Positions 1 to 64,000 of a stretch of DNA of 64,000 bases are shown in pieces. Position numbers and translations under genes: made by a program. This DNA is from a virus: IMG/VR virus record IMGVR_UViG_3300013426_000002, positions 32,001-96,000 of that record; one strand, written 5' to 3'. The notes below the pieces were generated by a model. It was not told the origin of the DNA. It saw only the letters and a list, made by a program, of their open reading frames with translations, and ran no database searches. Every line of letters starts with the position of its first letter. Within the stretch, counting starts at the first letter, position 1.

Positions 1-643
1 AGAAGCTGGTAAAGCAGCTTTCAATGCTGAAATGAAACGTCAGGCTTCAGAAATTGCAGCAGACCGTCAGGGTTATGCTAATCGCGTAGAGAAACGTAAA
101 CGCGCTGAGATAGAACGTCTTGCAATGATCGCAGAGCGTAGAAAATCACGTAAAGATAAGATTTTTGCAGAACATCTTAAACAACAAAAGATTCAACAAT
201 TGAATCTTAAACGTTTTATAGAATCTGAAAAAATTCGTCTAGCACGAAAAGAAGAAAAACGTGTTAAGTATCTTACTAAGGGTGGAATAAAAGTTCCCAA
301 AGTAAAGACTAATGTTGCTTTAGATAAAACTAGAGCAGAAGAATATATTAAAGCTGCTGAAACAAAAATGAAGGATGAAAAAATACGATATTTGATACGT
401 ATTGCATCAATAGCTTCATCAGAAATTATAAGTGATTCTGTTTGTGCATTTATTTGTAAACCAGAAGAACTTAGTAAACGTATGAAAGAAGCTCACAATA
501 AACATATGAAAGAAGAACCCGATACTTATGTAGGTATTTACGCTTACTCCGGTATTGGAAAAGATCAAGAGTGTGTAAGTGAGATGCTAAACGATAAATT
601 TAAAGATCGTAGTAGAGTTAATCCTGAAAGCAAAGCAGCATAA
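1..643 (+). CDS. Hypothetical Lys/Arg/Glu-rich protein, 5'-truncated by the window edge
   Basis: The reading frame of the 32..643 ORF stays open back to position 2, with no stop before the ATG at 32. The gene therefore probably starts outside the window. The sequence is a highly charged, coiled-coil-like KRE-rich stretch with no recognisable catalytic motif. Confidence 0.45.
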   Translation, partial: EAGKAAFNAEMKRQASEIAADRQGYANRVEKRKRAEIERLAMIAERRKSRKDKIFAEHLKQQKIQQLNLKRFIESEKIRLARKEEKRVKYLTKGGIKVPKVKTNVALDKTRAEEYIKAAETKMKDEKIRYLIRIASIASSEIISDSVCAFICKPEELSKRMKEAHNKHMKEEPDTYVGIYAYSGIGKDQECVSEMLNDKFKDRSRVNPESKAA

Positions 644-679
644 TATAGCACAGGGGTGCGTCTGTCTAACGCACAATAT

Positions 680-751
680 CGCAGGATGGCGCAAAGGTAG
701 CGCGTTGGTTTCACGAGCCAAAGGTTGATAGTTCGAATCTATCTCCTGCAA
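680..751 (+). tRNA. tRNA, anticodon CAC (Val by standard decoding), with a C1-A72 mismatch
   Basis: A cloverleaf can be drawn by hand. The acceptor stem is CGCAGGA/TCCTGCA (6 bp plus a C1.A72 mismatch), followed by U8. The D arm is GCGC-AAAGGTA-GCGC. The anticodon arm is TTGGT-TTCACGA-GCCAA, with U33 and anticodon CAC at 712-714. The variable region is AGGTT, the T arm is GATAG-TTCGAAT-CTATC, and the discriminator is A751. Confidence 0.75.
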
Positions 752-767
752 CTAATTAACCATAGCT

Positions 768-2684
768 ATGAAGATTAAAGATAAGACTTGTATAGTCTTT
801 GATATTGAAGTTTTAAAGAATATATTTACTTGTACTTGTAAAAATACTGAAACAAAACAAATTACAGTATTTGAAATATCTCCAAGAAGAGTAGATATAC
901 AAGAATTAGTTACATTCTTTTATGAAGATTTTTATTTTGTAGGTTATAATAATATACATTATGATAATCCGATTCTAAACTATATTATAATGTTATATAA
1001 TAAACATTATTTTAATAGTTATAGTACTAGAGAATTAACAGAATCAATATTTAGAATGAGTCAATTGATAATTGATAAAAATTCTGATTTTGATTTATGG
1101 AAAGAGTATAAGTATGCTAGAAACTTCTTATCAATAGATTTATTAACAATGTTATATTCTAAAGCTTTACGAGTATCTTTAAAAGAGATGCAAGTAACAA
1201 TGCAATATAAGAATGTAGAAGAGTTTGTAGTAGATTGGCATCAAGATCTTCCTGAAAAGGATATGGATAGATTAATTTCATATAATATAAATGATGTAGA
1301 ATCTACTGAAGAATTGCTATATCGCTGTAAAGATTTATTAGAATTACGTATAGAAACTGAAAAAGACTTTGGATTGCCTTGTTTAAGTTTAGATCGAGTA
1401 AATCTTGGGGACAAATTACTTCAATTAAAAGTAATGGAAAAAACAGGATTAAATAAAAAGCAATTGGAGAATATGAAATCTCCAGCTGATTATGTTGATC
1501 TTGAAAAAGTAATATTTCCTTGGATAAAATTTGAATCTCCAATATTACAAAAAAAGTTAACTGATATGAAAAATCAGCATCATGTTTCACCAGGTAGAAA
1601 AGGATATATAAATACTTTCATATTTGGTGAAATGGAAGTAACTATTGGAGTAGGTGGTATTCATGGTGATAATGGTACTTGTATTATTAAACCAAATGAA
1701 GATGAATTATTATTAGATAGTGACGTTAATTCACTATACCCATCACTTATGAGAATGTATCATCTTTACCCACCCAAGCTAAAGGACGTATTAGGACAAA
1801 TATTCCCACAAATTATTGATGATCGTTTAGAATTTAAGAGAACTGGTCAAAAGAATAAAAATGAAACATACAAATATATGTTAAACGGTGTATCAGGTAA
1901 AATGCAAGATGAAACATCTTGGTTATATTCTCCATTTACTGTTATGCAAGTAAGAATTAATGGTCAATTGCTGCTTTTAATGCTTGCTGAGAGGCTTTTA
2001 AAGTTAGGATGTAAGTTATATCAGATTAATACTGATGGTATCTTATATAAGCTTAAAAAGGCAAAATATAAAGAATTACAGCAGATTTTAAAAGAATGGG
2101 AAGAGCTTACTATGCTTACCCTAGAAACTGAAGAATTTACTCAGTTTTATCAATTGGCAATTAATGACTATTTTGGAGTAGAACCAAACAATAAGATAAA
2201 AAAGAAAGGATTTTTTTTAACTGATGTTGAATTAGGTAAAGGTTTAACCCCTAAAATTATACCTGAAGCAATTATTAACTATTTTGTAAATAATGTCCCG
2301 GTAGAAACTACTATTAAATCATGTAGAGATATACGTAAATTTTTACAAGCTGAAAAAACTGGAAAACAATGGACAGTTGAATATAATGATCAAATTCAAC
2401 AAAGAACCAACCGTTTTTACGTTAGTAAAAGTGGATTTTATTTATGGAAATGGAAATTAGATGATACTGGTAAAAAGTCTTATCAGATTATGTTAAAAGA
2501 TTATGGAGTTAAATTACATAATAGATTTTATTCTGATGAAGATTTACAATGGAAATATTCCCAAGGAGAAACATTCCAAAGTATATATGATATAAATTAT
2601 CAGTATTACATAAATCAATGTATAAAAATAATTGAAAAACTAAAACCAAAACAGCTAAATCTGTTTAATTTTGACGAATATTAA
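768..2684 (+). CDS. polB: Family-B DNA polymerase with 3'-5' exonuclease domain
   Basis: 638 aa. Exonuclease motifs are present: VFDIEV (ExoI), NNIHYDNPIL (ExoII) and YNINDVES (ExoIII). Polymerase motif A is LDSDVNSLYPS (DxxSLYPS), motif B is KYMLNGVSGK, and motif C is the variant YQINTDGI. Confidence 0.85.
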   Translation: MKIKDKTCIVFDIEVLKNIFTCTCKNTETKQITVFEISPRRVDIQELVTFFYEDFYFVGYNNIHYDNPILNYIIMLYNKHYFNSYSTRELTESIFRMSQLIIDKNSDFDLWKEYKYARNFLSIDLLTMLYSKALRVSLKEMQVTMQYKNVEEFVVDWHQDLPEKDMDRLISYNINDVESTEELLYRCKDLLELRIETEKDFGLPCLSLDRVNLGDKLLQLKVMEKTGLNKKQLENMKSPADYVDLEKVIFPWIKFESPILQKKLTDMKNQHHVSPGRKGYINTFIFGEMEVTIGVGGIHGDNGTCIIKPNEDELLLDSDVNSLYPSLMRMYHLYPPKLKDVLGQIFPQIIDDRLEFKRTGQKNKNETYKYMLNGVSGKMQDETSWLYSPFTVMQVRINGQLLLLMLAERLLKLGCKLYQINTDGILYKLKKAKYKELQQILKEWEELTMLTLETEEFTQFYQLAINDYFGVEPNNKIKKKGFFLTDVELGKGLTPKIIPEAIINYFVNNVPVETTIKSCRDIRKFLQAEKTGKQWTVEYNDQIQQRTNRFYVSKSGFYLWKWKLDDTGKKSYQIMLKDYGVKLHNRFYSDEDLQWKYSQGETFQSIYDINYQYYINQCIKIIEKLKPKQLNLFNFDEY

Positions 2685-2729
2685 CAAAGAATATCATACT
2701 CTAGAACAGACGAATTAAAATAATTCATT

Positions 2730-3290
2730 ATGCTACTAGAAATAGATACAAGTCTATTGAAAAAGATAGACAATCTTTCATTAAGTCAGCTAGTATTTTT
2801 AAATCTTGTATTAGACAACAATCAAAAATCTATCAAAGAGGTCAAAGACATCGTTAGCCAGGTCAGCAACAATGATATACAAGATTTAATCGACAGAGGT
2901 TTTCTTATCAAAGAAGAAAAAGCTAAAAAAGTTTCATATAAAGAGACTGAACTATTAGTAAATATTATTACTGATAATGTAGATTTATTCGAAGAATTTA
3001 AAAAGCATTATCCCATAGTAGTAACAAGACCTGATGGTACTAAAGGCTTTTTACAAGGTAATTCAAAGAAATGTAAAACTCTATATAACAAAATCATTAA
3101 AAATGATATTATTTTACACAATCATATTGTTAAGTGCTTAGAAAAAGAAGTATCTGACAAACTTATGAATGGTAAAATAGGTTATATGAAGACTATGTGG
3201 AAATGGCTTACCAACTCTGAGTGGGAAATCTATGAAGAACAAATTAATGAACCAATAAACAATAATATCTATGGAACAGAACTTATCTAG
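2730..3290 (+). CDS. Hypothetical protein of the replication module
   Basis: 186-aa ORF that overlaps the helicase start by 20 nt, consistent with translational coupling. No motif was recognised. Its position immediately upstream of the helicase suggests a loader or organiser role, but this is only an inference. Confidence 0.5.
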   Translation: MLLEIDTSLLKKIDNLSLSQLVFLNLVLDNNQKSIKEVKDIVSQVSNNDIQDLIDRGFLIKEEKAKKVSYKETELLVNIITDNVDLFEEFKKHYPIVVTRPDGTKGFLQGNSKKCKTLYNKIIKNDIILHNHIVKCLEKEVSDKLMNGKIGYMKTMWKWLTNSEWEIYEEQINEPINNNIYGTELI

Positions 3291-3468
3291 TCCATTACCA
3301 TTTAAACATATATCTGTAGCTGCTGATGAAGCAGTGGCTTATATAAAACAGCGTAAGAATCATGAAATTGAACCACTTAAAAGTAGATGGAACAAGTTTA
3401 ATTTTATGTGCTGTGGTGGTATTGAACCCGGATGTGTTTATACTATAGTAGGTGCCTCTGGCACTGGT
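3271..3468 (+). CDS. DnaB-type replicative helicase, exon 1 (ends in the first half of Walker A)
   Basis: This 66-aa segment ends ...CVYTIVGASGTG. The annotated ORF then runs into SCN-stop, which is intron sequence. The second half of the P-loop (KSSF) is found at 4449. Confidence 0.8.
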
Positions 3469-4448
3469 AGTTGTAATTAAATTTACAATTCTTAAAACTA
3501 ATTTCTTTAAAGTCAGTTTCTATTATATTAATAAATATATTAGAAATGAAAAAAGAACGAACAATATTTGATTTTACTATATTTGATCAAATAGATTCTG
3601 AAGAAAAAGCATACTGGTTGGGATTTATTTATGCAGATGGTAATATTTCTTCTCATAAAGAAGGAGTTAAGAAAAGATATAATTTTGAATTGTCTTTATC
3701 TACTAAAGATATTAATCATTTGTATAAATTTCAAAAGTTTTTAAAATCCAATAAAGAACCAAAAATATCAATTGCTGGAAACTTATATAAATATGAACGT
3801 TGTAGAATAATTTTATCAAATAAACATTTATGGAACATTTTAAATAATTATGGTTGTGTTCCTAAAAAATCATTAACATTAAAATTCCCAAATGAAACTA
3901 TTTTTAAAGATAAAGCTTTAATTAAAGATTTCATTAGAGGTTATTTTGATGGAGATGGTTGTATTAGTTATTGTGATAATAAACACGAACATATGACAAT
4001 CTCTATATTAGGTACTAAAGAATTTTTAGAAACACTTCAGAATTATCTACCATTAGAAAAAGAAAATAAAATTCATAAACATAAAAATGTATATTTATTA
4101 AGTTTTCAAAGAAGTAGAGGCAAATATATATTAAATTATTTATATAGTAATTCAACAATTTTTCTAGAAAGAAAAGAAATTAGATATAAAGAATACTGCC
4201 GTCTATATTAGGAATAATATAGAATATTATCGGGCAAATACGGGGGAAGTCTGAAACGATAATCCCGTGGTAAATAAATTAGATTACGAAAGGCTAACTA
4301 TCACCGTACAGCGTAGAAGATGAATAAATATAATTCTTCCAAGAGTGTCCGATATCCCAACTGAAACAAGTGGATAAAAAGGTACGCGGAGCTATAGAGA
4401 ATAAAATCTATAGAAATTGAGATAAAAAGCTCAATGATAACAAAACTG
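3469..4448 (+). mobile_element. Group-I-like self-splicing intron (980 nt) carrying a homing endonuclease ORF
   Basis: Exon 1 ends in U (..ACUGGU, 3463-3468), which can pair with intron GUCAGU (3512-3517) as a P1 helix with the U.G wobble at the splice site. The intron ends in G (..AAAACUG, 4448). Joining 3468 to 4449 is in frame and restores GASGTG|KSSF, which is Walker A GxxGxGKS. The 237 nt after the endonuclease ORF (4212-4448) are non-coding, GC-richer than the surroundings and full of hairpins, for example ACGGG..CCCGT and CTATAGA..TCTATAG. Confidence 0.75.
3546..4211 (+). CDS. LAGLIDADG homing endonuclease (double-motif), intron-encoded
   Basis: 221 aa with two LAGLIDADG motifs, YWLGFIYADGNIS and FIRGYFDGDGCIS. 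It lies entirely inside the helicase-interrupting sequence. Confidence 0.85.
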   Translation: MKKERTIFDFTIFDQIDSEEKAYWLGFIYADGNISSHKEGVKKRYNFELSLSTKDINHLYKFQKFLKSNKEPKISIAGNLYKYERCRIILSNKHLWNILNNYGCVPKKSLTLKFPNETIFKDKALIKDFIRGYFDGDGCISYCDNKHEHMTISILGTKEFLETLQNYLPLEKENKIHKHKNVYLLSFQRSRGKYILNYLYSNSTIFLERKEIRYKEYCRLY

Positions 4449-5207
4449 AAATCATCATTTGTAAATACGCTTGAAACTGACTTAATTGAACTTAATCCTG
4501 ATAAGGAATTAGTTGTATTATCATTTTCTTTCGAAATGCTCTCTAGTAGACAAGTAGGAAGAAAATTATCTAATAAGTTGCGTCACACAACTTCAGAACT
4601 GTATAGTGCATTAGAAGATGTTACTGATAAATTACTTAAGGATATTGAAAAAGAAGTAGAAGTAATTAAACAATATCCTATCTACTATGTAGATGAATCA
4701 GCTACAGTAAGCAAGATAGAAGATACTATAACATATTTTCAAAATACGATTGCAAAAGATAAATGGCTTATTATATTTCTAGATCATACATTATTGGTCG
4801 AAGGAAATGATACTAATGATGAGCGTAAAATTATAGCTGCATTAGAAAGAGTATTTATTAGAGCTAAGAAAGTCGGTAAAACAAGTATAATTCAACTTTC
4901 TCAGATGAATCGTAATATTGAAATGCCTGAAAGGATTATAAATCCGTCAAGTCATTATCCTATGAGAAGTGACTTGTCATCCTCAGATTCTGTATTTCAA
5001 GGCAGTGACGTTATAGCAGTTTTATCAAGACCTGAAACATTGGGTATTACTGCATACGGGCCGTCACGATTACCTGTACAAAATAAAGTATATCTACACT
5101 TTCTAAAAGTTAGAGAAGGCAAATTAGCCATACTTGAATATGAGAACGACCTGCAATATAACAACTTAATTGAGGTAGATAGATCTGAGAATAAACCACA
5201 ATATTAA
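4449..5207 (+). CDS. DnaB-type replicative helicase, exon 2
   Basis: It starts KSSFVNT (the second half of Walker A) and contains Walker B-like IIFLDHTLLVEG and the DnaB motif IIQLSQMNRN (SQLxR type). The five codons MITKL of the annotated 4434 ORF are intron sequence. The spliced product is 318 aa. Confidence 0.8.
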   Translation, partial: KSSFVNTLETDLIELNPDKELVVLSFSFEMLSSRQVGRKLSNKLRHTTSELYSALEDVTDKLLKDIEKEVEVIKQYPIYYVDESATVSKIEDTITYFQNTIAKDKWLIIFLDHTLLVEGNDTNDERKIIAALERVFIRAKKVGKTSIIQLSQMNRNIEMPERIINPSSHYPMRSDLSSSDSVFQGSDVIAVLSRPETLGITAYGPSRLPVQNKVYLHFLKVREGKLAILEYENDLQYNNLIEVDRSENKPQY

Positions 5208-5225
5208 TTTAAATTTTTGGCTAAC

Positions 5226-5741
5226 ATGACTACGACATTTTTGAATAAAAAGGGTAACAATAATAACTTTAACTTTAACGCTTACGATTTCTTGAATCCG
5301 TATTACGAGAAAATCAGTAAGAAAAAAGATGATAATTATATTGACAATCTTCTTACTAAAGCCTTTAAGAACCTAGTCCCTTGGGCAAAGAAAGAAGATA
5401 AGAAAGACAATATTTATATCATTTTCGGTGATGAACCGACGAAGAAATATACGTTTAAAAAACCGGATTATACTATTACAAGTATTTCTCCGGCTATTTT
5501 GAATCTGGAATGGAATAAGGCTGCTACACATTTGTTAGAATGTGCATATTATGCTAGTAATCCTACTTATGATTTTCTCATTGGTGATACTCCAATTAAA
5601 ATTCATGGTAATTATATTCAGGTAGGTTCTGAAATTATTCCAACGTTTACTCATTCTAATTTCTTTACTACAATGAAGAAAGAGGATCAGATTAATATTT
5701 ATAATATTGCAGTAGAAATTAATGCCATTTTTGCTGCGTAA
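5226..5741 (+). CDS. Hypothetical protein
   Basis: The ORF track starts at a TTG at 5217, and the first ATG is at 5226. No motif was recognised. Confidence 0.55.
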   Translation: MTTTFLNKKGNNNNFNFNAYDFLNPYYEKISKKKDDNYIDNLLTKAFKNLVPWAKKEDKKDNIYIIFGDEPTKKYTFKKPDYTITSISPAILNLEWNKAATHLLECAYYASNPTYDFLIGDTPIKIHGNYIQVGSEIIPTFTHSNFFTTMKKEDQINIYNIAVEINAIFAA

Positions 5742-5760
5742 TTATTAACAAAAACTTTTC

Positions 5761-5790
5761 AGATTCTTTCAAATTCTATCAAATTCTTTC
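5761..5790. repeat. Three tandem 10-bp repeats, A(G/A)ATTCT(T/A)TC-type
   Basis: The units are agattctttc, aaattctatc and aaattctttc, head to tail. They lie in the 92-nt gap upstream of the Sak4-like ATPase gene. Confidence 0.6.
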
Positions 5791-5833
5791 GTAACTTATC
5801 AAACTACATCTGAAAAGGTAAAAACATCTTAAT

Positions 5834-6577
5834 ATGATATCATTACCTACAGAAAAAGTAAAAGCAAAAGTAAATAATCCTAGATTTTTGATTATTTACG
5901 GTCGACCTAAAACTGGTAAAACTAGTTGTGCAGCGGCTCTAGAAAATAATTTAATTGTTGACCTAGAGGGTGGCTCTGAATTCTTAGATGCGTTAGCAGT
6001 ACAAGCAAGAACTGTTAATGATTTAGCTGAAATTGCAAACGCAATTAGAGAAAAAATTAAAGAAACAGGTAAAAAGCCATATAAATATATTACTATAGAT
6101 AATGCTACACGATTAGAAGAAATATGTCTATCTTATGCAGGTACTCTCTATAAAGCTCAACCTCAGGGAAAATCTTGGCAAGGTACTGATGTTAGACTGC
6201 TTCCACAAGGAGCAGGATATCAATATATTAGACTCGCTGTAAGAAAAGTTATTGATATGTTTAAAGAACTTACCGATAACTTAATTCTTATTGGTCATAC
6301 TAAGGATAAGATGATTAATAAGAATGGTGAGGATATGACAGAAATGTCATTAGATCTTGTAGGTAAACTAGGAGATATTGTATGTGGTGAAGCTGATGCA
6401 GTAGGTTTTATGTATCGAAAAGGTAATGAAACAATTATCAATTTCGATAGTAAAGACGAAACTACTAAAGGAGCAAGAGCACCTCACTTACGTGAGCAAA
6501 AAATAGTAATTGCAGAAAGCAACGAAAACAATGAATTAATATTTCATTGGGACAGAATTTATTTACCAGAAATTTAA
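5834..6577 (+). CDS. Sak4-like / RecA-fold AAA ATPase (recombination)
   Basis: Walker A is LIIYGRPKTGKTS and the Walker B-like segment is YITIDNATRLEE. The size (247 aa) and the position next to an SSB are typical of phage AAA_24/Sak4-type annealing ATPases. Confidence 0.65.
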   Translation: MISLPTEKVKAKVNNPRFLIIYGRPKTGKTSCAAALENNLIVDLEGGSEFLDALAVQARTVNDLAEIANAIREKIKETGKKPYKYITIDNATRLEEICLSYAGTLYKAQPQGKSWQGTDVRLLPQGAGYQYIRLAVRKVIDMFKELTDNLILIGHTKDKMINKNGEDMTEMSLDLVGKLGDIVCGEADAVGFMYRKGNETIINFDSKDETTKGARAPHLREQKIVIAESNENNELIFHWDRIYLPEI

Positions 6578-6600
6578 GTTAACCAAAAATTAAAAAAGAT

Positions 6601-7209
6601 ATGTATAGTTCCGAAAGAGCCAAAACCATTGTAAAAAAAGACGTAGCACACTTATCAGCAGGTATTGAAGATAATGTATTGTTAACTGCAGTAAGATTTG
6701 ATAAATCTGCTAATGGTAACATGTTTATTGAATTCAAGTTTGAAAAAGAAGGTAAAACATTAACTCATACTGAATGGGAACCAACTAAAAGAGATGACGA
6801 AACAGAAGAAAGCTTTCAGAATAAATGTGATAATCAGTTTTCAAGAATCGAACAAATCATGAAATGTTATTATCCTAATCCTGAAGATCGTCAATTTGTT
6901 GGAGAAAACTTTACCCAATTTGCTCAGTGGGTTACAAATATGCTAAATAAAGCAGATTTAAATACTTTGCTGAGAGTTAAGATTGTATACAACAATGGAG
7001 GTTATACTACATTACCTAAGTATGCAAAATATACGTTTATTGAACCAATGTCTTTGGTTAACGAAAATAAGTCTGTTATTGTAAAATTGGGTATCGACCA
7101 ATTCGAGAAACCAATTGTAGCAGATTTAGAAAAAGCTAATCCTAATCCTTTCAATGTTGAAAGCACTATGGATTCTAATAATGCCGATCCTAACGGATTG
7201 CCATTTTAA
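6601..7209 (+). CDS. Single-stranded-DNA-binding protein candidate
   Basis: 202 aa. It ends ...NNADPNGLPF-stop, which resembles the acidic D-(I/L)-P-F tip of bacterial and phage SSBs. It sits directly downstream of the Sak4-like ATPase. Confidence 0.5.
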   Translation: MYSSERAKTIVKKDVAHLSAGIEDNVLLTAVRFDKSANGNMFIEFKFEKEGKTLTHTEWEPTKRDDETEESFQNKCDNQFSRIEQIMKCYYPNPEDRQFVGENFTQFAQWVTNMLNKADLNTLLRVKIVYNNGGYTTLPKYAKYTFIEPMSLVNENKSVIVKLGIDQFEKPIVADLEKANPNPFNVESTMDSNNADPNGLPF

Positions 7210-7343
7210 AATATAATTCTATTTGCGCAATAGAACGAAGACTTCTCACGCTTAGCATATTGACAATTAAGTTAATGATAGCGTACCAGGAGAACCAGAT
7301 CGTATGCTGGCACTGACCACACAGGGGGTAATATAAAGGTGGA

Positions 7344-7438
7344 GAAGAGTAAGCACATAAGCAGATGTGTGAATGGACCTAATACAAATGCTAACTAGCA
7401 TGTATTTAAATGGGGTGGTTCGAGTCCACCACTCTTCA
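7344..7438 (+). ncRNA. tRNA-like element (canonical acceptor stem and T arm, non-canonical middle)
   Basis: GAAGAGT (7344-7350) pairs perfectly with ACTCTTC (7431-7437), and the discriminator is A. The T arm GGTGG-TTCGAGT-CCACC (7414-7430) is canonical. The interior folds into GCACAT-AAGCAG-ATGTGT and a long hairpin AATAC-AA-ATGCT-AACT-AGCAT-GTATT instead of normal D and anticodon arms. I could not find a 7-nt anticodon loop. Confidence 0.35.
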
Positions 7439-7458
7439 CTTATTTAAATTCGTATCAT

Positions 7459-8457
7459 ATGTATGACTCTACAAAAATAAAACAACAAAATGATCCAATT
7501 ACTTTGGATTATATTTTATCAAAAGTCACAGAGTATGATATTTATGCTCGATATATTGGACAATTCAAGATTGGTTTTATATACAATAGTCCATTTAGAG
7601 AAGATAAAAATCCTTCATTTGGAATATTCAGAAGTAGAAAATCAGGTAAATTACTATTTAAAGATCATGGAAATGGTGATTGTGGGGATGTTATTAAATT
7701 TGTAGAGCTTTATACAGGTTTGACAAATTATAATGACATATTAAATAGAATTATAACCGATATGTCTATTACTAATAATACCAAACTAAAAAGTACAAAA
7801 ATATATGAGTCTAAAGATACTGTAATAGGTGTTGTTAGACAAGATTGGACAGATATTGATAAACAATATTGGTCACAGTTTGGTATTACTAAGGAAACAT
7901 TAACCAAATTTAACGTATCTAGTATAAAATATTACTTATGTGATGGTGTTGTTAAAGGTATATATAAAGATAATAATCCTATGTATGCTTATAAAGTATA
8001 TGATCATTTCAAAATTTATAGACCATTAGCAGATAAATATACTAAGTGGCGTAATAATCTAACTCCTTATGATATTCAAGGGTATGAACAATTACCTAAA
8101 AAAGGTGATTTATTGATTATTACTAAATCATTGAAAGATGTTATGTGTTTATATGAAATGGGATATGCTGCAATATCACCATCATCAGAAAGTACTTTTA
8201 TACCAGATAAAGTATTAAAGCAACTTAAATGTAGATTTAAAAATATAATTGTTATCTACGATCGAGACAAAGCAGGATGTAAAAATTTACGTAAAATTAC
8301 AACAACTTATAGACTAAAACCGTTATTAATCCGTAAAAATTTTAAAGCAAAAGATATTTCTGATGCTATCAAACTTAATAGTTTTGAAACTATAAAAAAT
8401 TGGATTAATAATGAGTTCAGGAAACAAAGAAATTTGGAAAAAGATAGAAGATTATGA
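7459..8457 (+). CDS. DnaG-type (Toprim) DNA primase
   Basis: YNSPFREDKNPSFGIF resembles the CPFHxEKTPSF primase N-terminal motif with the Cys residues lost. The Toprim DxD motif is IIVIYDRDKAG. The last 14 codons (FRKQ..RRL) overlap the HNH gene and look like a replaced tail. Confidence 0.75.
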   Translation: MYDSTKIKQQNDPITLDYILSKVTEYDIYARYIGQFKIGFIYNSPFREDKNPSFGIFRSRKSGKLLFKDHGNGDCGDVIKFVELYTGLTNYNDILNRIITDMSITNNTKLKSTKIYESKDTVIGVVRQDWTDIDKQYWSQFGITKETLTKFNVSSIKYYLCDGVVKGIYKDNNPMYAYKVYDHFKIYRPLADKYTKWRNNLTPYDIQGYEQLPKKGDLLIITKSLKDVMCLYEMGYAAISPSSESTFIPDKVLKQLKCRFKNIIVIYDRDKAGCKNLRKITTTYRLKPLLIRKNFKAKDISDAIKLNSFETIKNWINNEFRKQRNLEKDRRL

Positions 8458-8899
8458 CTATATAGTTAGTAATTTCGGAAGGATTAAAAATTTAAAGAAT
8501 AACAACTTTTTAAAACCACAAGATAATCGAAATGGTTATTTAAAAGTATGTTTATCCAAACATGGAAAGGTTAAACAATTTTTGATGCATAGATTAGTAG
8601 CAGAATTGTTTATAGATAATCCAAACAATTTACCACAAGTTAATCATAAAGATGAAAATAAGAAAAATAATAATTTTTCTAATCTAGAATGGTGCACTAA
8701 AAAGTATAACATGAATTATGGTAAATTAAAAAACTTTCATAAAAAAGAAATTGCAAAATATGAAAATGGATACTTTAAATGTAAGTATAATTCTTTGAAA
8801 GAAGCTGCAGAAATAAATAATTTATCTAAAAGTTCTATTAGTCGTTGTTGCAAAGGACTACAAAAAACATATGTTGGATTTACGTGGAAATATATTTAA
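8411..8899 (+). CDS. Free-standing HNH homing endonuclease
   Basis: 162 aa. The HNH core is HRLVAELFIDNPNNLPQVNHKDENKKNNNFSNLEW. The N-terminus has the NUMOD-like SNFGRIKN motif, and the C-terminus has a helix-turn-helix-like segment SLKEAAEINNLSKSSISRCCKG. Confidence 0.85.
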   Translation: MSSGNKEIWKKIEDYDYIVSNFGRIKNLKNNNFLKPQDNRNGYLKVCLSKHGKVKQFLMHRLVAELFIDNPNNLPQVNHKDENKKNNNFSNLEWCTKKYNMNYGKLKNFHKKEIAKYENGYFKCKYNSLKEAAEINNLSKSSISRCCKGLQKTYVGFTWKYI

Positions 8900-8983
8900 A
8901 AATGGAAAGCTAAAGATATATCCGATGCCATAAAATTAAACGGATTTGAAGTTATTAAAAATTGGTTAAAAGAAACAATATGA
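8900..8983 (+). pseudogene. Orphan duplicate of the primase C-terminus (KWKAKDISDAIKLNGFEVIKNWLKETI-stop)
   Basis: Positions 8906-8965 encode KAKDISDAIKLNGFEVIKNW, compared with KAKDISDAIKLNSFETIKNW at primase 8344-8403. That is 18/20 aa and 47/60 nt identical, and 9 of the 13 nucleotide changes are synonymous. The segment has no start codon. Its stop overlaps the ATG at 8980 as ATGA. Confidence 0.7.
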
Positions 8984-9558
8984 TATGGTTTACTTCAGAT
9001 CTACATTTCTTTCATGATCGTATTTTAGAATTCCATCCAAAACGTAAAGAGTTGTTTGGAAATACTGTTGAAAAAGCTAAAGAAGCTATGATACAATTAT
9101 GGAATTCCAGAGTAAATAAGAAAGATACAGTATATATTCTTGGTGATTTAGCATTTGGTGAAGTAGAAGATAAAAGAAAACTATTTCAAAGACTAAATGG
9201 TAATAAAGTATTAATACTTGGCAATCATGATAAAATACCAGATCATTTAAAATGCTATTTTAATCATATTACTCAAATCAAGAATATTAAGTTTAAGAAA
9301 TCTGTATATAATTTCTTATACAAAGATCTAAATGTTATTATGTGTCATTTTCCAATGTTAAGTTGGGAACATAAAGATAAAGGATCGATTATGTTACACG
9401 GTCATTGTCACGGAAAAGTAGATAAAATAAATACAGATTCTAAAGAATTAAGAGTGGATGTAGGTATAGATGCAAGTCTAGCTAACTATGACTTAATATC
9501 TTTAGAGAAACTTTCTAAATATTTAGAAAAACATGACAATAACAACAACACCATTTGA
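8980..9558 (+). CDS. Calcineurin-like metallophosphoesterase
   Basis: The motifs are SDLHFFHD, GDLAFG, GNHD and HGHCHG. The ORF track begins at a TTG (8962). The ATG at 8980 (MIWFTSDLHF) is the likelier start. Confidence 0.8.
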   Translation: MIWFTSDLHFFHDRILEFHPKRKELFGNTVEKAKEAMIQLWNSRVNKKDTVYILGDLAFGEVEDKRKLFQRLNGNKVLILGNHDKIPDHLKCYFNHITQIKNIKFKKSVYNFLYKDLNVIMCHFPMLSWEHKDKGSIMLHGHCHGKVDKINTDSKELRVDVGIDASLANYDLISLEKLSKYLEKHDNNNNTI

Positions 9559-9676
9559 ATTGGCACTTATTGTATTTATTTCCAATATTAGTGCTGTGTT
9601 AATCTGTGAAGGAATTGAAGCTATAGTAGAAGCATATGAAAACTACAAAAAGAAGAAAAAAGACTTCACAAAATAA
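9533..9676 (+). CDS. Possible 47-aa small membrane protein (below the ORF-track cutoff)
   Basis: The ATG at 9533 gives MTITTTPFELALIVFISNISAVLICEGIEAIVEAYENYKKKKKDFTK. It has one hydrophobic helix and a basic tail. It fills the 9559-9635 gap and overlaps both neighbours. Confidence 0.3.
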   Translation: MTITTTPFELALIVFISNISAVLICEGIEAIVEAYENYKKKKKDFTK

Positions 9677-10043
9677 AAAGGTTAAAAATGCTACACCTAA
9701 TATATATGATGGAATACAATTCAAATCACAATTAGAAACATATGTTTATAAACAATTAAAGGCTCATAATCTTAAAGCAGAATATGAGCCTATTAAATTT
9801 GAATTATTACCATCATTTACATTTTGTGGCAAGAAAATTCGTGCTATGACTTATACTCCAGATTTTGTTGGAGATAATTTTATCATTGAAGCAAAAGGTA
9901 GACCTAATGATGTGTTTCCGTACAAATGGAAATGGTTTATGTGGTCTTTACTAAACAAAGGTTTAGCTGAGAAGTATAAGTTATTTATAGTACATAATCA
10001 TAAAGAAACTGATGAATGTATTAGACGAATTCAAGAATTATAA
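9636..10043 (+). CDS. T7 endonuclease I (gp3)-like Holliday-junction resolvase
   Basis: The pattern SQLE..V.KQL...NLKAEYE ... YTPDFVGDNFIIEAKG matches the T7 endonuclease I core S.LE..V.KQLE.KG..FEYE ... YTPDFLLPNGIFVETKG. Confidence 0.7.
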   Translation: MKTTKRRKKTSQNKKVKNATPNIYDGIQFKSQLETYVYKQLKAHNLKAEYEPIKFELLPSFTFCGKKIRAMTYTPDFVGDNFIIEAKGRPNDVFPYKWKWFMWSLLNKGLAEKYKLFIVHNHKETDECIRRIQEL

Positions 10044-10191
10044 AAGAGAATTCATACAAAAAGTAGAAGAAATAAAATTTATCTCTACCAACACTTTCTT
10101 TAATGATGAATTTAATAAATATTTATTTATTAAAGACAAAACCAAAAAATCTAAGAAAATAGGATATGAAAATAACTGCAATTAGTGATTT
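10012..10191 (+). CDS. Possible 59-aa ORF bridging the 10044-10165 gap
   Basis: The ATG at 10012 gives MNVLDEFKNYKREFIQKVEEIKFISTNTFFNDEFNKYLFIKDKTKKSKKIGYENNCN. It overlaps both neighbouring genes and has no motif. Confidence 0.25.
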
Positions 10192-10852
10192 ACATGGCAA
10201 TCTTATTGATATAGAACCATGTGATACATTATTAATTTGTGGAGATATCTCACCATTAGAAATTCAAAGAGACTATATACAAATGACTAAATGGGCCTTT
10301 AATGAATTTCAAAAGTGGATTATGAATCTACCTTGTGATAGAGTAATACTTACTCCAGGTAATCATGATTTCTGGTTTGAAAAAATGATTACTCAACCTC
10401 AAACATATTTGTTTGATAAATTAACTATTTTAATTAACGGAGAAGTAAATATTTATTCAGGCGCAGATGACAAATACTACAAAATATATGGTACACCTTA
10501 TTGTAAAGAATTTGGTAATTGGGCTTACATGCCTGGAAATACAAAGCTACCCGATCTTTATAAAAAAATACCAGAAAATGTAGACATTCTGATTTGTCAT
10601 GATTCTCCTCTAGTAGGATACGTGGGGAACATTATGGAGCAAAAGAGTGAAGATTATCCTTACGGAGTGCCAGCAGGTAATAATTATTTATTTAATGAAA
10701 TCGCGAAAAAAGATCCAAAGTATGTATTATCAGGGCACATTCATTCCGGAGACCATTCTTTACAGAAATATTTAAATACAAAATATGCTAATGTAAGTAT
10801 ATTAGATGAATCTTATTCGATTAAATACAAACCACTAACATTTGAATTATGA
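10166..10852 (+). CDS. Calcineurin-like metallophosphoesterase (second copy type)
   Basis: The motifs are ISDLHGN, CGDIS, PGNHD, CHDSP and SGHIHSG. Confidence 0.8.
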   Translation: MKITAISDLHGNLIDIEPCDTLLICGDISPLEIQRDYIQMTKWAFNEFQKWIMNLPCDRVILTPGNHDFWFEKMITQPQTYLFDKLTILINGEVNIYSGADDKYYKIYGTPYCKEFGNWAYMPGNTKLPDLYKKIPENVDILICHDSPLVGYVGNIMEQKSEDYPYGVPAGNNYLFNEIAKKDPKYVLSGHIHSGDHSLQKYLNTKYANVSILDESYSIKYKPLTFEL

Positions 10853-11013
10853 AAAATTACGAAAAGATTAACGTTAAATTGGATGAACAGAATATGGTAG
10901 AAGAATTTAACCAAGTAGAATTAGATATTATGTTGTCTTGTGATGAATATAATGATATGATGACTTATGCTAGTACAAATGCATATGAAAATTTAATTTT
11001 ACTTGAAGAATAA
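10849..11013 (+). CDS. Small acidic 54-aa protein, translationally coupled on both sides
   Basis: The ATG at 10849 overlaps the upstream stop as ATGA. Its TAA at 11011-11013 shares its last base with the next ATG (11013). The sequence is MKNYEKINVKLDEQNMVEEFNQVELDIMLSCDEYNDMMTYASTNAYENLILLEE. It exactly fills an otherwise non-coding gap. Confidence 0.45.
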   Translation: MKNYEKINVKLDEQNMVEEFNQVELDIMLSCDEYNDMMTYASTNAYENLILLEE

Positions 11014-12008
11014 TGGATATAACTATACCATATTATGAAGACCTTACTCGTATAAGCAATTCTAATATCGGTTGGTTCCTAAAAAAAGGACCAAGATATC
11101 TTAAAGAAATGCTTGATGGAAAAGAAGGATTAAAAGCTAGTTTTCTGGATAAAGGTACTATGATCCATGAATATATTCTTCAACCAGAAGAATTCTGGAA
11201 AGACTATATTATATTAGATTTTGCAGTACCTAAAGTAAAACAACAAAAAAATTTACTTGAATTCTATTCTGCTGCAAGACTCGTTGATCCTCTTGCATCT
11301 GAAGATCACATATTACTTATGAGTTATGAAGCAGCTTATGATAATAATAAATCTGAAGAAAAGAAAATTCAAGAGGCAAAAGAATTAGTAGAATTATATC
11401 AAAATTATATAGAATACTTTAGAAATAAAGATTCTAAAAAAGTAATATCATTTGCAGACCTTAATATGCTAAAAGCAATTAAGAAGAATATGGAAGATCA
11501 TAAGAAAGCAAATGAATTATTATTTAACTATCCAGAAACATTTGAAGTTCATAATGAATTTCATATCAACTGGGAATATCCTAACGCTTCTTCGTTGGGA
11601 GATCTACCATGTAAGTCATTATTAGATAGAATAATGATAGATCATACAAATAAAAAAATAATATTAGTGGATATAAAGACGACAGCTGATGTTTATAATT
11701 TTAAACATTCTATAGAAGAATTTGATTATTGTCGTCAACTAGCTTACTATTGGTTGGCTATCCATTGGTATTTTAAAAACGAACTAAAACTTAATATTGA
11801 AGAATATGAATACGAAACTTATATTGTTGCAGTACAATCTCATGATGGGTATGAAGTTAGAGTCTTTAAATTCAATCCTGAAACAATTGAGGAAAGGCTT
11901 GTAACTATAGACTATGCCATAAAACGAATCGCATGGCATAAAAACAATGATCTATGGGATCATATGAAAGAATACTATGATGAAGATGGTGCTGAAATGA
12001 TATGTTGA
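11013..12008 (+). CDS. PD-(D/E)xK (RecB/Cas4-like) exonuclease
   Basis: It has the D...(D/E)xK core ILVDIKTT and the downstream QLAYYW (QxxxY) motif typical of the RecB-nuclease family. 331 aa. Confidence 0.65.
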   Translation: MDITIPYYEDLTRISNSNIGWFLKKGPRYLKEMLDGKEGLKASFLDKGTMIHEYILQPEEFWKDYIILDFAVPKVKQQKNLLEFYSAARLVDPLASEDHILLMSYEAAYDNNKSEEKKIQEAKELVELYQNYIEYFRNKDSKKVISFADLNMLKAIKKNMEDHKKANELLFNYPETFEVHNEFHINWEYPNASSLGDLPCKSLLDRIMIDHTNKKIILVDIKTTADVYNFKHSIEEFDYCRQLAYYWLAIHWYFKNELKLNIEEYEYETYIVAVQSHDGYEVRVFKFNPETIEERLVTIDYAIKRIAWHKNNDLWDHMKEYYDEDGAEMIC

Positions 12009-12475
12009 TAGATAAATATACTAAGCATAGTATATTTTCACTTCCACAAATTTTTGGTGATATTTTAAGCAAACGTGACTTGGATGATAGTGAATTTGTT
12101 AACATGTATATGAACGATGTTAATAATCCACTTCTTTCAAGTCACGTTTTTTTAGTATTTCATAATATAAAACCTTATTTGTTAAATGCTTTAAAGCAGC
12201 ATCATTTATTTCACTGTAGTTATACTATAACTATGAGTAAGATTAAATATACAGTTTTAGCTTTTAATAGAGCTTACTGTATACACGTTATAACTAGAAA
12301 GATTGAATATGGATTATATAAATCACTTGGTTATGAAACAAAAATCAAGATATTGAATTTTTGGAATGCTGGAGTAAATGGTAAATTACACAGGTATCTA
12401 TTTGATGAAAATGCTAAAACAATAAAACCATTAAGTGAAAATATTACATTACAAGACACAATAAAGCCCCAATAG
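12002..12475 (+). CDS. Hypothetical protein (last + strand gene)
   Basis: 157-aa ORF overlapping the upstream stop. No motif was recognised. It ends inside the terminator hairpin. Confidence 0.5.
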   Translation: MLIDKYTKHSIFSLPQIFGDILSKRDLDDSEFVNMYMNDVNNPLLSSHVFLVFHNIKPYLLNALKQHHLFHCSYTITMSKIKYTVLAFNRAYCIHVITRKIEYGLYKSLGYETKIKILNFWNAGVNGKLHRYLFDENAKTIKPLSENITLQDTIKPQ

Positions 12476-12495
12476 TATAATACTAAAGGGGCTTT
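12462..12495. terminator. Bidirectional intrinsic terminator between convergent modules
   Basis: AAAGCCCC (12463-12470) pairs with GGGGCTTT (12487-12494). An inner TAGTA/TACTA helix lies within the loop. T-rich tracts follow the hairpin on both strands. It lies between the + strand gene ending at 12475 and the - strand gene ending at 12528. Confidence 0.75.
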
Positions 12496-12527
12496 ATTAT
12501 TGCCTTTAAAATTTTTAGGGCTATATA

Positions 12528-15500
12528 CTAAAAGATTGAAATCAAGTTATCATAATATTCTAACTTAGATCTTGGATCTCTTGCTTCATATATACTTCTT
12601 AGAGGAGTTGACTTAATTAAGGATCGTTGGAATCGGTTTAAACCACGATATGGTCCTCTATTTATTTCTTGAAATGGATCTTGCAACGCTACAGTAGTTA
12701 AGTCTCCCCAATACTGTAACGTAGACCAAGCTGCTGTAGGACTATTAAGCATATTAAATACTTCAATAGGTAACACATTACCACGAGTTTCCAAAGAGGC
12801 TCTTAAAGTAAGATATGCTGCTTCTTGTTTCCACCAATTATCCCTGTCATCATCTGCCATAGCACGTATTATGGAAGAAATCAACCAGAAACCCAAAGTA
12901 GAAAATAAAAATTCATATGTGACTCTCTTTAGGCAACCCTTTTCGTAATCATCTAATTCATCATAATGATCTTTATACAATTCTTTTAATTGATCAATCT
13001 TGCTTTTGTCAAAATAGTGTCTTTTTACATATTCATAAGCCGCAGGAATTTGCGCTTCATTCCACAATCCTGTAGAATAGTTGAATTGTCTCTTAGTTAA
13101 GAATTTTGTTTGCAGATTAACCAAAATAAAATTACGGTATATTAATAATAACTGACCAATCAAATTGGAATGTAATTTTGATTTATCCAAATCTGATAAC
13201 TGTGTGTCAATTCTAGTAGCAATTTGTTTAGTAGTGTTTTTTATTCTATTAGAAAGGTTTTCATCAACCACATTAGCATACTCTGGTTTTACTACTAATT
13301 GATTGTTTTTAACTTCAAAAGCATCAAAAAATGTGATATTTAATGCATTCCAAGCAGCTTTACCTTTTTTCTTATCTTTAAATCGTCTTAGAAATTGATT
13401 TTTATTTAAAAATTTACCAGTTTCAGGATCATATTTATTGAAATATGCAACAGATAGTGCTAGTTTACCCTTAGTGATTATATCACCTATTTCGTGACCA
13501 AAATACCAATAATGTTGATTTAGAGCTCGCAGTAAACGAGATTGGTTTAATTTACTAAATGTTTGTTCGTTGTCTCTAACTACACCCAAGTATTCAAGAT
13601 AACACAATACCTTGTTTTTATTATTGGCTTTACCTATGTTTTTAATCGCATCTGCGTATGCTGGTAGTAAAGTCTTCGTTGCTTTGGCAAGTTCTTCATT
13701 TCCAAAGTAAATGCCAGAAATTGCTTCCAACCTGTTTTGAATTTTATTAGTAATTAAACCTGTCAAGATAACGTTTAAGTTCTGTGATATACCTTGAATT
13801 CTGGTATATGCTGCTAAGTTACTAACCAATTTATCTATGCTTACTCTTGCATGCTTACCTTTTGGTAACGGTATATTAACTTCTTTAGCATCTTTTTCCA
13901 TACCGTAGACAAAACGATTCATCAAATCCTTCATTTTGTCATAAGTTTTACTTTCTACTCCAGATATTCTGCCACCCTTTCTATCTTTAAAATCCATTCT
14001 ACCAACAAAGTCCAAAGCTAACTCTAATTCAGGAGCAACTTCACTCATCTTTTCGTAGTTTACAGCCATTTTATAATAATGAATAATAGAACCTACTATA
14101 TCGTTAGTTATGGCATCAGGATTGTCTAACATTTTGATATACCTTGTGGGTATTAATTTCACCAAAGAACCATCAGATCTTTTAGCATTTTCTAACATAT
14201 ATCTGTCATCATCATCTTTTACTGTATAAAGATCATGTGCAGCATACGCTATACCACTTAAGAAGTTATCTTTACTACGTATTTGAGTCCACGCACCACC
14301 TTCAATTTGAGGTAATTTATATTTATTAGCATATCTCAAAAAACCTATCTTAGAATTGGATAAGTCCATTACATCTGTTAAAGCATCGTATAATGCTTTT
14401 AATTTAGGATCACTAACAATTTTGTTATAAGCAGCAGTGTTATCGAAGTACTTGATATTTGGTATTATTGTCTCACCACGATCTTCATATTTAGTAAATC
14501 TAGGATCATAAAATGGGGATTCTCTATCAATTTCTGCCCACGATTTATTTGGTATTCTTTCTACGTATTTTGATTTAAATTCATCCTTTGGAACTAGCTT
14601 ACGCCAAAAAGAAGCAGGTACGATGTCACCCCGAGAAGTATATCTTGCATTTACAGAGAACCACGCGTTAAATGCAGCTTCACCCTGTTTCTCCATATGT
14701 TCGTATTCTTCGTAGAATTTAGGGTTAATATTCCATTTAGCTATTTCCATTACTCTAGATTTTTTTTGTTTATCTCTATTTGCAATAGCTTCATCGGATA
14801 TCATTACATCATAAGTGTTTATCATAGATTTAACGTTTTCAGGCATAGCGTCTACGTTAAATGTACCATCTTCTCTTGCATATAATTTTAAAAGATTTTT
14901 TCTAGCATTCTCATACAATACTTGATTGTCAGATTTAATTGGATTTGAAGATAACATTTTAACGTCTTCCCAAAAATCTTCTTTTATTCTTTCAACAGAA
15001 TTTCTTTGTTCCCATTTTTCAAACAGCTCTGGAGAAAGATTCTTTTTAGCAGCTTCTCTGGCTTTGTTGTATTTCTCCATATTTGGTTTATAATTCAACT
15101 TAGCTCTAAGTTTTTTATTATATTGCTGCATTTCCTTGGCTATCTCCAAATCTAAACCTGCTTTTGTAGTGCCATCTGCATAAAAAGGATTTGCCAAATT
15201 ACGTCTACCATTTTCTAATTCTTGCAATTTGCCATAATCTTCATCGGATAATAATTCTCTATGTGGGTTACCATCTTTGTCCCTAGTTTTGTTAAGAAGT
15301 AGATTGATTTCCATATTAATTGTATCTCTTCTTGTTCTAGCTTCTTCACTAAGACTGTTGGTCAATTCGTAATATTCTGGTACAAATCTACGGATACTGT
15401 ATTTAGAATGCCATTTGTTATTCTCGGTATTCCAAATTTTTAATTGCTCTTTATTTAATAGAGCAGGTACTTCTGATAAGTCTTTATCTCCAAATCCTAA

Positions 15501-18362
15501 TTTATCCGCTAATTCTCTTTGAAATTTAAAAAGCTTTTGATAATGTTCACCGTAATTTAAATCTCTGGTCATAAATCCTGTTTTGTGACCATCTTTTGTT
15601 TTCTCATGGAAATAAGCCAGTTTAGATTTATCTACCTGATCTAACAATGATAATAACTCTTTACCTTTGATTCTTTCTTCATCTGCTACAGCATTCTTAA
15701 CAGCGATTATTTTGTTCATCATAATTCTAACTAATTCACTATTAGAATACTGTGTACTACCAACCCATTGATCCCACAAGTTAATATCTAAATCGCCTTC
15801 TTCCAGAATGTTTTTCAATTGATCTACAGTATATGAACCAGCTTTAGTAGCTTCTTTAATAAAGTTATCTTTAGCAATTATATCAACTACATTATTGAAA
15901 TTTCTAACAAGTTCTGCATAATTGCCCATGATTCTTTTTAATGCTACTTTTGTATCATTAATCAATTGTTCATTATTGAAATAATCAAAAGTAGTATCAT
16001 CATCTAGCATATTCTGCAAATTAGTAGCAATGTTGTTATAGAATCCAATATAACCTTTTTTAATCAGATCCAATTCAGCATTAGAGATTTCATGATCATT
16101 ACCGTATTTAGCAGCTTCTTTTACTTTGGATAATATTCTTAAAGTTTCATATAATGCAGAATTGATATCTTGATCCATGTAATCTATGAATTCTAAAGTA
16201 GCTTTATCATTTTCTAATTGATTTAATCTAAATTCTAAAGCTCTCAGTTCATCTAGTTTATTCGGATCTGTATATTTAGAATATTGGATGTCCTTCATTC
16301 TACGATGAATAGAAGACATTAATTTGTCATACGTATCATTCACAGCTTTTGGAGTTTCAACAACTTTTTGGTTGTGTATTTCTTTGCCAAAGAAATAAGA
16401 ATTATCCAACGTACGACCAGATAAAAATGCTTTTGTGATTTCGTTTAAAGTGTCTTGTTTTTCATTAAATAATCCTTTTATCCAATTAAAAAATCTATTA
16501 TACCATTTTAATGCTTTAACAGAATTCTCACCTATTGCTTGTACTAAAGCTTCTTCGCTACCAAATTGTTTTATACCTCTTTGTACAATAGGCGCATTTC
16601 TAAACCAAGCAATGTAATGATGAGCATATTCGTGAGGTAAGGTGTCTTGATTTTCTAATGCAGCATTTAATAATACTCTACCAGCCATATATCCTTCTAC
16701 TTGGGCTTGTCCCCTAAGATTAGGGTTTGTTAATGCATCTATTTCAATGTTTGGATATATCTCTCGCAGTAATAAAGCTAATTCTTTATTTCTACCAGTA
16801 GCGTTTTGAGTAGCAGCTTCTTGATTATAAATATTATTATCCTGAGTAGAGAATGTACCTCGATTATCTATTGATTTAACTTGGCTTGATCTTCTAACTA
16901 CTATTTCTCTAGCTTGTTCATTAGCTTCATAATTATGTTTTACTATAATACCATCTCTAAATACCCAATCATCGCGTCTGGTTTGTGGTATTGTATCTTC
17001 TTCTCTGAGGTTTAAGTATGTAGCATATAAAGAATTACCTTCAGAAGCATACCTTTGTGCTAATTCTTGATTAGGAGTAAAATAAAAGCCAAAATCAAAT
17101 TGCCCTCTTCTCTGATAGTTTTCATCAAAAGTGTCGAAAGTGGCAGAACTTCCATGATACACTACTAAAGGCTCTCCATTTTCATCTACTACTTTGGATA
17201 CACTAGTTTTAGCTTTATTTAAACTTTTCCAATTTTTAAAATCTTCAACATCTTGTTTTGTACCTAACAAATGAACATTTTCTTTCGGATTAAATACCAC
17301 AATAACATCTGATTCAAATTCATTATTTGCTTCATTAGATATAATTGCATCATTTTTATTTTGCTTGGCTTTAGTAAATAATCCTCGTTGTTCTTCATAA
17401 TAAGTATTCTGATTTTTCTCTACAATTGGATTTTGTACATTGAGGACTGCTGGATACATCCCTTTTTTTACTTGTCTAGATTTCCAAGCATTTTGAAATT
17501 CAGATTTCTTTCTATTTACCCAATCATTAAAGGTCTCTTTACCATATCTTATATCAAAGACTTCTTCAAAAAACTCTTTATCTGTTTTATCTTGATATCC
17601 GTATCTAGCTTTTCTTTCTGATAAATACTTTCCGTTAGAACCACCTTTGTCTCTATTAAATATACCTCTTTTATTTGGAGAATATTGCCTAATATTTGGA
17701 CCTATTATCTCATTTTTCCAGTCATTAGACTCCATTCTACCATTACCAAGAGCCTCTTTTAATTCCCACCAGAGTTTGACCCAGTTATTATACCCTTCAG
17801 TATCAGGAATGTTTCTGTTTACACCAGAAATATATTGCAATGATGCCCAAGGCTGTTTGTTAAAATACATTTCTGCACCAGTTTCTGGAGCGCCAGATCC
17901 TTTACCTTTTTTGGAATTAGCAACACCTTGAGATAGATCTGAATCTGTACCATGCCAATATATGGAGTCAATTAAAGAATTTGGATATATAGAATTTATA
18001 TATTGTGTATATTCTTCTTTACTACCTACTTTAGATAACTCTGGGTTTATATCATACAAATAATCAACTGCGTCTTTGCTATTAATATCTGTTGATGTGT
18101 TACCAACCCAATCTCCAAACCAATTTCTAAAGCTTTCAGAGTAAGTTCTAGCTTTAGCTTGAATAGCAGCTACTCTATTACCATTATAATGCTCTAAAAG
18201 GTCTGAAAATAGCTTAGATGGCTCCCCATTGGGAGCCTTATCTAAACCATAGCCATTGTTTTCTGAAAGAACATAATATGCAGCATTCTCACTACCTAAT
18301 ATTTCTGTATACTCTTTAAGTAAAGCTGCAACTTCTGGATTTTTAATATTTAAACACTGCAT
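12528..18362 (-). CDS. Giant (1944 aa) multidomain 'polyvalent' virion protein: two ART-like modules and a zincin HExxH domain
   Basis: One ART-like module is IYWHGTDSD...EMYFNKQ (about 17780-17970) and the other is VVYHGSSATFDTFDE...FGFYFTPNQ (about 16990-17170). Both fit the [YW]HG[ST]...[FY]F[TN] pattern of phage polyvalent-protein ADP-ribosyltransferase-like domains. The HExxH motif is LPHEYAHHY (16620-16634). A C-terminal hydrophobic segment reads FLFSTLGFWLISSIIRAMA. Confidence 0.6.
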   Translation of the reverse strand: MQCLNIKNPEVAALLKEYTEILGSENAAYYVLSENNGYGLDKAPNGEPSKLFSDLLEHYNGNRVAAIQAKARTYSESFRNWFGDWVGNTSTDINSKDAVDYLYDINPELSKVGSKEEYTQYINSIYPNSLIDSIYWHGTDSDLSQGVANSKKGKGSGAPETGAEMYFNKQPWASLQYISGVNRNIPDTEGYNNWVKLWWELKEALGNGRMESNDWKNEIIGPNIRQYSPNKRGIFNRDKGGSNGKYLSERKARYGYQDKTDKEFFEEVFDIRYGKETFNDWVNRKKSEFQNAWKSRQVKKGMYPAVLNVQNPIVEKNQNTYYEEQRGLFTKAKQNKNDAIISNEANNEFESDVIVVFNPKENVHLLGTKQDVEDFKNWKSLNKAKTSVSKVVDENGEPLVVYHGSSATFDTFDENYQRRGQFDFGFYFTPNQELAQRYASEGNSLYATYLNLREEDTIPQTRRDDWVFRDGIIVKHNYEANEQAREIVVRRSSQVKSIDNRGTFSTQDNNIYNQEAATQNATGRNKELALLLREIYPNIEIDALTNPNLRGQAQVEGYMAGRVLLNAALENQDTLPHEYAHHYIAWFRNAPIVQRGIKQFGSEEALVQAIGENSVKALKWYNRFFNWIKGLFNEKQDTLNEITKAFLSGRTLDNSYFFGKEIHNQKVVETPKAVNDTYDKLMSSIHRRMKDIQYSKYTDPNKLDELRALEFRLNQLENDKATLEFIDYMDQDINSALYETLRILSKVKEAAKYGNDHEISNAELDLIKKGYIGFYNNIATNLQNMLDDDTTFDYFNNEQLINDTKVALKRIMGNYAELVRNFNNVVDIIAKDNFIKEATKAGSYTVDQLKNILEEGDLDINLWDQWVGSTQYSNSELVRIMMNKIIAVKNAVADEERIKGKELLSLLDQVDKSKLAYFHEKTKDGHKTGFMTRDLNYGEHYQKLFKFQRELADKLGFGDKDLSEVPALLNKEQLKIWNTENNKWHSKYSIRRFVPEYYELTNSLSEEARTRRDTINMEINLLLNKTRDKDGNPHRELLSDEDYGKLQELENGRRNLANPFYADGTTKAGLDLEIAKEMQQYNKKLRAKLNYKPNMEKYNKAREAAKKNLSPELFEKWEQRNSVERIKEDFWEDVKMLSSNPIKSDNQVLYENARKNLLKLYAREDGTFNVDAMPENVKSMINTYDVMISDEAIANRDKQKKSRVMEIAKWNINPKFYEEYEHMEKQGEAAFNAWFSVNARYTSRGDIVPASFWRKLVPKDEFKSKYVERIPNKSWAEIDRESPFYDPRFTKYEDRGETIIPNIKYFDNTAAYNKIVSDPKLKALYDALTDVMDLSNSKIGFLRYANKYKLPQIEGGAWTQIRSKDNFLSGIAYAAHDLYTVKDDDDRYMLENAKRSDGSLVKLIPTRYIKMLDNPDAITNDIVGSIIHYYKMAVNYEKMSEVAPELELALDFVGRMDFKDRKGGRISGVESKTYDKMKDLMNRFVYGMEKDAKEVNIPLPKGKHARVSIDKLVSNLAAYTRIQGISQNLNVILTGLITNKIQNRLEAISGIYFGNEELAKATKTLLPAYADAIKNIGKANNKNKVLCYLEYLGVVRDNEQTFSKLNQSRLLRALNQHYWYFGHEIGDIITKGKLALSVAYFNKYDPETGKFLNKNQFLRRFKDKKKGKAAWNALNITFFDAFEVKNNQLVVKPEYANVVDENLSNRIKNTTKQIATRIDTQLSDLDKSKLHSNLIGQLLLIYRNFILVNLQTKFLTKRQFNYSTGLWNEAQIPAAYEYVKRHYFDKSKIDQLKELYKDHYDELDDYEKGCLKRVTYEFLFSTLGFWLISSIIRAMADDDRDNWWKQEAAYLTLRASLETRGNVLPIEVFNMLNSPTAAWSTLQYWGDLTTVALQDPFQEINRGPYRGLNRFQRSLIKSTPLRSIYEARDPRSKLEYYDNLISIF

Positions 18363-18364
18363 AA

Positions 18365-21300
18365 TTATTCACATTCTTTTTTACGTTGTTTACCCATTTT
18401 GTCTAATTCTTCAGTAGCAGAATCATTAGCTGCTTGTTTCAAATCAGCTTCCGTAGCTGATACAAATTCTTCATCTATATCATAGTTTTCCACTACTTGC
18501 TGCTTTGCTTTTTCTAGAGTTTGAACCATTACATAATTCTTTGCTCTAGATACTGCTACGTACTTCAATTCTTGTCTTACTTCTTGACCATTTTTATCAT
18601 TAAACCCAAAAGTATTTATACTACTGTCGTTAATTAAAACTTTACTATAAGTACCACCTTGAGATTTATGAATTGTGTGAGCATATCCGTAATCAAACGA
18701 TTTTCTAAGCTTTAATCTACCGTTAGCGTCTTTAACATCTCGCATAGTGTGAATCCTATTTTGTATATTATTGATTTTTTCAATAACAGCTTTAGCTGCA
18801 GTCGGATTTCCCTCAGCTAACAATTGCTTACGCATACTCCACAAGGTCTGTATATATTCTTGAACTTTTATGATATTTTCATCTGTTTCAAAATTAGATA
18901 CTACATCAATAGTAAACGAAGAAGCAGAAGTATCTATTGCGTCTTTGAGAGTAACTTTATATCCTTCCATACTTATACTTTCTTTTCTGTCAGGATATGT
19001 TAAATCAATTTGAATAGTAGTAGGTTTAACACTTTGCACTACGTAGTCTCCACTATTCATTAATTTATACTTCTTTCTTAGAGAATCGTATTCTCTATTA
19101 GAATAACCCATTACAAGTTCTCCTTCATACAGTTGCGCTGGTCTCCTACCATACAGGATTTGTCTTATCGCAGAGTTATAAGCTTCTACAGAAGAGTTTG
19201 TCGCAGCCAATACTCTAAAATATAGAGGGTCTTGTGAATCTTTCATTTCTTTTAATGAAGTTCTAACAAATTCTCTAATTCTATTTTTATCCGCTGTGTA
19301 TTCAACACCCTGTCCGTTAGAAGCAATATCAGTTTTATAACTAAAATCCTCACCGTTTCTCACTCTAGTAGATTCTTTCAATATAGGATTATCCCCAGTT
19401 CTTTCTACTTTGGTTAATTGTAATTGTGCACCATTGTTTCTAAATACCTTGGATATATTATTTGCTTTTACTGGTCTTAATTGACCTTTATCTCCCATAA
19501 ATATGATCTGAGCTCCTTTCGCTGCAATTTGCTCAAGTAAGAAATCATATAAACTGTCTTGAATCATTGAGACTTCGTCAACGATAACTATTGAATTAGA
19601 TTCTATTTTAACATCGCCAACCTGTTCAAATTTTAACTTGTGCAAATCAAACACATCTTCAGTAATGTTAAAATCCGGGCGCAATCCTAATAAACTTTGA
19701 AGCGTAACAACTTTTGCATTCGGTGTCTTTTGTCTAGTTACAGCATTTGCTCTATGGGTAGGAGCTGAGAAAATAATATCTGCATTTATTCTACGCTTCA
19801 AATATTCATTAAATATACCCATAATAGTAGTTTTACCTGTACCAGCATAACCAGATAAAGTAATAGATGTATCATCTCCATTAACAAATGCTTCTAACTC
19901 TTTCAAAGCAGATTTCTGTTGATCATTCAATTCAAAATCTAATTTAACTTCTAAACCATCATCAAAAGTATATACATATTTATCTTGTATTTGCTTAGTT
20001 TCTTCAACAGCTTGTTTTACTTCTTCTACTTTGGGTAAAGCCTCTGTTAAACCTACTTGATTAGCATATTGTTGAAGTTCAGTGAATTGAGTAGGAGTTT
20101 CTGAAGATTGTTCATCATGAGACCAAGTTTCGGCAAGATTGGTTTCTTTTGCTTCAGTCGGTACTTGCCTTTTTGAACTATATTCAAAATTATCAAGATA
20201 CTGCTGATATGCTTCTTGTGATGCAGCTTCACCGTTCTTTGACTGATAAGTTTTAGACCATTCTTTATAAGCTAAAGGTTCAGTATTCTGCAAATCAACA
20301 TTTTCAGTAGCTACAGTCTGTAAAGCATTTTCATTGAATTCTCCAGCTTGATTAAACATCTTAGTCTGTAAACTAGCTTTGACAGGAGTTAAATCTTGTA
20401 CATAAGTTATAGCTCTAGACGGGGTAAAATCTATACCAGTAGGTACTACATTGTTATAGCCTACAGAAGATTTCTTAAAACCAAACTCAACAAGTACATT
20501 ACCCTTATAACTTAAACCTTTCTTATTAATCAATTGATATACTGGTACTTTATTTTCATCTACACCAATATATTTATATAAGAAAGTAGTTCTAGGATCG
20601 TTGTTTTTGTCTAATTTAACTTTCTTATAAAGATAATGTATAGGATCACCTGCTTCATTATAACCTACAATACCTCTAAATTTACTAGATTCATCATAGA
20701 TTATAGAAGGTATTTCAACTTGTTCTCCTTTCTTATTAGTTACAAATAATCCACTACCATCATGAGCAACAGGTCTATATACTGCTCTACCTTCTTCTTC
20801 AATAGTTTCATAGCTAGAATCCAATTTATAGTATTCAATAGCAGGAACTACATGATCATTCCACCACAGATTTCTGATTACTTCTTGTAAATCTATCTGA
20901 GATATAACATTTTCTGGATGTTTTTCTAATTCTCTAATATAGTCAAAATATCCTATTTCTTCTCTTATAGAGTTAGGAACGTATCTAAATATATTATTCT
21001 TACCAAAAGCATCTCCAGACGTATAGAAAGAATATATTGCAAGATCTTTAGCAAATTCTCTTACTTCTTTATAATCACTTTCATAAAGTTCTTCCCAAGC
21101 ACGAATGATCTCATTTTCCAAATTATTATCACCACTTTTATTAGGTTTGTATGCAATGAAATCAGGTCCTTGTAATTCTGCAGCATCTTCTTTTGGTCTA
21201 CTAAAGATATTGTTAATCAACACATTCGAAAAACTACCATCACTCCCAAGTAATGAAGGATATTTGCCTTGTAATATATCAGATTTAAGTCTATCCAATC

Positions 21301-22786
21301 TTCTAGAAATACTGTTGTTACCAAATAGCATACCACGGAATCCCATTTGATTATCTTTAACATACTGATTAAAGAATTTAGTCTTGTAAGATACTTCCAT
21401 TGCTCTAGTGATGTTGTTAATATATGTATCATCACTTACAGCATAACCTTTGGTATAGTATTCAATTAATGATCGTAAGGTTTCAAATTCCGGAGTAAGT
21501 CTAATCATGACATTCTGGAATGCGTTTCTAGGAAATACTAAACCATCAATCATTTTCTTACCTAAGAACGTATTAGTAAACACTTTCAAAGGATTGTTAA
21601 AAACAGATTGTTCAGTCATATACTGTTTCCATTTATCCAAGAATGCGCTTTGTAAACCAAAGTTATTACCAAATCTTTTAGTATCAATCTGAGATAAGTT
21701 AGTTAATTCTGACAAACTCTTAGAAAATGGAGTTAATTCTTCATAAGCCTTAAGAATTAATAATTGATTATAATACCAATCAAATGTTTCGGTTTTCTGT
21801 AATTGTTTTCTAAGATGTGGTACAGTAAACATTTCTTTTCTTTGATTAGTACCTACACCTTTATCCTTAAGATAATTCAGAAGATTCTCTTTCTTACCAC
21901 CGGATAATTCTTTTGCTTTTTTATAATAATCATTCCAAACCTTGGTAAATGCTAATCTTTCAGGATTTTTACCAGCAGGTATTTCAACGCCATAAAAACC
22001 AGAATATTTATCATATTCAGTTGCATAGTCTTTCAATATCTGTTGAGGTAAGAAATAAAATGTACTTTCACCTTTACCACTTCTAATTAAGAAGTTAGTC
22101 ATGTTAAAAGTTAATTTACGTACATTCAAACGAATAATATACGGATCTTTAGCTACGTCTACGTGAGCATTAATCAAAGCTGATAACCAGTCTAATACAT
22201 TGATTTTATTAGCATCTTCACTCTGAATATGATGCAAATCACGTATACCGTAATCGTTCAATACTTTATTTGGTTTGAAATTCAACTTAACTAATTGAGT
22301 TAATACTTGATGAGCATTAGCTAATGCAAACGGACCAATACCAAACTTACCACCATTCAACTCAGCTTTAGTTCTACTCTGGAATGCCGGAGTAGAGAAA
22401 TACAATTGAGATTTACTAGTTCTCTTACCTTGACCCGTTAATTTATCAACATCCTTAAGAATTTTGTCTTTCAGATAATCTGTTACAGTATCAAGAGGCT
22501 GTCTAGCTTCTGCAAAGTTCATAGGATTGCTGATTACTGACAAATACATATCAAGAAGCATATTTTCGTTTGCTTCTCTACTATTTGCTTCAAAATCAGT
22601 TTTACCATTATATCTCTCATAAGCTTTTCTTACTACAGTTTCATCATCTAAACCAGTAGCTTTCAGTCTCCGAACATACTGATCTTTTGTTTCAAACTTG
22701 ATTCTATTACCATTATTATCGTAGTTATATCTTGCTATAAATAATTTATCAATCGCTACTACCTTATGATTTCCATAAGGGCTAGA
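18365..22786 (-). CDS. Virion RNA polymerase polyprotein, exon 2 (continuation of the catalytic DPBB strand plus a C-terminal SF1B RecD/Dda-like helicase)
   Basis: The reading frame of the 18365..22561 ORF is open for 75 more codons upstream with no start codon (SSPYGNHKVVAIDKLF...ANEN-MLLDMY). GNHKVVAI aligns with the GDQMAVHV segment that follows NADFD in bacterial beta-prime. The helicase motifs are LSGYAGTGKTT, IVIVDEVSMI, FMGDKGQLRPV, HTIHKSQGGTY and YVAVSRAK (about 18570-19900). Confidence 0.7.
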   Translation of the reverse strand, partial: SSPYGNHKVVAIDKLFIARYNYDNNGNRIKFETKDQYVRRLKATGLDDETVVRKAYERYNGKTDFEANSREANENMLLDMYLSVISNPMNFAEARQPLDTVTDYLKDKILKDVDKLTGQGKRTSKSQLYFSTPAFQSRTKAELNGGKFGIGPFALANAHQVLTQLVKLNFKPNKVLNDYGIRDLHHIQSEDANKINVLDWLSALINAHVDVAKDPYIIRLNVRKLTFNMTNFLIRSGKGESTFYFLPQQILKDYATEYDKYSGFYGVEIPAGKNPERLAFTKVWNDYYKKAKELSGGKKENLLNYLKDKGVGTNQRKEMFTVPHLRKQLQKTETFDWYYNQLLILKAYEELTPFSKSLSELTNLSQIDTKRFGNNFGLQSAFLDKWKQYMTEQSVFNNPLKVFTNTFLGKKMIDGLVFPRNAFQNVMIRLTPEFETLRSLIEYYTKGYAVSDDTYINNITRAMEVSYKTKFFNQYVKDNQMGFRGMLFGNNSISRRLDRLKSDILQGKYPSLLGSDGSFSNVLINNIFSRPKEDAAELQGPDFIAYKPNKSGDNNLENEIIRAWEELYESDYKEVREFAKDLAIYSFYTSGDAFGKNNIFRYVPNSIREEIGYFDYIRELEKHPENVISQIDLQEVIRNLWWNDHVVPAIEYYKLDSSYETIEEEGRAVYRPVAHDGSGLFVTNKKGEQVEIPSIIYDESSKFRGIVGYNEAGDPIHYLYKKVKLDKNNDPRTTFLYKYIGVDENKVPVYQLINKKGLSYKGNVLVEFGFKKSSVGYNNVVPTGIDFTPSRAITYVQDLTPVKASLQTKMFNQAGEFNENALQTVATENVDLQNTEPLAYKEWSKTYQSKNGEAASQEAYQQYLDNFEYSSKRQVPTEAKETNLAETWSHDEQSSETPTQFTELQQYANQVGLTEALPKVEEVKQAVEETKQIQDKYVYTFDDGLEVKLDFELNDQQKSALKELEAFVNGDDTSITLSGYAGTGKTTIMGIFNEYLKRRINADIIFSAPTHRANAVTRQKTPNAKVVTLQSLLGLRPDFNITEDVFDLHKLKFEQVGDVKIESNSIVIVDEVSMIQDSLYDFLLEQIAAKGAQIIFMGDKGQLRPVKANNISKVFRNNGAQLQLTKVERTGDNPILKESTRVRNGEDFSYKTDIASNGQGVEYTADKNRIREFVRTSLKEMKDSQDPLYFRVLAATNSSVEAYNSAIRQILYGRRPAQLYEGELVMGYSNREYDSLRKKYKLMNSGDYVVQSVKPTTIQIDLTYPDRKESISMEGYKVTLKDAIDTSASSFTIDVVSNFETDENIIKVQEYIQTLWSMRKQLLAEGNPTAAKAVIEKINNIQNRIHTMRDVKDANGRLKLRKSFDYGYAHTIHKSQGGTYSKVLINDSSINTFGFNDKNGQEVRQELKYVAVSRAKNYVMVQTLEKAKQQVVENYDIDEEFVSATEADLKQAANDSATEELDKMGKQRKKECE

Positions 22787-23658
22787 CTATATCTTCACTT
22801 TGATAGTGCTTCCCATTTCACCTTTCGGCTACACAGCGTGTGTGCGCTGACTCAAATCATATTGAATTTTATGAAGCATTGAAGGAATTTGTTCAACATA
22901 TGGTTTTACGATGTCTATAAACTTTATTCCTTCTTTTGTTCCACAGCATAAAGAATAACTGTTTTCTTTTTTACCTTCGTGAAACATGTAAAAATCAATA
23001 TTCCAAACTTCTTTAAAGTAATCTATTATTGTTTGTAATTCCTCTTTTGGCATACAGGTTGCAATTTTTATATAGAAACCGTGAACTTTACCATTTGTTT
23101 TTCTATAATTTATATGTCCATCATCCATATACCAGATTGCAATTCCTTTAGCATCTAGTCTGTTTAATAGTTTTCTATTTCCCAATTTTTTATTAGGTTT
23201 ATAAAAAACTCTTCGCAAGACTTTTATAAAAGGTATAATATTTAATTGAGTGTAATAAACTTTTTTACCTGTATTATAACCTTTAACACTGATGTATTCT
23301 TTTAAACCATTGTTTCGTAAACCAGCGTCTTTAAGTTGTTTTATTTTCCACTCAAGATAATCACGTTGTTCTTCACAATGACTTAATTTAAATACATTGT
23401 TATTGCTTATTGTTCCATCACCAAGTAAAAGAGCTATCAATAAATTTCTAGATTCTTTAGTTATTTTTGTTTTCATACTTGCTATCCATTTAGGAAGCTT
23501 CCATTGAGTATTAGTCGTTGAACCTTCCGATTAGTTATATAGATAACGATCGGCTTGGCTGCTGGTTGCCCAATCCCTTGGATTTTTACTACACTTAGTA
23601 CCTTAGGCTCTAAGGGGTTTCCAGCAATTAAAGAAGTTTTGTTTCGACTATTGTGTTA
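22787..23658 (-). mobile_element. Group-I-like intron (about 872-884 nt) with a LAGLIDADG ORF, inserted in the RNA polymerase metal-binding motif
   Basis: The 5' exon ends ..GAC UUC GAU (23659). UUCGAU can pair with intron GUCGAA (rc of 23643-23648), 10 nt downstream, giving a P1 helix with U.G at the splice site. The flanks 23477-23658 and 22787-22828 are non-coding and GC-richer. The 3' boundary is ambiguous: 22787 gives an intron ending in G, whereas 22775 gives the direct DFD|G join. Confidence 0.65.
22829..23476 (-). CDS. LAGLIDADG homing endonuclease, intron-encoded
   Basis: 215 aa with the motifs LLIALLLGDGTIS and IAIWYMDDGHINY. It lies between the two halves of the RNA polymerase reading frame. 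Confidence 0.85.
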   Translation of the reverse strand: MKTKITKESRNLLIALLLGDGTISNNNVFKLSHCEEQRDYLEWKIKQLKDAGLRNNGLKEYISVKGYNTGKKVYYTQLNIIPFIKVLRRVFYKPNKKLGNRKLLNRLDAKGIAIWYMDDGHINYRKTNGKVHGFYIKIATCMPKEELQTIIDYFKEVWNIDFYMFHEGKKENSYSLCCGTKEGIKFIDIVKPYVEQIPSMLHKIQYDLSQRTHAV

Positions 23659-26600
23659 ATCGAAGTCTGACCCAGTAAGGGCTGTAAATTCATCAGGAAG
23701 AGTAATAGTATCACCAATCTGTTCAGGATAAACGTCTACCACTTTTAAAGCTGCTGTAGAAGCCTGACCTTGCGCAGGGATACGATAACCCATTGCTATT
23801 GCCTTTGTATCTGGACCAATTATATCGTGGTTTATTAACCATTCTTTAGCTTGACTGAAAGTCATTTTATCATAACCAGGTATAATGTGCTTCAACAAGT
23901 TAATTGATATAACACAATCCATACTACCATCGTCATTGACAAAATTAAGCTTTCTTACATTGTTAACATCAGACGTTACAGCCAGTCTGTTATACAAGAT
24001 GGAAGACATCTGAATAAACATACCACCTGGTAAATTAGTATCTACTATGGCTTTGTTCAACATTGATATAAGACCGCTTTCAATCCAAGAGTTATCAGAC
24101 AAACCTGAAATAGGAGCATTAGTATTGCCATCTTCTACAGTAAGACCATTCAAAACATTATCATTCATGTTTGAATTTTCTGCTTTTCTCTTAAGAATAT
24201 TAGCAAATTTAACAATGCTGGCTTGTGGATTATTAGCATCAATACCAAAGTCTTTTTCTATACTCTTTCTACCAAATTCGGTAATGGCATTATGAGCTCC
24301 GTTGAAGTTGTCAATAACCTCTTGTCCAGAATAAGGTACTCCATCAGGAGTAGTATATGTCCAAGCTGTTCTAATGTTACCCATAGCTGCTTTCTGAGCC
24401 TGAGATACAAACATTTGTCTATCTGCATGGTGTGGATCAGTTACTAGCTGACGTCTAAAATTAACTAAAGACTGTTTGTGAGTAGGCATATTCATCAAAC
24501 CCTCGATATCTACCTTAGTATTTGATTTATCTGTGTATATCTTAGATTTAACTTCTTCAACTCTTTGGCCAACCTTAACTGCAGATTCAAATGCAAGCAT
24601 GTGAATGTTTCTAGCTTGCATTACTTTCAACACTTCTCCCATGTCCCCTGTAGAGAATATTCTATGAACCGGGAACATTGCCATCTTGTCGAATACAGGT
24701 ATATCTCTTTTTGCATTTATATCATAATGATCACCGAAGTACATTAATTTTAAAGGTTTTAATGTAACGGCTAGTGCTTCATTATAAGTATCTGCATCAG
24801 CTTCATAATCTGTTTCAGGGTTATTCAATATATCAAAAGCTTTAGCTACTTCAGGAGTCCAACCATCAATTCTTCTCACTAATTCTTTATAGAATTCAGG
24901 AGAAATAAGTACAGTAGCGTCCGTTTGGTTTACTTTGGTATAACCACCGAATTTACTATCAACTACAAGATTAGCAGCATCTTCAACATCTTGAGGTAAT
25001 GCTTCACCACTTTCATAAGCAGCAAGAGCTTCTTTTTGGGTCATGTTGTGCATTTCCTGCAATAATCTCACTGCCGCTGATTTCTTCGCAAATTCATTAA
25101 TTTTACTAAGCTGTCTACTAGGTATTACATTATCTGATAATGTACCCACATTAACTTCAGTCAAATTTGATAACTCATTACCTTCACCGTAGTCTATTCT
25201 AGGCGTAACACCGGTTGATAATACTTCACGAAGACGTTTGATTTTGTCTACAGGATCTTTATAATATGCAGGATCTTTGACAAATAATTTTTCAAATTCT
25301 ATTACTGAAGATACAGTATTAGCAAAATAATTTGCCATCAATTCTGTAGCAGCTAATTCCTTGCTGTATTTTGATACTTCTTGACGCTTCTTATAATGAT
25401 TTTCCGCATCATCTAATGCTTTTTGAGGAAGTGCTAAACTCTTTACACTAGCAAAATCTTTGCCATTCCAATCAATAATACCTATTTCCTTTGCATAATC
25501 TAATTCATCTTTAAAAGCATCTGTTAGATAGTTATTCATTAACAAAGCTTTATCAGAGTTACTCATCTTTGCCCAAGAAGCCTTTATTTGGTTTACTACG
25601 GATAATGCTAAATCACTACCACCAATGTCTTCAGCGAGTTTAAGAGCTTCATTGAAGTTAGAAAAGTCATCTACAAATTCAATGCCACCTAAGGTTGGTT
25701 GTTCTTTAAGCTTAAAGAATCCATTGAAATATCTAAATCTATAACCATTTCTATTGCCTGTATCGTAGTTCTTTACTTTTTGTGCTTTAGTTAGGTTGCC
25801 TTCATTCTTATAGTTGAATTCAATAGTATCTAATTCAGTTTCAAAGTAATTAATAAATCTAGTTAATACTTTGGCATTAAATTTAACTTGATTGTTAGTG
25901 GTATCTAAAGGCTGATTGAAATTGTTGATAGCTGTGCCATATAAAGTATTATATGTTTGAGAGTCACCCATAGTAGGTAAAATAATTCTACCTTTTTGAG
26001 TAAGTGTCATTTTAGCAATATAATCTTCTAATGGCGAGATTTCTGTGTATTTACGTCCTTTATCACCACTACCTTGTTCTTTAAAATAAACCAAAGTTTC
26101 AACACCTATTTTTCCAGATACTGTAGGATTATTATAAAGATTTGTAAGCAAATAAGAACCCTTAAAATAATTAGGGTTAGCATTATTACCGGTGTTATAT
26201 AACACCTTAGTAAAGGCTTCTACTGTTGCTGGGTCATTATCAAGATTCTGAACCATATCTGTTAAATAATTATGATCAGATATGGGATATAACAGTTTAC
26301 CGTCCGTAGATAATACTGATAATTCATCAGAATTGGGGTGTGTCATACCATAAGTTTCGGACAATCTACCTAAGAATTTAGAATCATCGTAATATCGACT
26401 AATGTGTTTGTTATACGTGCCTGGTACATTACCGGATGGTTCAATTTTTAATACATCCTTTAATTTATTACCAAATAAAAACGATAAACCAGCATTACTA
26501 CCGTCATTAAACAAATTTGTTAACTGTTCTGCAGGATTTGGATCATAATATTCTTTAATTAAAAATGAATTTAATGTATCCATATCTATAGATACTCCCG

Positions 26601-29600
26601 CTCTATTTAAGAGTGATAATATATTATCCTTTATTTTGATAACGTTAGCTTCTACATATTCTTTGTATGTTTGACCGTTCTTAAGTTTGGCGTTCGGTTT
26701 GTTTTTATAGCTTTTGAGTAAATTATTAATTTTGTGGTAATCATCCAGCAATAACTCTATATTAGTTTTATTATCGGTGGTTTTTAATGAATAACTATCA
26801 CCATCAAAGTTTATCAACTCAGTCATCCTAAGTAAACCATAATTCCACCCTTCTATAATGTTTTTGGAAATCTTATTTGCGTTCTCATCTTTTACATACA
26901 AATTAGTTTGGTCATTATCATTGTTTTCAATTTTTTCAGACAAGATACCAATAAGTTTGTGTTTGGCTTTTCTAAAAGTATTCCTGAATTGAGTTTGTAA
27001 ATTTTCTCTAGCTATTACTTGGGTTTCTGTTTCCCCAGGAACTGGTTTTGAAATCTTGTATAATTCTCTATATAAAGTATCAAAAAGAGGTAATGATTTT
27101 GCACATTTTGCACATTTATTCATCATACCTTCAAAGGTGTTCTCTGAGTGTAATTCGTTGATTATTGTATTCCATGAAGAATCGAAATCAACCATGAGCG
27201 GTAATCCGGTAACAGGGCTTAATACAGTTCTGGTTTTCTGTACCTTTACAATTGTGCCATCTTCTTTCTTAACTTCTGCCTCATAGAATTCTCTTTTAGG
27301 CATGGAAGCAATGAAGATTTTAATAGATGCCAAAGCATTATCTTTTACTGAGGTTTCTAATGATTCACGAATGTATGTAGCCATCTGATCGCCTACAGCA
27401 GAACCTTCGGCTTTTTCGTCTATTTCTTGGTCAATATTTTCCTGTTTGTCTACAGCTCTGATTTGATATTCATTTAGTTTCCTAATAATTGCTGGAAGAA
27501 ATACATTATCAAAAGTTTCATAGATTTCTTTTCTAGCTTCTCCTTGTTCTTTGGTAATCTTTCCATTCTCTACAAGCTTGTCTGTTAAAGAAGGTTCTAG
27601 AGCATTTTTTAACAAACTATAATTCAAGCCTGTTAAATCATCTCGCATCTTTACGTTATTCAAAGTAAATAAAGAAGCAACCAATGAATTAACACTTTCT
27701 TTGAATTGTGTATTTGTAATGTTTTTAAAATCGTGACCACCTAATTTAAATGGGGCTCCTGCACCTTTGTATTCATTTAAAAACTCCTGTACAGCTGCAG
27801 AATTTTGTTTAGATCTATTGTAGTATCCTGTATTAATTCTATCAAAAATATTATCAATAGTAGCGTCTGTTCTCCAAACCCATTTACTAATGAAGTTTTT
27901 AATTGCTTTCCAAGCTCTTTTTATGATATTTAAATCAGGTTCAACTTTGTTTAACATGTATTGTCTAAAATCTTCCGCAAGAGACTCTTCAACATCTTTA
28001 TCTGTACCAATTAAACCAGTTCTATTTCTATAAGCTTCATATATTTTATGACGTTCTTTAGGTGAAATAGTTAATAATGATATTCTATGATATGCTTCAT
28101 GATATAAAGTACCTGTTTCTGCACCTTTCCAGAGTAAAGTAGAATCTTGTTTAACAAGTCCCATTGCATACACATTGTTACCTAATGATATAGCATCGTC
28201 TACTATAGTGAGAGAATCACTTTGGAAACCCAATTTCTTTTTAAACCATTCTATTTCTTCATTAGAAACTTCTTTGGTTACTTTACCAGTAAGACGTCGC
28301 ATGGGAATATCAATGTCGTCATCCTCTATAGCAAATGGATCAATTGTCCCGTTTTTAGTGATTTCGTTGATTCTTTTTGCTTCTTCTGATAATTCTGTTG
28401 GTTCTACTGCAGCAACACTGGTAGGTACATTTGCTATATTTTCAACTTTGTTTTGAGTTTTTTCAACAGCTTTAGGACTCTCTACTTTTTTAGATATAGT
28501 TTGTATATCATCAGCATAAGCAAAAGAGTCTTTAAACAATTGATCTTGTAAGTCACTTTTGATTAAATTACTGTCAACAAACAAACCCATTGTATATAAT
28601 GGGTGATGTTCATTGTTACCTAAAAAATCATCTTTATAAAAGGTTACTCCTGGTATAATGTCTTCTTGCAAATACGAACTACTTTTTGCAAATGCTTCTT
28701 TTAAAGAGGGTAAAGCATTACCTACAGGACTAAAGAAATTTTCTCTATTGGCTCTCCAGTGAAATCCCATCAAATCGTTGACAAGGTCCACTTTATCTTG
28801 AGAAGACATATTCCCGATATGGTAAGATTTTTCTCCTACTACAAGATCCCCTTTATCATTTACATAAAGTTGCTTCTTTTTCATCCAATTAAAAGTAGGA
28901 ATATCAGACGTAACTTTAGTATTATCTCCAAAGCGAACCATGAAGTTTATTAATTCGCCAGCAACAATTTCTGTGTCTTTATAATAAGATTCAGGAGAGG
29001 CTCCGTAATTCAAAAGCAAATCTGCAAGAAACTCGGCTTGTTTTCTGTCAAATCTTTGTAAATTAACTTGTACTGGTATCTCTGAATTATTGAGTGTGCT
29101 AGATTTTGGAGGATAAATGAACAACTGACCACTACCCCCAGTACCATTTAATATTTCACCACCCGCACCAAGAATTAAGCTATCAGAAATAATACCATTA
29201 CTGATACCAAAGGTTACATTTTCTGGAGTAATATCATATTTATTACTAGGAAATTTGAATCCTTTTACTTCTTGCACAGGTCTAAATACCGCTCGCTGAC
29301 CATTTCTATTTATATTGTATTTACCACGAGTCCTACTGATTGTGCTCGGTACAATAACCTCATTGTTGGTCTTGTTTTCAATAGCAGTAATGATTGCATT
29401 TCTAAAAGATTTTAAATCATTTATAGAAACTTCATTAGCCTGTTCAATTGTATTTAATTCTTCTGCTGTAGCTCTATCACGAATACCTGCAATATCCGCA
29501 TCAAATTTAGTTCTAGCTCCTTTAGGGGTCTTAAGTGCTAAAGCGTACTTACCGGTAGGATGTTCTACACTCAATATAATAGAAGTATTATCATATGTAG

Positions 29601-32600
29601 TTTTATCACCCTTTTTATATGGTTTACTACCTTTTTCAGTGTAAGATTCATTAATAATGAACTCACAGAAACTATCTGCAAAGAACTTGGGATCTTTGAT
29701 TCTTTCTGCTAATTCTTTACCAGATTTATAACCAGGTAACATAGGAGTTGTGGAATCTGGTGAAAAGAACAATGTGTGTGATACTGTATCTTTAGCCAAT
29801 TCTTCTATTTCTAAAGAATCTTCATATTCTCTAGACTCAGAATCCATATCTGTTTTGCTATCATGTTTCTGTTCGGTAGCTAATTTCTTTTTAGCTTGTT
29901 CAACTTTTTGCTCTACTGTAATATCTGGAGTAATAGTATCTGCTGTTTGTGAAACTTTTTTGTCTTCATCTGTTGCAGCAGCTAAAGGATCTGCATCTTC
30001 ATTAGCAACCTTTTTTAAATCTTGAGGTGTAGCAAAAGCAAATTCTTCATCCTCTTCTTCCACATCTTCTACTACAGGTTCTTTCTGTTTGCTCTCTTCT
30101 GCAATTTTGTTACGTTCTGCTTCAAATTCTGCAGCTAGGTCTTCTAAACTTTTTGTAGGGAATTCCTCATCACGTTTAGTAGCTGGTTCTGTTTTTTCTT
30201 CAGGTGTTGTTTCAGGAGCAGGAAGCGGTGATGGTGCAGGTATTTCTGTGTTTACTTTGGATTTTGCTCTAGAATCCATTATAGGAGATTGCGGTTTTTC
30301 AGCTTCTTTTTCCTGTACTTCTGGAGCAATTTTGCTTGTGGCTACAGTTTCATTATTATCTGTGCCATTATTAGCTACTTCTTTTTCTGTAGAAGCAATA
30401 TCCTGTTCAACAATCTGCCTAGCGTTATCTTCCGCAATTCTACTAGACTCGTCTGAATTATTTAGATAATTTTCAATTCTCTTTTTGATATTGTTTAGTA
30501 CCTTTTTCTTTGATTTATCTGTAGCCTTGTCAAAACTAGTAAGTTTACCGTTTTCCAAAACATTACCGAAAATCTCATTCATTTTGTGTTCTGATACTAA
30601 AGCATCATGTTGAGCTAACATCAAATTTGCATAGCTATCCACACCAGTTTGCATGATGTGAGGAGCAGCTACAAAATCTGTACTGAACTTTGTATTAGCA
30701 GCTACTTGAGCCAACTGGCTATCAATGTTTTTAATGGCATTTGGTATAGTCTTTAAAATAGATTTGGCTACAGAATTATCACTATCAGTAATACCAAATT
30801 TAGTTTTGCCAGCTTCTACTGGAGCTTCAATTGCATTCTTCAACTCCTGTAAAGCTTCTTTCTGTACATTTAACTTAGTTAAAGTAATGGCTGCCAATTT
30901 TTCTTCAGGAGTGTAATTACTTAATAAAGCATCTTCAGAAAGATCTGCATACAATTTATTGTCAGCATCTTGAGCTGTTTTTGCATTATTAACAGCTTCT
31001 TGTAAATCTAATTGTGCTACATGTTGCAAACCAATTAAGGTGTTATATTCCGTAGTTCCCGCAGAATAACCTAATTGCTTACCAATATTCTTTGTAGTTT
31101 TTGATTTAGCTAAATTAAATACATTGTTTGCCGTTTGAATTTCAGCATTTATGTCATCCTCAGTAATACCGTCAGGCATGTGATATTTAAAGTTTTCTAA
31201 TACTTCAATCACACTGTCTTTATAATTGAGCATAGAGTTTGATGCTTTGTCCGCATATGTGACAGCTTTGTTCATAGCGTCTTTTTTAGCTATGTTGTCT
31301 GCAACCATATCCCTAACAAACGTATTGGCAATAAAATCTTTACGCATGTCAATACCTGCGTGATACGCTGTGGTAGGACCACCCATATACATACCCAATG
31401 CAAATCCACCTTTCACGTCATTCCAGAATTGAGGATCATTTGCCAATTCTGATTCAGTGTCTATTCCTGATAGAATTTTTGCGGTACGATAATTAGCATC
31501 AGCTAACCCAAGTAACGATGAAAAAATGCCAGAAGAATCTTTATCATACTGATTGTGAATGTAATCATAATCAAATATGTCCTGATTACCTTCTTCAAAA
31601 GCTTCCCCAGTAGCAGCAAAACCCATACGAGCAAGAGCTTTAGCCCCTTTACTTAACATATTCATTTTGGGACTATTGTAAGCCAATCTGGCATTAAATC
31701 CTGTGTATGCGTCAACTAGTTTATTATATTTCTTAGTAGCGGTATCCGACAATTTGGCTAATGGTTTTAATGCTTTACTTATGGGTTTGGTTATAATCTT
31801 ACCCATAGCTTTACCCAATGGAGCAAACATCAAAGCAGATTGTGCAACATCCATTGCGGACAAAGCCATGTTATTATTATAAACATTTTCTAGACCATTA
31901 TTTGCTGAAGCTTTTAAAGAATTCAAAACTTCATCGGATATTTTGATTTCACCAGATAAAGTTCTGTCTATAATTTCATCGTCTGAAATTTTTGTAACAT
32001 CTATATTAGGATTCTGTTGTTTTAATTGATCCCTCCCCATTTGAACATAATCTTGAATAGATACACCTTTATCTTCAAGATCTTTTTCAATTTTAGAACG
32101 GTATGCTCCGTACACTTGGGCTAATGATTCTCTGTGTCTACTATAAATATTTCCTGCTAAACTTATTGCTGTAGCTGCAATTGCTGTACCCCAACCAACA
32201 AGATTAGCTGCTGCTCCAACACCAGGAATTGCATTTAAAAGTCCAGTAGTTGCATAATGTCTGCCTAACCACAATGCACCTGTAGCTAAAGCATCAGCTA
32301 CATAAGATTCAATGGTTGACATAGAAGAACCTGTTAATCCAGGACCTGCATACAATAAATAATCAGAATCGTAAAAAGGTTTATCCTGAGCCTTTTGTTC
32401 TTTTATTTGAAACCTGGCAGAAGGTTTATATTTTTCAGATCTAGAAGTAATAGAATCATAATAATCTTTAATATTATCATTTACTTCGGATTGTTCGTTT
32501 ACCCACCAATCTCTTACACCATTCAAGTATTCAATTCTTTTATCTACATCATTACCTTCTGAATCATTGTATTTTTCTAATATGGCATTATATTTTTCAG

Positions 32601-33069
32601 AATTGGTTCTTAAATTGTTTTTAAGAATTTCATACTGCTGTAAAGTGTTTTGATATTCTTGGGAACTTTTATCCATAGTAGGTAAAACATTCTCAAGATT
32701 TAAGAGCATTTTCTTATCATTCAAATATTGTAATTCATAATCAATATCTTCAATGACAGGATTAATATCTTTTACTAATTTTGCTCTTTCAGACATCAAA
32801 TTAATTTGATCTCTATTGTTAGCAAAAGTAGTCCATGCGTCTTGCAAATAGCTTTTATCTTTTAGTGTTTCTTCTGGATTGTCTTTATTCAGCAAATACG
32901 CATATTCATAATCGTCTAATGGAGTTGTTTCTAAATTCCTATCATAACCTGTTTTAATGTTGGTAATAGGAGAATACTGAGAATTAACCATGTTTACAGC
33001 ATTACTTAATAATGCTGCTTTACTTGGTGTATTTTCAGTAGAATATTGACCTAATATAGATTTTTCCAT
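23659..33069 (-). CDS. Virion RNA polymerase polyprotein, exon 1 (3137 aa; N-terminal extension, zincin HExxH, beta-prime-like DPBB ending in DFD)
   Basis: The C-terminus GYRIPAQGQASTAALKVVDVYPEQIGDTITLPDEFTALTGSDFD parallels beta-prime NRAPTLHRLGIQAFEP..(G)KAI.LHPLVC.A(Y)NADFD. The stop codon directly follows DFD. The HExxH motif is GTLYHEAYHRISL (28087-28101). A Gly/Ala-rich hydrophobic segment lies near aa 235-310, and an acidic/Pro-rich low-complexity linker lies at about 29790-30470. Confidence 0.7.
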
Positions 33070-33072
33070 ATA

Positions 33073-34908
33073 TTATTGTAATAAGCTGTTTATTAAACTG
33101 TCGTAAGCATCAGTAAATGATTGCTCATAATTATCGTTTTGTAATTTTGAACCACCATGAATATCATTAACTTCCTGATCAAATGTCATTCTAGTCATGC
33201 CATGAGGATCAATTGGCTCCATTGTATCAAATGTAAAATATTCACCAGTTAATGGTACATTACCACCATAAGCATCTGTATAATCTTTTTTGTCAATAGG
33301 TTTGACATTCAAACCTGTTTCTGCAGATATACCCATAGTTTTGTTAACCATTGATTTGAAGCTATCTACGTCATAACCTGCATTTTTAATAGCTTGTAAT
33401 GGTATTCTTACACTCACCCTTTGCATTAATTGAGGAATCCCGTCTACTACTGATGACATAATTCTTCCCCTGGGTGTTTTAATAACGTCTTTAAATACTC
33501 CAGATTTTAAATCTTCTGCAAAATTCCTTTCTAATCCGTTTGTAGTTTCTACATTGTATTTAATAGAAGGGACTTTCATAATTTTATTTACAAAATCTGT
33601 AGCTAATATTAAACCACCTGTGTCCGGTGTGACATATCCTTTAGTTACTGAACCACCCAAATTGATATCAATTTCATTTGAACTCTTAACTTTGTTATAA
33701 CTATTAAGAATCATACCAGAAGAAGGATACGTGATATCATTGAGTACTCTAGTAGCAGCGTCATAATACTGAGGTAATTTATCAGCTCTTACCCCGGTTT
33801 TAGGAAATATTTCTCCTGCTTTGGTTGCAAATAGATTTGCAATATCGTTTGCAGTTGCATCAGATATTTCTTTTCCATAATCTGTTACTAAAGAGTTATA
33901 TTCTTCTGGAGTAATATTTCCACTCATAAGCGCGGAAGCAGCTTCTTGGAATTTATTAGTTACAAATCTTGTTTGTGAATAAATAGGACTATTATCTAAT
34001 TGACGCTTTTCAAATACTACTGCATCATTGTACAATTTCTTGTAAGCATCAGGATAATCTACAGATTCTTTTTCTGTACCTTTTTTCTTTAAATTGGCTG
34101 TCTCCAATGCTTGCTTATATTTTAATTCTTGCATAGCATATGGATCTACAGTAGGTGTTCTACGAATGTACTCTTGATTATCTGTATAGGCTTTTTGCAT
34201 AAAGGCATTAGCAGCATCTTCTTCCGTTGTTCCCGGATGATTCCTCATCCATGTTTGCATATGCATTTGTGCTTGAGGAGTGGATAAAATGCCGCTTCTG
34301 TTTGCATCCAAAATGTCTTTAATTTGTTGGCCTGTAACTCCTGTCCATATAAATCCACCATCTCTACCAAGATAACTATCTTTCAAATTGTTTACATATT
34401 CGTCAGTTAAATCTTTTATAGAAGAATAAGCTAAAGGAACTTCATTAAACAAACCTGAAGTAGTAGTATCCCAATTGGTAAAATCTCTATCGTGCCACGA
34501 GGGGTTGTATTTGTCGTGTAACATTAAAGTCTGAACCTGCTTTGCATATTCATCAAAGTTGGCAGCATTTTGTTTCAAAGTGGAAAGCTTAGCTCTATCT
34601 ACATTATTTATTGCAGATTGTAAAGCCATTTGCCATTCCATGCTCTTTATTGTTTCGGGATTCTTAGCCGCCTGATCAATAATTGGAAGTACTTTACCTC
34701 GAGTTTCTGCGTCCCATGTCTGCATATCTTTCATAGATCTAGAACGAAATTCTGCCCATGAATTTGCAGCAGTTCTATAGTCTGCCAAAGCTTTGTCAAC
34801 CCTCTCATTTGCCTGCTTACCTAACGCATATAATTGTTCAAAAGGGATTGGAACATAAGTATCCATGAATTGCGCTTGTGCAGGACTGTCGTATCTATTT
34901 ACTGCCAT
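33073..34908 (-). CDS. Virion-associated protein, function unknown
   Basis: 611-aa ORF packed 3 nt from the RNA polymerase gene and 2 nt from the next gene. No motif was recognised. The placement between tail genes and the giant proteins suggests a structural or ejected role, which is an inference. Confidence 0.45.
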   Translation of the reverse strand: MAVNRYDSPAQAQFMDTYVPIPFEQLYALGKQANERVDKALADYRTAANSWAEFRSRSMKDMQTWDAETRGKVLPIIDQAAKNPETIKSMEWQMALQSAINNVDRAKLSTLKQNAANFDEYAKQVQTLMLHDKYNPSWHDRDFTNWDTTTSGLFNEVPLAYSSIKDLTDEYVNNLKDSYLGRDGGFIWTGVTGQQIKDILDANRSGILSTPQAQMHMQTWMRNHPGTTEEDAANAFMQKAYTDNQEYIRRTPTVDPYAMQELKYKQALETANLKKKGTEKESVDYPDAYKKLYNDAVVFEKRQLDNSPIYSQTRFVTNKFQEAASALMSGNITPEEYNSLVTDYGKEISDATANDIANLFATKAGEIFPKTGVRADKLPQYYDAATRVLNDITYPSSGMILNSYNKVKSSNEIDINLGGSVTKGYVTPDTGGLILATDFVNKIMKVPSIKYNVETTNGLERNFAEDLKSGVFKDVIKTPRGRIMSSVVDGIPQLMQRVSVRIPLQAIKNAGYDVDSFKSMVNKTMGISAETGLNVKPIDKKDYTDAYGGNVPLTGEYFTFDTMEPIDPHGMTRMTFDQEVNDIHGGSKLQNDNYEQSFTDAYDSLINSLLQ

Positions 34909-34910
34909 AA

Positions 34911-36911
34911 TTATACTGTTAAACTATCAACTAAACTATTTACCGTACCATATCTTAAGAAATTCTGTAAATAAGGTAATATTTGACGATCCCTACGTGC
35001 CTGATTACGCATCTTTTCTTTAGTCTGAGACCATTGACCTAATTGACTAGCAGCAGTAGCACCAAAGTTTCTTGCAGCAGCTCTATTACGAGCATTCAAG
35101 TCATTGGTAAGTACGGTATTTTGTACATATTGTTGACCCAGATTATTCATAGTGTTTGCGTATTCACCTAAATATTGGTTATTTGCATTGTCTCTATTAG
35201 CGTATGTAGAAGCGTTTTGAGCATATTCCCCAGTAGCTAATTGATTACCATATGCTAAGTTCATACCTGTATTAGGATTGAGTTTGGCCATGTTATTGCG
35301 AGCAATTGCTCTAGATCTCCGATTAGCTGCAAGAGTGGGTTCTATGTTGAGTCTACGACTTGCCATAGCTCTATTAATAGCTCCCGTATAAGGATTGATC
35401 ACCGTATCTTCTACTTCAGGTTTACGTCTACTTTGAATCCAATTGTACAGTATTGGAGATAAACCAGACAAACTACCAAAATCTGTTGGAATTGTATCAG
35501 GCGTTTTTTGATTTTTATTATTAACTGAAGGTAAACCCAATCCTATTTTTTCTGTCGTGGGTGTTTTTGCAGCGATTCCTAAAGACGGAGCTTGCAACAA
35601 TTCTGGAACCGGGGTTTTAGTAAAGGCTTCCGGCATTACCACCTTCTTATTAATCTTAGCTTTTGGGGTAGCCGAAACTATAGCGTTACCGTTTGTTGTA
35701 GGAATTAATTCTGGAACCGGGGTTTCTGGTGAATTGTATGCAGACGTATTTGTATTTACTGGAACAGTTTCCCCAGTAATAGCATCAACACCGTTGGCTT
35801 CTAAATTACGATATGTATAGGTTCTACCAGGTGCCGGTCCTGCTTCTGGCACTATTCCTTCTGCCCAATTAAGATTATCTAGATACTCACCAACTGGAAC
35901 ATCCCAATTTGAATTTTCAGTTGCACCCAAACCGGCTCTGTTCTTTGTACGATTAAATGCTGTTGCAAGTGTGCTATTAACAGCAGTACCTTTCACAGGG
36001 GAAGTGAAAAAATCACTAATCGCTTCTCCTAATTTACCAATCCAATCACTATTGAGTACGTTTTTAGCTGCTTGTTTTTTCGCATCAGACCTAGACGTAC
36101 CCGTTTGATTAGAATTAAATTCATCAATAAGCCATTGAGCTAATTTTGATCTTTTTCCATCTGCATATGTAGGTATTCCTTTTACTTTGGGTTTAATACC
36201 TTTTTTAGCTTTAACTGCCTCTTGCTCTGTAAGCAATTGCTCATACATTGCATTTGCATTTATCTGATTTAATCTATCAGCATTACGAGCAAATATGTCT
36301 TTTCCTTTACTTCCTTTAGTCATATTAACTAATTTTTTACCTTCTTGTGCAAATGTTTTATTTGTACCCGGTCTTTTAATTTTATCTGATAGAACAGAAT
36401 CAAGATTAGAAGCATCTACTAAATGATTATCCGTACCAGGTTTATTATTGGGTACTTGTACAATGTTTCCTGAATCATCTCTGATTATTTCATTATTATC
36501 TAAGTAAGCTAAATCAGATAATACACCACCATTTTCAAAGGTATAAGCTAATGGGTTTTCACTCCAATATTCCTGTTCATATGTAGCAGCATTACCTTTA
36601 CCCATTGCAATTTCTTTAGCATTGTCTTTGATTCGTTTCTGTTTTGCTATAGCACCCTTTTTAAATAAACCTGATACCAAGTTACCAATGCCACCAGCTG
36701 CTCCACCAATAACTGCGCCAATAGGACCAGCAGCCATACCTATAGAAGCACCTTTGGCAGCACCACCTAAGGCACTGCCAGCAATGTCGAATCCAGATCC
36801 TTCTTCAGAAAAACCTTGCATTCCAGCCCCTAATACAGAAGCTAATTCAAGTCCTTGATCTATCCCAAAAGCGTATGCTGGAACTTTCTTTTTATTTATT
36901 TTCTTTTTCAT
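34911..36911 (-). CDS. Internal virion / membrane-active protein candidate (glycine-zipper N-terminus)
   Basis: 666 aa. The N-terminus contains GAGMQGF..GGAAKGASIGMAAGPIGAVIGGAAGGIGNLVSGL. It has a central Pro/Thr-rich spacer and an Asn/Gln/Ala/Arg-rich C-terminal third. Confidence 0.4.
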   Translation of the reverse strand: MKKKINKKKVPAYAFGIDQGLELASVLGAGMQGFSEEGSGFDIAGSALGGAAKGASIGMAAGPIGAVIGGAAGGIGNLVSGLFKKGAIAKQKRIKDNAKEIAMGKGNAATYEQEYWSENPLAYTFENGGVLSDLAYLDNNEIIRDDSGNIVQVPNNKPGTDNHLVDASNLDSVLSDKIKRPGTNKTFAQEGKKLVNMTKGSKGKDIFARNADRLNQINANAMYEQLLTEQEAVKAKKGIKPKVKGIPTYADGKRSKLAQWLIDEFNSNQTGTSRSDAKKQAAKNVLNSDWIGKLGEAISDFFTSPVKGTAVNSTLATAFNRTKNRAGLGATENSNWDVPVGEYLDNLNWAEGIVPEAGPAPGRTYTYRNLEANGVDAITGETVPVNTNTSAYNSPETPVPELIPTTNGNAIVSATPKAKINKKVVMPEAFTKTPVPELLQAPSLGIAAKTPTTEKIGLGLPSVNNKNQKTPDTIPTDFGSLSGLSPILYNWIQSRRKPEVEDTVINPYTGAINRAMASRRLNIEPTLAANRRSRAIARNNMAKLNPNTGMNLAYGNQLATGEYAQNASTYANRDNANNQYLGEYANTMNNLGQQYVQNTVLTNDLNARNRAAARNFGATAASQLGQWSQTKEKMRNQARRDRQILPYLQNFLRYGTVNSLVDSLTV

Positions 36912-36912
36912 A

Positions 36913-39900
36913 TTAGATTAATGAATATCTGTATGCTGTACTAATATAAGGAAGCTTGAAAGTATTACCACCATTACAGTCATACTTGTAATGGCATATT
37001 AGATATTTTCCTTTCATCCTATCTCTATACGACTTATTTACTAATTCTTCAGCTTCATTTAACTCTCTACTACTACGAGGAATACAGAATTTGTAAGTAT
37101 CTTCCCTATAATCTATATCATCTTGAGTAAGAGTAAAACTAGTTTGTCTTTTGGTTTCAAAGTATATATTATCAAAGTTAGTTTTGTAAGTAAAGTCTCC
37201 ACCATATTCTACATTATCAAACGTTTTAGTTTGAGGATACTTATCGTTTACAATAAATCTAACATAAGATACTTTGTCATTACCAGTAAACATGTCTAAC
37301 TCGTTGCCAGAATTATATTTAAATACAGCCAATCCTTTGTATATAATTAATTTATCTGTGAATTCAGCGTACCAATCTGGTTTATATGTATAAAATGAAG
37401 TGAATGCACCAACCTGTTCATTGAACACTAATGTTTTATCTTCTAAAGTAAGCAATACTTCATTGTATTTTTTATCATATACAGATATAGGATCATTTGT
37501 AATAATACTTTTATTATCGTGTAAATAAGATTGTACACCTTTTAATTTAGATACAGTACGTAATTGATTATCAAAACCACATATTTCATTTCTATCTGCG
37601 TCATACCAGTATACAGTACTATCAGATTGTGTTGCAGTTCTTAATTGATTTTCTTTAGAACCATTCTTAGTAGTTAGATAATCGTATCGAGTTAATACAC
37701 CCCCTGTACCTAAAGTAAGAGCACTAGCATTATTATCTTGAATAAGAGAACGTTCGTTTACAGCAAGTGTGCCAAAAGCGTCAGTTTGCCAAAACAATAG
37801 ATTATTCTTAAACAGTTTCATGTTGTTTATAGAACCGAATCTAGTATCTACATCCAGATAATTAGCAACCCTAAATTTAGTCCATGAATCAGTTACCTCA
37901 AGATTCGTCTTTGGTTCTGAATTCATTACTCTTGTATCTGTATGAAGATTATCTATACTGTAGATAGATTTACTAACATAATTCTTTACTCTAGGTTGTG
38001 CAGAATAAGCGTCATTGTAAGCGTATAATGGTGTGTTCTGTACGTAGATAGTACCAACTTGAACTATGTCATTCTCTGCGAAATGATTAGCATAACCAGT
38101 ACCTGATTCGTATGTTTTAGAAGTAGATACTGTATCTGTTCTCAGTGAAAGATTAACAGAAGATTCTAATGGGATATACGCACCATTATAAACTCTATTT
38201 CTTTCGTTATCTGGCTGCTCATAGTTATCACTAGCATTGTGATATGCAAACATACCATTAGCATAATCTAATACACCTACGTAAGTATCTCCACCAAATA
38301 CGTTAGCTTTTGTACTTCCTGTAACATCTTTTAAATTTATATAATTACCAGTGCTAATGTAAGTAGAATTCTGTCTTGCTGCATAACTATTTCCGCCATA
38401 TGGAGTTACAGATTGCTTTAAATTTGCAATAAGAATCGCATTAGCTGTTTCCGCACCACCTGTTATTAAAGCATTATGTTGTGTCATAGTGTCACTTTGA
38501 AATATGGCACAGACGCCGTGAGGACCAACTTTGCGTACATTGTTATCATCATAGTCAGTAGCCCTTGAAACATCACCGTACATCCAGTTGTAGTAAACCA
38601 TGCTGCCAATGTTGGTAGCTTTAGTTTTCCAAGCGTCATTATCTAAATCAAAAGGATCTGTATTTGTTGCTATTGCTATACTCTGGATTGTAGCAGAATC
38701 GAAATTACCTGTATTCTTATTATAGTATTTAGCTAGAGTTGCATCATACCAAGCTTCTGCACCCATGTAAATAGCATTATTTGCAGTAGATTTTTTCATT
38801 GAATCGCCTAATGCATCAGCATATTCAAATGCCCAACCTGAGTTTTTAGCCCAACTCGTAGTGGTATTTGTTGATATAGTTTTAAGATCGTGTTTAGAAG
38901 CTTTTGCGCCTACTAATACTTTAGCTTTATTATCACTTACATCTACTGTATTCTTAGCAGGAGTACCGTTACCCATGTCACCATCTGGAGTAATAGCAGA
39001 TTTTAAGCTATAGATACCTTTTACTTCAGTAGCTCTGTTAGTTATTTCTGCTGCATTTTCTCTATTAACACATATGTCTGGTGATATAAACATAAAATAC
39101 TCACTAGCATTTTGACTACTAAAATCAAATGCGTGAGCATATTTGTTATTCTGTGACACTAACCCGTGTGTTGAAGCGTACGTGAGATAAGGAAAAGCAG
39201 TTAAGATGTTTGTATTATCATAGTTACAAACACAGCTTACAGCTCCTTGCATAAGGATTGTTCTATCAGAAATAGTTCTTTCACATCGTACTATTTCGTA
39301 ACCCGTAATCTTCTTACTCTGGATTAAATCACTTGGGATATTAACAGTAAATTGAATACCTAACGGGTGAGTAACAACCTCTAAACTATTAGTAGTAGTA
39401 CCACCAATATTAACACGCATACCTGAAGTAAAGATGTTATAACCTGGTGTATTACCTTTAGGGAATTTTATATCTGCAATCCAATGAGCTGAAGATGCTA
39501 TATTTTCTTCATTATAAAACACAATAGCAAAGCGGTATATTTCATCACGCATATAACTTCTTGCCAGAGATTCTACTTCACTGTTACTGTAATTTAATAC
39601 TTTTGCAGTAGAATCAGCAAATGATAAAGAACCAGCATCTGCCCAAGAACCATCTTCCTCAATTGTGTACAAATCTAAAGCAGATGCTGTACGTGCTTTC
39701 GCACTTAAATCGAATGAATCTTCTGCATAGCCAGTTCTTGAAGTAGGTGCATCACTTTCTATTAAGTTTGTCTTTATGAATCTGTATGAAACATTTACAC
39801 CAGTACCACCGTATACATATTTGCCCGTAGAATCAACTGCGTACAGATATTCACTTGTATCATCGTAATTTGCAGGACATATGCAGTCGTGGTCAATATC

Positions 39901-41025
39901 AGGTGTCTTAGTTCCATTTAGTAACTCTGTTACAGAACAAGTAAATGCAGCTTTACCTGAAGTAGATGTAAGCAATATTTGACCTGATTTATCACATCTA
40001 AACGCTCTTGCATCAAATTCTTCATCACTTATATCCCATGTTTGTTCAGTAATATTAGCAGCAAATAACATATTGTCTTTAGATTCCAATACTTTGGGTG
40101 TAAACAAATAAGTACTTAAACCATTGAATTCTTCTAAAGTAAGCTCATCAATTACAGAACCACCTTTATCCTCATATATCAATGTGCTGTTTGATATACT
40201 TATTTCATCTATAACAGTTATTACTGGTTCTGCAGTATTGCTAGAGTAATATATAGAAATGATTCGTGCTCTACTAAAAGAGCTAGTATCAACAGTAGTT
40301 TGTAACTTAATGGATTTGTTAGTAATTTCTTCTTTGGTACTTCCATAAATATCGTGACTGTTAGTATTTTCTAGAGTTTTTGATACAGTGATGATAGGAG
40401 ATAATACTGATACAGATGTTTCTGATGTTCTTGGATTAAACAATTGATAGCAGTATTGATACTTACCTGCTTTAAGACCACCTGTACCTAAACCTTTAAA
40501 AAATAAAGGTGGTAATTGACTTTTAGGTGAGATATTTAAAGCATCGACATTCAAATTAGGATGAGTTGTAGCCACATTTAACACCCTTATTTGATGTTTG
40601 CCGTCGCACCAGTATATTTTTACTAAATCGTCAGACTCCCATTTACATACACTACTAACTGCATAATGACCATCAACTGATGGAATATCTAATGCCGCAC
40701 CAGTAGCTATGGTAGTTACTACAGGGTCTGTTTCTGATGCACCAAAGTCATACCTATAGATATTGAAGTTAGAACCTTTTTTTGTAAAAACAATTGCCCA
40801 ATCTCTAATAGTATTTATATGAACGATGGTTTCCCCACTTAAATTTAAAGTAGGATTAAGTCTCAATACACCTTCAATATTTTGCATTACCCCAGTAGAA
40901 CAAGCATCATTAGCGATGATACGAATGTTTTCTGCCCATTGATACTGGTCTGAACTTATGACCGAATAATCTAAATCACAGTTCATACCTTTTATCCATG
41001 TATTTGTTTGTCTTTGTGCATTCAT
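36913..41025 (-). CDS. Large tail structural protein (hub/muzzle-type), function not assignable
   Basis: At 1370 aa it is the largest ORF of the tail block. It has a beta-rich Ser/Thr/Asn/Tyr composition and a 1-nt overlap with the upstream gene. No catalytic motif was seen. Confidence 0.45.
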   Translation of the reverse strand: MNAQRQTNTWIKGMNCDLDYSVISSDQYQWAENIRIIANDACSTGVMQNIEGVLRLNPTLNLSGETIVHINTIRDWAIVFTKKGSNFNIYRYDFGASETDPVVTTIATGAALDIPSVDGHYAVSSVCKWESDDLVKIYWCDGKHQIRVLNVATTHPNLNVDALNISPKSQLPPLFFKGLGTGGLKAGKYQYCYQLFNPRTSETSVSVLSPIITVSKTLENTNSHDIYGSTKEEITNKSIKLQTTVDTSSFSRARIISIYYSSNTAEPVITVIDEISISNSTLIYEDKGGSVIDELTLEEFNGLSTYLFTPKVLESKDNMLFAANITEQTWDISDEEFDARAFRCDKSGQILLTSTSGKAAFTCSVTELLNGTKTPDIDHDCICPANYDDTSEYLYAVDSTGKYVYGGTGVNVSYRFIKTNLIESDAPTSRTGYAEDSFDLSAKARTASALDLYTIEEDGSWADAGSLSFADSTAKVLNYSNSEVESLARSYMRDEIYRFAIVFYNEENIASSAHWIADIKFPKGNTPGYNIFTSGMRVNIGGTTTNSLEVVTHPLGIQFTVNIPSDLIQSKKITGYEIVRCERTISDRTILMQGAVSCVCNYDNTNILTAFPYLTYASTHGLVSQNNKYAHAFDFSSQNASEYFMFISPDICVNRENAAEITNRATEVKGIYSLKSAITPDGDMGNGTPAKNTVDVSDNKAKVLVGAKASKHDLKTISTNTTTSWAKNSGWAFEYADALGDSMKKSTANNAIYMGAEAWYDATLAKYYNKNTGNFDSATIQSIAIATNTDPFDLDNDAWKTKATNIGSMVYYNWMYGDVSRATDYDDNNVRKVGPHGVCAIFQSDTMTQHNALITGGAETANAILIANLKQSVTPYGGNSYAARQNSTYISTGNYINLKDVTGSTKANVFGGDTYVGVLDYANGMFAYHNASDNYEQPDNERNRVYNGAYIPLESSVNLSLRTDTVSTSKTYESGTGYANHFAENDIVQVGTIYVQNTPLYAYNDAYSAQPRVKNYVSKSIYSIDNLHTDTRVMNSEPKTNLEVTDSWTKFRVANYLDVDTRFGSINNMKLFKNNLLFWQTDAFGTLAVNERSLIQDNNASALTLGTGGVLTRYDYLTTKNGSKENQLRTATQSDSTVYWYDADRNEICGFDNQLRTVSKLKGVQSYLHDNKSIITNDPISVYDKKYNEVLLTLEDKTLVFNEQVGAFTSFYTYKPDWYAEFTDKLIIYKGLAVFKYNSGNELDMFTGNDKVSYVRFIVNDKYPQTKTFDNVEYGGDFTYKTNFDNIYFETKRQTSFTLTQDDIDYREDTYKFCIPRSSRELNEAEELVNKSYRDRMKGKYLICHYKYDCNGGNTFKLPYISTAYRYSLI

Positions 41026-41990
41026 TATCTGTTACTGTTATAAATTATTTGACGCTCTCCCGTATGACTGTAGAAAGTATTATGATCTCTAAATTCAGGA
41101 ACAATTTTATTCCAATTGTTTTTTATAGATTCCAAACCGTCTTCATTTGGCATTAATGCTTCGGCATATGCTTGATTTCTATAAAAATTCCAAGACCTGC
41201 GAATATCATAATAGATCTCTCTATTCATTCTACCATTAAGATAATCTGGATACTTTAGTTTCATCGTGACATACCAATACAAAGCTTCAGTGTATGAAGT
41301 CATATCAGGAATTAAAGCGTAACCATCTTCATCTGTGTAAATTCCACTGTATGATAGTTTAAGATAACCACACGGAGCATTGCACATGATATAACCGGGT
41401 TTAACTGTATATTGTATACCCAAACTAGGATTTGCCGTATCAAAATGAAAAGGATGATGGTCACCAGTAGTATATTGATTAATTAGATTAGATACTATGG
41501 TCCTGAGGTTTTGATTTGTATTAAGCATTTCAATTGCCTCAGTTTTATCAATATTGCCATACATATCTACTACTAAATTAACCATCACGTCATTTTGTAC
41601 AATCATATTGGGATCACAATGTTCACATTTGCAGTCATGTCTACATTCCTTAGTACGACCAAAATGATCACAACAATCATGACAACAATCGTCATAATCC
41701 CATACAGCAAATGAACCTGTGGCTTTCCTTGTTGGAAACCACGGTCCATCACAATTAAATGAATATGCTACTTGATGAAGTTGATGTAAATCACATGGTA
41801 TTTGTGCTTGATGGTTATGTATTTCTACTGTTGTTACTTTGGGTTCTAATTGAGTAATTGCACCAATTTTTTCCATTCCCTCCGCAATCCATTCGCGCAC
41901 ATCGGTGATTTTTATATCATCTTCTTTCAAATCAAGGTCTGCAATTATCTTAGCTATGACAGTTTTTGTTGATGTTAATTTCGTTATCAT
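41025..41990 (-). CDS. Cys/His-cluster tail-module protein
   Basis: 321 aa. It contains WDYDDCCHDCCDHFGRTKECRHDCKCEHCDPN, which has 10 Cys and 5 His in 32 residues, and a later CNAPCGY segment. Confidence 0.45.
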   Translation of the reverse strand: MITKLTSTKTVIAKIIADLDLKEDDIKITDVREWIAEGMEKIGAITQLEPKVTTVEIHNHQAQIPCDLHQLHQVAYSFNCDGPWFPTRKATGSFAVWDYDDCCHDCCDHFGRTKECRHDCKCEHCDPNMIVQNDVMVNLVVDMYGNIDKTEAIEMLNTNQNLRTIVSNLINQYTTGDHHPFHFDTANPSLGIQYTVKPGYIMCNAPCGYLKLSYSGIYTDEDGYALIPDMTSYTEALYWYVTMKLKYPDYLNGRMNREIYYDIRRSWNFYRNQAYAEALMPNEDGLESIKNNWNKIVPEFRDHNTFYSHTGERQIIYNSNR

Positions 41991-41996
41991 AGTCTT

Positions 41997-42455
41997 TTAT
42001 AATTCTACGTAATCTCTTACGTGTTCCTTTAATATTTGTGCCAGATGTCTCTTGTTATCTCTAGTCATAACTAACTGATACTTAGTTTTATTTTTAGTAA
42101 GCATATTTTGCTTATTCCAATAAAAACGATATTTGTATCCTCCAGTATGTTCATTTAAATGATATATAACTTTATTATATTTTTTACTCTCGGCATAATC
42201 CATTCTTAAACTTTTACCAGTATATTCCTTGGGTTTATGTTTTACTATGGATAATGTACCCATTCTACAAGGTAATCTGACCTCTTTTCCATTTTCAATT
42301 ATCTCATCTCTTAAGTATCTAAAATAATCTGAAACAATTTGTCTAAATACTTTATAAGAAACTTGATATAATGGATTGTCTTCTACATAATTACAATAAC
42401 TATCGTAGAAATCAGCAATCGTATAAGCTTTTCTGTTGTATTTAGTTTCTTGCAT
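41997..42455 (-). CDS. HU/IHF-like DNA-binding protein candidate
   Basis: 152 aa. FRQIVSDYFRYLRDEIIENGKEVRLPCRMGTLSIVKHKPK fits the HU/IHF pattern F..I...I......G..V.L.G.G.F.V..R. An IHF-like gene inside the structural block is characteristic of crAss-like phages. Confidence 0.45.
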   Translation of the reverse strand: MQETKYNRKAYTIADFYDSYCNYVEDNPLYQVSYKVFRQIVSDYFRYLRDEIIENGKEVRLPCRMGTLSIVKHKPKEYTGKSLRMDYAESKKYNKVIYHLNEHTGGYKYRFYWNKQNMLTKNKTKYQLVMTRDNKRHLAQILKEHVRDYVEL

Positions 42456-43098
42456 TCAGTTCGTTATTAACGTCGTTCGTACTATTGTTTGTAGTATCAC
42501 TAGGGACTCGTAACATGATATTTAATTCTCTTTCAAATATCATTTGTTTAATCGTGGGTATCATATTTGCTGGTACTGGGTATGGAGTATTATCCCTATC
42601 AAAACATTCACCAGCTTGTGTTGGATCTTCTAGTACACCTTCTATTTTCACATATTCTAAATGCTCAGGACCTAGTATATATAAATAATTACCTTTTATG
42701 TATGCTATGTAATCATTGCAAGTGTATTTTCTACTTGTTTGATACTTGGCTTTAGTTTCTGTACCCAGCTGAATTAAATTACCATTCATATCTTTTACAG
42801 CAACTAAACCTGAACCAAAATGTAAATCAATAAAATTGGGTATTTCTTCATCAGATTTGTAATTATACCCACCAGCGCAATTACTTACTTTAGATATATG
42901 CAGAGGTCCTATAGTCTGTACATAATCCTGATTTACATCTCTACCTTTATCTAAGTCTTGTTTAATTAAATATGCTCTGTATTGGTGTATCCATTGTTCT
43001 ATTTGTATACGGGATAGCTTTTCACTTTCGCTAACATCACTATCACGTATAGTAAGGGTAATATCATCTATTATAGTATTTAATGAATTAAATGTCAT
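42442..43098 (-). CDS. Tail-module protein, unknown function
   Basis: 218-aa ORF tightly packed between neighbours. No motif was recognised. Confidence 0.45.
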   Translation of the reverse strand: MTFNSLNTIIDDITLTIRDSDVSESEKLSRIQIEQWIHQYRAYLIKQDLDKGRDVNQDYVQTIGPLHISKVSNCAGGYNYKSDEEIPNFIDLHFGSGLVAVKDMNGNLIQLGTETKAKYQTSRKYTCNDYIAYIKGNYLYILGPEHLEYVKIEGVLEDPTQAGECFDRDNTPYPVPANMIPTIKQMIFERELNIMLRVPSDTTNNSTNDVNNELNARN

Positions 43099-43108
43099 AA
43101 TTAATCAT

Positions 43109-43765
43109 TTAAACTGTTTCTACATACAGACCAACAAGAGCAGATAAATCGTGTACAAGCGGTTGTCCACTGTCTCTTGTGCATTTGTAAATTACACCAT
43201 TCTGAATATAATACTTATCTTTAAATATCTCCATAGGTGGTATATAAGAAATAGGATCATCAATAGCACCTGCATGTTCTTCATCTACTGTTTTCCATAA
43301 ACTTGCAGTAGCCATAGAAGGTTTCCAATTATCTTGAGTAGTATGTTCTTTGATACATTCCCAAAGAATATCATCAGATAAATATCTTTCTCCTACTTTA
43401 ACAGTAATACCAGCAACCCATTCAGGATAACGGTCTTTTACCTGTAATGCTTCACTTGGAGTTAACTCGTATGTGTTTATATTATTAGTTACTTTTTCAT
43501 CAAGGATGTTCAAAGCCAGTATACGACTAAAATCTCTGTTAATTACAGGTTCTTCTCCTTCTGGATAAGTCCATTCTTCGCTTGATAAAAGGTCAATAAA
43601 CTTTGTGTCACTAAACGAATATCTTGGAAAATCTTCGTCACTAAATGGTAACAGCATCTCTTCGTGCAGGATCACTTTGCTTTGATCTACACTTGTTCTC
43701 ATTTCGGGTAAAATCTCAATACCGTGGGACTTTGCCCATACAATGTCTACAATTGCGTATGTCAT
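43109..43765 (-). CDS. Carbohydrate-binding (CBM5/12-like) tail-associated protein
   Basis: There are two Trp/Tyr-framed segments of the chitin-binding type. The first is VKVGERYLSDDILWECIKEHTTQDNWKPSMATASLWK and the second is KDKYYIQNGVIYKCTRDSGQPL. Confidence 0.4.
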   Translation of the reverse strand: MTYAIVDIVWAKSHGIEILPEMRTSVDQSKVILHEEMLLPFSDEDFPRYSFSDTKFIDLLSSEEWTYPEGEEPVINRDFSRILALNILDEKVTNNINTYELTPSEALQVKDRYPEWVAGITVKVGERYLSDDILWECIKEHTTQDNWKPSMATASLWKTVDEEHAGAIDDPISYIPPMEIFKDKYYIQNGVIYKCTRDSGQPLVHDLSALVGLYVETV

Positions 43766-43767
43766 AA

Positions 43768-45924
43768 TTATTTTGCTTTTAGGGTTTGTAAATAGATGTA
43801 GGCTTTTATCATATCTTCTTTGGATAGGTATTTGCCATTAAAGAAAGCAATATTCTTTAGAGCCAATTGAGCATATTTATCGCCATTAATTCCAATGTTT
43901 AGTGAACCAACACTTGATTCAGTTGTTTGTTCTTCCCTTTGTAAGTATTCTACCCAATTGCTATCATAAACTCTACCGTCAGAACAAAATGCTTTCAATG
44001 ATTTTGTAGGGTAATTTTTCACTTTCATAGTAGAATTTAAGAACAACTGAGTTCCTGTAACAGCATTATAAACAAAGAAGGAATTTGGTTTGACTATTCC
44101 GGCTGCCACGTTAACACTGTCCAGAAGTTCCCACTCTCCTACAACGGTAAAATCTTTATTTACATTAAATTTTGCTGATTCAATTTTATCATCCACCCCG
44201 TCAGTCACTAAATAACCTTCGTGATCGGGGATTTGCTCAACAGTAACAGTAGTACCTTCTGCATTTGGAACGGCGCAATACGTCCTAATATATAGTCGAA
44301 GTTGATTACCTGAACCTGTCATAGTGTGATCAATCTGATAAGTACCATCTTTATCAAATTCATATATAATATTAGAATCTCCCGTATACCCCTCCATTAC
44401 ACGAACTATCCAATTCGTTGTCAATCCTGTAATCTTTAACTTGAATTGAAATTTCGTTCCAATTGAAACTTCGGATGAGTATAAATTACAAGTAGATATC
44501 GATTGATTGACTGGCATTACAGCTACAAATTTGTTATATTGTTTGCTTACGTTTGTAGCAGCTCCGTTATCTATACCCCATTCATTCCAATTGTAAGCAT
44601 ACTCCCCATATCCACTATTCCCAGCAAACCCAAAGTTTGACAAAACAAGGTTATTACCATTACCCGTAATGTTGGCAATGGTAGCTCTACCTGTGTCTTC
44701 GTTGGTTTTGCCTGTTACCGTCCAAGCCTGATCAAAGAACAACCAAGGATATTCTTTTTTATACCAATTGAGGACTTTTGTGTCTTCTTCGTCGGTTGTG
44801 AAATGACCGTTACAAATTACTTGTCCAGCGATGGCAGCTTTGGCGTATTCCATCTTAGAACTCGTTGTCCATAGATAATATAATCCCGGATTTTCAACCA
44901 AAGAATTAGCATCTACAACAATTGTCTCCCCTGTTAACAAGTTTTTTGCAACCATTTGAGTAGGCGTTCTTTTACAAGCAATAAGATTAAATCCATTAGA
45001 GAATTCTACAATTGCGCGTGTTCCTGCGGAATAATACATAAGCTTGTTCAGATTTTGATATTGAACATAAAAATCTTTTTTATAAGCCTTTCCACACAGT
45101 AACATATTCCTTGCCGGATCTTCCTGAAACGGAATAAATGCAGTATATACAGTATATGTATCTTCAAAATCCAAATCCTTTTCGGTAACTGCACAATCAT
45201 CTACACCGTCACCTATGATAAAGCCGAGGTAATAAGGAAGCTGCTCAATGGTGATAGGAGTTGTTAACGTCAAAGGATTCTCTATTGTACCTTGCGAAGA
45301 AACAGCAAATATATAAATTAATCCATCTTCTTGATTTGGAATATCAACATCATAAATGCCATCTGTGTTAATGGTAATCCTATTATCAAAATCCTTACTA
45401 CTATACATTCTTAGCAATCGGATTTCGCCGCTATTTATAGAATCACTAACTCCTGTTATTTTTAATCGACACTTAAATTGTGCCAATCTGATAACGGCAT
45501 TTACTCTGGAATTATCTATTTTCTCTATATACAAGGTGTCAGAAGAAATTTTAGCATTGACATTAGCCCCCGAATAATTTAAAATAGATTTTTTTGTAAA
45601 ATCATAATCATACCCATTACATCCAGACATTCCACTCCAAGCGAAATTCTTGAAAGTCAAGAACCTGCCCTTTCCATCTGCATCCTCCAAACTTGGATTC
45701 TTGGACATCTGTTCATTGGTGAGCCCTTTAAAGCTCCATCTCGTTACATCACCAGGTAATGTTGGGAAGGCATCTTCAGGAGTATATAGACCGTATTTAC
45801 GTTGAGCCTGTTCCTCCATCAGTTTAATGTAATCTGTATACCATTGCTTATAATCTAATACAGGACCTGCTACACTTATAGACTTATCAGTATCTTCTAC
45901 ATGTGTTACATAATGTTTCTTCAT
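43768..45924 (-). CDS. Tail fibre/spike protein with two LamG (concanavalin-like) jelly-roll modules
   Basis: An internal duplication is visible: TIEQLPYYLGFIIGDGVDDCAVTE versus TVEQIPDHEGYLVTDGVDDKIESA. DG-x-DD-x-hydrophobic is the hallmark start of Laminin_G_3-type domains. Confidence 0.5.
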   Translation of the reverse strand: MKKHYVTHVEDTDKSISVAGPVLDYKQWYTDYIKLMEEQAQRKYGLYTPEDAFPTLPGDVTRWSFKGLTNEQMSKNPSLEDADGKGRFLTFKNFAWSGMSGCNGYDYDFTKKSILNYSGANVNAKISSDTLYIEKIDNSRVNAVIRLAQFKCRLKITGVSDSINSGEIRLLRMYSSKDFDNRITINTDGIYDVDIPNQEDGLIYIFAVSSQGTIENPLTLTTPITIEQLPYYLGFIIGDGVDDCAVTEKDLDFEDTYTVYTAFIPFQEDPARNMLLCGKAYKKDFYVQYQNLNKLMYYSAGTRAIVEFSNGFNLIACKRTPTQMVAKNLLTGETIVVDANSLVENPGLYYLWTTSSKMEYAKAAIAGQVICNGHFTTDEEDTKVLNWYKKEYPWLFFDQAWTVTGKTNEDTGRATIANITGNGNNLVLSNFGFAGNSGYGEYAYNWNEWGIDNGAATNVSKQYNKFVAVMPVNQSISTCNLYSSEVSIGTKFQFKLKITGLTTNWIVRVMEGYTGDSNIIYEFDKDGTYQIDHTMTGSGNQLRLYIRTYCAVPNAEGTTVTVEQIPDHEGYLVTDGVDDKIESAKFNVNKDFTVVGEWELLDSVNVAAGIVKPNSFFVYNAVTGTQLFLNSTMKVKNYPTKSLKAFCSDGRVYDSNWVEYLQREEQTTESSVGSLNIGINGDKYAQLALKNIAFFNGKYLSKEDMIKAYIYLQTLKAK

Positions 45925-45926
45925 AC

Positions 45927-46385
45927 TTATAAGTTATTTATTGTTATTGTTATTTTCTCATTATTATTTGTTGCCTTTTGAAGCATTGGTAGCAATTTGT
46001 TATAAGCTGCCGTAGAATTAGATATCCAATCTTCAGTAATACCATCCCATGTACCTACTAATATACATCCTTCTGTGTCAGCTGTTTTATTCCCGGTATG
46101 TATACGTATACCTAAGAAATGAGGTACATTAAGTATTTCAGGCATGATGCGTTTAAAACGATTAGAATAGCTTAATTTCACTTCATACGTACCAGCAGGT
46201 ACAGCAGTATTACCATATACTTTTTCTTTACATTTGCATTCTTTACCTTTAGGTGTGTTTGGGCAGGTTTCAGGTAATGGTCTTACTGGATCTTCAAGGG
46301 TATCACATATATAAATACCATCTACATGCAATTCCCCAATCGTGTATTTGTTAGTACGAAATATTCTATCTAATACTAATTCCAT
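45927..46385 (-). CDS. DUF5675-like small protein
   Basis: 152 aa. The pattern YTIGELHVDGIYICDTLEDPVR...TAVPAGTYEVKLSYSNRFKRIMPEILNVPHFLGIRIHTGN...DTEGCILVG matches the DUF5675 family as I remember it. Its function is unknown. Confidence 0.4.
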   Translation of the reverse strand: MELVLDRIFRTNKYTIGELHVDGIYICDTLEDPVRPLPETCPNTPKGKECKCKEKVYGNTAVPAGTYEVKLSYSNRFKRIMPEILNVPHFLGIRIHTGNKTADTEGCILVGTWDGITEDWISNSTAAYNKLLPMLQKATNNNEKITITINNL

Positions 46386-46720
46386 TAGATTATACTTTTA
46401 GCTACACTTGCTTTCAATTTAGATCTAAAGTCTAAGAAGTCTTCATATCTCTTCTTACAGTTTTCATCTTCTGTTAAACCTAATTGAAATGCAAAATAAT
46501 CATTTAACATCTTTAATTGATAGTTAACATCCCAATTGTCGATCAATACATTTCTGATAATAGAATCATCATTTACATTTGATTCATTAATTATTACCTG
46601 TTCACATTCATAATACGTAGAATCACCATCTTTTACTTCTTTAATATTGTAATTGAAAGCGTAAGAATGATCATCTAACTTCTGTATCATTTCAGGACGT
46701 TCATCATACTGTGATTTCAT
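46385..46720 (-). CDS. Hypothetical acidic protein
   Basis: 111-aa ORF with an ATGA-type junction to the downstream gene. It is Asp/Glu/Asn-rich and has no motif. Confidence 0.5.
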   Translation of the reverse strand: MKSQYDERPEMIQKLDDHSYAFNYNIKEVKDGDSTYYECEQVIINESNVNDDSIIRNVLIDNWDVNYQLKMLNDYFAFQLGLTEDENCKKRYEDFLDFRSKLKASVAKSII

Positions 46721-46858
46721 ATCTATTATTCTTTTTATAAAGTATTACAAAAGGATAACCTTTTAAATTACTTTCTATTAATAACCTTAATAATCTTGTA
46801 CTTTTATTTTATTAGTTATTTTTTGGCAAGAGCCAAGGTCATGTCGAAACCCGATAAA

Positions 46859-46929
46859 AATTTTATGAGAGCTGTAATTAGCATTTGTAGAAGCTACTGA
46901 ATTATTCGAATTCACGTAACCGAGGCTAG
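46859..46929 (-). repeat. DGR template repeat (TR) candidate
   Basis: It is a non-coding copy of the target gene's 3' end, 141 nt downstream of the VR. It is collinear over 69-71 nt. All but one of the differences from the VR fall on adenines of this copy. It is rich in AAT, TAC, AGC and ACA codons. Confidence 0.8.
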
Positions 46930-46987
46930 CAAAAGAGCCAATATACGCAAGACCACTGCTTTTCACCCGACATCAACCTGTTTACAT

Positions 46988-48478
46988 TTAAAGTCTACAA
47001 ACTAGACGAGAGCCGCAATAAGCAGTAGCAGAAGCCACCGAATAAAGCGAAGACACGCAGCCGAGGCCAGAAAGATTGTTAAAAGTCACAGAACCACCGT
47101 AGTACATCGTTTTTAAGGAAGAACTAGCAGTAGCAGTATGAAAGTAATCACATCTTCCCGTAGTGGAACTACCATTTGCAATTTTTGGAATAACTGTACC
47201 TAAATACGTATCACCTACATAATTTGACTCTCTCGGTAATTGACCAAGTTCTACAAAATTGTTTGTGATTGCATCACCATAGTCAGCTTCACTTTTTGCA
47301 ATGTAAATTGTACTTGTACCACCATCTTCATCAGTCTTAATATCAAAGATTATACCATCTATATTTTTGAAAATATGACCAAACGGATTTTCAATACCTC
47401 TGTATCTTGGTACTTTCACTTTTACAGCACTGGTATCAAAAGAACTTGGTAAAGTGTATTCAACCTCTCCTGTGTTGTTACCAAGACTATCTGAAGTACC
47501 ACAAGGTACGAGAGGATAATAATTATTAAATGCACTCCACTTAGCATCTGTTATCGTTGATACGACACTTCCCAGTCCACCTTGTTTAAAACCATCTGTA
47601 GTCAATGCATTATTAAAGGCTAACTGACAATTCCAATTTGCATATTCAATTGAATACAACAACCATATCGTATTTACGGCAGTAAAGTCAAACATGTTCC
47701 AATTGGTACCAGCAGCTCTATTTCTAGCATATTTTCTAAAATTTGCTCTAGAAGTTGCAGTCAGTGGCATACCGAGTTGAGTGTTTTCAGCATCATCTAT
47801 TGCAGCATTATTGTTACCACCTCTAAATTCAGCAGTGGTATTAACTACTGAAGCTAATTTCAAAGTAGTAGCATCAGTTCTATCAACAGTTGCTTCGTAA
47901 GCTGAAACATATTGTTTCTTAACTAAAGTATATCCTTCCAATGGGTACTCAGAAATTCTCATACTGTCCACACCATTCTCTGAAGAGAATTTAGTATAGA
48001 ATTCAGGAATTTCTATCATTACCATACCATCAGAACCATCTTTTACAATAGTTGTTCCATCTTCGTTTGCTGTCCAATCATTATTAAAGTAATGATTAAC
48101 TGTACCATCATCAGCCAGAGTACATCCTCTCATCTTATTCTGGATTGGAAGAGAACGATGTAAATCAAGGTTACCTATTCTAGTTAATACTGGATTTAAA
48201 GAACCAGACTGCCAAGATACACCATAAGAATACAGAGCTTCTGCATTAGGTATATCTGTAACATCTAATTTAACCTGATCCAATAACTTATTGTTTACCA
48301 AAACCCATTCCTTACCATTGAAGTATTTCAAATCTCCGCCATATGGATTTGATGCGAGATCTGCCCAATACTTAACAGATGCAGGATTAGGTTTGATTGT
48401 GCTTCCTAATATATCGTATTTATTGTTATAAGTATTCATACATGTATAAAATAAAAAAGGTTGACTAGAAATAGCCAA
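46988..48478 (-). CDS. Receptor-binding / tail-fibre protein with a C-type-lectin (FGE-sulfatase-like) C-terminal domain; DGR target
   Basis: 496 aa. VPRYRGIENPFGHIFKNIDGIIF resembles the RG.EN..GN.W.W.DG signature of DGR variable proteins. The VR occupies codons 4 to 26 counted back from the C-terminus. Confidence 0.7.
   Translation of the reverse strand: MAISSQPFLFYTCMNTYNNKYDILGSTIKPNPASVKYWADLASNPYGGDLKYFNGKEWVLVNNKLLDQVKLDVTDIPNAEALYSYGVSWQSGSLNPVLTRIGNLDLHRSLPIQNKMRGCTLADDGTVNHYFNNDWTANEDGTTIVKDGSDGMVMIEIPEFYTKFSSENGVDSMRISEYPLEGYTLVKKQYVSAYEATVDRTDATTLKLASVVNTTAEFRGGNNNAAIDDAENTQLGMPLTATSRANFRKYARNRAAGTNWNMFDFTAVNTIWLLYSIEYANWNCQLAFNNALTTDGFKQGGLGSVVSTITDAKWSAFNNYYPLVPCGTSDSLGNNTGEVEYTLPSSFDTSAVKVKVPRYRGIENPFGHIFKNIDGIIFDIKTDEDGGTSTIYIAKSEADYGDAITNNFVELGQLPRESNYVGDTYLGTVIPKIANGSSTTGRCDYFHTATASSSLKTMYYGGSVTFNNLSGLGCVSSLYSVASATAYCGSRLVCRL
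47000..47070 (-). repeat. DGR variable repeat (VR) candidate
   Basis: In the sense strand this region encodes GLGCVSSLYSVASATAYCGSRLV, compared with SLGYVNSNNSVASTNANYSSHKI for the TR. There are 20 mismatches in 69 nt, and 19 are opposite TR adenines. Confidence 0.8.
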
Positions 48479-48487
48479 CCTTTGTGT

Positions 48488-49051
48488 TTAGATTTCTTTT
48501 AATTCATCCCCAATAAGAGGATCTGATGCATTTATCTCAGGACGAACATTTGGCAGATTTTGTAAAAGTTTTTTAAGCTCTTTCACTTCAGCTTTTAATT
48601 CATCAAGTTCTTTGAAATCTTTTGTCACATTGGTTGTTATGTCCGAGTTTGCATTAAGTAGTTTTAAGATGTCTTCACATCTCCTCATCTCCTCATCGTA
48701 TTTCATTACGCTTTCCTTCTTGATTTTACAGTCATTATATGATTGTTTAACCATATTAATAATCTGTTCTTTATTGGTAGCTAATGTTAAACCAATGGTA
48801 GAATCGGTCATTAAATCTTTATCTTCAGATACTGACAGTTTTCTTTGTTCACCATCACAAGAAATTACTAAATCAACTAATTTACGTCTATTCTGCATAG
48901 GCATTGGGAATTGACTTGGTGGTAATGGTTCTTCGTAGGGTTTTGATACACTTACTACTCTACCTAAACTGTAAGCAGTACTCTTTTTAAAAGTACCTGT
49001 AATCTCGAGTACGTGTATGTTTGTACCCGGTGTTAATTGAGAGAATGTCAT
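48488..49051 (-). CDS. Hypothetical protein with C-terminal coiled coil
   Basis: 187 aa. The C-terminus DFKELDELKAEVKELKKLLQNL is heptad-like. No other motif was found. Confidence 0.5.
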   Translation of the reverse strand: MTFSQLTPGTNIHVLEITGTFKKSTAYSLGRVVSVSKPYEEPLPPSQFPMPMQNRRKLVDLVISCDGEQRKLSVSEDKDLMTDSTIGLTLATNKEQIINMVKQSYNDCKIKKESVMKYDEEMRRCEDILKLLNANSDITTNVTKDFKELDELKAEVKELKKLLQNLPNVRPEINASDPLIGDELKEI

Positions 49052-49062
49052 ATCTTTAAGTT

Positions 49063-49100
49063 TTAAAAAGATATGGGCAGTTGTTACTCGCTGCCCATAT
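49063..49100 (-). terminator. Intrinsic terminator after the 134-aa gene
   Basis: ATATGGGCAG (49071-49080) pairs with CTGCCCATAT (49091-49100). On the - strand the hairpin is followed by CTTTTTAAAA. Confidence 0.7.
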
Positions 49101-49115
49101 ACTTTAGTTAATATA

Positions 49116-49520
49116 TTAAGCAGCAGTAGCTACGGTATAATGATTCATAAACTGGATGATATTGTCACACTTATTGTAGTAGACCCAATATCTATTACCG
49201 GCTGTTATTTCAGAACCTAACAATGGAGTACTATCGCCTTTGACAACTGGTACATTTCTATTGTTTGAAGCAGTACTTACAGAACCTGTAGTAGATACAA
49301 ATACTGGTAAACTAGCACTTGCTGCAGCAGGAGTGTTTCTTACTTCAAATACAAATACACCTTCTCTTGGTAATCTACACCAGACTTTGGGGCAAATACC
49401 CAACACTGTAGATTCTGTTGAATCACTAACACTTATTGTAGTAATCTTTGGTATTACTTGGTCTAATACTCTTACAGTATTATTACGACCAAAGTAAGGA
49501 TAAAATACGAAAGGATACAT
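49116..49520 (-). CDS. Abundant small virion-protein candidate (134 aa)
   Basis: The likely start is the ATG at 49520 (MYPFVFYPYFG), preceded by AAAGGAGGT, rather than the ORF-track start at 49547, which overlaps the upstream gene. The protein is beta-rich with a Ser/Thr/Val/Ala composition, and a strong terminator lies downstream. Confidence 0.55.
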   Translation of the reverse strand: MYPFVFYPYFGRNNTVRVLDQVIPKITTISVSDSTESTVLGICPKVWCRLPREGVFVFEVRNTPAAASASLPVFVSTTGSVSTASNNRNVPVVKGDSTPLLGSEITAGNRYWVYYNKCDNIIQFMNHYTVATAA

Positions 49521-49524
49521 AATT

Positions 49525-49533
49525 ACCTCCTTT
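49525..49533 (-). promoter_or_regulatory. Consensus Shine-Dalgarno (AAAGGAGGT), 4 nt upstream of the ATG at 49520
   Basis: The - strand reads aaaggaggt-aatt-ATG. None of the other gene starts I inspected in the window has a comparable SD. Confidence 0.6.
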
Positions 49534-49537
49534 CTTA

Positions 49538-50464
49538 TTAACCACAACAGCTATCACCGTATCCGTAACCGTTGTAACCATAACCTGTTAACCCACCATT
49601 ACATCCATAAGGATTACATGTAATATAAGCGGGTACTGGAACAGGTCTAATCTGATTTACAATATTCTGTGTCTGTTGCTGAGACAATGCGGACATTTGA
49701 TAAGCCTGTTTTTCATCACGCAAATTGTCAATCTTATTCTGCATTTCTCTCATTTCCAACTGACAGAACTTGTCATTGATGATCTGAGTTTGTGCATCAA
49801 TCTTAGCACCAATTACATTGAATTTAGTTGCATTATCAGACATTAAAGTGTTAAAGCCTGAAGTAATAGCATTCTGTAATGTATTAGTCTGCTGACAAAT
49901 TGACAATCTGTTATCAGCACTCATTTGTGTTAAGTTCAAATTAACAGCATCTATAGAGCGCTGAGTTGTGCAGCAACAATCACTAATTGCTTTGATAACG
50001 TTGCAATCACCTGCGTTAACAGCGTTGATTACTCTTTCTGCAGAGAAACCTATTTCACCACTAACTTTACCAATTGCATTCTGGATTGAACACAAAGCGT
50101 TGTCAATTGATTTAACATCACAATTCAAGTTAGTAGACAGAGTACTAATAGCGTCTTTATTTCCCTGAATAGCTTGCATCAACAAATCGGTATTGTTATT
50201 CTGATTACCCATGGCGGCTAATCTAGCAAAATCAGAATTAGTTTCAGCTTGGTTACCGCGATTAAAACCATTACCACCCCACATCCAGAAGAGTAAGATG
50301 ATAAAAATCCACCACCAGCCACCGTTACCGCCGAAGCCGTTACCATTGTTCATCATAGCCATTAAAGCATTGGGATCTAAACCTTTATTAGCATTCTGCA
50401 TTAAAGCTGCAAGACCTGCGTCAAAGCCACGATCTTGTACAATTATTCTTTCGTTTTCTAACAT
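49538..50464 (-). CDS. Membrane-anchored protein with Trp-rich TM helix and Gly/Tyr/Cys C-terminus
   Basis: 308 aa. It contains NGNGFGGNGGWWWIFIILLFWMWGGNGFNRGN, Cys pairs (DCCCTT) and a Gln-rich coiled region. It ends GYGYNGYGYGDSCCG. Confidence 0.5.
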   Translation of the reverse strand: MLENERIIVQDRGFDAGLAALMQNANKGLDPNALMAMMNNGNGFGGNGGWWWIFIILLFWMWGGNGFNRGNQAETNSDFARLAAMGNQNNNTDLLMQAIQGNKDAISTLSTNLNCDVKSIDNALCSIQNAIGKVSGEIGFSAERVINAVNAGDCNVIKAISDCCCTTQRSIDAVNLNLTQMSADNRLSICQQTNTLQNAITSGFNTLMSDNATKFNVIGAKIDAQTQIINDKFCQLEMREMQNKIDNLRDEKQAYQMSALSQQQTQNIVNQIRPVPVPAYITCNPYGCNGGLTGYGYNGYGYGDSCCG

Positions 50465-50502
50465 AATATTAATTTTTTAATTGATTTAAAATCTTTGATT
50501 GA

Positions 50503-51255
50503 TTAGAAATATCTGATAGATGTGTTACGTGTGTCTCTATTCTGAGCCATACGCATTTCTTTTTCACGTTCTTCACGTTCTTTTTTCATGCGTTTTGCTT
50601 CCTCAGAATAATTACTATATCCATATTCAGAACGTGATTCATAAGGATACTCTCTTCTAGATCTGTAGTATCTGTCGTAATCACGATATTCTGGTTCTTC
50701 GTAACGACTATAATAATCACCCTTATGATACTCGTGTTCATAAGCTTTGTAATCATTATCATCATCGTCACACATTATATAAACATAGTAATGCCACATT
50801 TTACCTTCTGAAATATCTTTGTCACAAAGCCAAGCCTTGGTAAGTTCTGCAAAATGTTTAGTATTAGTACCGCCTGTCATAGCTACTACAGCTTTATAAA
50901 AATCTGAGTAGATCATGTTCATAGCTACGTACCAATCCCATTTGTTATGTTTCTCTGATTTCAAATTTATGCCAAGTTGATTGGCAACGGACGTTGTCTC
51001 TTCAACCGTCCAGTGAGGACCTGTAGTTCCATCCTCGTTTTCCATCTCTTCTACAGCATATTGTGCATGTTCCTCATCAAAATGAGGTCCATTAATTGCC
51101 TCATAAGCATTTGCACAGAGTTCTGATTTTAGTATTCTAAAACCTTTCTCAAGCAAATTATCTTCATGCTGATCCATAGCTTTACCTAATTTAGTTAAGG
51201 CTTCAGTAGGAGAAGGATGGCGTTTGATTTGATCTATTATTTTACTTAAATGCAT
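50503..51255 (-). CDS. Hypothetical protein with Tyr/Arg/Glu-rich tail
   Basis: 250 aa. The C-terminus reads DYYSRYEEPEYRDYDRYYRSRREYPYESRSEYGYSNYSEEAKRMKKEREEREKEMR. Confidence 0.5.
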   Translation of the reverse strand: MHLSKIIDQIKRHPSPTEALTKLGKAMDQHEDNLLEKGFRILKSELCANAYEAINGPHFDEEHAQYAVEEMENEDGTTGPHWTVEETTSVANQLGINLKSEKHNKWDWYVAMNMIYSDFYKAVVAMTGGTNTKHFAELTKAWLCDKDISEGKMWHYYVYIMCDDDDNDYKAYEHEYHKGDYYSRYEEPEYRDYDRYYRSRREYPYESRSEYGYSNYSEEAKRMKKEREEREKEMRMAQNRDTRNTSIRYF

Positions 51256-51302
51256 AGTTTCAATTTGTTTATTGATTAATACTAAATTGAAATGTTTTGC
51301 AA

Positions 51303-51902
51303 TTATTTTGATAATTTGATAACTCGTGTATCGGTTACACGTATTAAGTCATTAGAATTGATAATTTTGTAAGATTCTAGTTTGTCTTTTTTAAAGTCAA
51401 AATGAATTAACCGTTGAAACCAGTTTTTATATTTCTTTCTATATACTTTTTCTTCGGTTATAAACAAATCTTGATGATTGTATATTTCTGGTATACAAGT
51501 TAAGATTGAATCTTTCCTTGATATTTTGATGGTAGTCAATTGATTTGATTGAAGCTCAGTATAAAAATCTCTATCTACAGGTATCTTCTTTACTATAGTA
51601 TCTGTCAACAGTGTTGACACCCTCATTGCTTCTTTTAACTTTTTATCTTTTATTTTAAGTTGATCTTGTACTTTTGATAACTCTTGTATCAGACTATCAT
51701 TAGAATGTTTAAAATCTGATATGTCTAATTGTAATACTCTATTAGCTTCATATTGATTATTTAGCATTGATTGATAAGCTTCAATATTGTTTTTAGCTTT
51801 ACTTAGGTAGTTATCTAAACTATTTACTTTAGACCTTAATACATAATTAGTAACACCTAAGTAAGATATAAGTCCTATTATCAACACTCTAAGATAGCTC
51901 AT
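51303..51902 (-). CDS. Spanin-like / membrane-anchored coiled-coil protein
   Basis: The likely start is the ATG at 51902 (MSYLRVLIIGLISYLGVTNYVL), 1 nt after the holin stop. The ORF-track start at 51980 overlaps the holin by 77 nt. The protein has an N-terminal TM helix followed by a coiled coil (LSKVQDQLKIKDKKLKEAM). Confidence 0.45.
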   Translation of the reverse strand: MSYLRVLIIGLISYLGVTNYVLRSKVNSLDNYLSKAKNNIEAYQSMLNNQYEANRVLQLDISDFKHSNDSLIQELSKVQDQLKIKDKKLKEAMRVSTLLTDTIVKKIPVDRDFYTELQSNQLTTIKISRKDSILTCIPEIYNHQDLFITEEKVYRKKYKNWFQRLIHFDFKKDKLESYKIINSNDLIRVTDTRVIKLSK

Positions 51903-51903
51903 A

Positions 51904-52449
51904 TTATTTAATCTTTTTAACCAATTTCTTAATCTTTGGTAAATCTTCTTTATCAATTGTAATATCCAAGTACTTCTCACCTTTTTTCTTTAAGAATTTA
52001 GAGAATAATTTCCAAGGTCCTGTGGGATCTAATGTATGAAGATTTTCAATCATTGACCACAGTTCTACACCGGCAATCAAACCTGCAAAACCTTCTACTA
52101 GATGAGCACTAAATGAAGTTAGTATATATTGATCAACAAGATGACCACAACTAATCATTAGCGTACTAAAACCTAATTTCTTTATAGTTGCCCAAGCCCT
52201 TCTAGATTCTATTTTATCTCCCTTACTTAAGGATACACGGATACCTAGAATCATATCAATAATAATTAACACACCTACTGAAACAATAGGTATCCAAATA
52301 GGCATAAAGAAAGTACTCAATATACTTGCTAAACTTGTACTTACACAAGTAAGTAATTTAGCAGGTCCATCGCTTACTATCTCTCTAAAATAATTCATTG
52401 TAGAAACACTTGATGCTTTTATAATTATCTCATTTAATATACGGTACAT
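51904..52449 (-). CDS. Holin-like membrane protein
   Basis: 181 aa with 3-4 hydrophobic helices, including FFMPIWIPIVSVGVLIIIDMILGI, GFSTLMISCGHLV and GFAGLIAGVELWSMIENL. The ELWSMIEN segment resembles the conserved E..SI.EN motif of a common phage holin family. Confidence 0.5.
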   Translation of the reverse strand: MYRILNEIIIKASSVSTMNYFREIVSDGPAKLLTCVSTSLASILSTFFMPIWIPIVSVGVLIIIDMILGIRVSLSKGDKIESRRAWATIKKLGFSTLMISCGHLVDQYILTSFSAHLVEGFAGLIAGVELWSMIENLHTLDPTGPWKLFSKFLKKKGEKYLDITIDKEDLPKIKKLVKKIK

Positions 52450-52465
52450 GTTGATTGCAAATGTT

Positions 52466-52512
52466 TGAAAAACAAAACGCTAGACAAAACTTTTGAAAGA
52501 AATGCTAGCGTT
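52466..52512 (-). terminator. Intrinsic terminator after the DUF1566-like gene
   Basis: AACGCTAG (52476-52483) pairs with CTAGCGTT (52505-52512). On the - strand the hairpin is followed by TTTTGTTTTTC. Confidence 0.65.
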
Positions 52513-52619
52513 CTGAAAAATTATATGATACTTAGAGCTTGATATATTGGTAAACGGTGCCAATACTCAAAAGTTCTCTTTTAAAATATCACTATTATTG
52601 TTCTAATAGCGGTTATTAA

Positions 52620-53879
52620 TTATGTAGTTTCCACTTCTTTGTTACCTTTGTAAGGTAGTAAGGCTAAAGGAACATTATTATATGCGCTGGTTTTGGATGC
52701 AGAAACCACAACTTTAGTACTCATATCATATGCGTATTCTGTTGTCGGAGTACTTCCAGTCGAAGTCCAGTAATATGTGATACCTGTGGTATTGAAATTA
52801 TTTAATCCAATTAAAGCAGAATAGGAATTGATTGTGTCTACATTTTCTACTATTTTACTCCATTCACCAAGAGATCCTACAAAACCTGTAGAACCATTGC
52901 CGATTGAAAAATTTGTAGCATATGATGCTGCGTATTCTGTACTCTGTTTTAATAGTAACTTTGTATTAATTCTTCCAGCATAATCTTTTAAAGCGTAGTC
53001 GGAATTTCCAACAGCATAAAGCATATTTGCATTACTTGCTGGGCCTACACCTGCATATTTAGTTCTCTCTTTAGAGATCAGAAATTGAGTTTCATCTGTT
53101 ACTAAAGCAACACCTATTGCGTCAGATGATGCTTTACCAGAAGCTGTCCATTGAGTATCTGTGTAATAATTATTATCTTTATCACATATATAAATTCCAT
53201 TATCTATATGATTGTATTTCACTGTACAAAATGGACGTACCCAGCCAATAGAACTCTTATACGGTGAACTGATATAAACATTTGTACTGGCATCCATTTG
53301 ATAAGTCGAATTCAAATCTTTTTGAGTAGAGCTTATCACAGGATCTTCACCTGTATCTTCTAATTCTGTTCCACCTACGTTCTGTAAAGCATCCGTTAAA
53401 TCCGTAAAACTAACGCAAGAAGCCATTAATTGACCTAAGGCAGGTAAATACCAACTACCTGCAGGGAATCCTTCTGTAGAATATTCAGCACAAGCTTTAG
53501 CAGCTAAAGCAGAGTTGCCCAATTGTGCAATGATTTTCTCAGTATTGGTTTTACCATCAAAGTCAAGTCTAGCTACAGCTTTGTCTGTAGTTGTAACTAT
53601 ATCTGAAATTAGAGTGCCAGTGCCACCAAACGTAGTTTTACTTGTAGAAGTGTTGTGCAATGCCATAAAGTCAAATTCCATACTACGTACATCTGTAATA
53701 ACACCAACACAAGTTTTAGAGCCATCGTGCAAAGTTGACCAAGTCCCATCACTATATACGTAATCATACACTTTTGGTCTATAACGAACCTCATGTGGAT
53801 AAATTTTAGTACTACCCAAATACATTGCCGTTACAGGAGTACTACCAACATATGCTTTTGTAATATCTAAATTTGTCAT
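52620..53879 (-). CDS. Tail-fibre-associated protein with two DUF1566/Lcl-C-like modules
   Basis: 419 aa. [13 protein letters not shown] ... VRPFCTV, and then [10 protein letters not shown] ... YYWTSTG, fit the W.LP...EL / YW(S/T)S / VR.V pattern of DUF1566. The start overlaps the upstream gene as ATGA. Confidence 0.5.
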
Positions 53880-56467
53880 TCTGTAATTATATAAAGAGTA
53901 TTAGAATTTGGATTAGTTGTGCTATCGTACTGTGCTTGCGTTAATTGTTTTATAGTGTGGATTTCATCACTTGCGACCGTGTTGGGAGTAACATATGTAC
54001 CAGCATCAGTGAGAAACTTAGTGCCATCACCATTAGTATACAACACCACATTGTTAGTAACACCTTGTACAGACTTACTTGTTTTTGTTATTGTAAGCAT
54101 GATAGGACTAAAGCTAATACCTTGTTCTGAAACAGTTGAAGTTGTAATTACAATTGAAATAATTGAATTATTTACAAGTAACATCATAGGCATTGCTATC
54201 TGATTATAATATCCAACAGAGCATTTTTTATCATAAGCATCTTGTGCAGCAGCAATAAATGCATCTGTAGTAGTACTAACTGTGTCACCGCTTTCAGTAA
54301 ACAATGGAGATAAATCTAGATACGGAGCATTAGTAAGGTAACTACCTTTAGGTTGATACGTACTAGCAGCATCTGTTTTAGTTAGATAACCTGTAAGATC
54401 AACTGTTTCACTAAGTTTATCCCAAGTTGGTGTAGTGGATGTAGCAACATAATTTGCACCAGTATCTTCAAGATTATATACATCACCTATTACTACATTT
54501 GTGGTAGGTAGTGCAGCATAATTCGCTACAGAACCTTTAACACGATATACAGATGCAACGGCTGTGTTTATTTTTGTATCTACTTGAGACTCTGTAATAA
54601 TAGTAGGTTTATTCAATATCTGTGCATCACCTGATGTAGCATTCCAATCTGATTTAACATTTACTTGTGCCCCAGTTGCAATACCTGTCAATTTGTTTTT
54701 TTCAGCAGTAGTATAGTCATTAGTACTTAACTGTTTACCCGTAACTGCATCTACCTTCTTTGCTAATTCTGCGTTGACATATGTAGTATCGGCTTTACCA
54801 GATATTTGACCAACAACATCTACAGAAGCTACAGTATCATCTACATATTTCTTTGTAGCTGGATGATATTCTTTTGTAGGTGTAAAAGACATAGTATTAG
54901 TCTTTGCAATATAAAACGAATTGTGATCGTGAGTTTTTATAGTACCTGTAAGAACAGCTTCTACATTAGCTTTAGTTACATTTGCATCACTCCCGGGATC
55001 TCCTTTATCACCTTTCTCTCCCTGATCTCCTTTAGGACCCTGTGCCCCAGTACTTCCTGTTTCACCCTTAGGTCCTTGAGCACCAGTTTCACCTTTAGGA
55101 CCAGCAGGACCTTGTTCTCCCTGTGGACCTTTAATGCTACCTACATTACTCCATTTAGGATTAGTTGTTACATTACCATTCTCACCAACATATACATACA
55201 GATTACCGGAAATCAAATAAGCATCCCCTTCTGTTCCCGTAGATGGTAATTCTGACTCAGCAGACAATTCTCCTTTGATGTTTACTCCAGATCCATTATC
55301 TCCTTTGTCACCCTTGTCACCTTTAGTTCCTTTGGGTATACCAAAGTTAAATACAGCAGCATTAGATGTACCAGAGTTTGTTATTGTTACAGATGATGTA
55401 GGATCTAAGGTAGTAACAGTACCCAAAGTAATAGTAGCAGCAGTGCCTGGATCACCTTTAGCCCCAGTTTCTCCTTTTGCTCCTTGACTACCAGTATCAC
55501 CTTTTTCACCTTTGTCGCCTTTTACACCCTGAACACCTTGGTCTCCCTTATCGCCTTTCTCACCTTGAACACCTTGGATACCTTGAATACCTTGTGAACC
55601 TGTAGCTCCTTTATCCCCCTTATCTCCTTTTTCTCCTTTTAATGAAGTTAACCATGCATTTTCATCTCCTTCAAAGCCATGTTGAACAGCAACCTGATAT
55701 GCAGATAAACCTTGGATACCTTGAGCACCAGAAAGATCTGATATAAACTTCCACTCACTATCACCTTTTAAATACAAACGAGAGTCTTCTTCATCCTGTA
55801 CATTGCCAGTGTCTATCATTACAAATTGTCCCACACTAACTTCAGGATCATTGTAATTAAGTTTCATATTAGCAACAGAAGGATATGTTTTAACTATAGT
55901 AAAAGCATCACCAACGGCTTTAATACCCGTATCGGTATATACTTTCTTATTATAATCATAAAATCTCCAAGTACCATTAACAATCATAGGTGGATTTTCT
56001 ACCATTTCTGTAGCTTGAGTTAAAGCTTTATTAGCATCATCTACTGCATTTATAGCAGAGATAATTTGATTGCTAAAGTCTTCTTCAGAACCTTCAAACC
56101 CATTATCTACAGCATAATCGTATGCAGTCTTACCGTAAGCTTGTGCTTTGCTGTCTATGTACTCATTAGAAATACTATCGAAAACATACCAGTTGCCATT
56201 CTCACCTATGTATGGATTCTTACCAGTTGCTTCTATACCGGTATCACGATTGTCTACCCACCAGTTACCATTAGATCCAATCTTTGGAGCTACTGCATCT
56301 TCACTAGTAGTCTCTGTTAATTTAACCCATGACTTAATATCTGGATTAAATACTTTAATTACCTTACCTTTTGAATTTGCTCCCAAGTCTATCCAGTACC
56401 CAACCTCATTGGAGTTAGGTACTGTGTAGCTTGCAAAGAATTCATAATATACATTATTCTTTATCAT
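53876..56467 (-). CDS. Collagen-like tail fibre protein
   Basis: 863 aa with long Gly-X-Y runs. One is [65 protein letters not shown] (about 55445-55645). Another is [46 protein letters not shown] (about 54990-55135). Confidence 0.8.
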
Positions 56468-56468
56468 A

Positions 56469-56873
56469 CTATTCTGTAATATAAGGATTTGCTTCTTCTA
56501 TTTCTAACACGGCTTGTTTCCAATCTTGATACGCTTTCGCAGCTGCTGTTTCGTCACCAAATTCTTTATATTTCACGTAAGCCATATAAAGTTTATCAGA
56601 TTTGGATACATATTTATCTTCTCTTACTTTTTTTATACGGTTGTTGATTAAATCAAGATTTGGTGTGCGCAGATTGTATATTGCCATTGGATCATCCACA
56701 ACGTAGTCTGCGTACTTTAGATAAAATGCACTTTGTTCTTCATTTAACAAAAACATTTTATCATCATCTGTAAGTTCATCTACAGATGTTACAATTTTGT
56801 CGGCTAAGTAATTATAAAGAAAATCTTTATTTATTGCTCCTGCACTATTTCTAGTTATATAATAAACTTCCAT
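56469..56873 (-). CDS. Small fibre-associated protein (possible assembly factor)
   Basis: The ATG at 56873 (MEVYYITRN) avoids the 23-nt overlap implied by the ORF-track start at 56900. No motif was found. It lies between the two fibre genes. Confidence 0.45.
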
Positions 56874-56877
56874 AATT

Positions 56878-59800
56878 TTAATAAGAGAAAATATAAACAA
56901 TAAATTTATCTACATCATGCGCATTGCCGTCTGTATCAAACCACATTACATCAAATTTTCCAGAGCTTAAGAATCCTATTTGGCAATTACCTCGGAACGC
57001 ACTACTAACAGTAGTAGTACTATTATAAATTTGACATACTGGCGCATAAACTGTAGACGCTGGTGTAAAGTTGACAGTATATCTTCCTGTAGCTGCTTTA
57101 GAAACAGTTGCTGTAAATCCTTTGGTTCTAAAGAAATATGCAGCAATTGGGGAGGGGTTTGTATTTACCATAATGGCTGCTTTAAGACCAGGAATTGAAA
57201 AGTTATCAGCTGTGATATCAGATGCAACCAAAGAAGTACAAGTCACATCCCCTGTAAATTTACCATTAGTAGCAACCATGCTCCCATTATCATATACTCT
57301 AAATGGAGCATTTGTTCGATTACCATGATTTGTACCTGCCCAAATTCTAACAGAATTTGTTGCTGTTCCAATCCCTGTTAAACCAGCTCTAGACGAGTAA
57401 GTACCATCACCAACGGTAATAATACCATCTGCCCAAAGTTTTAAAGGAGCGTTGCCATTAATAATCTTATTACCATCATCATCGGTTGTTGCACCTTTAT
57501 TTTCACCAGTACCGGCAGCTAAAAACGGAGACAGTCCGTCTGTTGCAGGATAGAAACAAACAACGTCATTTGTGGATCTAAAATAACTACTAGTAGCAGG
57601 ACTAAAACGCCAACCACCTATTGTAGCTTCTTCAGCAAACAATACACCTGTGGCGATATTCTCAAATGAATTCAGTTGTTTCCATTTAGAAGCTGACCAA
57701 GTACCAGTGATCGTAGAAGTATTTGCCATATAATATACCTTATTATAGGTAACTACATCCACTAAATCAGATGTTTTATAATAAGTTTTACTTTTATCAT
57801 ACTCGCCTCTAAAGTTTAAACCAGGACCCGTATCTCCTTTTGGTCCAGTGCTACCCGGATTTCCTTGTTCTCCTTGTGGACCCTGTGCCCCTTGTTCTCC
57901 ATCTTTACCTGATATTTTTGTTGGTAACGTCCACTGTTCGCCAGATTTTAGCTTACCTGTTTTTCCATCAAACAATGCAGTACTTTTCCATATAGAATAT
58001 CCACTTGCCGATGGTGCGTCTATATACCAATAATTACCATAACTATAAGTTCCACTAGAAGTTGGTCTTGATGTCATATATGGTCTTGTTGGTTGACTCT
58101 CGTTTGATCTACAGTAAGCAGATATTTCATAATCTCCAGGAACACCACCCTTAGCTTTAGTGATAGTGAAGTCGCAAACATCTACCACAGTACCAGATGC
58201 TGATGCTGGTACGTGAAACTCAATTTTAAATATCGTACTATCAAAACTTGTACCGAGTCTTGCTACAGTAAGCTTGTTATTAGTGGCATCTTCTGTTAAT
58301 TGGTTTTGTGAATTATCATCAACGTTGGTGTATGTAATAGAATATTCATTACTTTCTAATTTACGAGTACCTTGATACAAATAATAGTTTGTAGAAGCTT
58401 TCGCTAACTCTGAACTCTCCACTTCACCCAAATAATTTGCAGCAACTGTATGAGCTTCGTTTGACAATACAGCTCTGTAAGGACTTTCACCATCTTTACC
58501 ATCATAAAGTTTATTGATAGTAATCATATCAATGTATGTAGAGCCACCAAGTGTTGCCGTACATTCCACTTTAAATGTAACTTCTTTAACATTGTTACTA
58601 AAGTACGTACCATTAGGAGATACGACAAGTTCTTCAGTTATTTCGTTTTCAAGTAAAGTCCAAGTATCTGTTCCTACTATTTTCCAATACCAAGCGTAAG
58701 ATGGAGAAGGCATACCATAGGCAGTAGCATACAATGTTATTTGAGAAGGATTTACAGTTCCTTCTGTATCGTATTTAAATACCTGTTCTCCTGTTACTAA
58801 TACATAACAAGCATCTATACCATCAAAACCATTCTCGCCATTTTGTACTTTGTTTATCCACAAGTCTTTAGTAAAAGACAAAGAACCTACATTGATTGTT
58901 AATCTTATTCTTGCCGATGGTGAACCCAATGTTGCCAAAGTAACCTTATCTCTGTCAATGGTTACTGTTGCTGTGCCTTCTACTGTTTCTGCAGTAATAC
59001 TATCAATATATAAAGGATTGGTACCGTGATATGCGTATACATATGTGTAGATATTCGTAATAGTTATCTGAGGATTATTACCTGAAGCATCATAAGGTAT
59101 AGTCATGTTACCATTACTTAGGTCGATGTAATAAGCATCTTCCCCTGTAGCACCATCACCTAATTTGGCGATTTGTGTTTCATCATAAAAGGTTTCATCA
59201 CCACTTGTAACTGTGCAACGAACCATAAAATTACGCAGATCACCGAACATGTCAGGTCTAACTTCAAGTGTTTGGAAAGTACCAATGGTTTCGTTAGTAT
59301 TTTTATTAGTCCATATGAAAACAGGATCTTCTATATTATAAGCATTACAATATAACGTTATGACAGACGGTGTTGGTGTTCCTTCAAAATTGGGATTATC
59401 GTATAAAAACAGTCTTTCACCAGTAATCTCTACCCATTTTGCAGTATCAGAACCAGCTGTACCTTTCTCTCCCTTTTCTACTTGTAGCAGCCACTCATCA
59501 TTATCTTTACTCGGGATACTTGTGGTTTCAGTGGCAATACACAACCATAGAGAACCATCATACGATACTCTATCATAATAATAATACGTATTTCCCGGCA
59601 CATATTGTCCTCTATCAACTGGTACTCTAACTATATCACCAGTTTGCGTAGTTTGCATTAACGTACCGACAAACTTGCTATTTTTACCAATAGAAGTGCG
59701 AGATTTATTTACCAAGCTAAAATCATCAATATTATCATACATGGTAATACTGGGGCCATCTGAGCCTCTTGCCGAAATCATAATGGCTGATCTACGGTCT

Positions 59801-61047
59801 TCATTACCAGGATATCTGTTACCCAATTGAATGATTTTATCCTTTGGTTCTGGTACAGAACTGCCAGGTTCACATACAGAATCTGATAATACCACGTAGT
59901 CTTCACCTACTTCAGAAACCATACGCCAGTATCTCTTTACATTCTGCCCATCAAATATTTGACATATAGCTTGGTCACCAACTACAAATGGATTTCTAAC
60001 AGTTCCATCTTGTGTGTCAAAAGTACACTTATAGTCATTGCTATCTGTAGTAGACACATCTAATATCTCTAGATCTGCAACAGATACAAGAATATCACCA
60101 CCTGTAGCTTTTATTTCATTTACAAGTAGTTCATTGACTGTCATCCTACCTCTAACAAATAAATCGTCTACTTCTAATTTCCACCTGCCATTAATGGGCC
60201 ACAGACTAGCACCTTCTCCGAGGAAACCTTCTCTAAAAGTTTGTCCACCTTGTATACCTTTTAAGAACTTGATATAACCTTTTGCGGTATCATCTGTTTT
60301 CTTAGATATGTAATTTAAATCAGATCGCTTAGCAGAGTATAAGTTTCCATCAGTGGGTTGTGTGTTGTCATTACTGGTGATCATATATTTAGTATCACCA
60401 CCAATACTACCTTCTACAGATTTTATTTTGCCTTCCAATTTTGATAAAGCTTGATTCAAAGTATCTGTTGTAGCTAAATCACTAGTGTCCCCATTATAGT
60501 AATAACCAGATAATGGAAATATGGTACTAGTAGGTTGTGTATGAAAACCAGGAGCAGTACCACTACCACCGCCATTAGCTATCAATTCTGCTAAAGCTGT
60601 TACAAGGTTCTCAGTAGTAGTTAACCTATTTAAAGCATCTTGTAATTGCTGCAAAGTAGATCTATTAGCAATATCATCTATCCAACCTTGTACTGTATCA
60701 TTAACTTCTGTTAAATCACTATCGTGTTTGTTTTCAAGAGTAATGATTTTATTATTTAATATGTCATAGTAGCTAGTAATATTACTAGTAAGATTATTGG
60801 TAACATTGGTATCACCTTCTGTGATTTTGTTGGATAGATCTGTATAATTATTATCTACTTTTGTATCAAGGTTTGCTACATCTCCTTCAATGCCATCTAC
60901 TCTTTCATTAGTAGCAAATGTACCAGATAAACTAGTTTCAAAATCATCTTTATGAATTATCTTATTAGTTTTATCTTGTACAAGAGTTAGGATATCATTA
61001 TCTTCAAAAGAAGTAGCAACCTCAAATTGTGATATCTTTTTATTCAT
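56878..61047 (-). CDS. Large tail fibre/spike protein with a short collagen-like segment
   Basis: 1389 aa. The N-terminal coiled region is rich in N/T/D repeats. The Gly-X-Y run GKDGEQGAQGPQGEQGNPGSTGPKGDTGPG lies at about 57823-57911. Repeated beta-rich modules are also present (LYCNAYNIEDP.. and LYATAYGMPSP..). Confidence 0.7.
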   Translation of the reverse strand: MNKKISQFEVATSFEDNDILTLVQDKTNKIIHKDDFETSLSGTFATNERVDGIEGDVANLDTKVDNNYTDLSNKITEGDTNVTNNLTSNITSYYDILNNKIITLENKHDSDLTEVNDTVQGWIDDIANRSTLQQLQDALNRLTTTENLVTALAELIANGGGSGTAPGFHTQPTSTIFPLSGYYYNGDTSDLATTDTLNQALSKLEGKIKSVEGSIGGDTKYMITSNDNTQPTDGNLYSAKRSDLNYISKKTDDTAKGYIKFLKGIQGGQTFREGFLGEGASLWPINGRWKLEVDDLFVRGRMTVNELLVNEIKATGGDILVSVADLEILDVSTTDSNDYKCTFDTQDGTVRNPFVVGDQAICQIFDGQNVKRYWRMVSEVGEDYVVLSDSVCEPGSSVPEPKDKIIQLGNRYPGNEDRRSAIMISARGSDGPSITMYDNIDDFSLVNKSRTSIGKNSKFVGTLMQTTQTGDIVRVPVDRGQYVPGNTYYYYDRVSYDGSLWLCIATETTSIPSKDNDEWLLQVEKGEKGTAGSDTAKWVEITGERLFLYDNPNFEGTPTPSVITLYCNAYNIEDPVFIWTNKNTNETIGTFQTLEVRPDMFGDLRNFMVRCTVTSGDETFYDETQIAKLGDGATGEDAYYIDLSNGNMTIPYDASGNNPQITITNIYTYVYAYHGTNPLYIDSITAETVEGTATVTIDRDKVTLATLGSPSARIRLTINVGSLSFTKDLWINKVQNGENGFDGIDACYVLVTGEQVFKYDTEGTVNPSQITLYATAYGMPSPSYAWYWKIVGTDTWTLLENEITEELVVSPNGTYFSNNVKEVTFKVECTATLGGSTYIDMITINKLYDGKDGESPYRAVLSNEAHTVAANYLGEVESSELAKASTNYYLYQGTRKLESNEYSITYTNVDDNSQNQLTEDATNNKLTVARLGTSFDSTIFKIEFHVPASASGTVVDVCDFTITKAKGGVPGDYEISAYCRSNESQPTRPYMTSRPTSSGTYSYGNYWYIDAPSASGYSIWKSTALFDGKTGKLKSGEQWTLPTKISGKDGEQGAQGPQGEQGNPGSTGPKGDTGPGLNFRGEYDKSKTYYKTSDLVDVVTYNKVYYMANTSTITGTWSASKWKQLNSFENIATGVLFAEEATIGGWRFSPATSSYFRSTNDVVCFYPATDGLSPFLAAGTGENKGATTDDDGNKIINGNAPLKLWADGIITVGDGTYSSRAGLTGIGTATNSVRIWAGTNHGNRTNAPFRVYDNGSMVATNGKFTGDVTCTSLVASDITADNFSIPGLKAAIMVNTNPSPIAAYFFRTKGFTATVSKAATGRYTVNFTPASTVYAPVCQIYNSTTTVSSAFRGNCQIGFLSSGKFDVMWFDTDGNAHDVDKFIVYIFSY

Positions 61048-61048
61048 A

Positions 61049-61348
61049 TTACTCTTGAATTATATGTTCTTCTACTTCTGTTAATATGCAATCTTCGTCA
61101 ATATCTTTGTCTGGATAAAAATTAATCTGCTTTTTCAAACAGTTGATGTATTCTATGATTTTATCTACATCATCCTGAGTAATAGGAAATTCTTCATCGC
61201 CTATTTTAGTAGTTGCCCATTTTGATAACTTATCCAGATGTAATAATAATATTAAATTGGTAATAGAAGTTCTATCTAAATCCACATTGTACTTAGTAGA
61301 CTGATTAACCAGTTCACCAACTTTATTTACATAATTCGCAATATCCAT
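61049..61348 (-). CDS. Hypothetical acidic protein
   Basis: 99-aa ORF with no motif. Confidence 0.45.
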   Translation of the reverse strand: MDIANYVNKVGELVNQSTKYNVDLDRTSITNLILLLHLDKLSKWATTKIGDEEFPITQDDVDKIIEYINCLKKQINFYPDKDIDEDCILTEVEEHIIQE

Positions 61349-61592
61349 CTTTACAGGTTTTACAGTCGTTAATAGTACAATTACATGTTCTTAAATCAAG
61401 TAAATTGAGCATTTCTTTATAGTATCTATCTGCATCTTCTGTAAGATTCAATGCAGTAGCATCTTCATATAAAGTTTTCTTGAATAAGAACATCATGATT
61501 TTATCTTTCATTTTATTATCCAAGCAATTGTGACAATACCTGGTAAGCAATTTGATTTCTGCATAGTACAGAGATTCATTAATTTCATTCAT
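61323..61592 (-). CDS. Small Cys-rich (zinc-binding-like) protein
   Basis: 89 aa containing CHNC and a C-terminal C-x-C-x5-C-x2-C-x4-C-x2-C cluster (CNCTINDCKTCKDGYCELCK). Confidence 0.45.
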   Translation of the reverse strand: MNEINESLYYAEIKLLTRYCHNCLDNKMKDKIMMFLFKKTLYEDATALNLTEDADRYYKEMLNLLDLRTCNCTINDCKTCKDGYCELCK

Positions 61593-61603
61593 ATCAATCG
61601 TAT

Positions 61604-61644
61604 ATAAAAAGAAAAGGGATTAGGGATAACTTCCCCAATCCCTT
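61604..61644 (-). terminator. Intrinsic terminator directly after the putative capsid gene
   Basis: AAGGGATT(A)GGG (61614-) pairs with CCC(C)AATCCCTT (-61644). On the - strand the hairpin is followed by TTTTCTTTTTATATA. Confidence 0.75.
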
Positions 61645-61667
61645 AACTATGGTTAATATTGCTTTAA

Positions 61668-62660
61668 TTATGCTGTTACGTCTGTTCCAGCGATAAAGGA
61701 TTTAATCATATTCAAGAACAAAGCATTCGTAGTAATCTGATTTTTAACTACATAAATTTCAGTTGCTAACGGAGTGGTCTTGATATACTGATTATCATCA
61801 GACAAATATTTGTTATTCCATTCCATAGTGATAGTATCATATTCTGCAGTCAAGTCAGATCTGAATTCCGGAGCAACGTACGGATAAATACCGTTAGCTC
61901 TATGTGTGATACCTCTGTAACCCATTGCAGCATTTTCACGATCACGTACAATATACGCATTACCTTTGCCCGGTGTGCCCTGAGTTTTAGCAATTGTCAG
62001 ATTTGCAATCGGATACATTGCATTACTTAACAAACCAGAAGGAATTGTAGTCCACATAAATGCTTCTACAGATACCTGAGTATAACCATAATCCAACGTA
62101 ATACCCTTATTGTAGGGAATCTCTTTAGCGGTCAAAGTTAAAACAGCAGCAGAAACAGTAGCCGTAACTCTAGCTTCCTGATGTTTGTTAATTTTCTTTG
62201 CAAAAGCACTCATCAAATCTGCAGGAGCTGTGGTCTTTGCAATAACTTCATAAGTATGAGTAAACTGACCCGGAGCTTCATAAATATCATTATAAACTAA
62301 ACGAAGTACATAACGATGACCAACTTCCGGAGTAACAGAAGTTGCAGTAATAACGATCGTATCTTCAGATTTTGCTGCAAAACTAGTAACTACCAGTGTA
62401 GGATTAGAACCTTTCTGAATCTCTTTAGAGAATCTGATAATAGATTTAGTACTTTTCGTACCTGCCTGATTATAAACATCTTCTTTACCTTCGCAAACAC
62501 CTACGTAAATAGATTTTGCAGAAGCTGCAGCAGCAGCACTAGTTAAGATCTGTCTATTTTCATTAAAAAGAGCAATAGCTCCATCTGCCAAAGCATCAGC
62601 TGTGGTAAATGTAGCCGGTGCAGTTTTAGCAATCAATACAGTATTGACTTTCTGTAACAT
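61668..62660 (-). CDS. Putative major capsid protein
   Basis: 330 aa with an Ala/Thr/Val/Ser-rich composition and only a single Cys. It has its own strong terminator and sits in the head block next to connector-like paralogues. The assignment rests on context and composition only. Confidence 0.5.
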   Translation of the reverse strand: MLQKVNTVLIAKTAPATFTTADALADGAIALFNENRQILTSAAAAASAKSIYVGVCEGKEDVYNQAGTKSTKSIIRFSKEIQKGSNPTLVVTSFAAKSEDTIVITATSVTPEVGHRYVLRLVYNDIYEAPGQFTHTYEVIAKTTAPADLMSAFAKKINKHQEARVTATVSAAVLTLTAKEIPYNKGITLDYGYTQVSVEAFMWTTIPSGLLSNAMYPIANLTIAKTQGTPGKGNAYIVRDRENAAMGYRGITHRANGIYPYVAPEFRSDLTAEYDTITMEWNNKYLSDDNQYIKTTPLATEIYVVKNQITTNALFLNMIKSFIAGTDVTA

Positions 62661-62763
62661 AATTCAATAATTTTTAAACGTTAACAAAATTTTGGTTAAG
62701 CGTTTAGTTCAACTGGTTTAGTCTTCTACTTTCCATGTTTCAGATTTCCGCGTAAACTAAACT

Positions 62764-63465
62764 TTATTCCATCGTATTTACCTCGTTTACATACGATTGA
62801 TATCTTGGATTAGCCTTATTTTCTAAGTATAATTCAGCCGCTAGTTTTACAATCTCCTGGTGTGTAGATACAGGCATATCTGTATATTCATCAAAAGGAG
62901 CTGTGGTTAGGCTAATCCGTTTGGGGGTCCTCAAATAAGTGAGGATGTAATTCTTTATATTATAATTCCCATCTGTGTACAAGTGTATCTCATTACCTTG
63001 ATACAATCTTAAAGGTCTTGCAGAGTTACCATGTAATCTGTATTCTGATAACGTATTTTGTCTTTGTCTATCAAAATTTTCAATAGTAGCTTCTAGTACA
63101 TCTGTGTGTTTAGTCCTAGGCTGACCATTTGGTCCTTTGGGCCAACAGTTATCATTACTGTAGATTACTGCGGTTTCTCCTAAAGTAAACATGTAATCAG
63201 TAGGTAATGTGACTATTTGTTCTTCTGGGAATGTTGTAAACTGATATGTTTTGTTTGTTACAAGAGTACGAAGATCATCAATTCTTTTCTGATCCTGCTC
63301 AAATGCAGTACGCTTGTAATTGATACCAGAATATCTAGTTTTAATAAATTTGTCCAAACCAGCCATTAACCAATATTCAATATCTGCTGTAACTGGTTTC
63401 TCAATATTATTATCAAGTAAACCTATTTCGGTTTCAAATGCAGTTTGTAATTCAATAAATTTCAT
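62764..63465 (-). CDS. Head/connector-module protein (paralogue A)
   Basis: 233 aa. The C-terminal LTYLRTPKRISLTTAPFDEYTDMPVSTHQEIVKLAAELYLE parallels LTYYRKPLRFNTTTGASKCELPESIHSEIVDLAVNMFITE of the next gene. Confidence 0.5.
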   Translation of the reverse strand: MKFIELQTAFETEIGLLDNNIEKPVTADIEYWLMAGLDKFIKTRYSGINYKRTAFEQDQKRIDDLRTLVTNKTYQFTTFPEEQIVTLPTDYMFTLGETAVIYSNDNCWPKGPNGQPRTKHTDVLEATIENFDRQRQNTLSEYRLHGNSARPLRLYQGNEIHLYTDGNYNIKNYILTYLRTPKRISLTTAPFDEYTDMPVSTHQEIVKLAAELYLENKANPRYQSYVNEVNTME

Positions 63466-63467
63466 GA

Positions 63468-64000
63468 TTATTCGTTATTACTTTGGTTAGATGGTTTGGT
63501 TTGTAATCTATATTTTCCTTCAGTGATAAACATATTAACAGCCAAGTCAACAATTTCACTGTGTATAGATTCAGGTAATTCACATTTTGAAGCACCTGTG
63601 GTAGTGTTAAATCTTAATGGTTTTCTATAGTAAGTAAGAACTACACCATTTAAAGTGGTATATGCATCTGTTACTACTTCCATATACATGTATTTAGTAA
63701 TTGGATCAGATACTAATGCTACTGCGGGTTGTCTTACAATTGGTGTATTGTAAGCAGTTTTCATAAACTTAGGTAGATCTCTATACTTTACTAATTGATT
63801 ATCTACTTTAGTTTCAGTAGTGTACTGTTTATAAGTACCTTTCACTTTACTTAATGAATGAACATATAAGAAATATTCATCTGTAGTAGAATAAGGTAAT
63901 CTATATCTTGCAACACCATTTGATGTAACACCACTTTGCGTAAGTTCTTTTTCGACTAATAAACTTTTGATAGAATCTGTATTTCTAGTCTGTGTATTAG
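63468..64000 (-). CDS. Head/connector-module protein (paralogue B), 5'-truncated by the window edge
   Basis: The ORF-track start at 63845 is a GTG. The frame stays open upstream to position 64000 (...NTQTRNTDSIKSLLVEKELTQSGVTSNGVARYRLPYSTTDEYFLYVHSLSKV-KGTYKQ), so the gene continues beyond the window. Confidence 0.55.
   Translation of the reverse strand, partial: NTQTRNTDSIKSLLVEKELTQSGVTSNGVARYRLPYSTTDEYFLYVHSLSKVKGTYKQYTTETKVDNQLVKYRDLPKFMKTAYNTPIVRQPAVALVSDPITKYMYMEVVTDAYTTLNGVVLTYYRKPLRFNTTTGASKCELPESIHSEIVDLAVNMFITEGKYRLQTKPSNQSNNE

What the first reader, a model, noticed from the sequence alone, without database searches (positions are those of the whole stretch)
18365..33069. Virion RNA polymerase gene interrupted exactly within its catalytic metal-binding motif by an endonuclease-bearing intron; the spliced ORF is about 4600 codons
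The 3137-aa ORF stops immediately after ..FTALTGSDFD. Its last 45 aa align with the beta-prime double-psi beta-barrel strand leading to NADFDGD. About 870 nt downstream the same strand reopens without a start codon as (SSPY)GNHKVVAIDKL.., which matches GDQMAVHV. Between the two lie a LAGLIDADG ORF and structured flanks. A P1 helix can form (UUCGAU / GUCGAA) with the U.G pair at the DFD codon. The join gives one product of 4606-4610 aa that combines an N-terminal extension, a zincin, the RNA polymerase and an SF1B helicase. Without splicing no active polymerase can be made.
Basis: partly seen in the sequence, partly recalled or inferred. Interest (0 to 1): 0.75.

Follow-up and report, generated by a model that had tools for sequence, protein, structure and literature searches.

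The report
Self-splicing intron splitting phage RNA polymerase

Summary
A 3137-codon minus-strand ORF stops right after ..GSDFD. A 215-aa LAGLIDADG gene follows, and the frame then reopens.

The insert is a 905-nt group I intron, window 23658-22754 on the minus strand. Its anatomy is canonical:
- P1 is UUCGAU/GUCGAA, with U.G at the 5' splice site.
- P10 is AUUG/CAAU.
- The terminal G is at 22754.
- The P3-P9 core covaries across 27 relatives: 98% of cells paired, 14 compensatory pairs.

The nearest phage, cr50_1, has one uninterrupted 4774-aa gene reading GSDFDIDKLF. This fixes the join at 23659|22753, giving DFD|IDKL and a 4599-aa product. The restored motif is DFDID, the catalytic triad of phi14:2 gp66.

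The zincin domain is unsupported.

Close relatives show every stage of a homing cycle: no intron, a 276-nt ORF-less intron (RF00028, 78.6 bits), and endonuclease-bearing introns.

Introns in crAss-like phages are already published, so this is a new member of a known kind. One extra point: related introns sit at four adjacent codon boundaries of DFDID, each with a matching guide sequence. There is no RNA evidence here.

The parts
23659..33069 (-). Exon 1 of the giant virion RNA polymerase polyprotein gene. It has 3137 codons and ends GAC TTC GAT (D F D).
   Evidence: colinear with cr50_1 CDS KNV26_gp059
22754..23658 (-). Group I intron, 905 nt. It starts with UAA, which is the apparent stop codon of the 3137-aa ORF, and ends with the terminal G at 22754.
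   Evidence: RF00028 half-matches; junction from the cr50_1 alignment; core covariation; coordinates
23659..23664 (-). P1, exon strand UUCGAU. The last U (23659) forms the U.G wobble that marks the 5' splice site.
23643..23653 (-). Internal guide sequence CAAU-A-GUCGAA. GUCGAA (23648-23643) pairs with exon 1 to form P1. CAAU (23653-23650) pairs with the first four bases of exon 2 to form P10.
   Evidence: In relatives the guide changes together with the exon bases, for example exon 2 GUUG with CAAC and AUAGAU with AUCUAU.
23512..23636 (-). 5' half of the ribozyme core: P3 5' strand CUUCUU (23636-23631); P4 UGCUGG/CCAGCA; P5 with extension; P6 CCGAU/AUCGG; P7 5' strand GACUA (23516-23512).
22829..23476 (-). 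Intron-encoded double-motif LAGLIDADG homing endonuclease gene, 215 aa, with motifs LLIALLLGDGTI and GIAIWYMDDGHI. It lies between P7 (5' strand) and P3 (3' strand), where subgroup IA introns carry P7.1/P7.2.
   Evidence: Pfam PF03161, 79 bits; PHROG 11023; closest solved structure I-SceI, E 1e-3, with the second motif aligned
22754..22829 (-). 3' half of the core: P7.2 hairpin GCCGAAAGGU (22829-22820); P3 3' strand GGGAAG (22814-22809); P8 hairpin CACU-AUCAA-AGUG (22808-22796); J8/7 AAGAUA (22795-22790); P7 3' strand UAGUC (22789-22785); P9 CCCUUAUG-GAAA-UCAUAAGG (22781-22762); tail UAGUAGCG ending in the terminal G (22754).
18365..22753 (-). Exon 2: 1462 codons plus the stop, beginning ATT GAT AAA (I D K). 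There is no start codon at the junction; the first in-frame ATG is 64 codons downstream, at 22561.
22001..27366 (-). Region homologous to the phi14:2 gp66 RNA polymerase (spliced residues 1902-3388). It spans the intron. The DFDID motif is residues 3135-3139 of the spliced protein.
   Evidence: phmmer against gp66; PDB 6VR4, E 4.6e-27, with GSDFDIDK aligned across the junction
18422..20152 (-). C-terminal SF1B (Dda/PIF1/RecD-like) helicase module in exon 2.
   Evidence: Pfam AAA_30, AAA_19, PIF1, UvrD_C_2; PHROG 325 Dda-like helicase, 7.9e-84

Best explanation
Window 23658-22754 (minus strand) is a mobile group I intron of subgroup-IA-like architecture. It has no P2, and it carries a peripheral insert between P7 and P3' that holds a LAGLIDADG homing endonuclease gene. 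It sits in the gene for the giant virion RNA polymerase polyprotein of a crAss-like phage (Suoliviridae, near Cohcovirus cr50_1).

It is inserted in phase 0 after the second Asp codon of the catalytic DFDID motif.

How it most likely works (inferred from the anatomy, not shown at RNA level):
- In the late transcript the guide sequence CAAUAGUCGAA aligns the exon-1 end (UUCGAU) and the exon-2 start (AUUG).
- An external guanosine attacks after U23659.
- The freed exon 1 attacks after the terminal G at 22754.
- The exons join as ..GAC UUC GAU|AUU GAU AAA.., giving a single 4599-aa protein with an intact DFDID Mg-binding triad.

The endonuclease, translated from its own ATG, is inferred to cut intron-less alleles at the DFDID-coding sequence during co-infection. 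Repair then copies the intron in (homing).

Shown here: the anatomy, the exact colinearity with an uninterrupted homologue, structure covariation, presence/absence polymorphism, and intron-versus-host discordance.

Inferred: actual splicing, endonuclease activity, and its target.
For: 1. RF00028 matches both intron halves (45.8 and 35.9 bits; E 3.9e-10 and 3.7e-7) on the gene strand.

2. An ORF-less 276-nt sibling intron sits at the same site in phages whose junction peptide is 99% identical. It scores 78.6 bits against a gathering score of 50. An intron-less relative gives no hit.

3. cr50_1 has one uninterrupted 4774-aa CDS reading GSDFDIDKLF. The DNA alignment gives a unique join at 23659|22753.

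4. The canonical marks are present: U.G at the 5' splice site, a terminal G, and a 4-bp P10.

5. Structure covariation was counted across 27 distinct introns:
- The 30 core pairs (P3-P8) are 98.3% paired, against 29-45% when the partners are slid.
- 14 pairs show compensatory changes, in 144 cells.
- The covariation score is 0.48, against 0.17 for shuffles (0 of 500 reach it).
- P3 has 14 different complementary strand pairs.
- The guide sequence changes together with exon bases.

6. The spliced ORF has a single stop, at its end. PDB 6VR4 (gp66) aligns GSDFDIDK across the junction. Each Asp of gp66 1361-DFDID-1365 is essential, and position 4 is always I or V in crAss-like phages.

7. There are signatures of homing:
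- Relatives with 91-95% nt identity in the flanking exons are intron-less (8 contigs), carry the ORF-less intron (4), or carry one of two different endonuclease-bearing introns.
- L004 has a 94%-identical intron in an RNA polymerase that is only 35% identical at protein level.

8. The endonuclease ORF is intact, with both LAGLIDADG motifs and both catalytic Asp residues.
Against: - There is no RNA-level evidence: no junction reads and no in vitro splicing.
- In the window itself, neither Rfam half-match reaches the gathering score, and the default whole-window scan found no intron. The 648-nt ORF splits the model.
- Thermodynamic folding of an ORF-deleted construct is only modestly better than shuffles (z = -2.5).
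- Endonuclease activity and target are untested. The nearest solved relative, I-SceI, is distant (E 1e-3).
- The subgroup assignment (IA-like) rests on helix topology only.
Confidence: 0.9

Rival explanations
1. The polymerase is naturally split. A free-standing homing endonuclease gene has landed between two independently translated polypeptides, one ending in DFD and one starting downstream, and these reassemble without RNA splicing.
For: RefSeq annotates the equivalent locus of cr131_1 as three separate 'hypothetical protein' CDSs. Transcription-block proteins are fused or split differently among crAss-like phages. Free-standing endonucleases that split phage genes are known (my own knowledge).
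Against: - The flanks of the endonuclease gene are a covarying group I ribozyme.
- Exon 2 has no start codon until 64 codons past the junction.
- The split would separate the three Asp residues of one metal site, each of which is essential in gp66.
- The insert boundaries are exactly colinear with an uninterrupted homologue, with a -1 U and a terminal G.
- The guide sequence tracks exon changes.
Confidence: 0.03
2. The element is a decayed, non-splicing intron, so this genome copy encodes a dead polymerase (a defective phage or an assembly of a non-viable variant).
For: The window's own Rfam scores are below the gathering score. The homing cycle predicts degeneration, and ORF-less derivatives do exist.
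Against: - Every tested core pair in the window copy is a standard pair, and P1, P10 and the terminal G are intact.
- The endonuclease ORF and both long exons (3137 and 1462 codons) are uninterrupted.
- A 97-100% identical intron occurs on an independent, near-complete 100-kb contig, L003.
Confidence: 0.05
3. The insert is an intein or another protein-level element, or an assembly chimera.
For: Inteins with LAGLIDADG domains occur in crAss-like phage genes such as TerL.
Against: - A TAA follows the DFD codons directly.
- The endonuclease ORF starts 182 nt later, in another frame, with its own ATG, and no Hint domain was found.
- The same architecture occurs on more than 40 independent IMG/VR contigs.
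Confidence: 0.01

Closest known systems
Group I introns with endonuclease genes in Delta (Suoliviridae) and Zeta crAss-like phages (Yutin et al. 2021, PMC7886860)
   Same: Same phage order and family. Group I introns were recognised through their endonuclease domains in core genes. The paper's Fig. 3 legend lists 'LAGLIDADG ... intron-encoded endonuclease maturase' within the transcription gene block.
   Different: [quoted passage not shown] It gives no splice sites, ribozyme structure or insertion position. For Zeta phages it calls the disruptions inside DxDxD possible 'unknown expression mechanisms'. Here the exact junction, the helices and the allelic series are worked out.
Phage T4 td / nrdB / sunY introns and other phage subgroup-IA introns (my own knowledge; reviews PMC3984707 and PMC3943268 were listed but not read)
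   Same: Self-splicing group I introns in highly conserved, functionally critical codons of essential phage genes. They are optional among close relatives and carry a homing endonuclease ORF looped out of a peripheral element.
   Different: The T4 introns carry GIY-YIG or HNH enzymes, with the ORF in P6a or P9.1. This intron carries a double-motif LAGLIDADG enzyme in the P7-P3' insert and has no P2.
I-SceI (PDB 1R7M and others), the monomeric LAGLIDADG endonuclease of the yeast mitochondrial LSU rRNA group I intron
   Same: It is the closest solved structure by sequence. Both are about 215-235 aa with two LAGLIDADG motifs, and the second motif (..W[YF]MDDG..) aligns.
   Different: The match is only E about 1e-3 over the C-terminal half. 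The host, target and intron are different.
Cellulophaga phage phi14:2 gp66 virion RNA polymerase (PDB 6VR4)
   Same: The host gene is its homologue (E 4.6e-27). The spliced motif GSDFDIDK is identical to gp66 1359-1366.
   Different: gp66 is an uninterrupted 2180-aa protein. Here the module is embedded in a 4599-aa fusion with a long N-terminal part and a C-terminal SF1B helicase, and it is interrupted by the intron.

Membership tests
Group I intron (Rfam RF00028) | Score at or above the family's gathering score (50 bits) | tested here: inconclusive
   In the window, the two half-matches score 45.8 and 35.9 bits because the 648-nt ORF splits the model. An ORF-less sibling at the same site in a close relative (L112; junction peptide 99% identical) scores 78.6 bits, E 4e-19.
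Group I intron (Rfam RF00028) | P1 formed by the 5' exon end and an internal guide sequence, with a U.G wobble at the splice site | tested here: met
   UUCGAU/GUCGAA with U23659.G23648. The -1 base is U in all 41 typed relatives.
Group I intron (Rfam RF00028) | Terminal G at the 3' end, and P10 with the 3' exon | tested here: met
   G22754 precedes the homology-defined exon 2. P10 is AUUG/CAAU and covaries in relatives: GUUG/CAAC, AUAGAU/AUCUAU, GUAGA/UCUAU.
Group I intron (Rfam RF00028) | Conserved catalytic core P3-P4-P5-P6-P7-P8 with the P3/P7 pseudoknot, supported by covariation | tested here: met
   30 pairs are 98.3% paired (slid controls 29-45%), with 14 compensatory pairs. P7 GACUA/UAGUC and J8/7 AAGAUA are invariant. 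The alignment was anchored on conserved motifs, so it leans somewhat towards the structure.
Group I intron (Rfam RF00028) | Guanosine-dependent self-splicing of the transcript | not testable with these tools
   This needs in vitro transcription and splicing, or RNA-seq. No spliced-junction sequence with the window's haplotype was found in the JGI metagenome or IMG/VR contigs.
LAGLIDADG homing endonuclease | LAGLIDADG fold and motifs with catalytic acidic residues | tested here: met
   PF03161 at 79 bits (cut-off 25). There are two motifs..LLLGDG.. and ..WYMDDG.., and the second aligns to I-SceI ..WFMDDG...
LAGLIDADG homing endonuclease | Site-specific cleavage of the intron-less allele, driving homing | not testable with these tools
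   The evidence is indirect only: intron-less, ORF-less and ORF-bearing alleles occur among close relatives, and a 94%-identical intron occurs in a 35%-identical host gene.
crAss-like virion RNA polymerase (gp66 family) | Sequence homology to gp66, including the DPBB carrying DFD[IV]D | tested here: met
   PDB 6VR4 at E 4.6e-27. gp66 residues 223-1665 align to spliced residues 1902-3388. DFDID is restored only by the 23659|22753 join.
crAss-like virion RNA polymerase (gp66 family) | Packaged in the virion and transcribing early genes | not testable with these tools
   This is known for phi14:2 gp66 and is inferred by homology here.
Intein | In-frame insertion with Hint splicing domains | tested here: not met
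   TAA follows the DFD codons directly. The endonuclease ORF is in another frame with its own ATG, and there is no Hint domain.

The most novel reading that the evidence does not exclude
The nine bases encoding (D)FDI(D) of the crAss-like polymerase active site are a multi-site intron hot spot. One lineage of ribozyme core plus LAGLIDADG gene occupies four adjacent phase-0 positions in different phages: D|FDID, DF|DID, DFD|ID (this window) and DFDI|D. Each has a guide sequence (P1 and P10) rewritten to fit its own site.

Endonuclease relatedness cuts across insertion site. For example, the window's intron core is 96% identical to a D|FDID intron.

This would mean either that the endonuclease-plus-core cassette is repeatedly exchanged between introns parked at neighbouring sites, or that introns shift site by whole codons. 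It may also explain the unexplained DxDxD disruptions reported in Zeta crAss-like phages.
Probability: 0.5. Interest if true: 0.6.

Novelty: new member of a known kind. Interest (0 to 1): 0.4.

Why it matters
Annotation. Public records call this locus three unrelated hypothetical proteins; RefSeq does so for cr131_1, and gene callers would do the same here. Recognising the intron restores a single polymerase gene and gives the correct protein for structural and proteomic work on crAss-like virions.

Biology. It shows a selfish element parked in the most constrained codons of an enzyme the phage must package to start infection. The phage therefore depends on ribozyme activity in its late transcripts.

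Experimental value. The allelic series (no intron, ORF-less intron, two endonuclease-bearing introns) and the four neighbouring insertion sites offer a natural system. It could be used to study homing, guide-sequence retargeting and endonuclease exchange in abundant, mostly uncultured gut phages.

Tried and rejected
- The default Rfam scan of the whole window (gathering score) found only a tRNA. The intron appears only with E-value reporting.
- The Rfam alignment of the window places P3' and P8 inside or before the ORF. Covariation shows that the true P3' (GGGAAG) and P8 lie after the ORF. I rejected my earlier candidates for P8 (CUUCC/GGAAG and GAUAG/CUAUC).
- Rfam's apparent 3' end at 22762 would give an out-of-frame join that hits a stop (TAG) at once, so it was rejected.
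- The zincin claim found no support. Pfam on the whole ORF and on the HEAYH region, and PHROGs, gave nothing. phmmer with part of phi14:2 gp65 found no match in the window proteins tested.
- The exact spliced-junction sequence was not found in JGI metagenome contigs or IMG/VR. The exact 5' exon-intron junction of the window was also not found in IMG/VR.
- Megablast of the region against INPHARED hit only cr50_1, and only over exon 2. The protein search was what gave the answer.
- MFE folding of an ORF-deleted construct recovers P1, P6 and P9 but not the pseudoknotted core, with z = -2.5. It is not decisive.
- My contiguous-pairing script undercounts P1 in several D|FDID introns that have one internal mismatch. 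Those were read by eye.
- Literature searches found no paper that describes this insertion site.
Full report
**1. What is in the sequence**

On the minus strand a 3137-codon ORF (23656..33069) ends ..LPDEFTALTGSDFD-TAA. A 215-aa ORF follows (22829..23476). The original frame is open again from 22786 and runs to 18365.

- The small ORF is a LAGLIDADG_2 protein: 79 bits against a cut-off of 25, and PHROG 'homing endonuclease with LAGLIDADG motif'.
- It has two motifs (LLIALLLGDGTI, GIAIWYMDDGHI). Its nearest solved relative is the monomeric I-SceI.
- The downstream ORF carries an SF1B helicase: AAA_30, PIF1, UvrD_C_2 and Dda-like PHROG.

**2. The insert is a group I intron**

With Rfam's gathering scores nothing but a tRNA is reported. 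With E-value reporting, RF00028 matches both flanks of the endonuclease gene on the gene strand: 23668-23415 at 45.8 bits (E 3.9e-10) and 22961-22762 at 35.9 bits (E 3.7e-7). It is the only intron in the window. The scores stay under 50 bits because the 648-nt ORF splits the model.

An ORF-less 276-nt version of the intron sits at the same site in phages whose junction peptide is 99% identical (L112-L114, L116). It scores 78.6 bits (E 4e-19). An intron-less relative (L083) gives no hit.

**3. Exact boundaries**

A junction-spanning peptide finds a single continuous match in phage cr50_1 (Cohcovirus hiberniae, Suoliviridae). There the gene is one 4774-aa CDS reading GSDFDIDKLF.

The DNA alignment is unambiguous:
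- cr50_1 reads ..GAC TTC GAT ATT GAT AAG..
- Window exon 1 ends ..GAC TTC GAT (23659).
- Window exon 2 begins ATT GAT AAA (22753).
- The join cannot be slid by a base in either direction.

The intron is therefore 23658-22754, 905 nt. Its first three bases (UAA) are the apparent stop codon of the 3137-aa ORF.

The canonical marks are all there:
- The last exon base is a U paired to G in P1 (UUCGAU/GUCGAA).
- The last intron base is G (22754).
- CAAU, lying just 5' of the P1 strand of the guide, pairs with the first four exon-2 bases (AUUG) as P10.

The spliced ORF is 4599 codons with one stop, at the end.

Those residues are the 3' tail of the intron, which happens to be open in frame.

**4. 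The host gene and the motif**

PDB 6VR4 (phi14:2 gp66, the crAss-like virion RNA polymerase) matches at E 4.6e-27 and aligns GSDFDIDK across the junction. gp66 residues 223-1665 align to spliced residues 1902-3388.

The gp66 paper shows that:
- 1361-DFDID-1365 is the catalytic motif;
- each Asp is essential;
- position 4 is always I or V in crAss-like phages.

So the intron sits after the second Asp of the Mg-binding triad. An unspliced message cannot encode an active enzyme; this last step is inference from the gp66 mutagenesis.

I could not confirm a zincin domain. Pfam and PHROGs give nothing, and only a lone HEAYH occurs at residue 1657. In phi14:2 the zincin domain lies in gp65.

**5. Is the ribozyme under selection?**

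The endonuclease protein retrieves 79 loci from IMG/VR, mostly on contigs of about 100 kb. In 41 of them I could type the intron in the same polymerase motif. I joined the 5' and 3' core parts of 27 distinct introns and aligned them.

For 30 pairs of P3, P4, P5, P6, P7 and P8:

| Measure | Value |
|---|---|
| Cells that are standard pairs | 98.3% |
| Same, with partners slid 1-3 columns | 29-45% |
| Pairs with compensatory changes | 14 (144 cells) |
| Covariation score | 0.48 |
| Covariation score, shuffled | 0.17 (0 of 500 reach the observed value) |

- P3 alone has 14 different complementary strand pairs.
- P7 and J8/7 are invariant.
- The analysis also corrects the Rfam alignment of the window: P3' (GGGAAG, 22814-22809) and a short P8 hairpin lie after the ORF.
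- The endonuclease gene therefore sits between P7 and P3', where subgroup IA introns carry P7.1/P7.2. There is no P2.
- I call the architecture IA-like and go no further.

One caveat: the alignment is anchored on conserved motifs, so it leans somewhat towards the structure. The slid controls and the pair-type diversity still make chance implausible.

**6. Mobility**

Relatives whose flanking 1.5-kb exons are 91-95% identical to the window at nucleotide level occur in four states:

| State | Loci |
|---|---|
| No intron | 8 contigs; site GACTTTGAT\|ATTGAT |
| ORF-less 276-nt intron | 4 contigs |
| The window's intron (97-100% identical) | L003 |
| Different core, with an endonuclease gene 76% identical at nt level | L040 |

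Conversely, L004 carries an intron 94% identical to the window's in a polymerase only 35% identical at protein level. This is the pattern expected of a homing element that invades, loses its endonuclease and is lost. It is also evidence of transfer between divergent phages.

**7. How it most likely works**

The guide sequence CAAUAGUCGAA aligns both exons, and guanosine-initiated two-step transesterification joins 23659 to 22753. The endonuclease, with both catalytic Asp residues intact, cuts the intron-less DFDID-coding DNA during co-infection, and repair copies the intron.

The anatomy, colinearity, covariation and polymorphism are shown. Splicing, cleavage and target are inferred.

Rivals are unlikely, for the reasons given with each: a naturally split gene with a free-standing endonuclease, a dead intron, an intein, or a chimera.

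**8. Beyond the finding**

The related introns occupy four adjacent codon boundaries of the motif:

| Site | Count |
|---|---|
| D\|FDID | 18 loci, including RefSeq phage cr131_1 |
| DF\|DID | 6 loci |
| DFD\|ID | the window plus 16 loci |
| DFDI\|D | 1 locus |

- Every one has a -1 U and a terminal G, and splicing restores DFD[IV]D.
- P1 and P10 fit their own site, up to 12 and 9 bp in the D|FDID class.
- A rough endonuclease tree interleaves the site classes.
- The window's 5' core is 96% identical to that of a D|FDID intron, L005. There the differences are confined to the guide region and to P9 and the 3' tail.
- In relatives that appear to read TAG as Gln, the endonuclease ORFs are full length only with that recoding.

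**9. Comparison with the literature and verdict**

Yutin et al. 2021 reported:
- abundant group I introns and inteins in Delta (Suoliviridae) and Zeta crAss-like phages;
- a 'LAGLIDADG intron-encoded endonuclease maturase' drawn in the transcription block (Fig. 3 legend);
- disruptions within DxDxD in Zeta phages, described as possibly needing unknown mechanisms.

I found no paper giving this insertion site, its structure or the multi-site pattern. RefSeq annotates the cr131_1 locus as three hypothetical proteins.

The finding is thus a well-supported new member of a known kind, not a new mechanism. Interest is moderate (0.4). The hot-spot pattern is the part most worth following up.

Noticed in passing
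L005-L009, L018, L020, L024, L028-L031, L034, L035, L038, L041-L043 (D|FDID); L021, L032, L033, L036, L037, L039 (DF|DID); L045 (DFDI|D); around locus positions 2760-3760: Related group I introns with related LAGLIDADG genes sit at four adjacent codon boundaries of the DFDID motif in different crAss-like phages. Each has a guide sequence that matches its own site, and endonuclease relatedness cuts across the site classes.
   Followed up: partly
L083-L087, L107, L108, L119 (no intron); L112-L114, L116 positions 2382-2657 (276-nt ORF-less intron); L003 and L040 (two different endonuclease-bearing introns): Phages with 91-95% nt identity to the window in the flanking exons show all stages of a homing cycle at this one site.
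   Followed up: yes
window 23662-23660 (TTC), compared with L083, L087, L107 and L119 positions 2376-2378 (TTT): In this clade, intron-bearing alleles have Phe TTC in the DFD codons and the four intron-less alleles inspected have TTT. No intron-less TTC haplotype was found in IMG/VR or JGI contigs. This could be co-conversion, a P1 requirement, or a difference in endonuclease target or immunity.
   Followed up: partly
L017, L021, L022, L024, L029, L030, L032-L035: endonuclease ORFs starting at locus position 3001: These endonuclease ORFs contain in-frame TAG codons at positions that are Gln in the window's protein. They become full length (210-242 aa) only if TAG is read as Gln, so the intron gene follows the stop-codon recoding of its host phage.
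   Followed up: partly
L082 (NC_055902.1, cr131_1), locus 1-14492: The RefSeq record annotates exon 1, the endonuclease and exon 2 as three separate 'hypothetical protein' CDSs. The intron, of the D|FDID class, is not annotated.
   Followed up: yes
L049-L056 around position 3000 (contigs of 94-174 kb): A LAGLIDADG protein about 50% identical to the window's lies in what looks like another group I intron (..CCGCATCTAAGC..TTCATCGACTATCC..). It is not flanked by the polymerase exons, so the host gene is different and was not identified.
   Followed up: no
window 12528-18362 (-): The 1944-aa ORF directly downstream of the polymerase gene has a HEYAH motif at residue 577 and only a weak PHROG match of unknown function. 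It might be the gp65-like, zincin-bearing partner, but phmmer with phi14:2 gp65 found nothing.
   Followed up: partly
window 680-752 (+) and about 12475-12528: A tRNA-Val (CAC) gene lies at 680-752. Genes run on the plus strand up to 12475 and on the minus strand from 12528 onward. GC and AT skew flip sign at the same point, which is the divergent replication and structural/transcription blocks typical of crAss-like genomes.
   Followed up: no

What the first reader, a model, noticed from the sequence alone, without database searches (positions are those of the whole stretch)
46859..47070. DGR-type adenine-specific mutagenesis signature: VR at the 3' end of the C-type-lectin fibre gene and TR 141 nt downstream
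On the sense (-) strand, 47068->47000 (VR, in frame) and 46927->46859 (TR, non-coding) are collinear with no gaps. Of 69 aligned positions 20 differ. Nineteen of these lie where the downstream copy has A. That accounts for 19 of its 23 adenines (A->G 9, A->T 6, A->C 4). Only 1 of 46 non-adenine positions differs. The template is built from AAT (x5), TAC (x2), AGC (x2) and ACA codons. These are the stop-free, adenine-loaded codons typical of DGR templates. The template reading frame continues ..KIFIGFR, the conserved end of the CLec/FGE fold. The target has the RGIENPFG..DG signature of DGR variable proteins. Upstream of the core the two copies are related only at the protein level and with gaps, so the mutagenised window is sharply bounded.
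Basis: seen in the sequence. Interest (0 to 1): 0.85.

Follow-up and report, generated by a model that had tools for sequence, protein, structure and literature searches.

The report
Dead DGR cassette in crAss-like phage
The adenine-specific repeat pair is real and was written by a diversity-generating retroelement in a crAss-like gut phage tail fibre, but this genome has lost the reverse transcriptase, so the pair is a frozen relic of a kind already reported in crAss-like phages.

Summary
The observation reproduces exactly. At offset 141, 20 of 69 positions differ and 19 of these are at template adenines (Fisher p=3.5e-12). The window is a Culoivirus-like (Suoliviridae) crAss-like phage, 100% identical to Logan contig SRR1747032_1782.

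Relatives (cr55_1, L018, L020, seven IMG/VR loci) carry a complete cassette at the same spot: fibre gene with VR, a 102-nt TR, an RT-17-like RNA, then a DGR-type RT. Their TR is constant and nearly every contig has its own VR.

In the window a 1,188-bp deletion removed most of the RT-17-like RNA and RT codons 1-380. Only the last 33 RT codons remain. No RT was found anywhere in the reconstructed ~100.8-kb genome.

The 5' 42 nt of the window's TR have lost 11 adenines compared with a sister TR. This is why the VR/TR match looks "sharply bounded".

The fibre protein is an exact-sequence singleton seen on 6-9 contigs, with no VR variants.

Verdict: a genuine DGR footprint in a cassette that cannot work on its own and is very probably inactive. 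Incomplete DGR cassettes are already reported in crAss-like phages, including Suoliviridae. Two side leads remain: adenine-specific corruption of TRs, and shared RT deletions paired with different VRs.

The parts
46988..48439 (-). Target gene: tail fibre / tail-collar-fibre-like protein of 483 aa (the mechanical ORF runs from TTG at 48478). The C-terminal ~290 aa form a receptor-binding domain with a DGR variable-protein (C-type-lectin-like) fold.
   Evidence: phrog_5302 'tail protein', E 1.2e-100. No Pfam, NCBIfam or PDB sequence hit. The exact 483-aa product is in public collections. AlphaFold2 model of residues 190-483: pLDDT 75.3, pTM 0.78. Top PDB fold hit is TaqVP 5vf4, E 2.3e-3, prob 0.99, TMq 0.45. 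BFVD hits include the cr55_1 tail fibre, 'tail collar fiber' proteins and a TvpA-like protein.
47000..47101 (-). Variable repeat (VR), full ancestral extent of 34 codons (YGGSVTFNNLSGLGCVSSLYSVASATAYCGSRLV).
   Evidence: Against its own TR: 23/27 A and 12/75 non-A positions differ over 102 nt; the 3' 54 nt give 17/21 A and 0/33 non-A. Against the intact sister TR (L017): 31/38 A and 4/64 non-A, p=3e-15.
46961..46987 (-). VR-TR spacer holding the block AGGTTGATGTC..GT.AAAA, which is conserved in all relatives. Its function is untested; it may be the 5' part or promoter region of the TR transcript.
   Evidence: Conserved across 18 loci and used as the alignment anchor.
46919..46960 (-). 5' part of the template repeat, corrupted. 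Eleven of the ancestral adenines are replaced (A>G, A>T, A>C), plus one C>T, so this part no longer templates the VR.
   Evidence: Window TR vs L017 TR: 11/38 A and 1/64 non-A positions differ, all within this segment, p=5.9e-5. The same TR is present in L003 and L004.
46859..46918 (-). 3' part of the template repeat, intact and identical to the L017 TR.
   Evidence: There are 0 mismatches to L017 from 46918 down to about 45800.
46796..46840 (-). Remnant of the structured RNA that lies between TR and RT in relatives (Rfam RT-17-like). Only the first hairpin (46824-46835, UGGC-UCUU-GCCA) survives. About 48 model positions, including the second helix, are deleted.
   Evidence: Rfam RF03020, gathering score 40.4 bits: L018 36.7 bits (E 1.8e-5 in a 500-nt search), cr55_1 32.9 bits, window 23.5 bits with the internal part missing.
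46804..46806 (.). Deletion junction with 2-nt microhomology. 1,188 bp are missing relative to L018 (its positions 7675-8862): the 3' two-thirds of the RT-17-like RNA, the RT start codon and RT codons 1-380.
   Evidence: The identical junction occurs in L003, L004 and L017.
46707..46805 (-). Remnant of the reverse transcriptase gene: its last 33 codons, overlapping the start of the next gene.
   Evidence: tblastn with L018 RT residues 381-413: 88% identity, E 3.6e-12. cr55_1 RT residues 408-439: 44% identity.
46385..46720 (-). Conserved 111-aa gene that follows the RT in complete cassettes. It is a synteny anchor. It has no Avd (the DGR accessory protein) signature and no detected function.
   Evidence: phrog_11557, E 3.7e-16; no Pfam or NCBIfam hit. 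Same position in cr55_1, L017 and L018.
45927..46385 (-). DUF5675 gene, a synteny anchor downstream of the cassette.
   Evidence: PF18925, E 4.6e-30. Same position in all relatives.

Best explanation
This is the fossil of a diversity-generating retroelement.

Inferred history. In an ancestor of this Culoivirus-like crAss phage, a DGR reverse transcriptase copied the ~102-nt template repeat RNA into cDNA, misincorporating opposite adenines. That cDNA overwrote the last 34 codons of the tail-fibre gene. This wrote the 19-of-23-adenine signature seen today. The mechanism is taken from the BPP-1 paradigm and from the state of the relatives; it was not observed here.

What the sequence shows. A 1,188-bp deletion has removed the RT gene and most of the structured RNA between TR and RT. 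The TR's 5' 42 nt have lost 11 adenines. No RT is encoded anywhere in the genome.

Consequence (inferred). The cassette cannot diversify by itself. The VR is now an ordinary, fixed C-terminal receptor-binding tip, and the TR is a decaying non-coding relic.
For: (1) The signature is real and far beyond chance.

(2) It is homologous to complete cassettes. cr55_1 (NC_055869), L018, L020, L010-L016 and L019 have fibre-VR, TR, an RT-17-like RNA and an RT at the same locus. Their VRs differ from their own TR at 21-30 of 27-40 adenines. Non-adenine differences number 0-2, except 5 in L015 and 11 in L019, the two loci whose TR is itself adenine-altered.

(3) Those cassettes are active in the population. 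The TR is constant within each lineage. Of 117 cr55-type fibre proteins, 114 have distinct VR peptides, and the variable columns coincide with adenine-containing TR codons.

(4) The RT is deleted in the window. Alignment A1 and breakpoint mapping show this, and only RT residues 381-413 remain.

(5) No RT is present in the whole genome. The window equals SRR1747032_1782 positions 1009-65008. L031 (same contig), L035 and L026 (overlaps 100% identical) close the ~100.8-kb circle. tblastn with two RTs finds nothing, and L035 has no stop-free stretch of 200 aa or more.

(6) The RNA between TR and RT is truncated. In BPP-1 the cDNA primer is an adenine in that spacer (PMC5703328), and Rfam RT motifs were proposed to play this role (PMC5737381).

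(7) The TR's 5' part is corrupted.

(8) The VR is frozen. The exact 483-aa protein occurs on 6-9 contigs (ENA ERZ808285, Logan SRR1747030 and SRR1747032, JGI). It is a singleton 90% cluster, and the next relative is only 86% identical. L003 and L004 have identical VR, TR and junction.

(9) Decay is recurrent. L027 and L028/L029 carry two further independent deletions of the TR 3' half plus RT. Incomplete cassettes are reported for Alpha, Epsilon and Suoliviridae crAss-like phages (PMC7290462, PMC11054128).
Against: VR invariance is weaker evidence than it looks. The contigs with the identical VR are also 99.9-100% identical in their flanks, and three come from one run series (SRR17470xx). They may be one recently spread clone.

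Two pairs of genomes share an RT deletion yet differ in the VR mainly at template-adenine sites. These are window vs L017, and L028 vs L029 (15 of 17 VR differences at TR adenines against 3.2% background divergence). This could mean diversification after RT loss, although recombination explains at least the window/L017 case.

About 17.7 kb of the genome closure (L035 and the part of L026 outside the window's contig) comes from a sibling run's contig, not the window's own.

The need for the deleted RNA helix is inferred from BPP-1, not tested in this family.

No read-level data were available.
Confidence: 0.85

Rival explanations
1. The cassette is non-autonomous but still alive. A closely related RT-positive crAss-like phage (L018-type or cr55-type) co-infecting the same host supplies the RT, or its own mutagenised cDNA, in trans, and the window's VR is still occasionally rewritten.
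For: The VR 3' end (GGCTCTCGTCTAGTTT) is identical to that of the RT-positive L018 and L020. Genomes sharing the same RT deletion carry VRs that differ mostly at template-adenine sites: L028 vs L029, 15 of 17 differences, and window vs L017. RT-positive relatives are abundant in gut metagenomes, with thousands of fibre variants.
Against: No VR variant of the window-type fibre exists among about 15 billion proteins, although the backbone was sampled 6-9 times. The window's VR fits its own or the L017-type TR (4 non-A differences) better than the L018 TR (about 10 non-A differences by direct comparison of the sequences). The window/L017 VR difference lies inside a 0.9-kb recombination patch with about 17% ordinary divergence. 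The window's own TR RNA lacks the second helix of the RT-17-like element.
Confidence: 0.1
2. The repeat pair is an ordinary tandem duplication of the gene's 3' end that diverged by normal mutation, or a chance similarity, with no retroelement involved.
For: No RT is present in the genome. The upstream part of the pair differs at non-adenine positions too.
Against: Differences fall at 19 of 23 adenines against 1 of 46 other positions, p=3.5e-12. The locus is orthologous to RT-bearing cassettes, and a recognisable RT C-terminal remnant sits at the expected place (E 3.6e-12). The upstream mismatches become adenine-specific when the intact sister TR is used as reference (31/38 vs 4/64).
Confidence: 0.01
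3. The missing RT is an assembly artefact: repeats collapsed or contigs were joined wrongly, and the real genome has a full cassette.
For: VR and TR are similar repeats 141 nt apart, and metagenome assemblers can mis-thread repeats.
Against: The identical junction is found in independent assemblies made with different pipelines and samples: ENA SPAdes contigs from ERZ808285 and ERZ26859170, and Logan contigs from SRR1747030 and SRR1747032. The breakpoints lie in unique sequence, not in the repeats. The contig length of about 100.8 kb is in the range of related genomes.
Confidence: 0.01

Closest known systems
DGR cassette of uncultured crAss-like phage cr55_1 (NC_055869, Culoivirus intestinalis, Suoliviridae), plus metagenomic relatives L018 and L020
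   Same: Orthologous locus and gene order: fibre, VR, conserved spacer, TR, hairpin GACCTTGGCTCTTGCC, then the 111-aa gene and DUF5675. The fibre is 72-78% identical. VR length, frame and GSRLV ending are the same.
   Different: Relatives keep a 413-442-aa DGR-type RT and a complete RT-17-like RNA. Their TR has 37-40 adenines and their VR differs in nearly every contig. The window lacks the RT, has a truncated RNA, has a TR with 27 adenines, and has a fixed VR.
Incomplete DGR cassettes of crAss-like phages (Morozova et al. 2020, PMC7290462; Epsilon crAss-like phages, PMC11054128)
   Same: A tail-collar-fibre target with a C-terminal VR. Cassettes occur in all stages of decay: 16% complete, 73% incomplete with truncated RT and/or target, with or without VR and TR. 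PMC11054128 states that complete or incomplete cassettes were previously found in Intestiviridae, Suoliviridae and Zeta phages.
   Different: Those descriptions concern other genera. The specific 1,188-bp deletion, the shared junction in two sub-lineages and the adenine-specific TR corruption were not found in the papers I read.
Bordetella phage BPP-1 DGR (mtd-avd-TR-brt), the mechanistic paradigm
   Same: Adenine-specific TR-to-VR information transfer into the C-terminus of a receptor-binding protein with a C-type-lectin-type fold. A structured spacer RNA lies between TR and RT; in BPP-1 it provides the priming adenine (PMC5703328) and matches Rfam RT-10 (PMC5737381).
   Different: No Avd gene was recognised here or in relatives. 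There is no GC-rich IMH (the initiation-of-mutagenic-homing site that marks the VR 3' end); the 3' ends are GGCTCTCGTCTAGTT vs AGCTCTCATAAAATT. The TR follows the target directly. The RNA motif is RT-17-like rather than RT-10. In the window the RT is absent.
Thermus aquaticus DGR variable protein TaqVP (PDB 5vf4) and Treponema TvpA-like proteins
   Same: Best structural matches of the modelled C-terminal domain. The variable residues sit at the extreme C-terminus.
   Different: Similarity is only fold-level (12% identity, TM 0.45/0.37). The window domain belongs to a large phage-specific family (1,339 representatives at 50% identity) that has no Pfam model.

Membership tests
Diversity-generating retroelement (functional cassette) | A VR/TR repeat pair whose differences are confined to template adenines | tested here: met
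   19/23 A vs 1/46 non-A positions differ over the 69-nt core, p=3.5e-12. 31/38 vs 4/64 against the intact sister TR.
Diversity-generating retroelement (functional cassette) | A DGR-type reverse transcriptase (IGxxxSQ and YxDD motifs) encoded next to the TR or elsewhere in the same genome | tested here: not met
   Only the last 33 codons remain, at 46707-46805. tblastn with cr55_1 and L018 RTs finds nothing in the window or in the loci that close the ~100.8-kb genome. Pfam scans of 30 window ORFs and the precomputed Pfam lists of flanking loci show no RVT_1. Relatives do have it: RVT_1, IGNYLSQ and YADD.
Diversity-generating retroelement (functional cassette) | An intact, adenine-rich, invariant template repeat | tested here: not met
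   The 3' 60 nt are intact. The 5' 42 nt have lost 11 adenines relative to the L017 TR, and the VR no longer matches them at non-adenine positions (12/42 over the 5' 48 nt).
Diversity-generating retroelement (functional cassette) | The cis RNA element between TR and RT that is used for cDNA priming | tested here: not met
   The RT-17-like motif is full length in L018 (36.7 bits) and cr55_1 (32.9 bits), both below the 40.4-bit gathering score. In the window only hairpin 1 is left (23.5 bits, 48 model positions missing). Its role in priming is inferred from BPP-1 (PMC5703328), not tested.
Diversity-generating retroelement (functional cassette) | The VR is hypervariable among closely related genomes while the TR is constant | tested here: not met
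   Window lineage: one VR on 6-9 contigs, a singleton protein cluster. RT-positive relatives meet the criterion, with 114 of 117 VR peptides distinct. Read-level variation could not be tested.
Diversity-generating retroelement (functional cassette) | The VR lies at the C-terminus of a ligand-binding protein with a C-type-lectin / FGE-like fold | tested here: inconclusive
   The model has pLDDT 75.3. The only meaningful PDB hit is the DGR variable protein TaqVP (prob 0.99, but TM only 0.45); Mtd hits are weak. BFVD hits to tail-collar-fibre and TvpA-like proteins are strong. There are no sequence-level hits to Pfam or PDB. The result is consistent with the fold but not proven.
Diversity-generating retroelement (functional cassette) | An accessory protein (Avd) and an IMH/IMH* pair that directs homing to the VR (IMH = initiation-of-mutagenic-homing site at the VR 3' end; IMH* = its TR counterpart) | tested here: inconclusive
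   The neighbouring genes have no Avd-like Pfam, NCBIfam or PHROG hit. Avd-less DGRs are known in crAss-like phages (PMC7290462).
Crassvirales, Suoliviridae, Culoivirus-like phage | Nucleotide similarity and gene order shared with classified members, plus crAss-specific structural proteins | tested here: met
   80-85% nucleotide identity to cr1_1, cr55_1, cr10_1 and cr50_1. Taxonomy lines. CrAss_Ring_1, CrAss_Ring_2 and Crass_capsid Pfam hits. Same gene order.
Rfam RF03020 (RT-17 RNA) | A covariance-model score at or above the 40.4-bit gathering threshold | tested here: not met
   Relatives score 36.7 and 32.9 bits and the window 23.5 bits. I describe the element as RT-17-like, not as a member.

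The most novel reading that the evidence does not exclude
Template repeats in this phage clade are occasionally hit by the DGR's own adenine mutagenesis. Mutagenised cDNA (or a VR-type copy) recombines into the TR itself and erases adenines. Three independent TRs differ from their lineage consensus almost only at adenines: window 11/38 A vs 1/64 non-A; L019 11/38 vs 0/64; L015 7/40 vs 0/62. The changes form internal patches that do not copy the resident VR. This would be a self-inflicted route of DGR decay that accompanies the recurrent RT loss. A second, less likely reading is that RT-less cassettes are still rewritten in trans by co-infecting RT-positive relatives.
Probability: 0.4. Interest if true: 0.5.

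Novelty: new member of a known kind. Interest (0 to 1): 0.3.

Why it matters
For annotation, a textbook adenine-specific VR/TR signature does not show that a DGR works. Here the signature outlived the enzyme, and tools or readers that score only the repeat pair would overcall activity.

For biology, the window and its relatives form a natural series at one locus: a complete cassette, an RT deletion with an intact TR (L017), an RT deletion with a half-corrupted TR (window), deletions of the TR 3' half plus most of the RT (L027-L029), and near-total loss (cr1_1). This series could be used to ask how often gut crAss-like phages switch receptor-tip hypervariation off, and whether a frozen tip marks specialisation on one host surface.

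The general phenomenon, incomplete DGR cassettes in crAss-like phages including Suoliviridae, is already published. A specialist would not be surprised by the main result.

Tried and rejected
- Sequence searches for the target found nothing. Pfam and NCBIfam gave no hits for the target or for ten diverse homologues of its C-terminal domain. PDB sequence and profile searches gave no hits.
- The AlphaFold2 model of the full-length fibre from a shallow alignment was unusable (pLDDT 29.6). A second model of the C-terminal domain, built from a more diverse alignment, worked.
- An exact search for the deletion junction found nothing in IMG/VR or JGI metagenomes. The window-type genome is present only in the ENA and Logan data.
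- A look-up of the window's first ORF (32-643) failed because it is not on record.
- I considered whether the 111-aa gene after the RT is an Avd-like accessory protein. No family hit supports this.
- I considered whether the window's TR 5' part was converted from its own VR. I rejected this because the two sequences differ.
- I considered that the VR difference between window and L017 proves activity after the deletion. I rejected this because the difference sits in a contiguous 46919-47800 patch with about 17% ordinary divergence, flanked by kilobases with 0 mismatches. That is a recombination patch.
- Covariation analysis of the RT-17-like RNA was not attempted because the available sequences are too similar to one another.
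Full report
**1. The observation**

I read the region and recomputed the alignment.
- On the minus strand, 47068->47000 and 46927->46859 align without gaps at an offset of 141 nt.
- 20 of 69 positions differ. 19 lie at the 23 adenines of the downstream copy (A>G 9, A>T 6, A>C 4). One lies at the other 46 positions (T>C).
- Fisher's exact test gives p=3.5e-12.
- The downstream copy with its adenines masked (51 nt) matches only itself and the upstream copy in the whole window, with 0 mismatches. 100 shuffles gave 0 matches.
- The upstream copy is in frame at the 3' end of a 483-aa gene (46988..48439, minus strand). The downstream copy is intergenic.

**2. What the window is**

Megablast places the region in crAss-like phages of the genus Culoivirus (Suoliviridae, Boorivirinae), at 80-85% identity to cr1_1, cr55_1, cr10_1 and cr50_1. 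Pfam finds crAss tail-ring and capsid proteins. The window is 100% identical to positions 1009-65008 of Logan contig SRR1747032_1782, which is 100,770 bp long.

**3. The orthologous locus in relatives is a complete DGR**

In cr55_1 the gene order is: tail protein (572 aa), a 144-nt intergenic stretch, a reverse transcriptase, a 111-aa gene, then DUF5675. The intergenic stretch holds a template repeat of about 102 nt that matches the last 34 codons of the tail protein except at adenines.

The same holds for seven IMG/VR loci (L010-L016), for L019, and for the closer relatives L018 and L020 (fibre 78% identical).
- The L018 RT (413 aa) hits Pfam RVT_1.
- It carries IGNYLSQ and YADD, which to my knowledge are the DGR-type RT motifs.
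- Its best NCBIfam similarity is to group II intron RTs, below the curated cut-off.

Across these loci the TR is constant within a lineage, while each contig has its own VR. VRs differ from their own TR at 21-30 of 27-40 adenines. Non-adenine differences number 0-2 in all loci except L015 (5) and L019 (11), the two whose TR is itself altered (see section 6). Among 117 cr55-type fibre proteins from the protein search, 114 have distinct C-terminal peptides, and the variable columns coincide with TR codons that contain adenine. The element is therefore active in the RT-positive population.

Between TR and RT these relatives carry a structured RNA that resembles Rfam RT-17 (RF03020). It scores 36.7 bits in L018 and 32.9 bits in cr55_1, against a gathering score of 40.4.
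- Weinberg et al. (PMC5737381) described the RT-1 to RT-19 motifs next to RT genes. They placed RT-10 between TR and brt of phage BPP-1.
- Naorem et al. (PMC5703328) showed that in BPP-1 the cDNA is primed by an adenine in that spacer.

**4. In the window the enzyme is gone**

Alignment with cr55_1 and L018 shows that homology runs from the VR through the TR and the first hairpin of the RT-17-like RNA (GACCTTGGCTCTTGCCAAAAAATAACTAATAAAATA). At window position 46805/46806 it jumps to the last 33 codons of the RT.
- 1,188 bp are missing relative to L018.
- tblastn confirms the remnant: L018 RT residues 381-413 at 88% identity, E 3.6e-12.
- Rfam sees only the first hairpin, with 48 model positions absent.
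- No other RT was found in the window by tblastn or by Pfam scans of 30 ORFs.

I then closed the genome. L031 extends the window's own contig to position 83,047. L035 and L026, from the sibling run SRR1747053, overlap L031 and the window at 100% identity and complete a circle of about 100.7 kb. tblastn with both RTs finds nothing, and L035 contains no stop-free stretch of 200 aa or more. This phage has no reverse transcriptase.

**5. The deletion is real and shared**

The identical junction, VR and TR occur in L003 (ENA ERZ808285, a 103.7-kb contig) and L004 (Logan SRR1747030). L003 is 99.9% identical to the window over 9.9 kb, and none of its 10 mismatches lie near the cassette.

The same junction also occurs in L017 (ENA ERZ26859170, a 101-kb contig), whose fibre is 86% identical. 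An assembly artefact is therefore excluded.

**6. Why the match looks "sharply bounded"**

L017 has an intact 102-nt TR with 38 adenines. Its VR differs from it at 27 adenines and one other position.
- The window's TR is identical to L017's from 46918 downstream.
- In 46919-46960 it differs at 11 adenine positions and one other (p=5.9e-5).

The window's TR has itself been adenine-mutated in its 5' 42 nt. As a result, the window's VR and TR are there two independent derivatives of the ancestral template. They disagree at 12 of 42 non-adenine positions over the 5' 48 nt. Against the L017 TR the window's VR shows 31/38 adenine and 4/64 other differences.

Window and L017 have 0 mismatches across 45800-46918 and 48600-52400. 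They are about 17% diverged in one contiguous patch, 46919-47800. That patch covers the fibre's C-terminal domain, the VR and the TR 5' part. This is a recombination patch whose right edge lies inside the TR. It explains why two genomes with the same RT deletion have different VRs, without invoking activity after the deletion.

**7. Is the VR still changing?**

The exact 483-aa protein is on 6-9 contigs from ENA, Logan and JGI. It forms a singleton 90% cluster, and the nearest other protein is 86% identical. No VR variant of this backbone exists in the collection, whereas RT-positive relatives show a new VR in almost every contig.

It is not decisive, because the contigs may represent one recently spread clone (identical flanks) and I could not map reads.

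**8. The target protein**

The protein matches PHROG 5302 "tail protein". It has no Pfam, NCBIfam or PDB sequence match. Its C-terminal 294 aa belong to a large phage family with 1,339 representatives at 50% identity, typically ending in GSRLCF or GSRLV. That family has no Pfam model.

A first AlphaFold2 model was useless. A model of the C-terminal domain reached pLDDT 75.3 and pTM 0.78.
- Its only meaningful PDB match is the Thermus aquaticus DGR variable protein TaqVP (5vf4): E 2.3e-3, probability 0.99, TM 0.45. Weak Mtd hits rank lower.
- In BFVD it matches the cr55_1 tail fibre, other crAss-like proteins, many "tail collar fiber" proteins and a TvpA-like protein.

The C-type-lectin-type fold is therefore plausible but shown only at moderate confidence.

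**9. Decay is recurrent**

Three more IMG/VR loci of the cr55 type carry two other deletions that remove the TR 3' half, the RNA element and most of the RT. L027 has one of them. L028 and L029 share the other. cr1_1 retains only what looks like an N-terminal fragment of the fibre.

The literature reports the same pattern.
- Morozova et al. found 16% complete and 73% incomplete cassettes in genus I crAss-like phages (PMC7290462).
- The Epsilon crAss study reports fragmented or deleted RT genes. It states that complete or incomplete cassettes were previously found in Intestiviridae, Suoliviridae and Zeta phages (PMC11054128).
- The Zeta study raises the question of whether such cassettes still operate (PMC12386605).

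**10. Mechanism and verdict**

Shown:
- the adenine-specific VR/TR pair;
- its orthology to active cassettes;
- the RT deletion and the RNA truncation;
- the TR corruption;
- the absence of any RT in the genome;
- the absence of VR variants.

Inferred:
- the signature was written by mutagenic retrohoming before the deletion;
- the cassette is now inert and the fibre tip is fixed.

Confidence in this explanation is about 0.85. The main rival is trans-complementation by co-infecting RT-positive relatives, at about 0.1. It is kept alive by L028 and L029, which share a deletion yet differ at 17 VR positions, 15 of them at template adenines, against 3.2% background divergence.

The finding is a new instance of a known kind, so I score interest at 0.3. 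The most novel lead is the adenine-specific corruption of TRs in three independent lineages (window, L015, L019; p from 1e-3 to 7e-6). This suggests that the element sometimes mutagenises its own template.

Noticed in passing
L015 (IMGVR_UViG_3300045988_055963) and L019 (ERZ27244926 k141_128604), TR regions: Two RT-positive relatives have TRs that differ from their lineage consensus only at adenines: L015 7/40 A vs 0/62 non-A; L019 11/38 vs 0/64. The changes form internal patches. In L019 they do not copy the resident VR, and that VR then disagrees with its own TR at 11 non-adenine positions. This suggests the TR itself is occasionally adenine-mutagenised.
   Followed up: partly
L027, L028, L029 (IMG/VR contigs): cr55-type loci carry two further independent deletions that remove the TR 3' half, the RT-17-like RNA and most of the RT. 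L028 and L029 share one deletion and are 96.8% identical overall. Their VRs nevertheless differ at 17 positions, 15 of them template-adenine sites. Either diversification occurred in trans after RT loss, or recombination moved the deletion or the VR.
   Followed up: partly
L002 (cr1_1, NC_055873) 5489-5998, gp066: The 169-aa 'hypothetical protein' at the cassette position contains GDLKYFNGKDWVYVN, the N-terminal motif of the fibre. cr1_1 seems to keep only an N-terminal fragment of the target gene and has no VR, TR, RT or 111-aa gene.
   Followed up: no
L001 (cr55_1) 8040-8133: The annotated RT start (MTLALAKKQIIK...) lies inside the RT-17-like RNA motif. The L018 gene call starts about 90 nt further down, at MKRISN, which corresponds to MKRVSN in cr55_1. 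The GenBank RT start in cr55_1 is probably set too far upstream.
   Followed up: partly
window 52600-52999 (419-aa gene 52620..53879) and 43768-45924 (718-aa gene): These are further mosaic patches between otherwise identical genomes. There are 42 mismatches to L017 within 52600-52999. All 10 mismatches to L003 lie at 44623-44710. The 718-aa gene is replaced by 730-aa and 679-aa versions in L003 and L017. Tail-module genes are being exchanged by recombination.
   Followed up: no
window 3546-4211, 8411-8899, 22829-23476; L031 6330-9998 and 15521-16399: The genome has many homing-endonuclease-type genes: two LAGLIDADG, one HNH/NUMOD4, and one GIY-YIG next to the capsid gene. It also has a 1,222-aa protein with Hom_end_hint (intein) domains at the position expected for the large terminase.
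   Followed up: no
window 12528-18362 (1,944-aa ORF): The precomputed Pfam list shows an ART-PolyVal domain in this giant protein of the block of very large minus-strand genes.
   Followed up: no
L006 (IMGVR_UViG_3300045988_069781) 399-1400: A more distant crAss-like contig encodes an RT only 46% identical to the cr55_1 RT, about 5 kb from a fibre whose N-terminus is 55% identical to the window's. It may be a second DGR lineage in related phages.
   Followed up: no
window 680-752: A single tRNA-Val (CAC) gene lies between the first two ORFs of the window.
   Followed up: no
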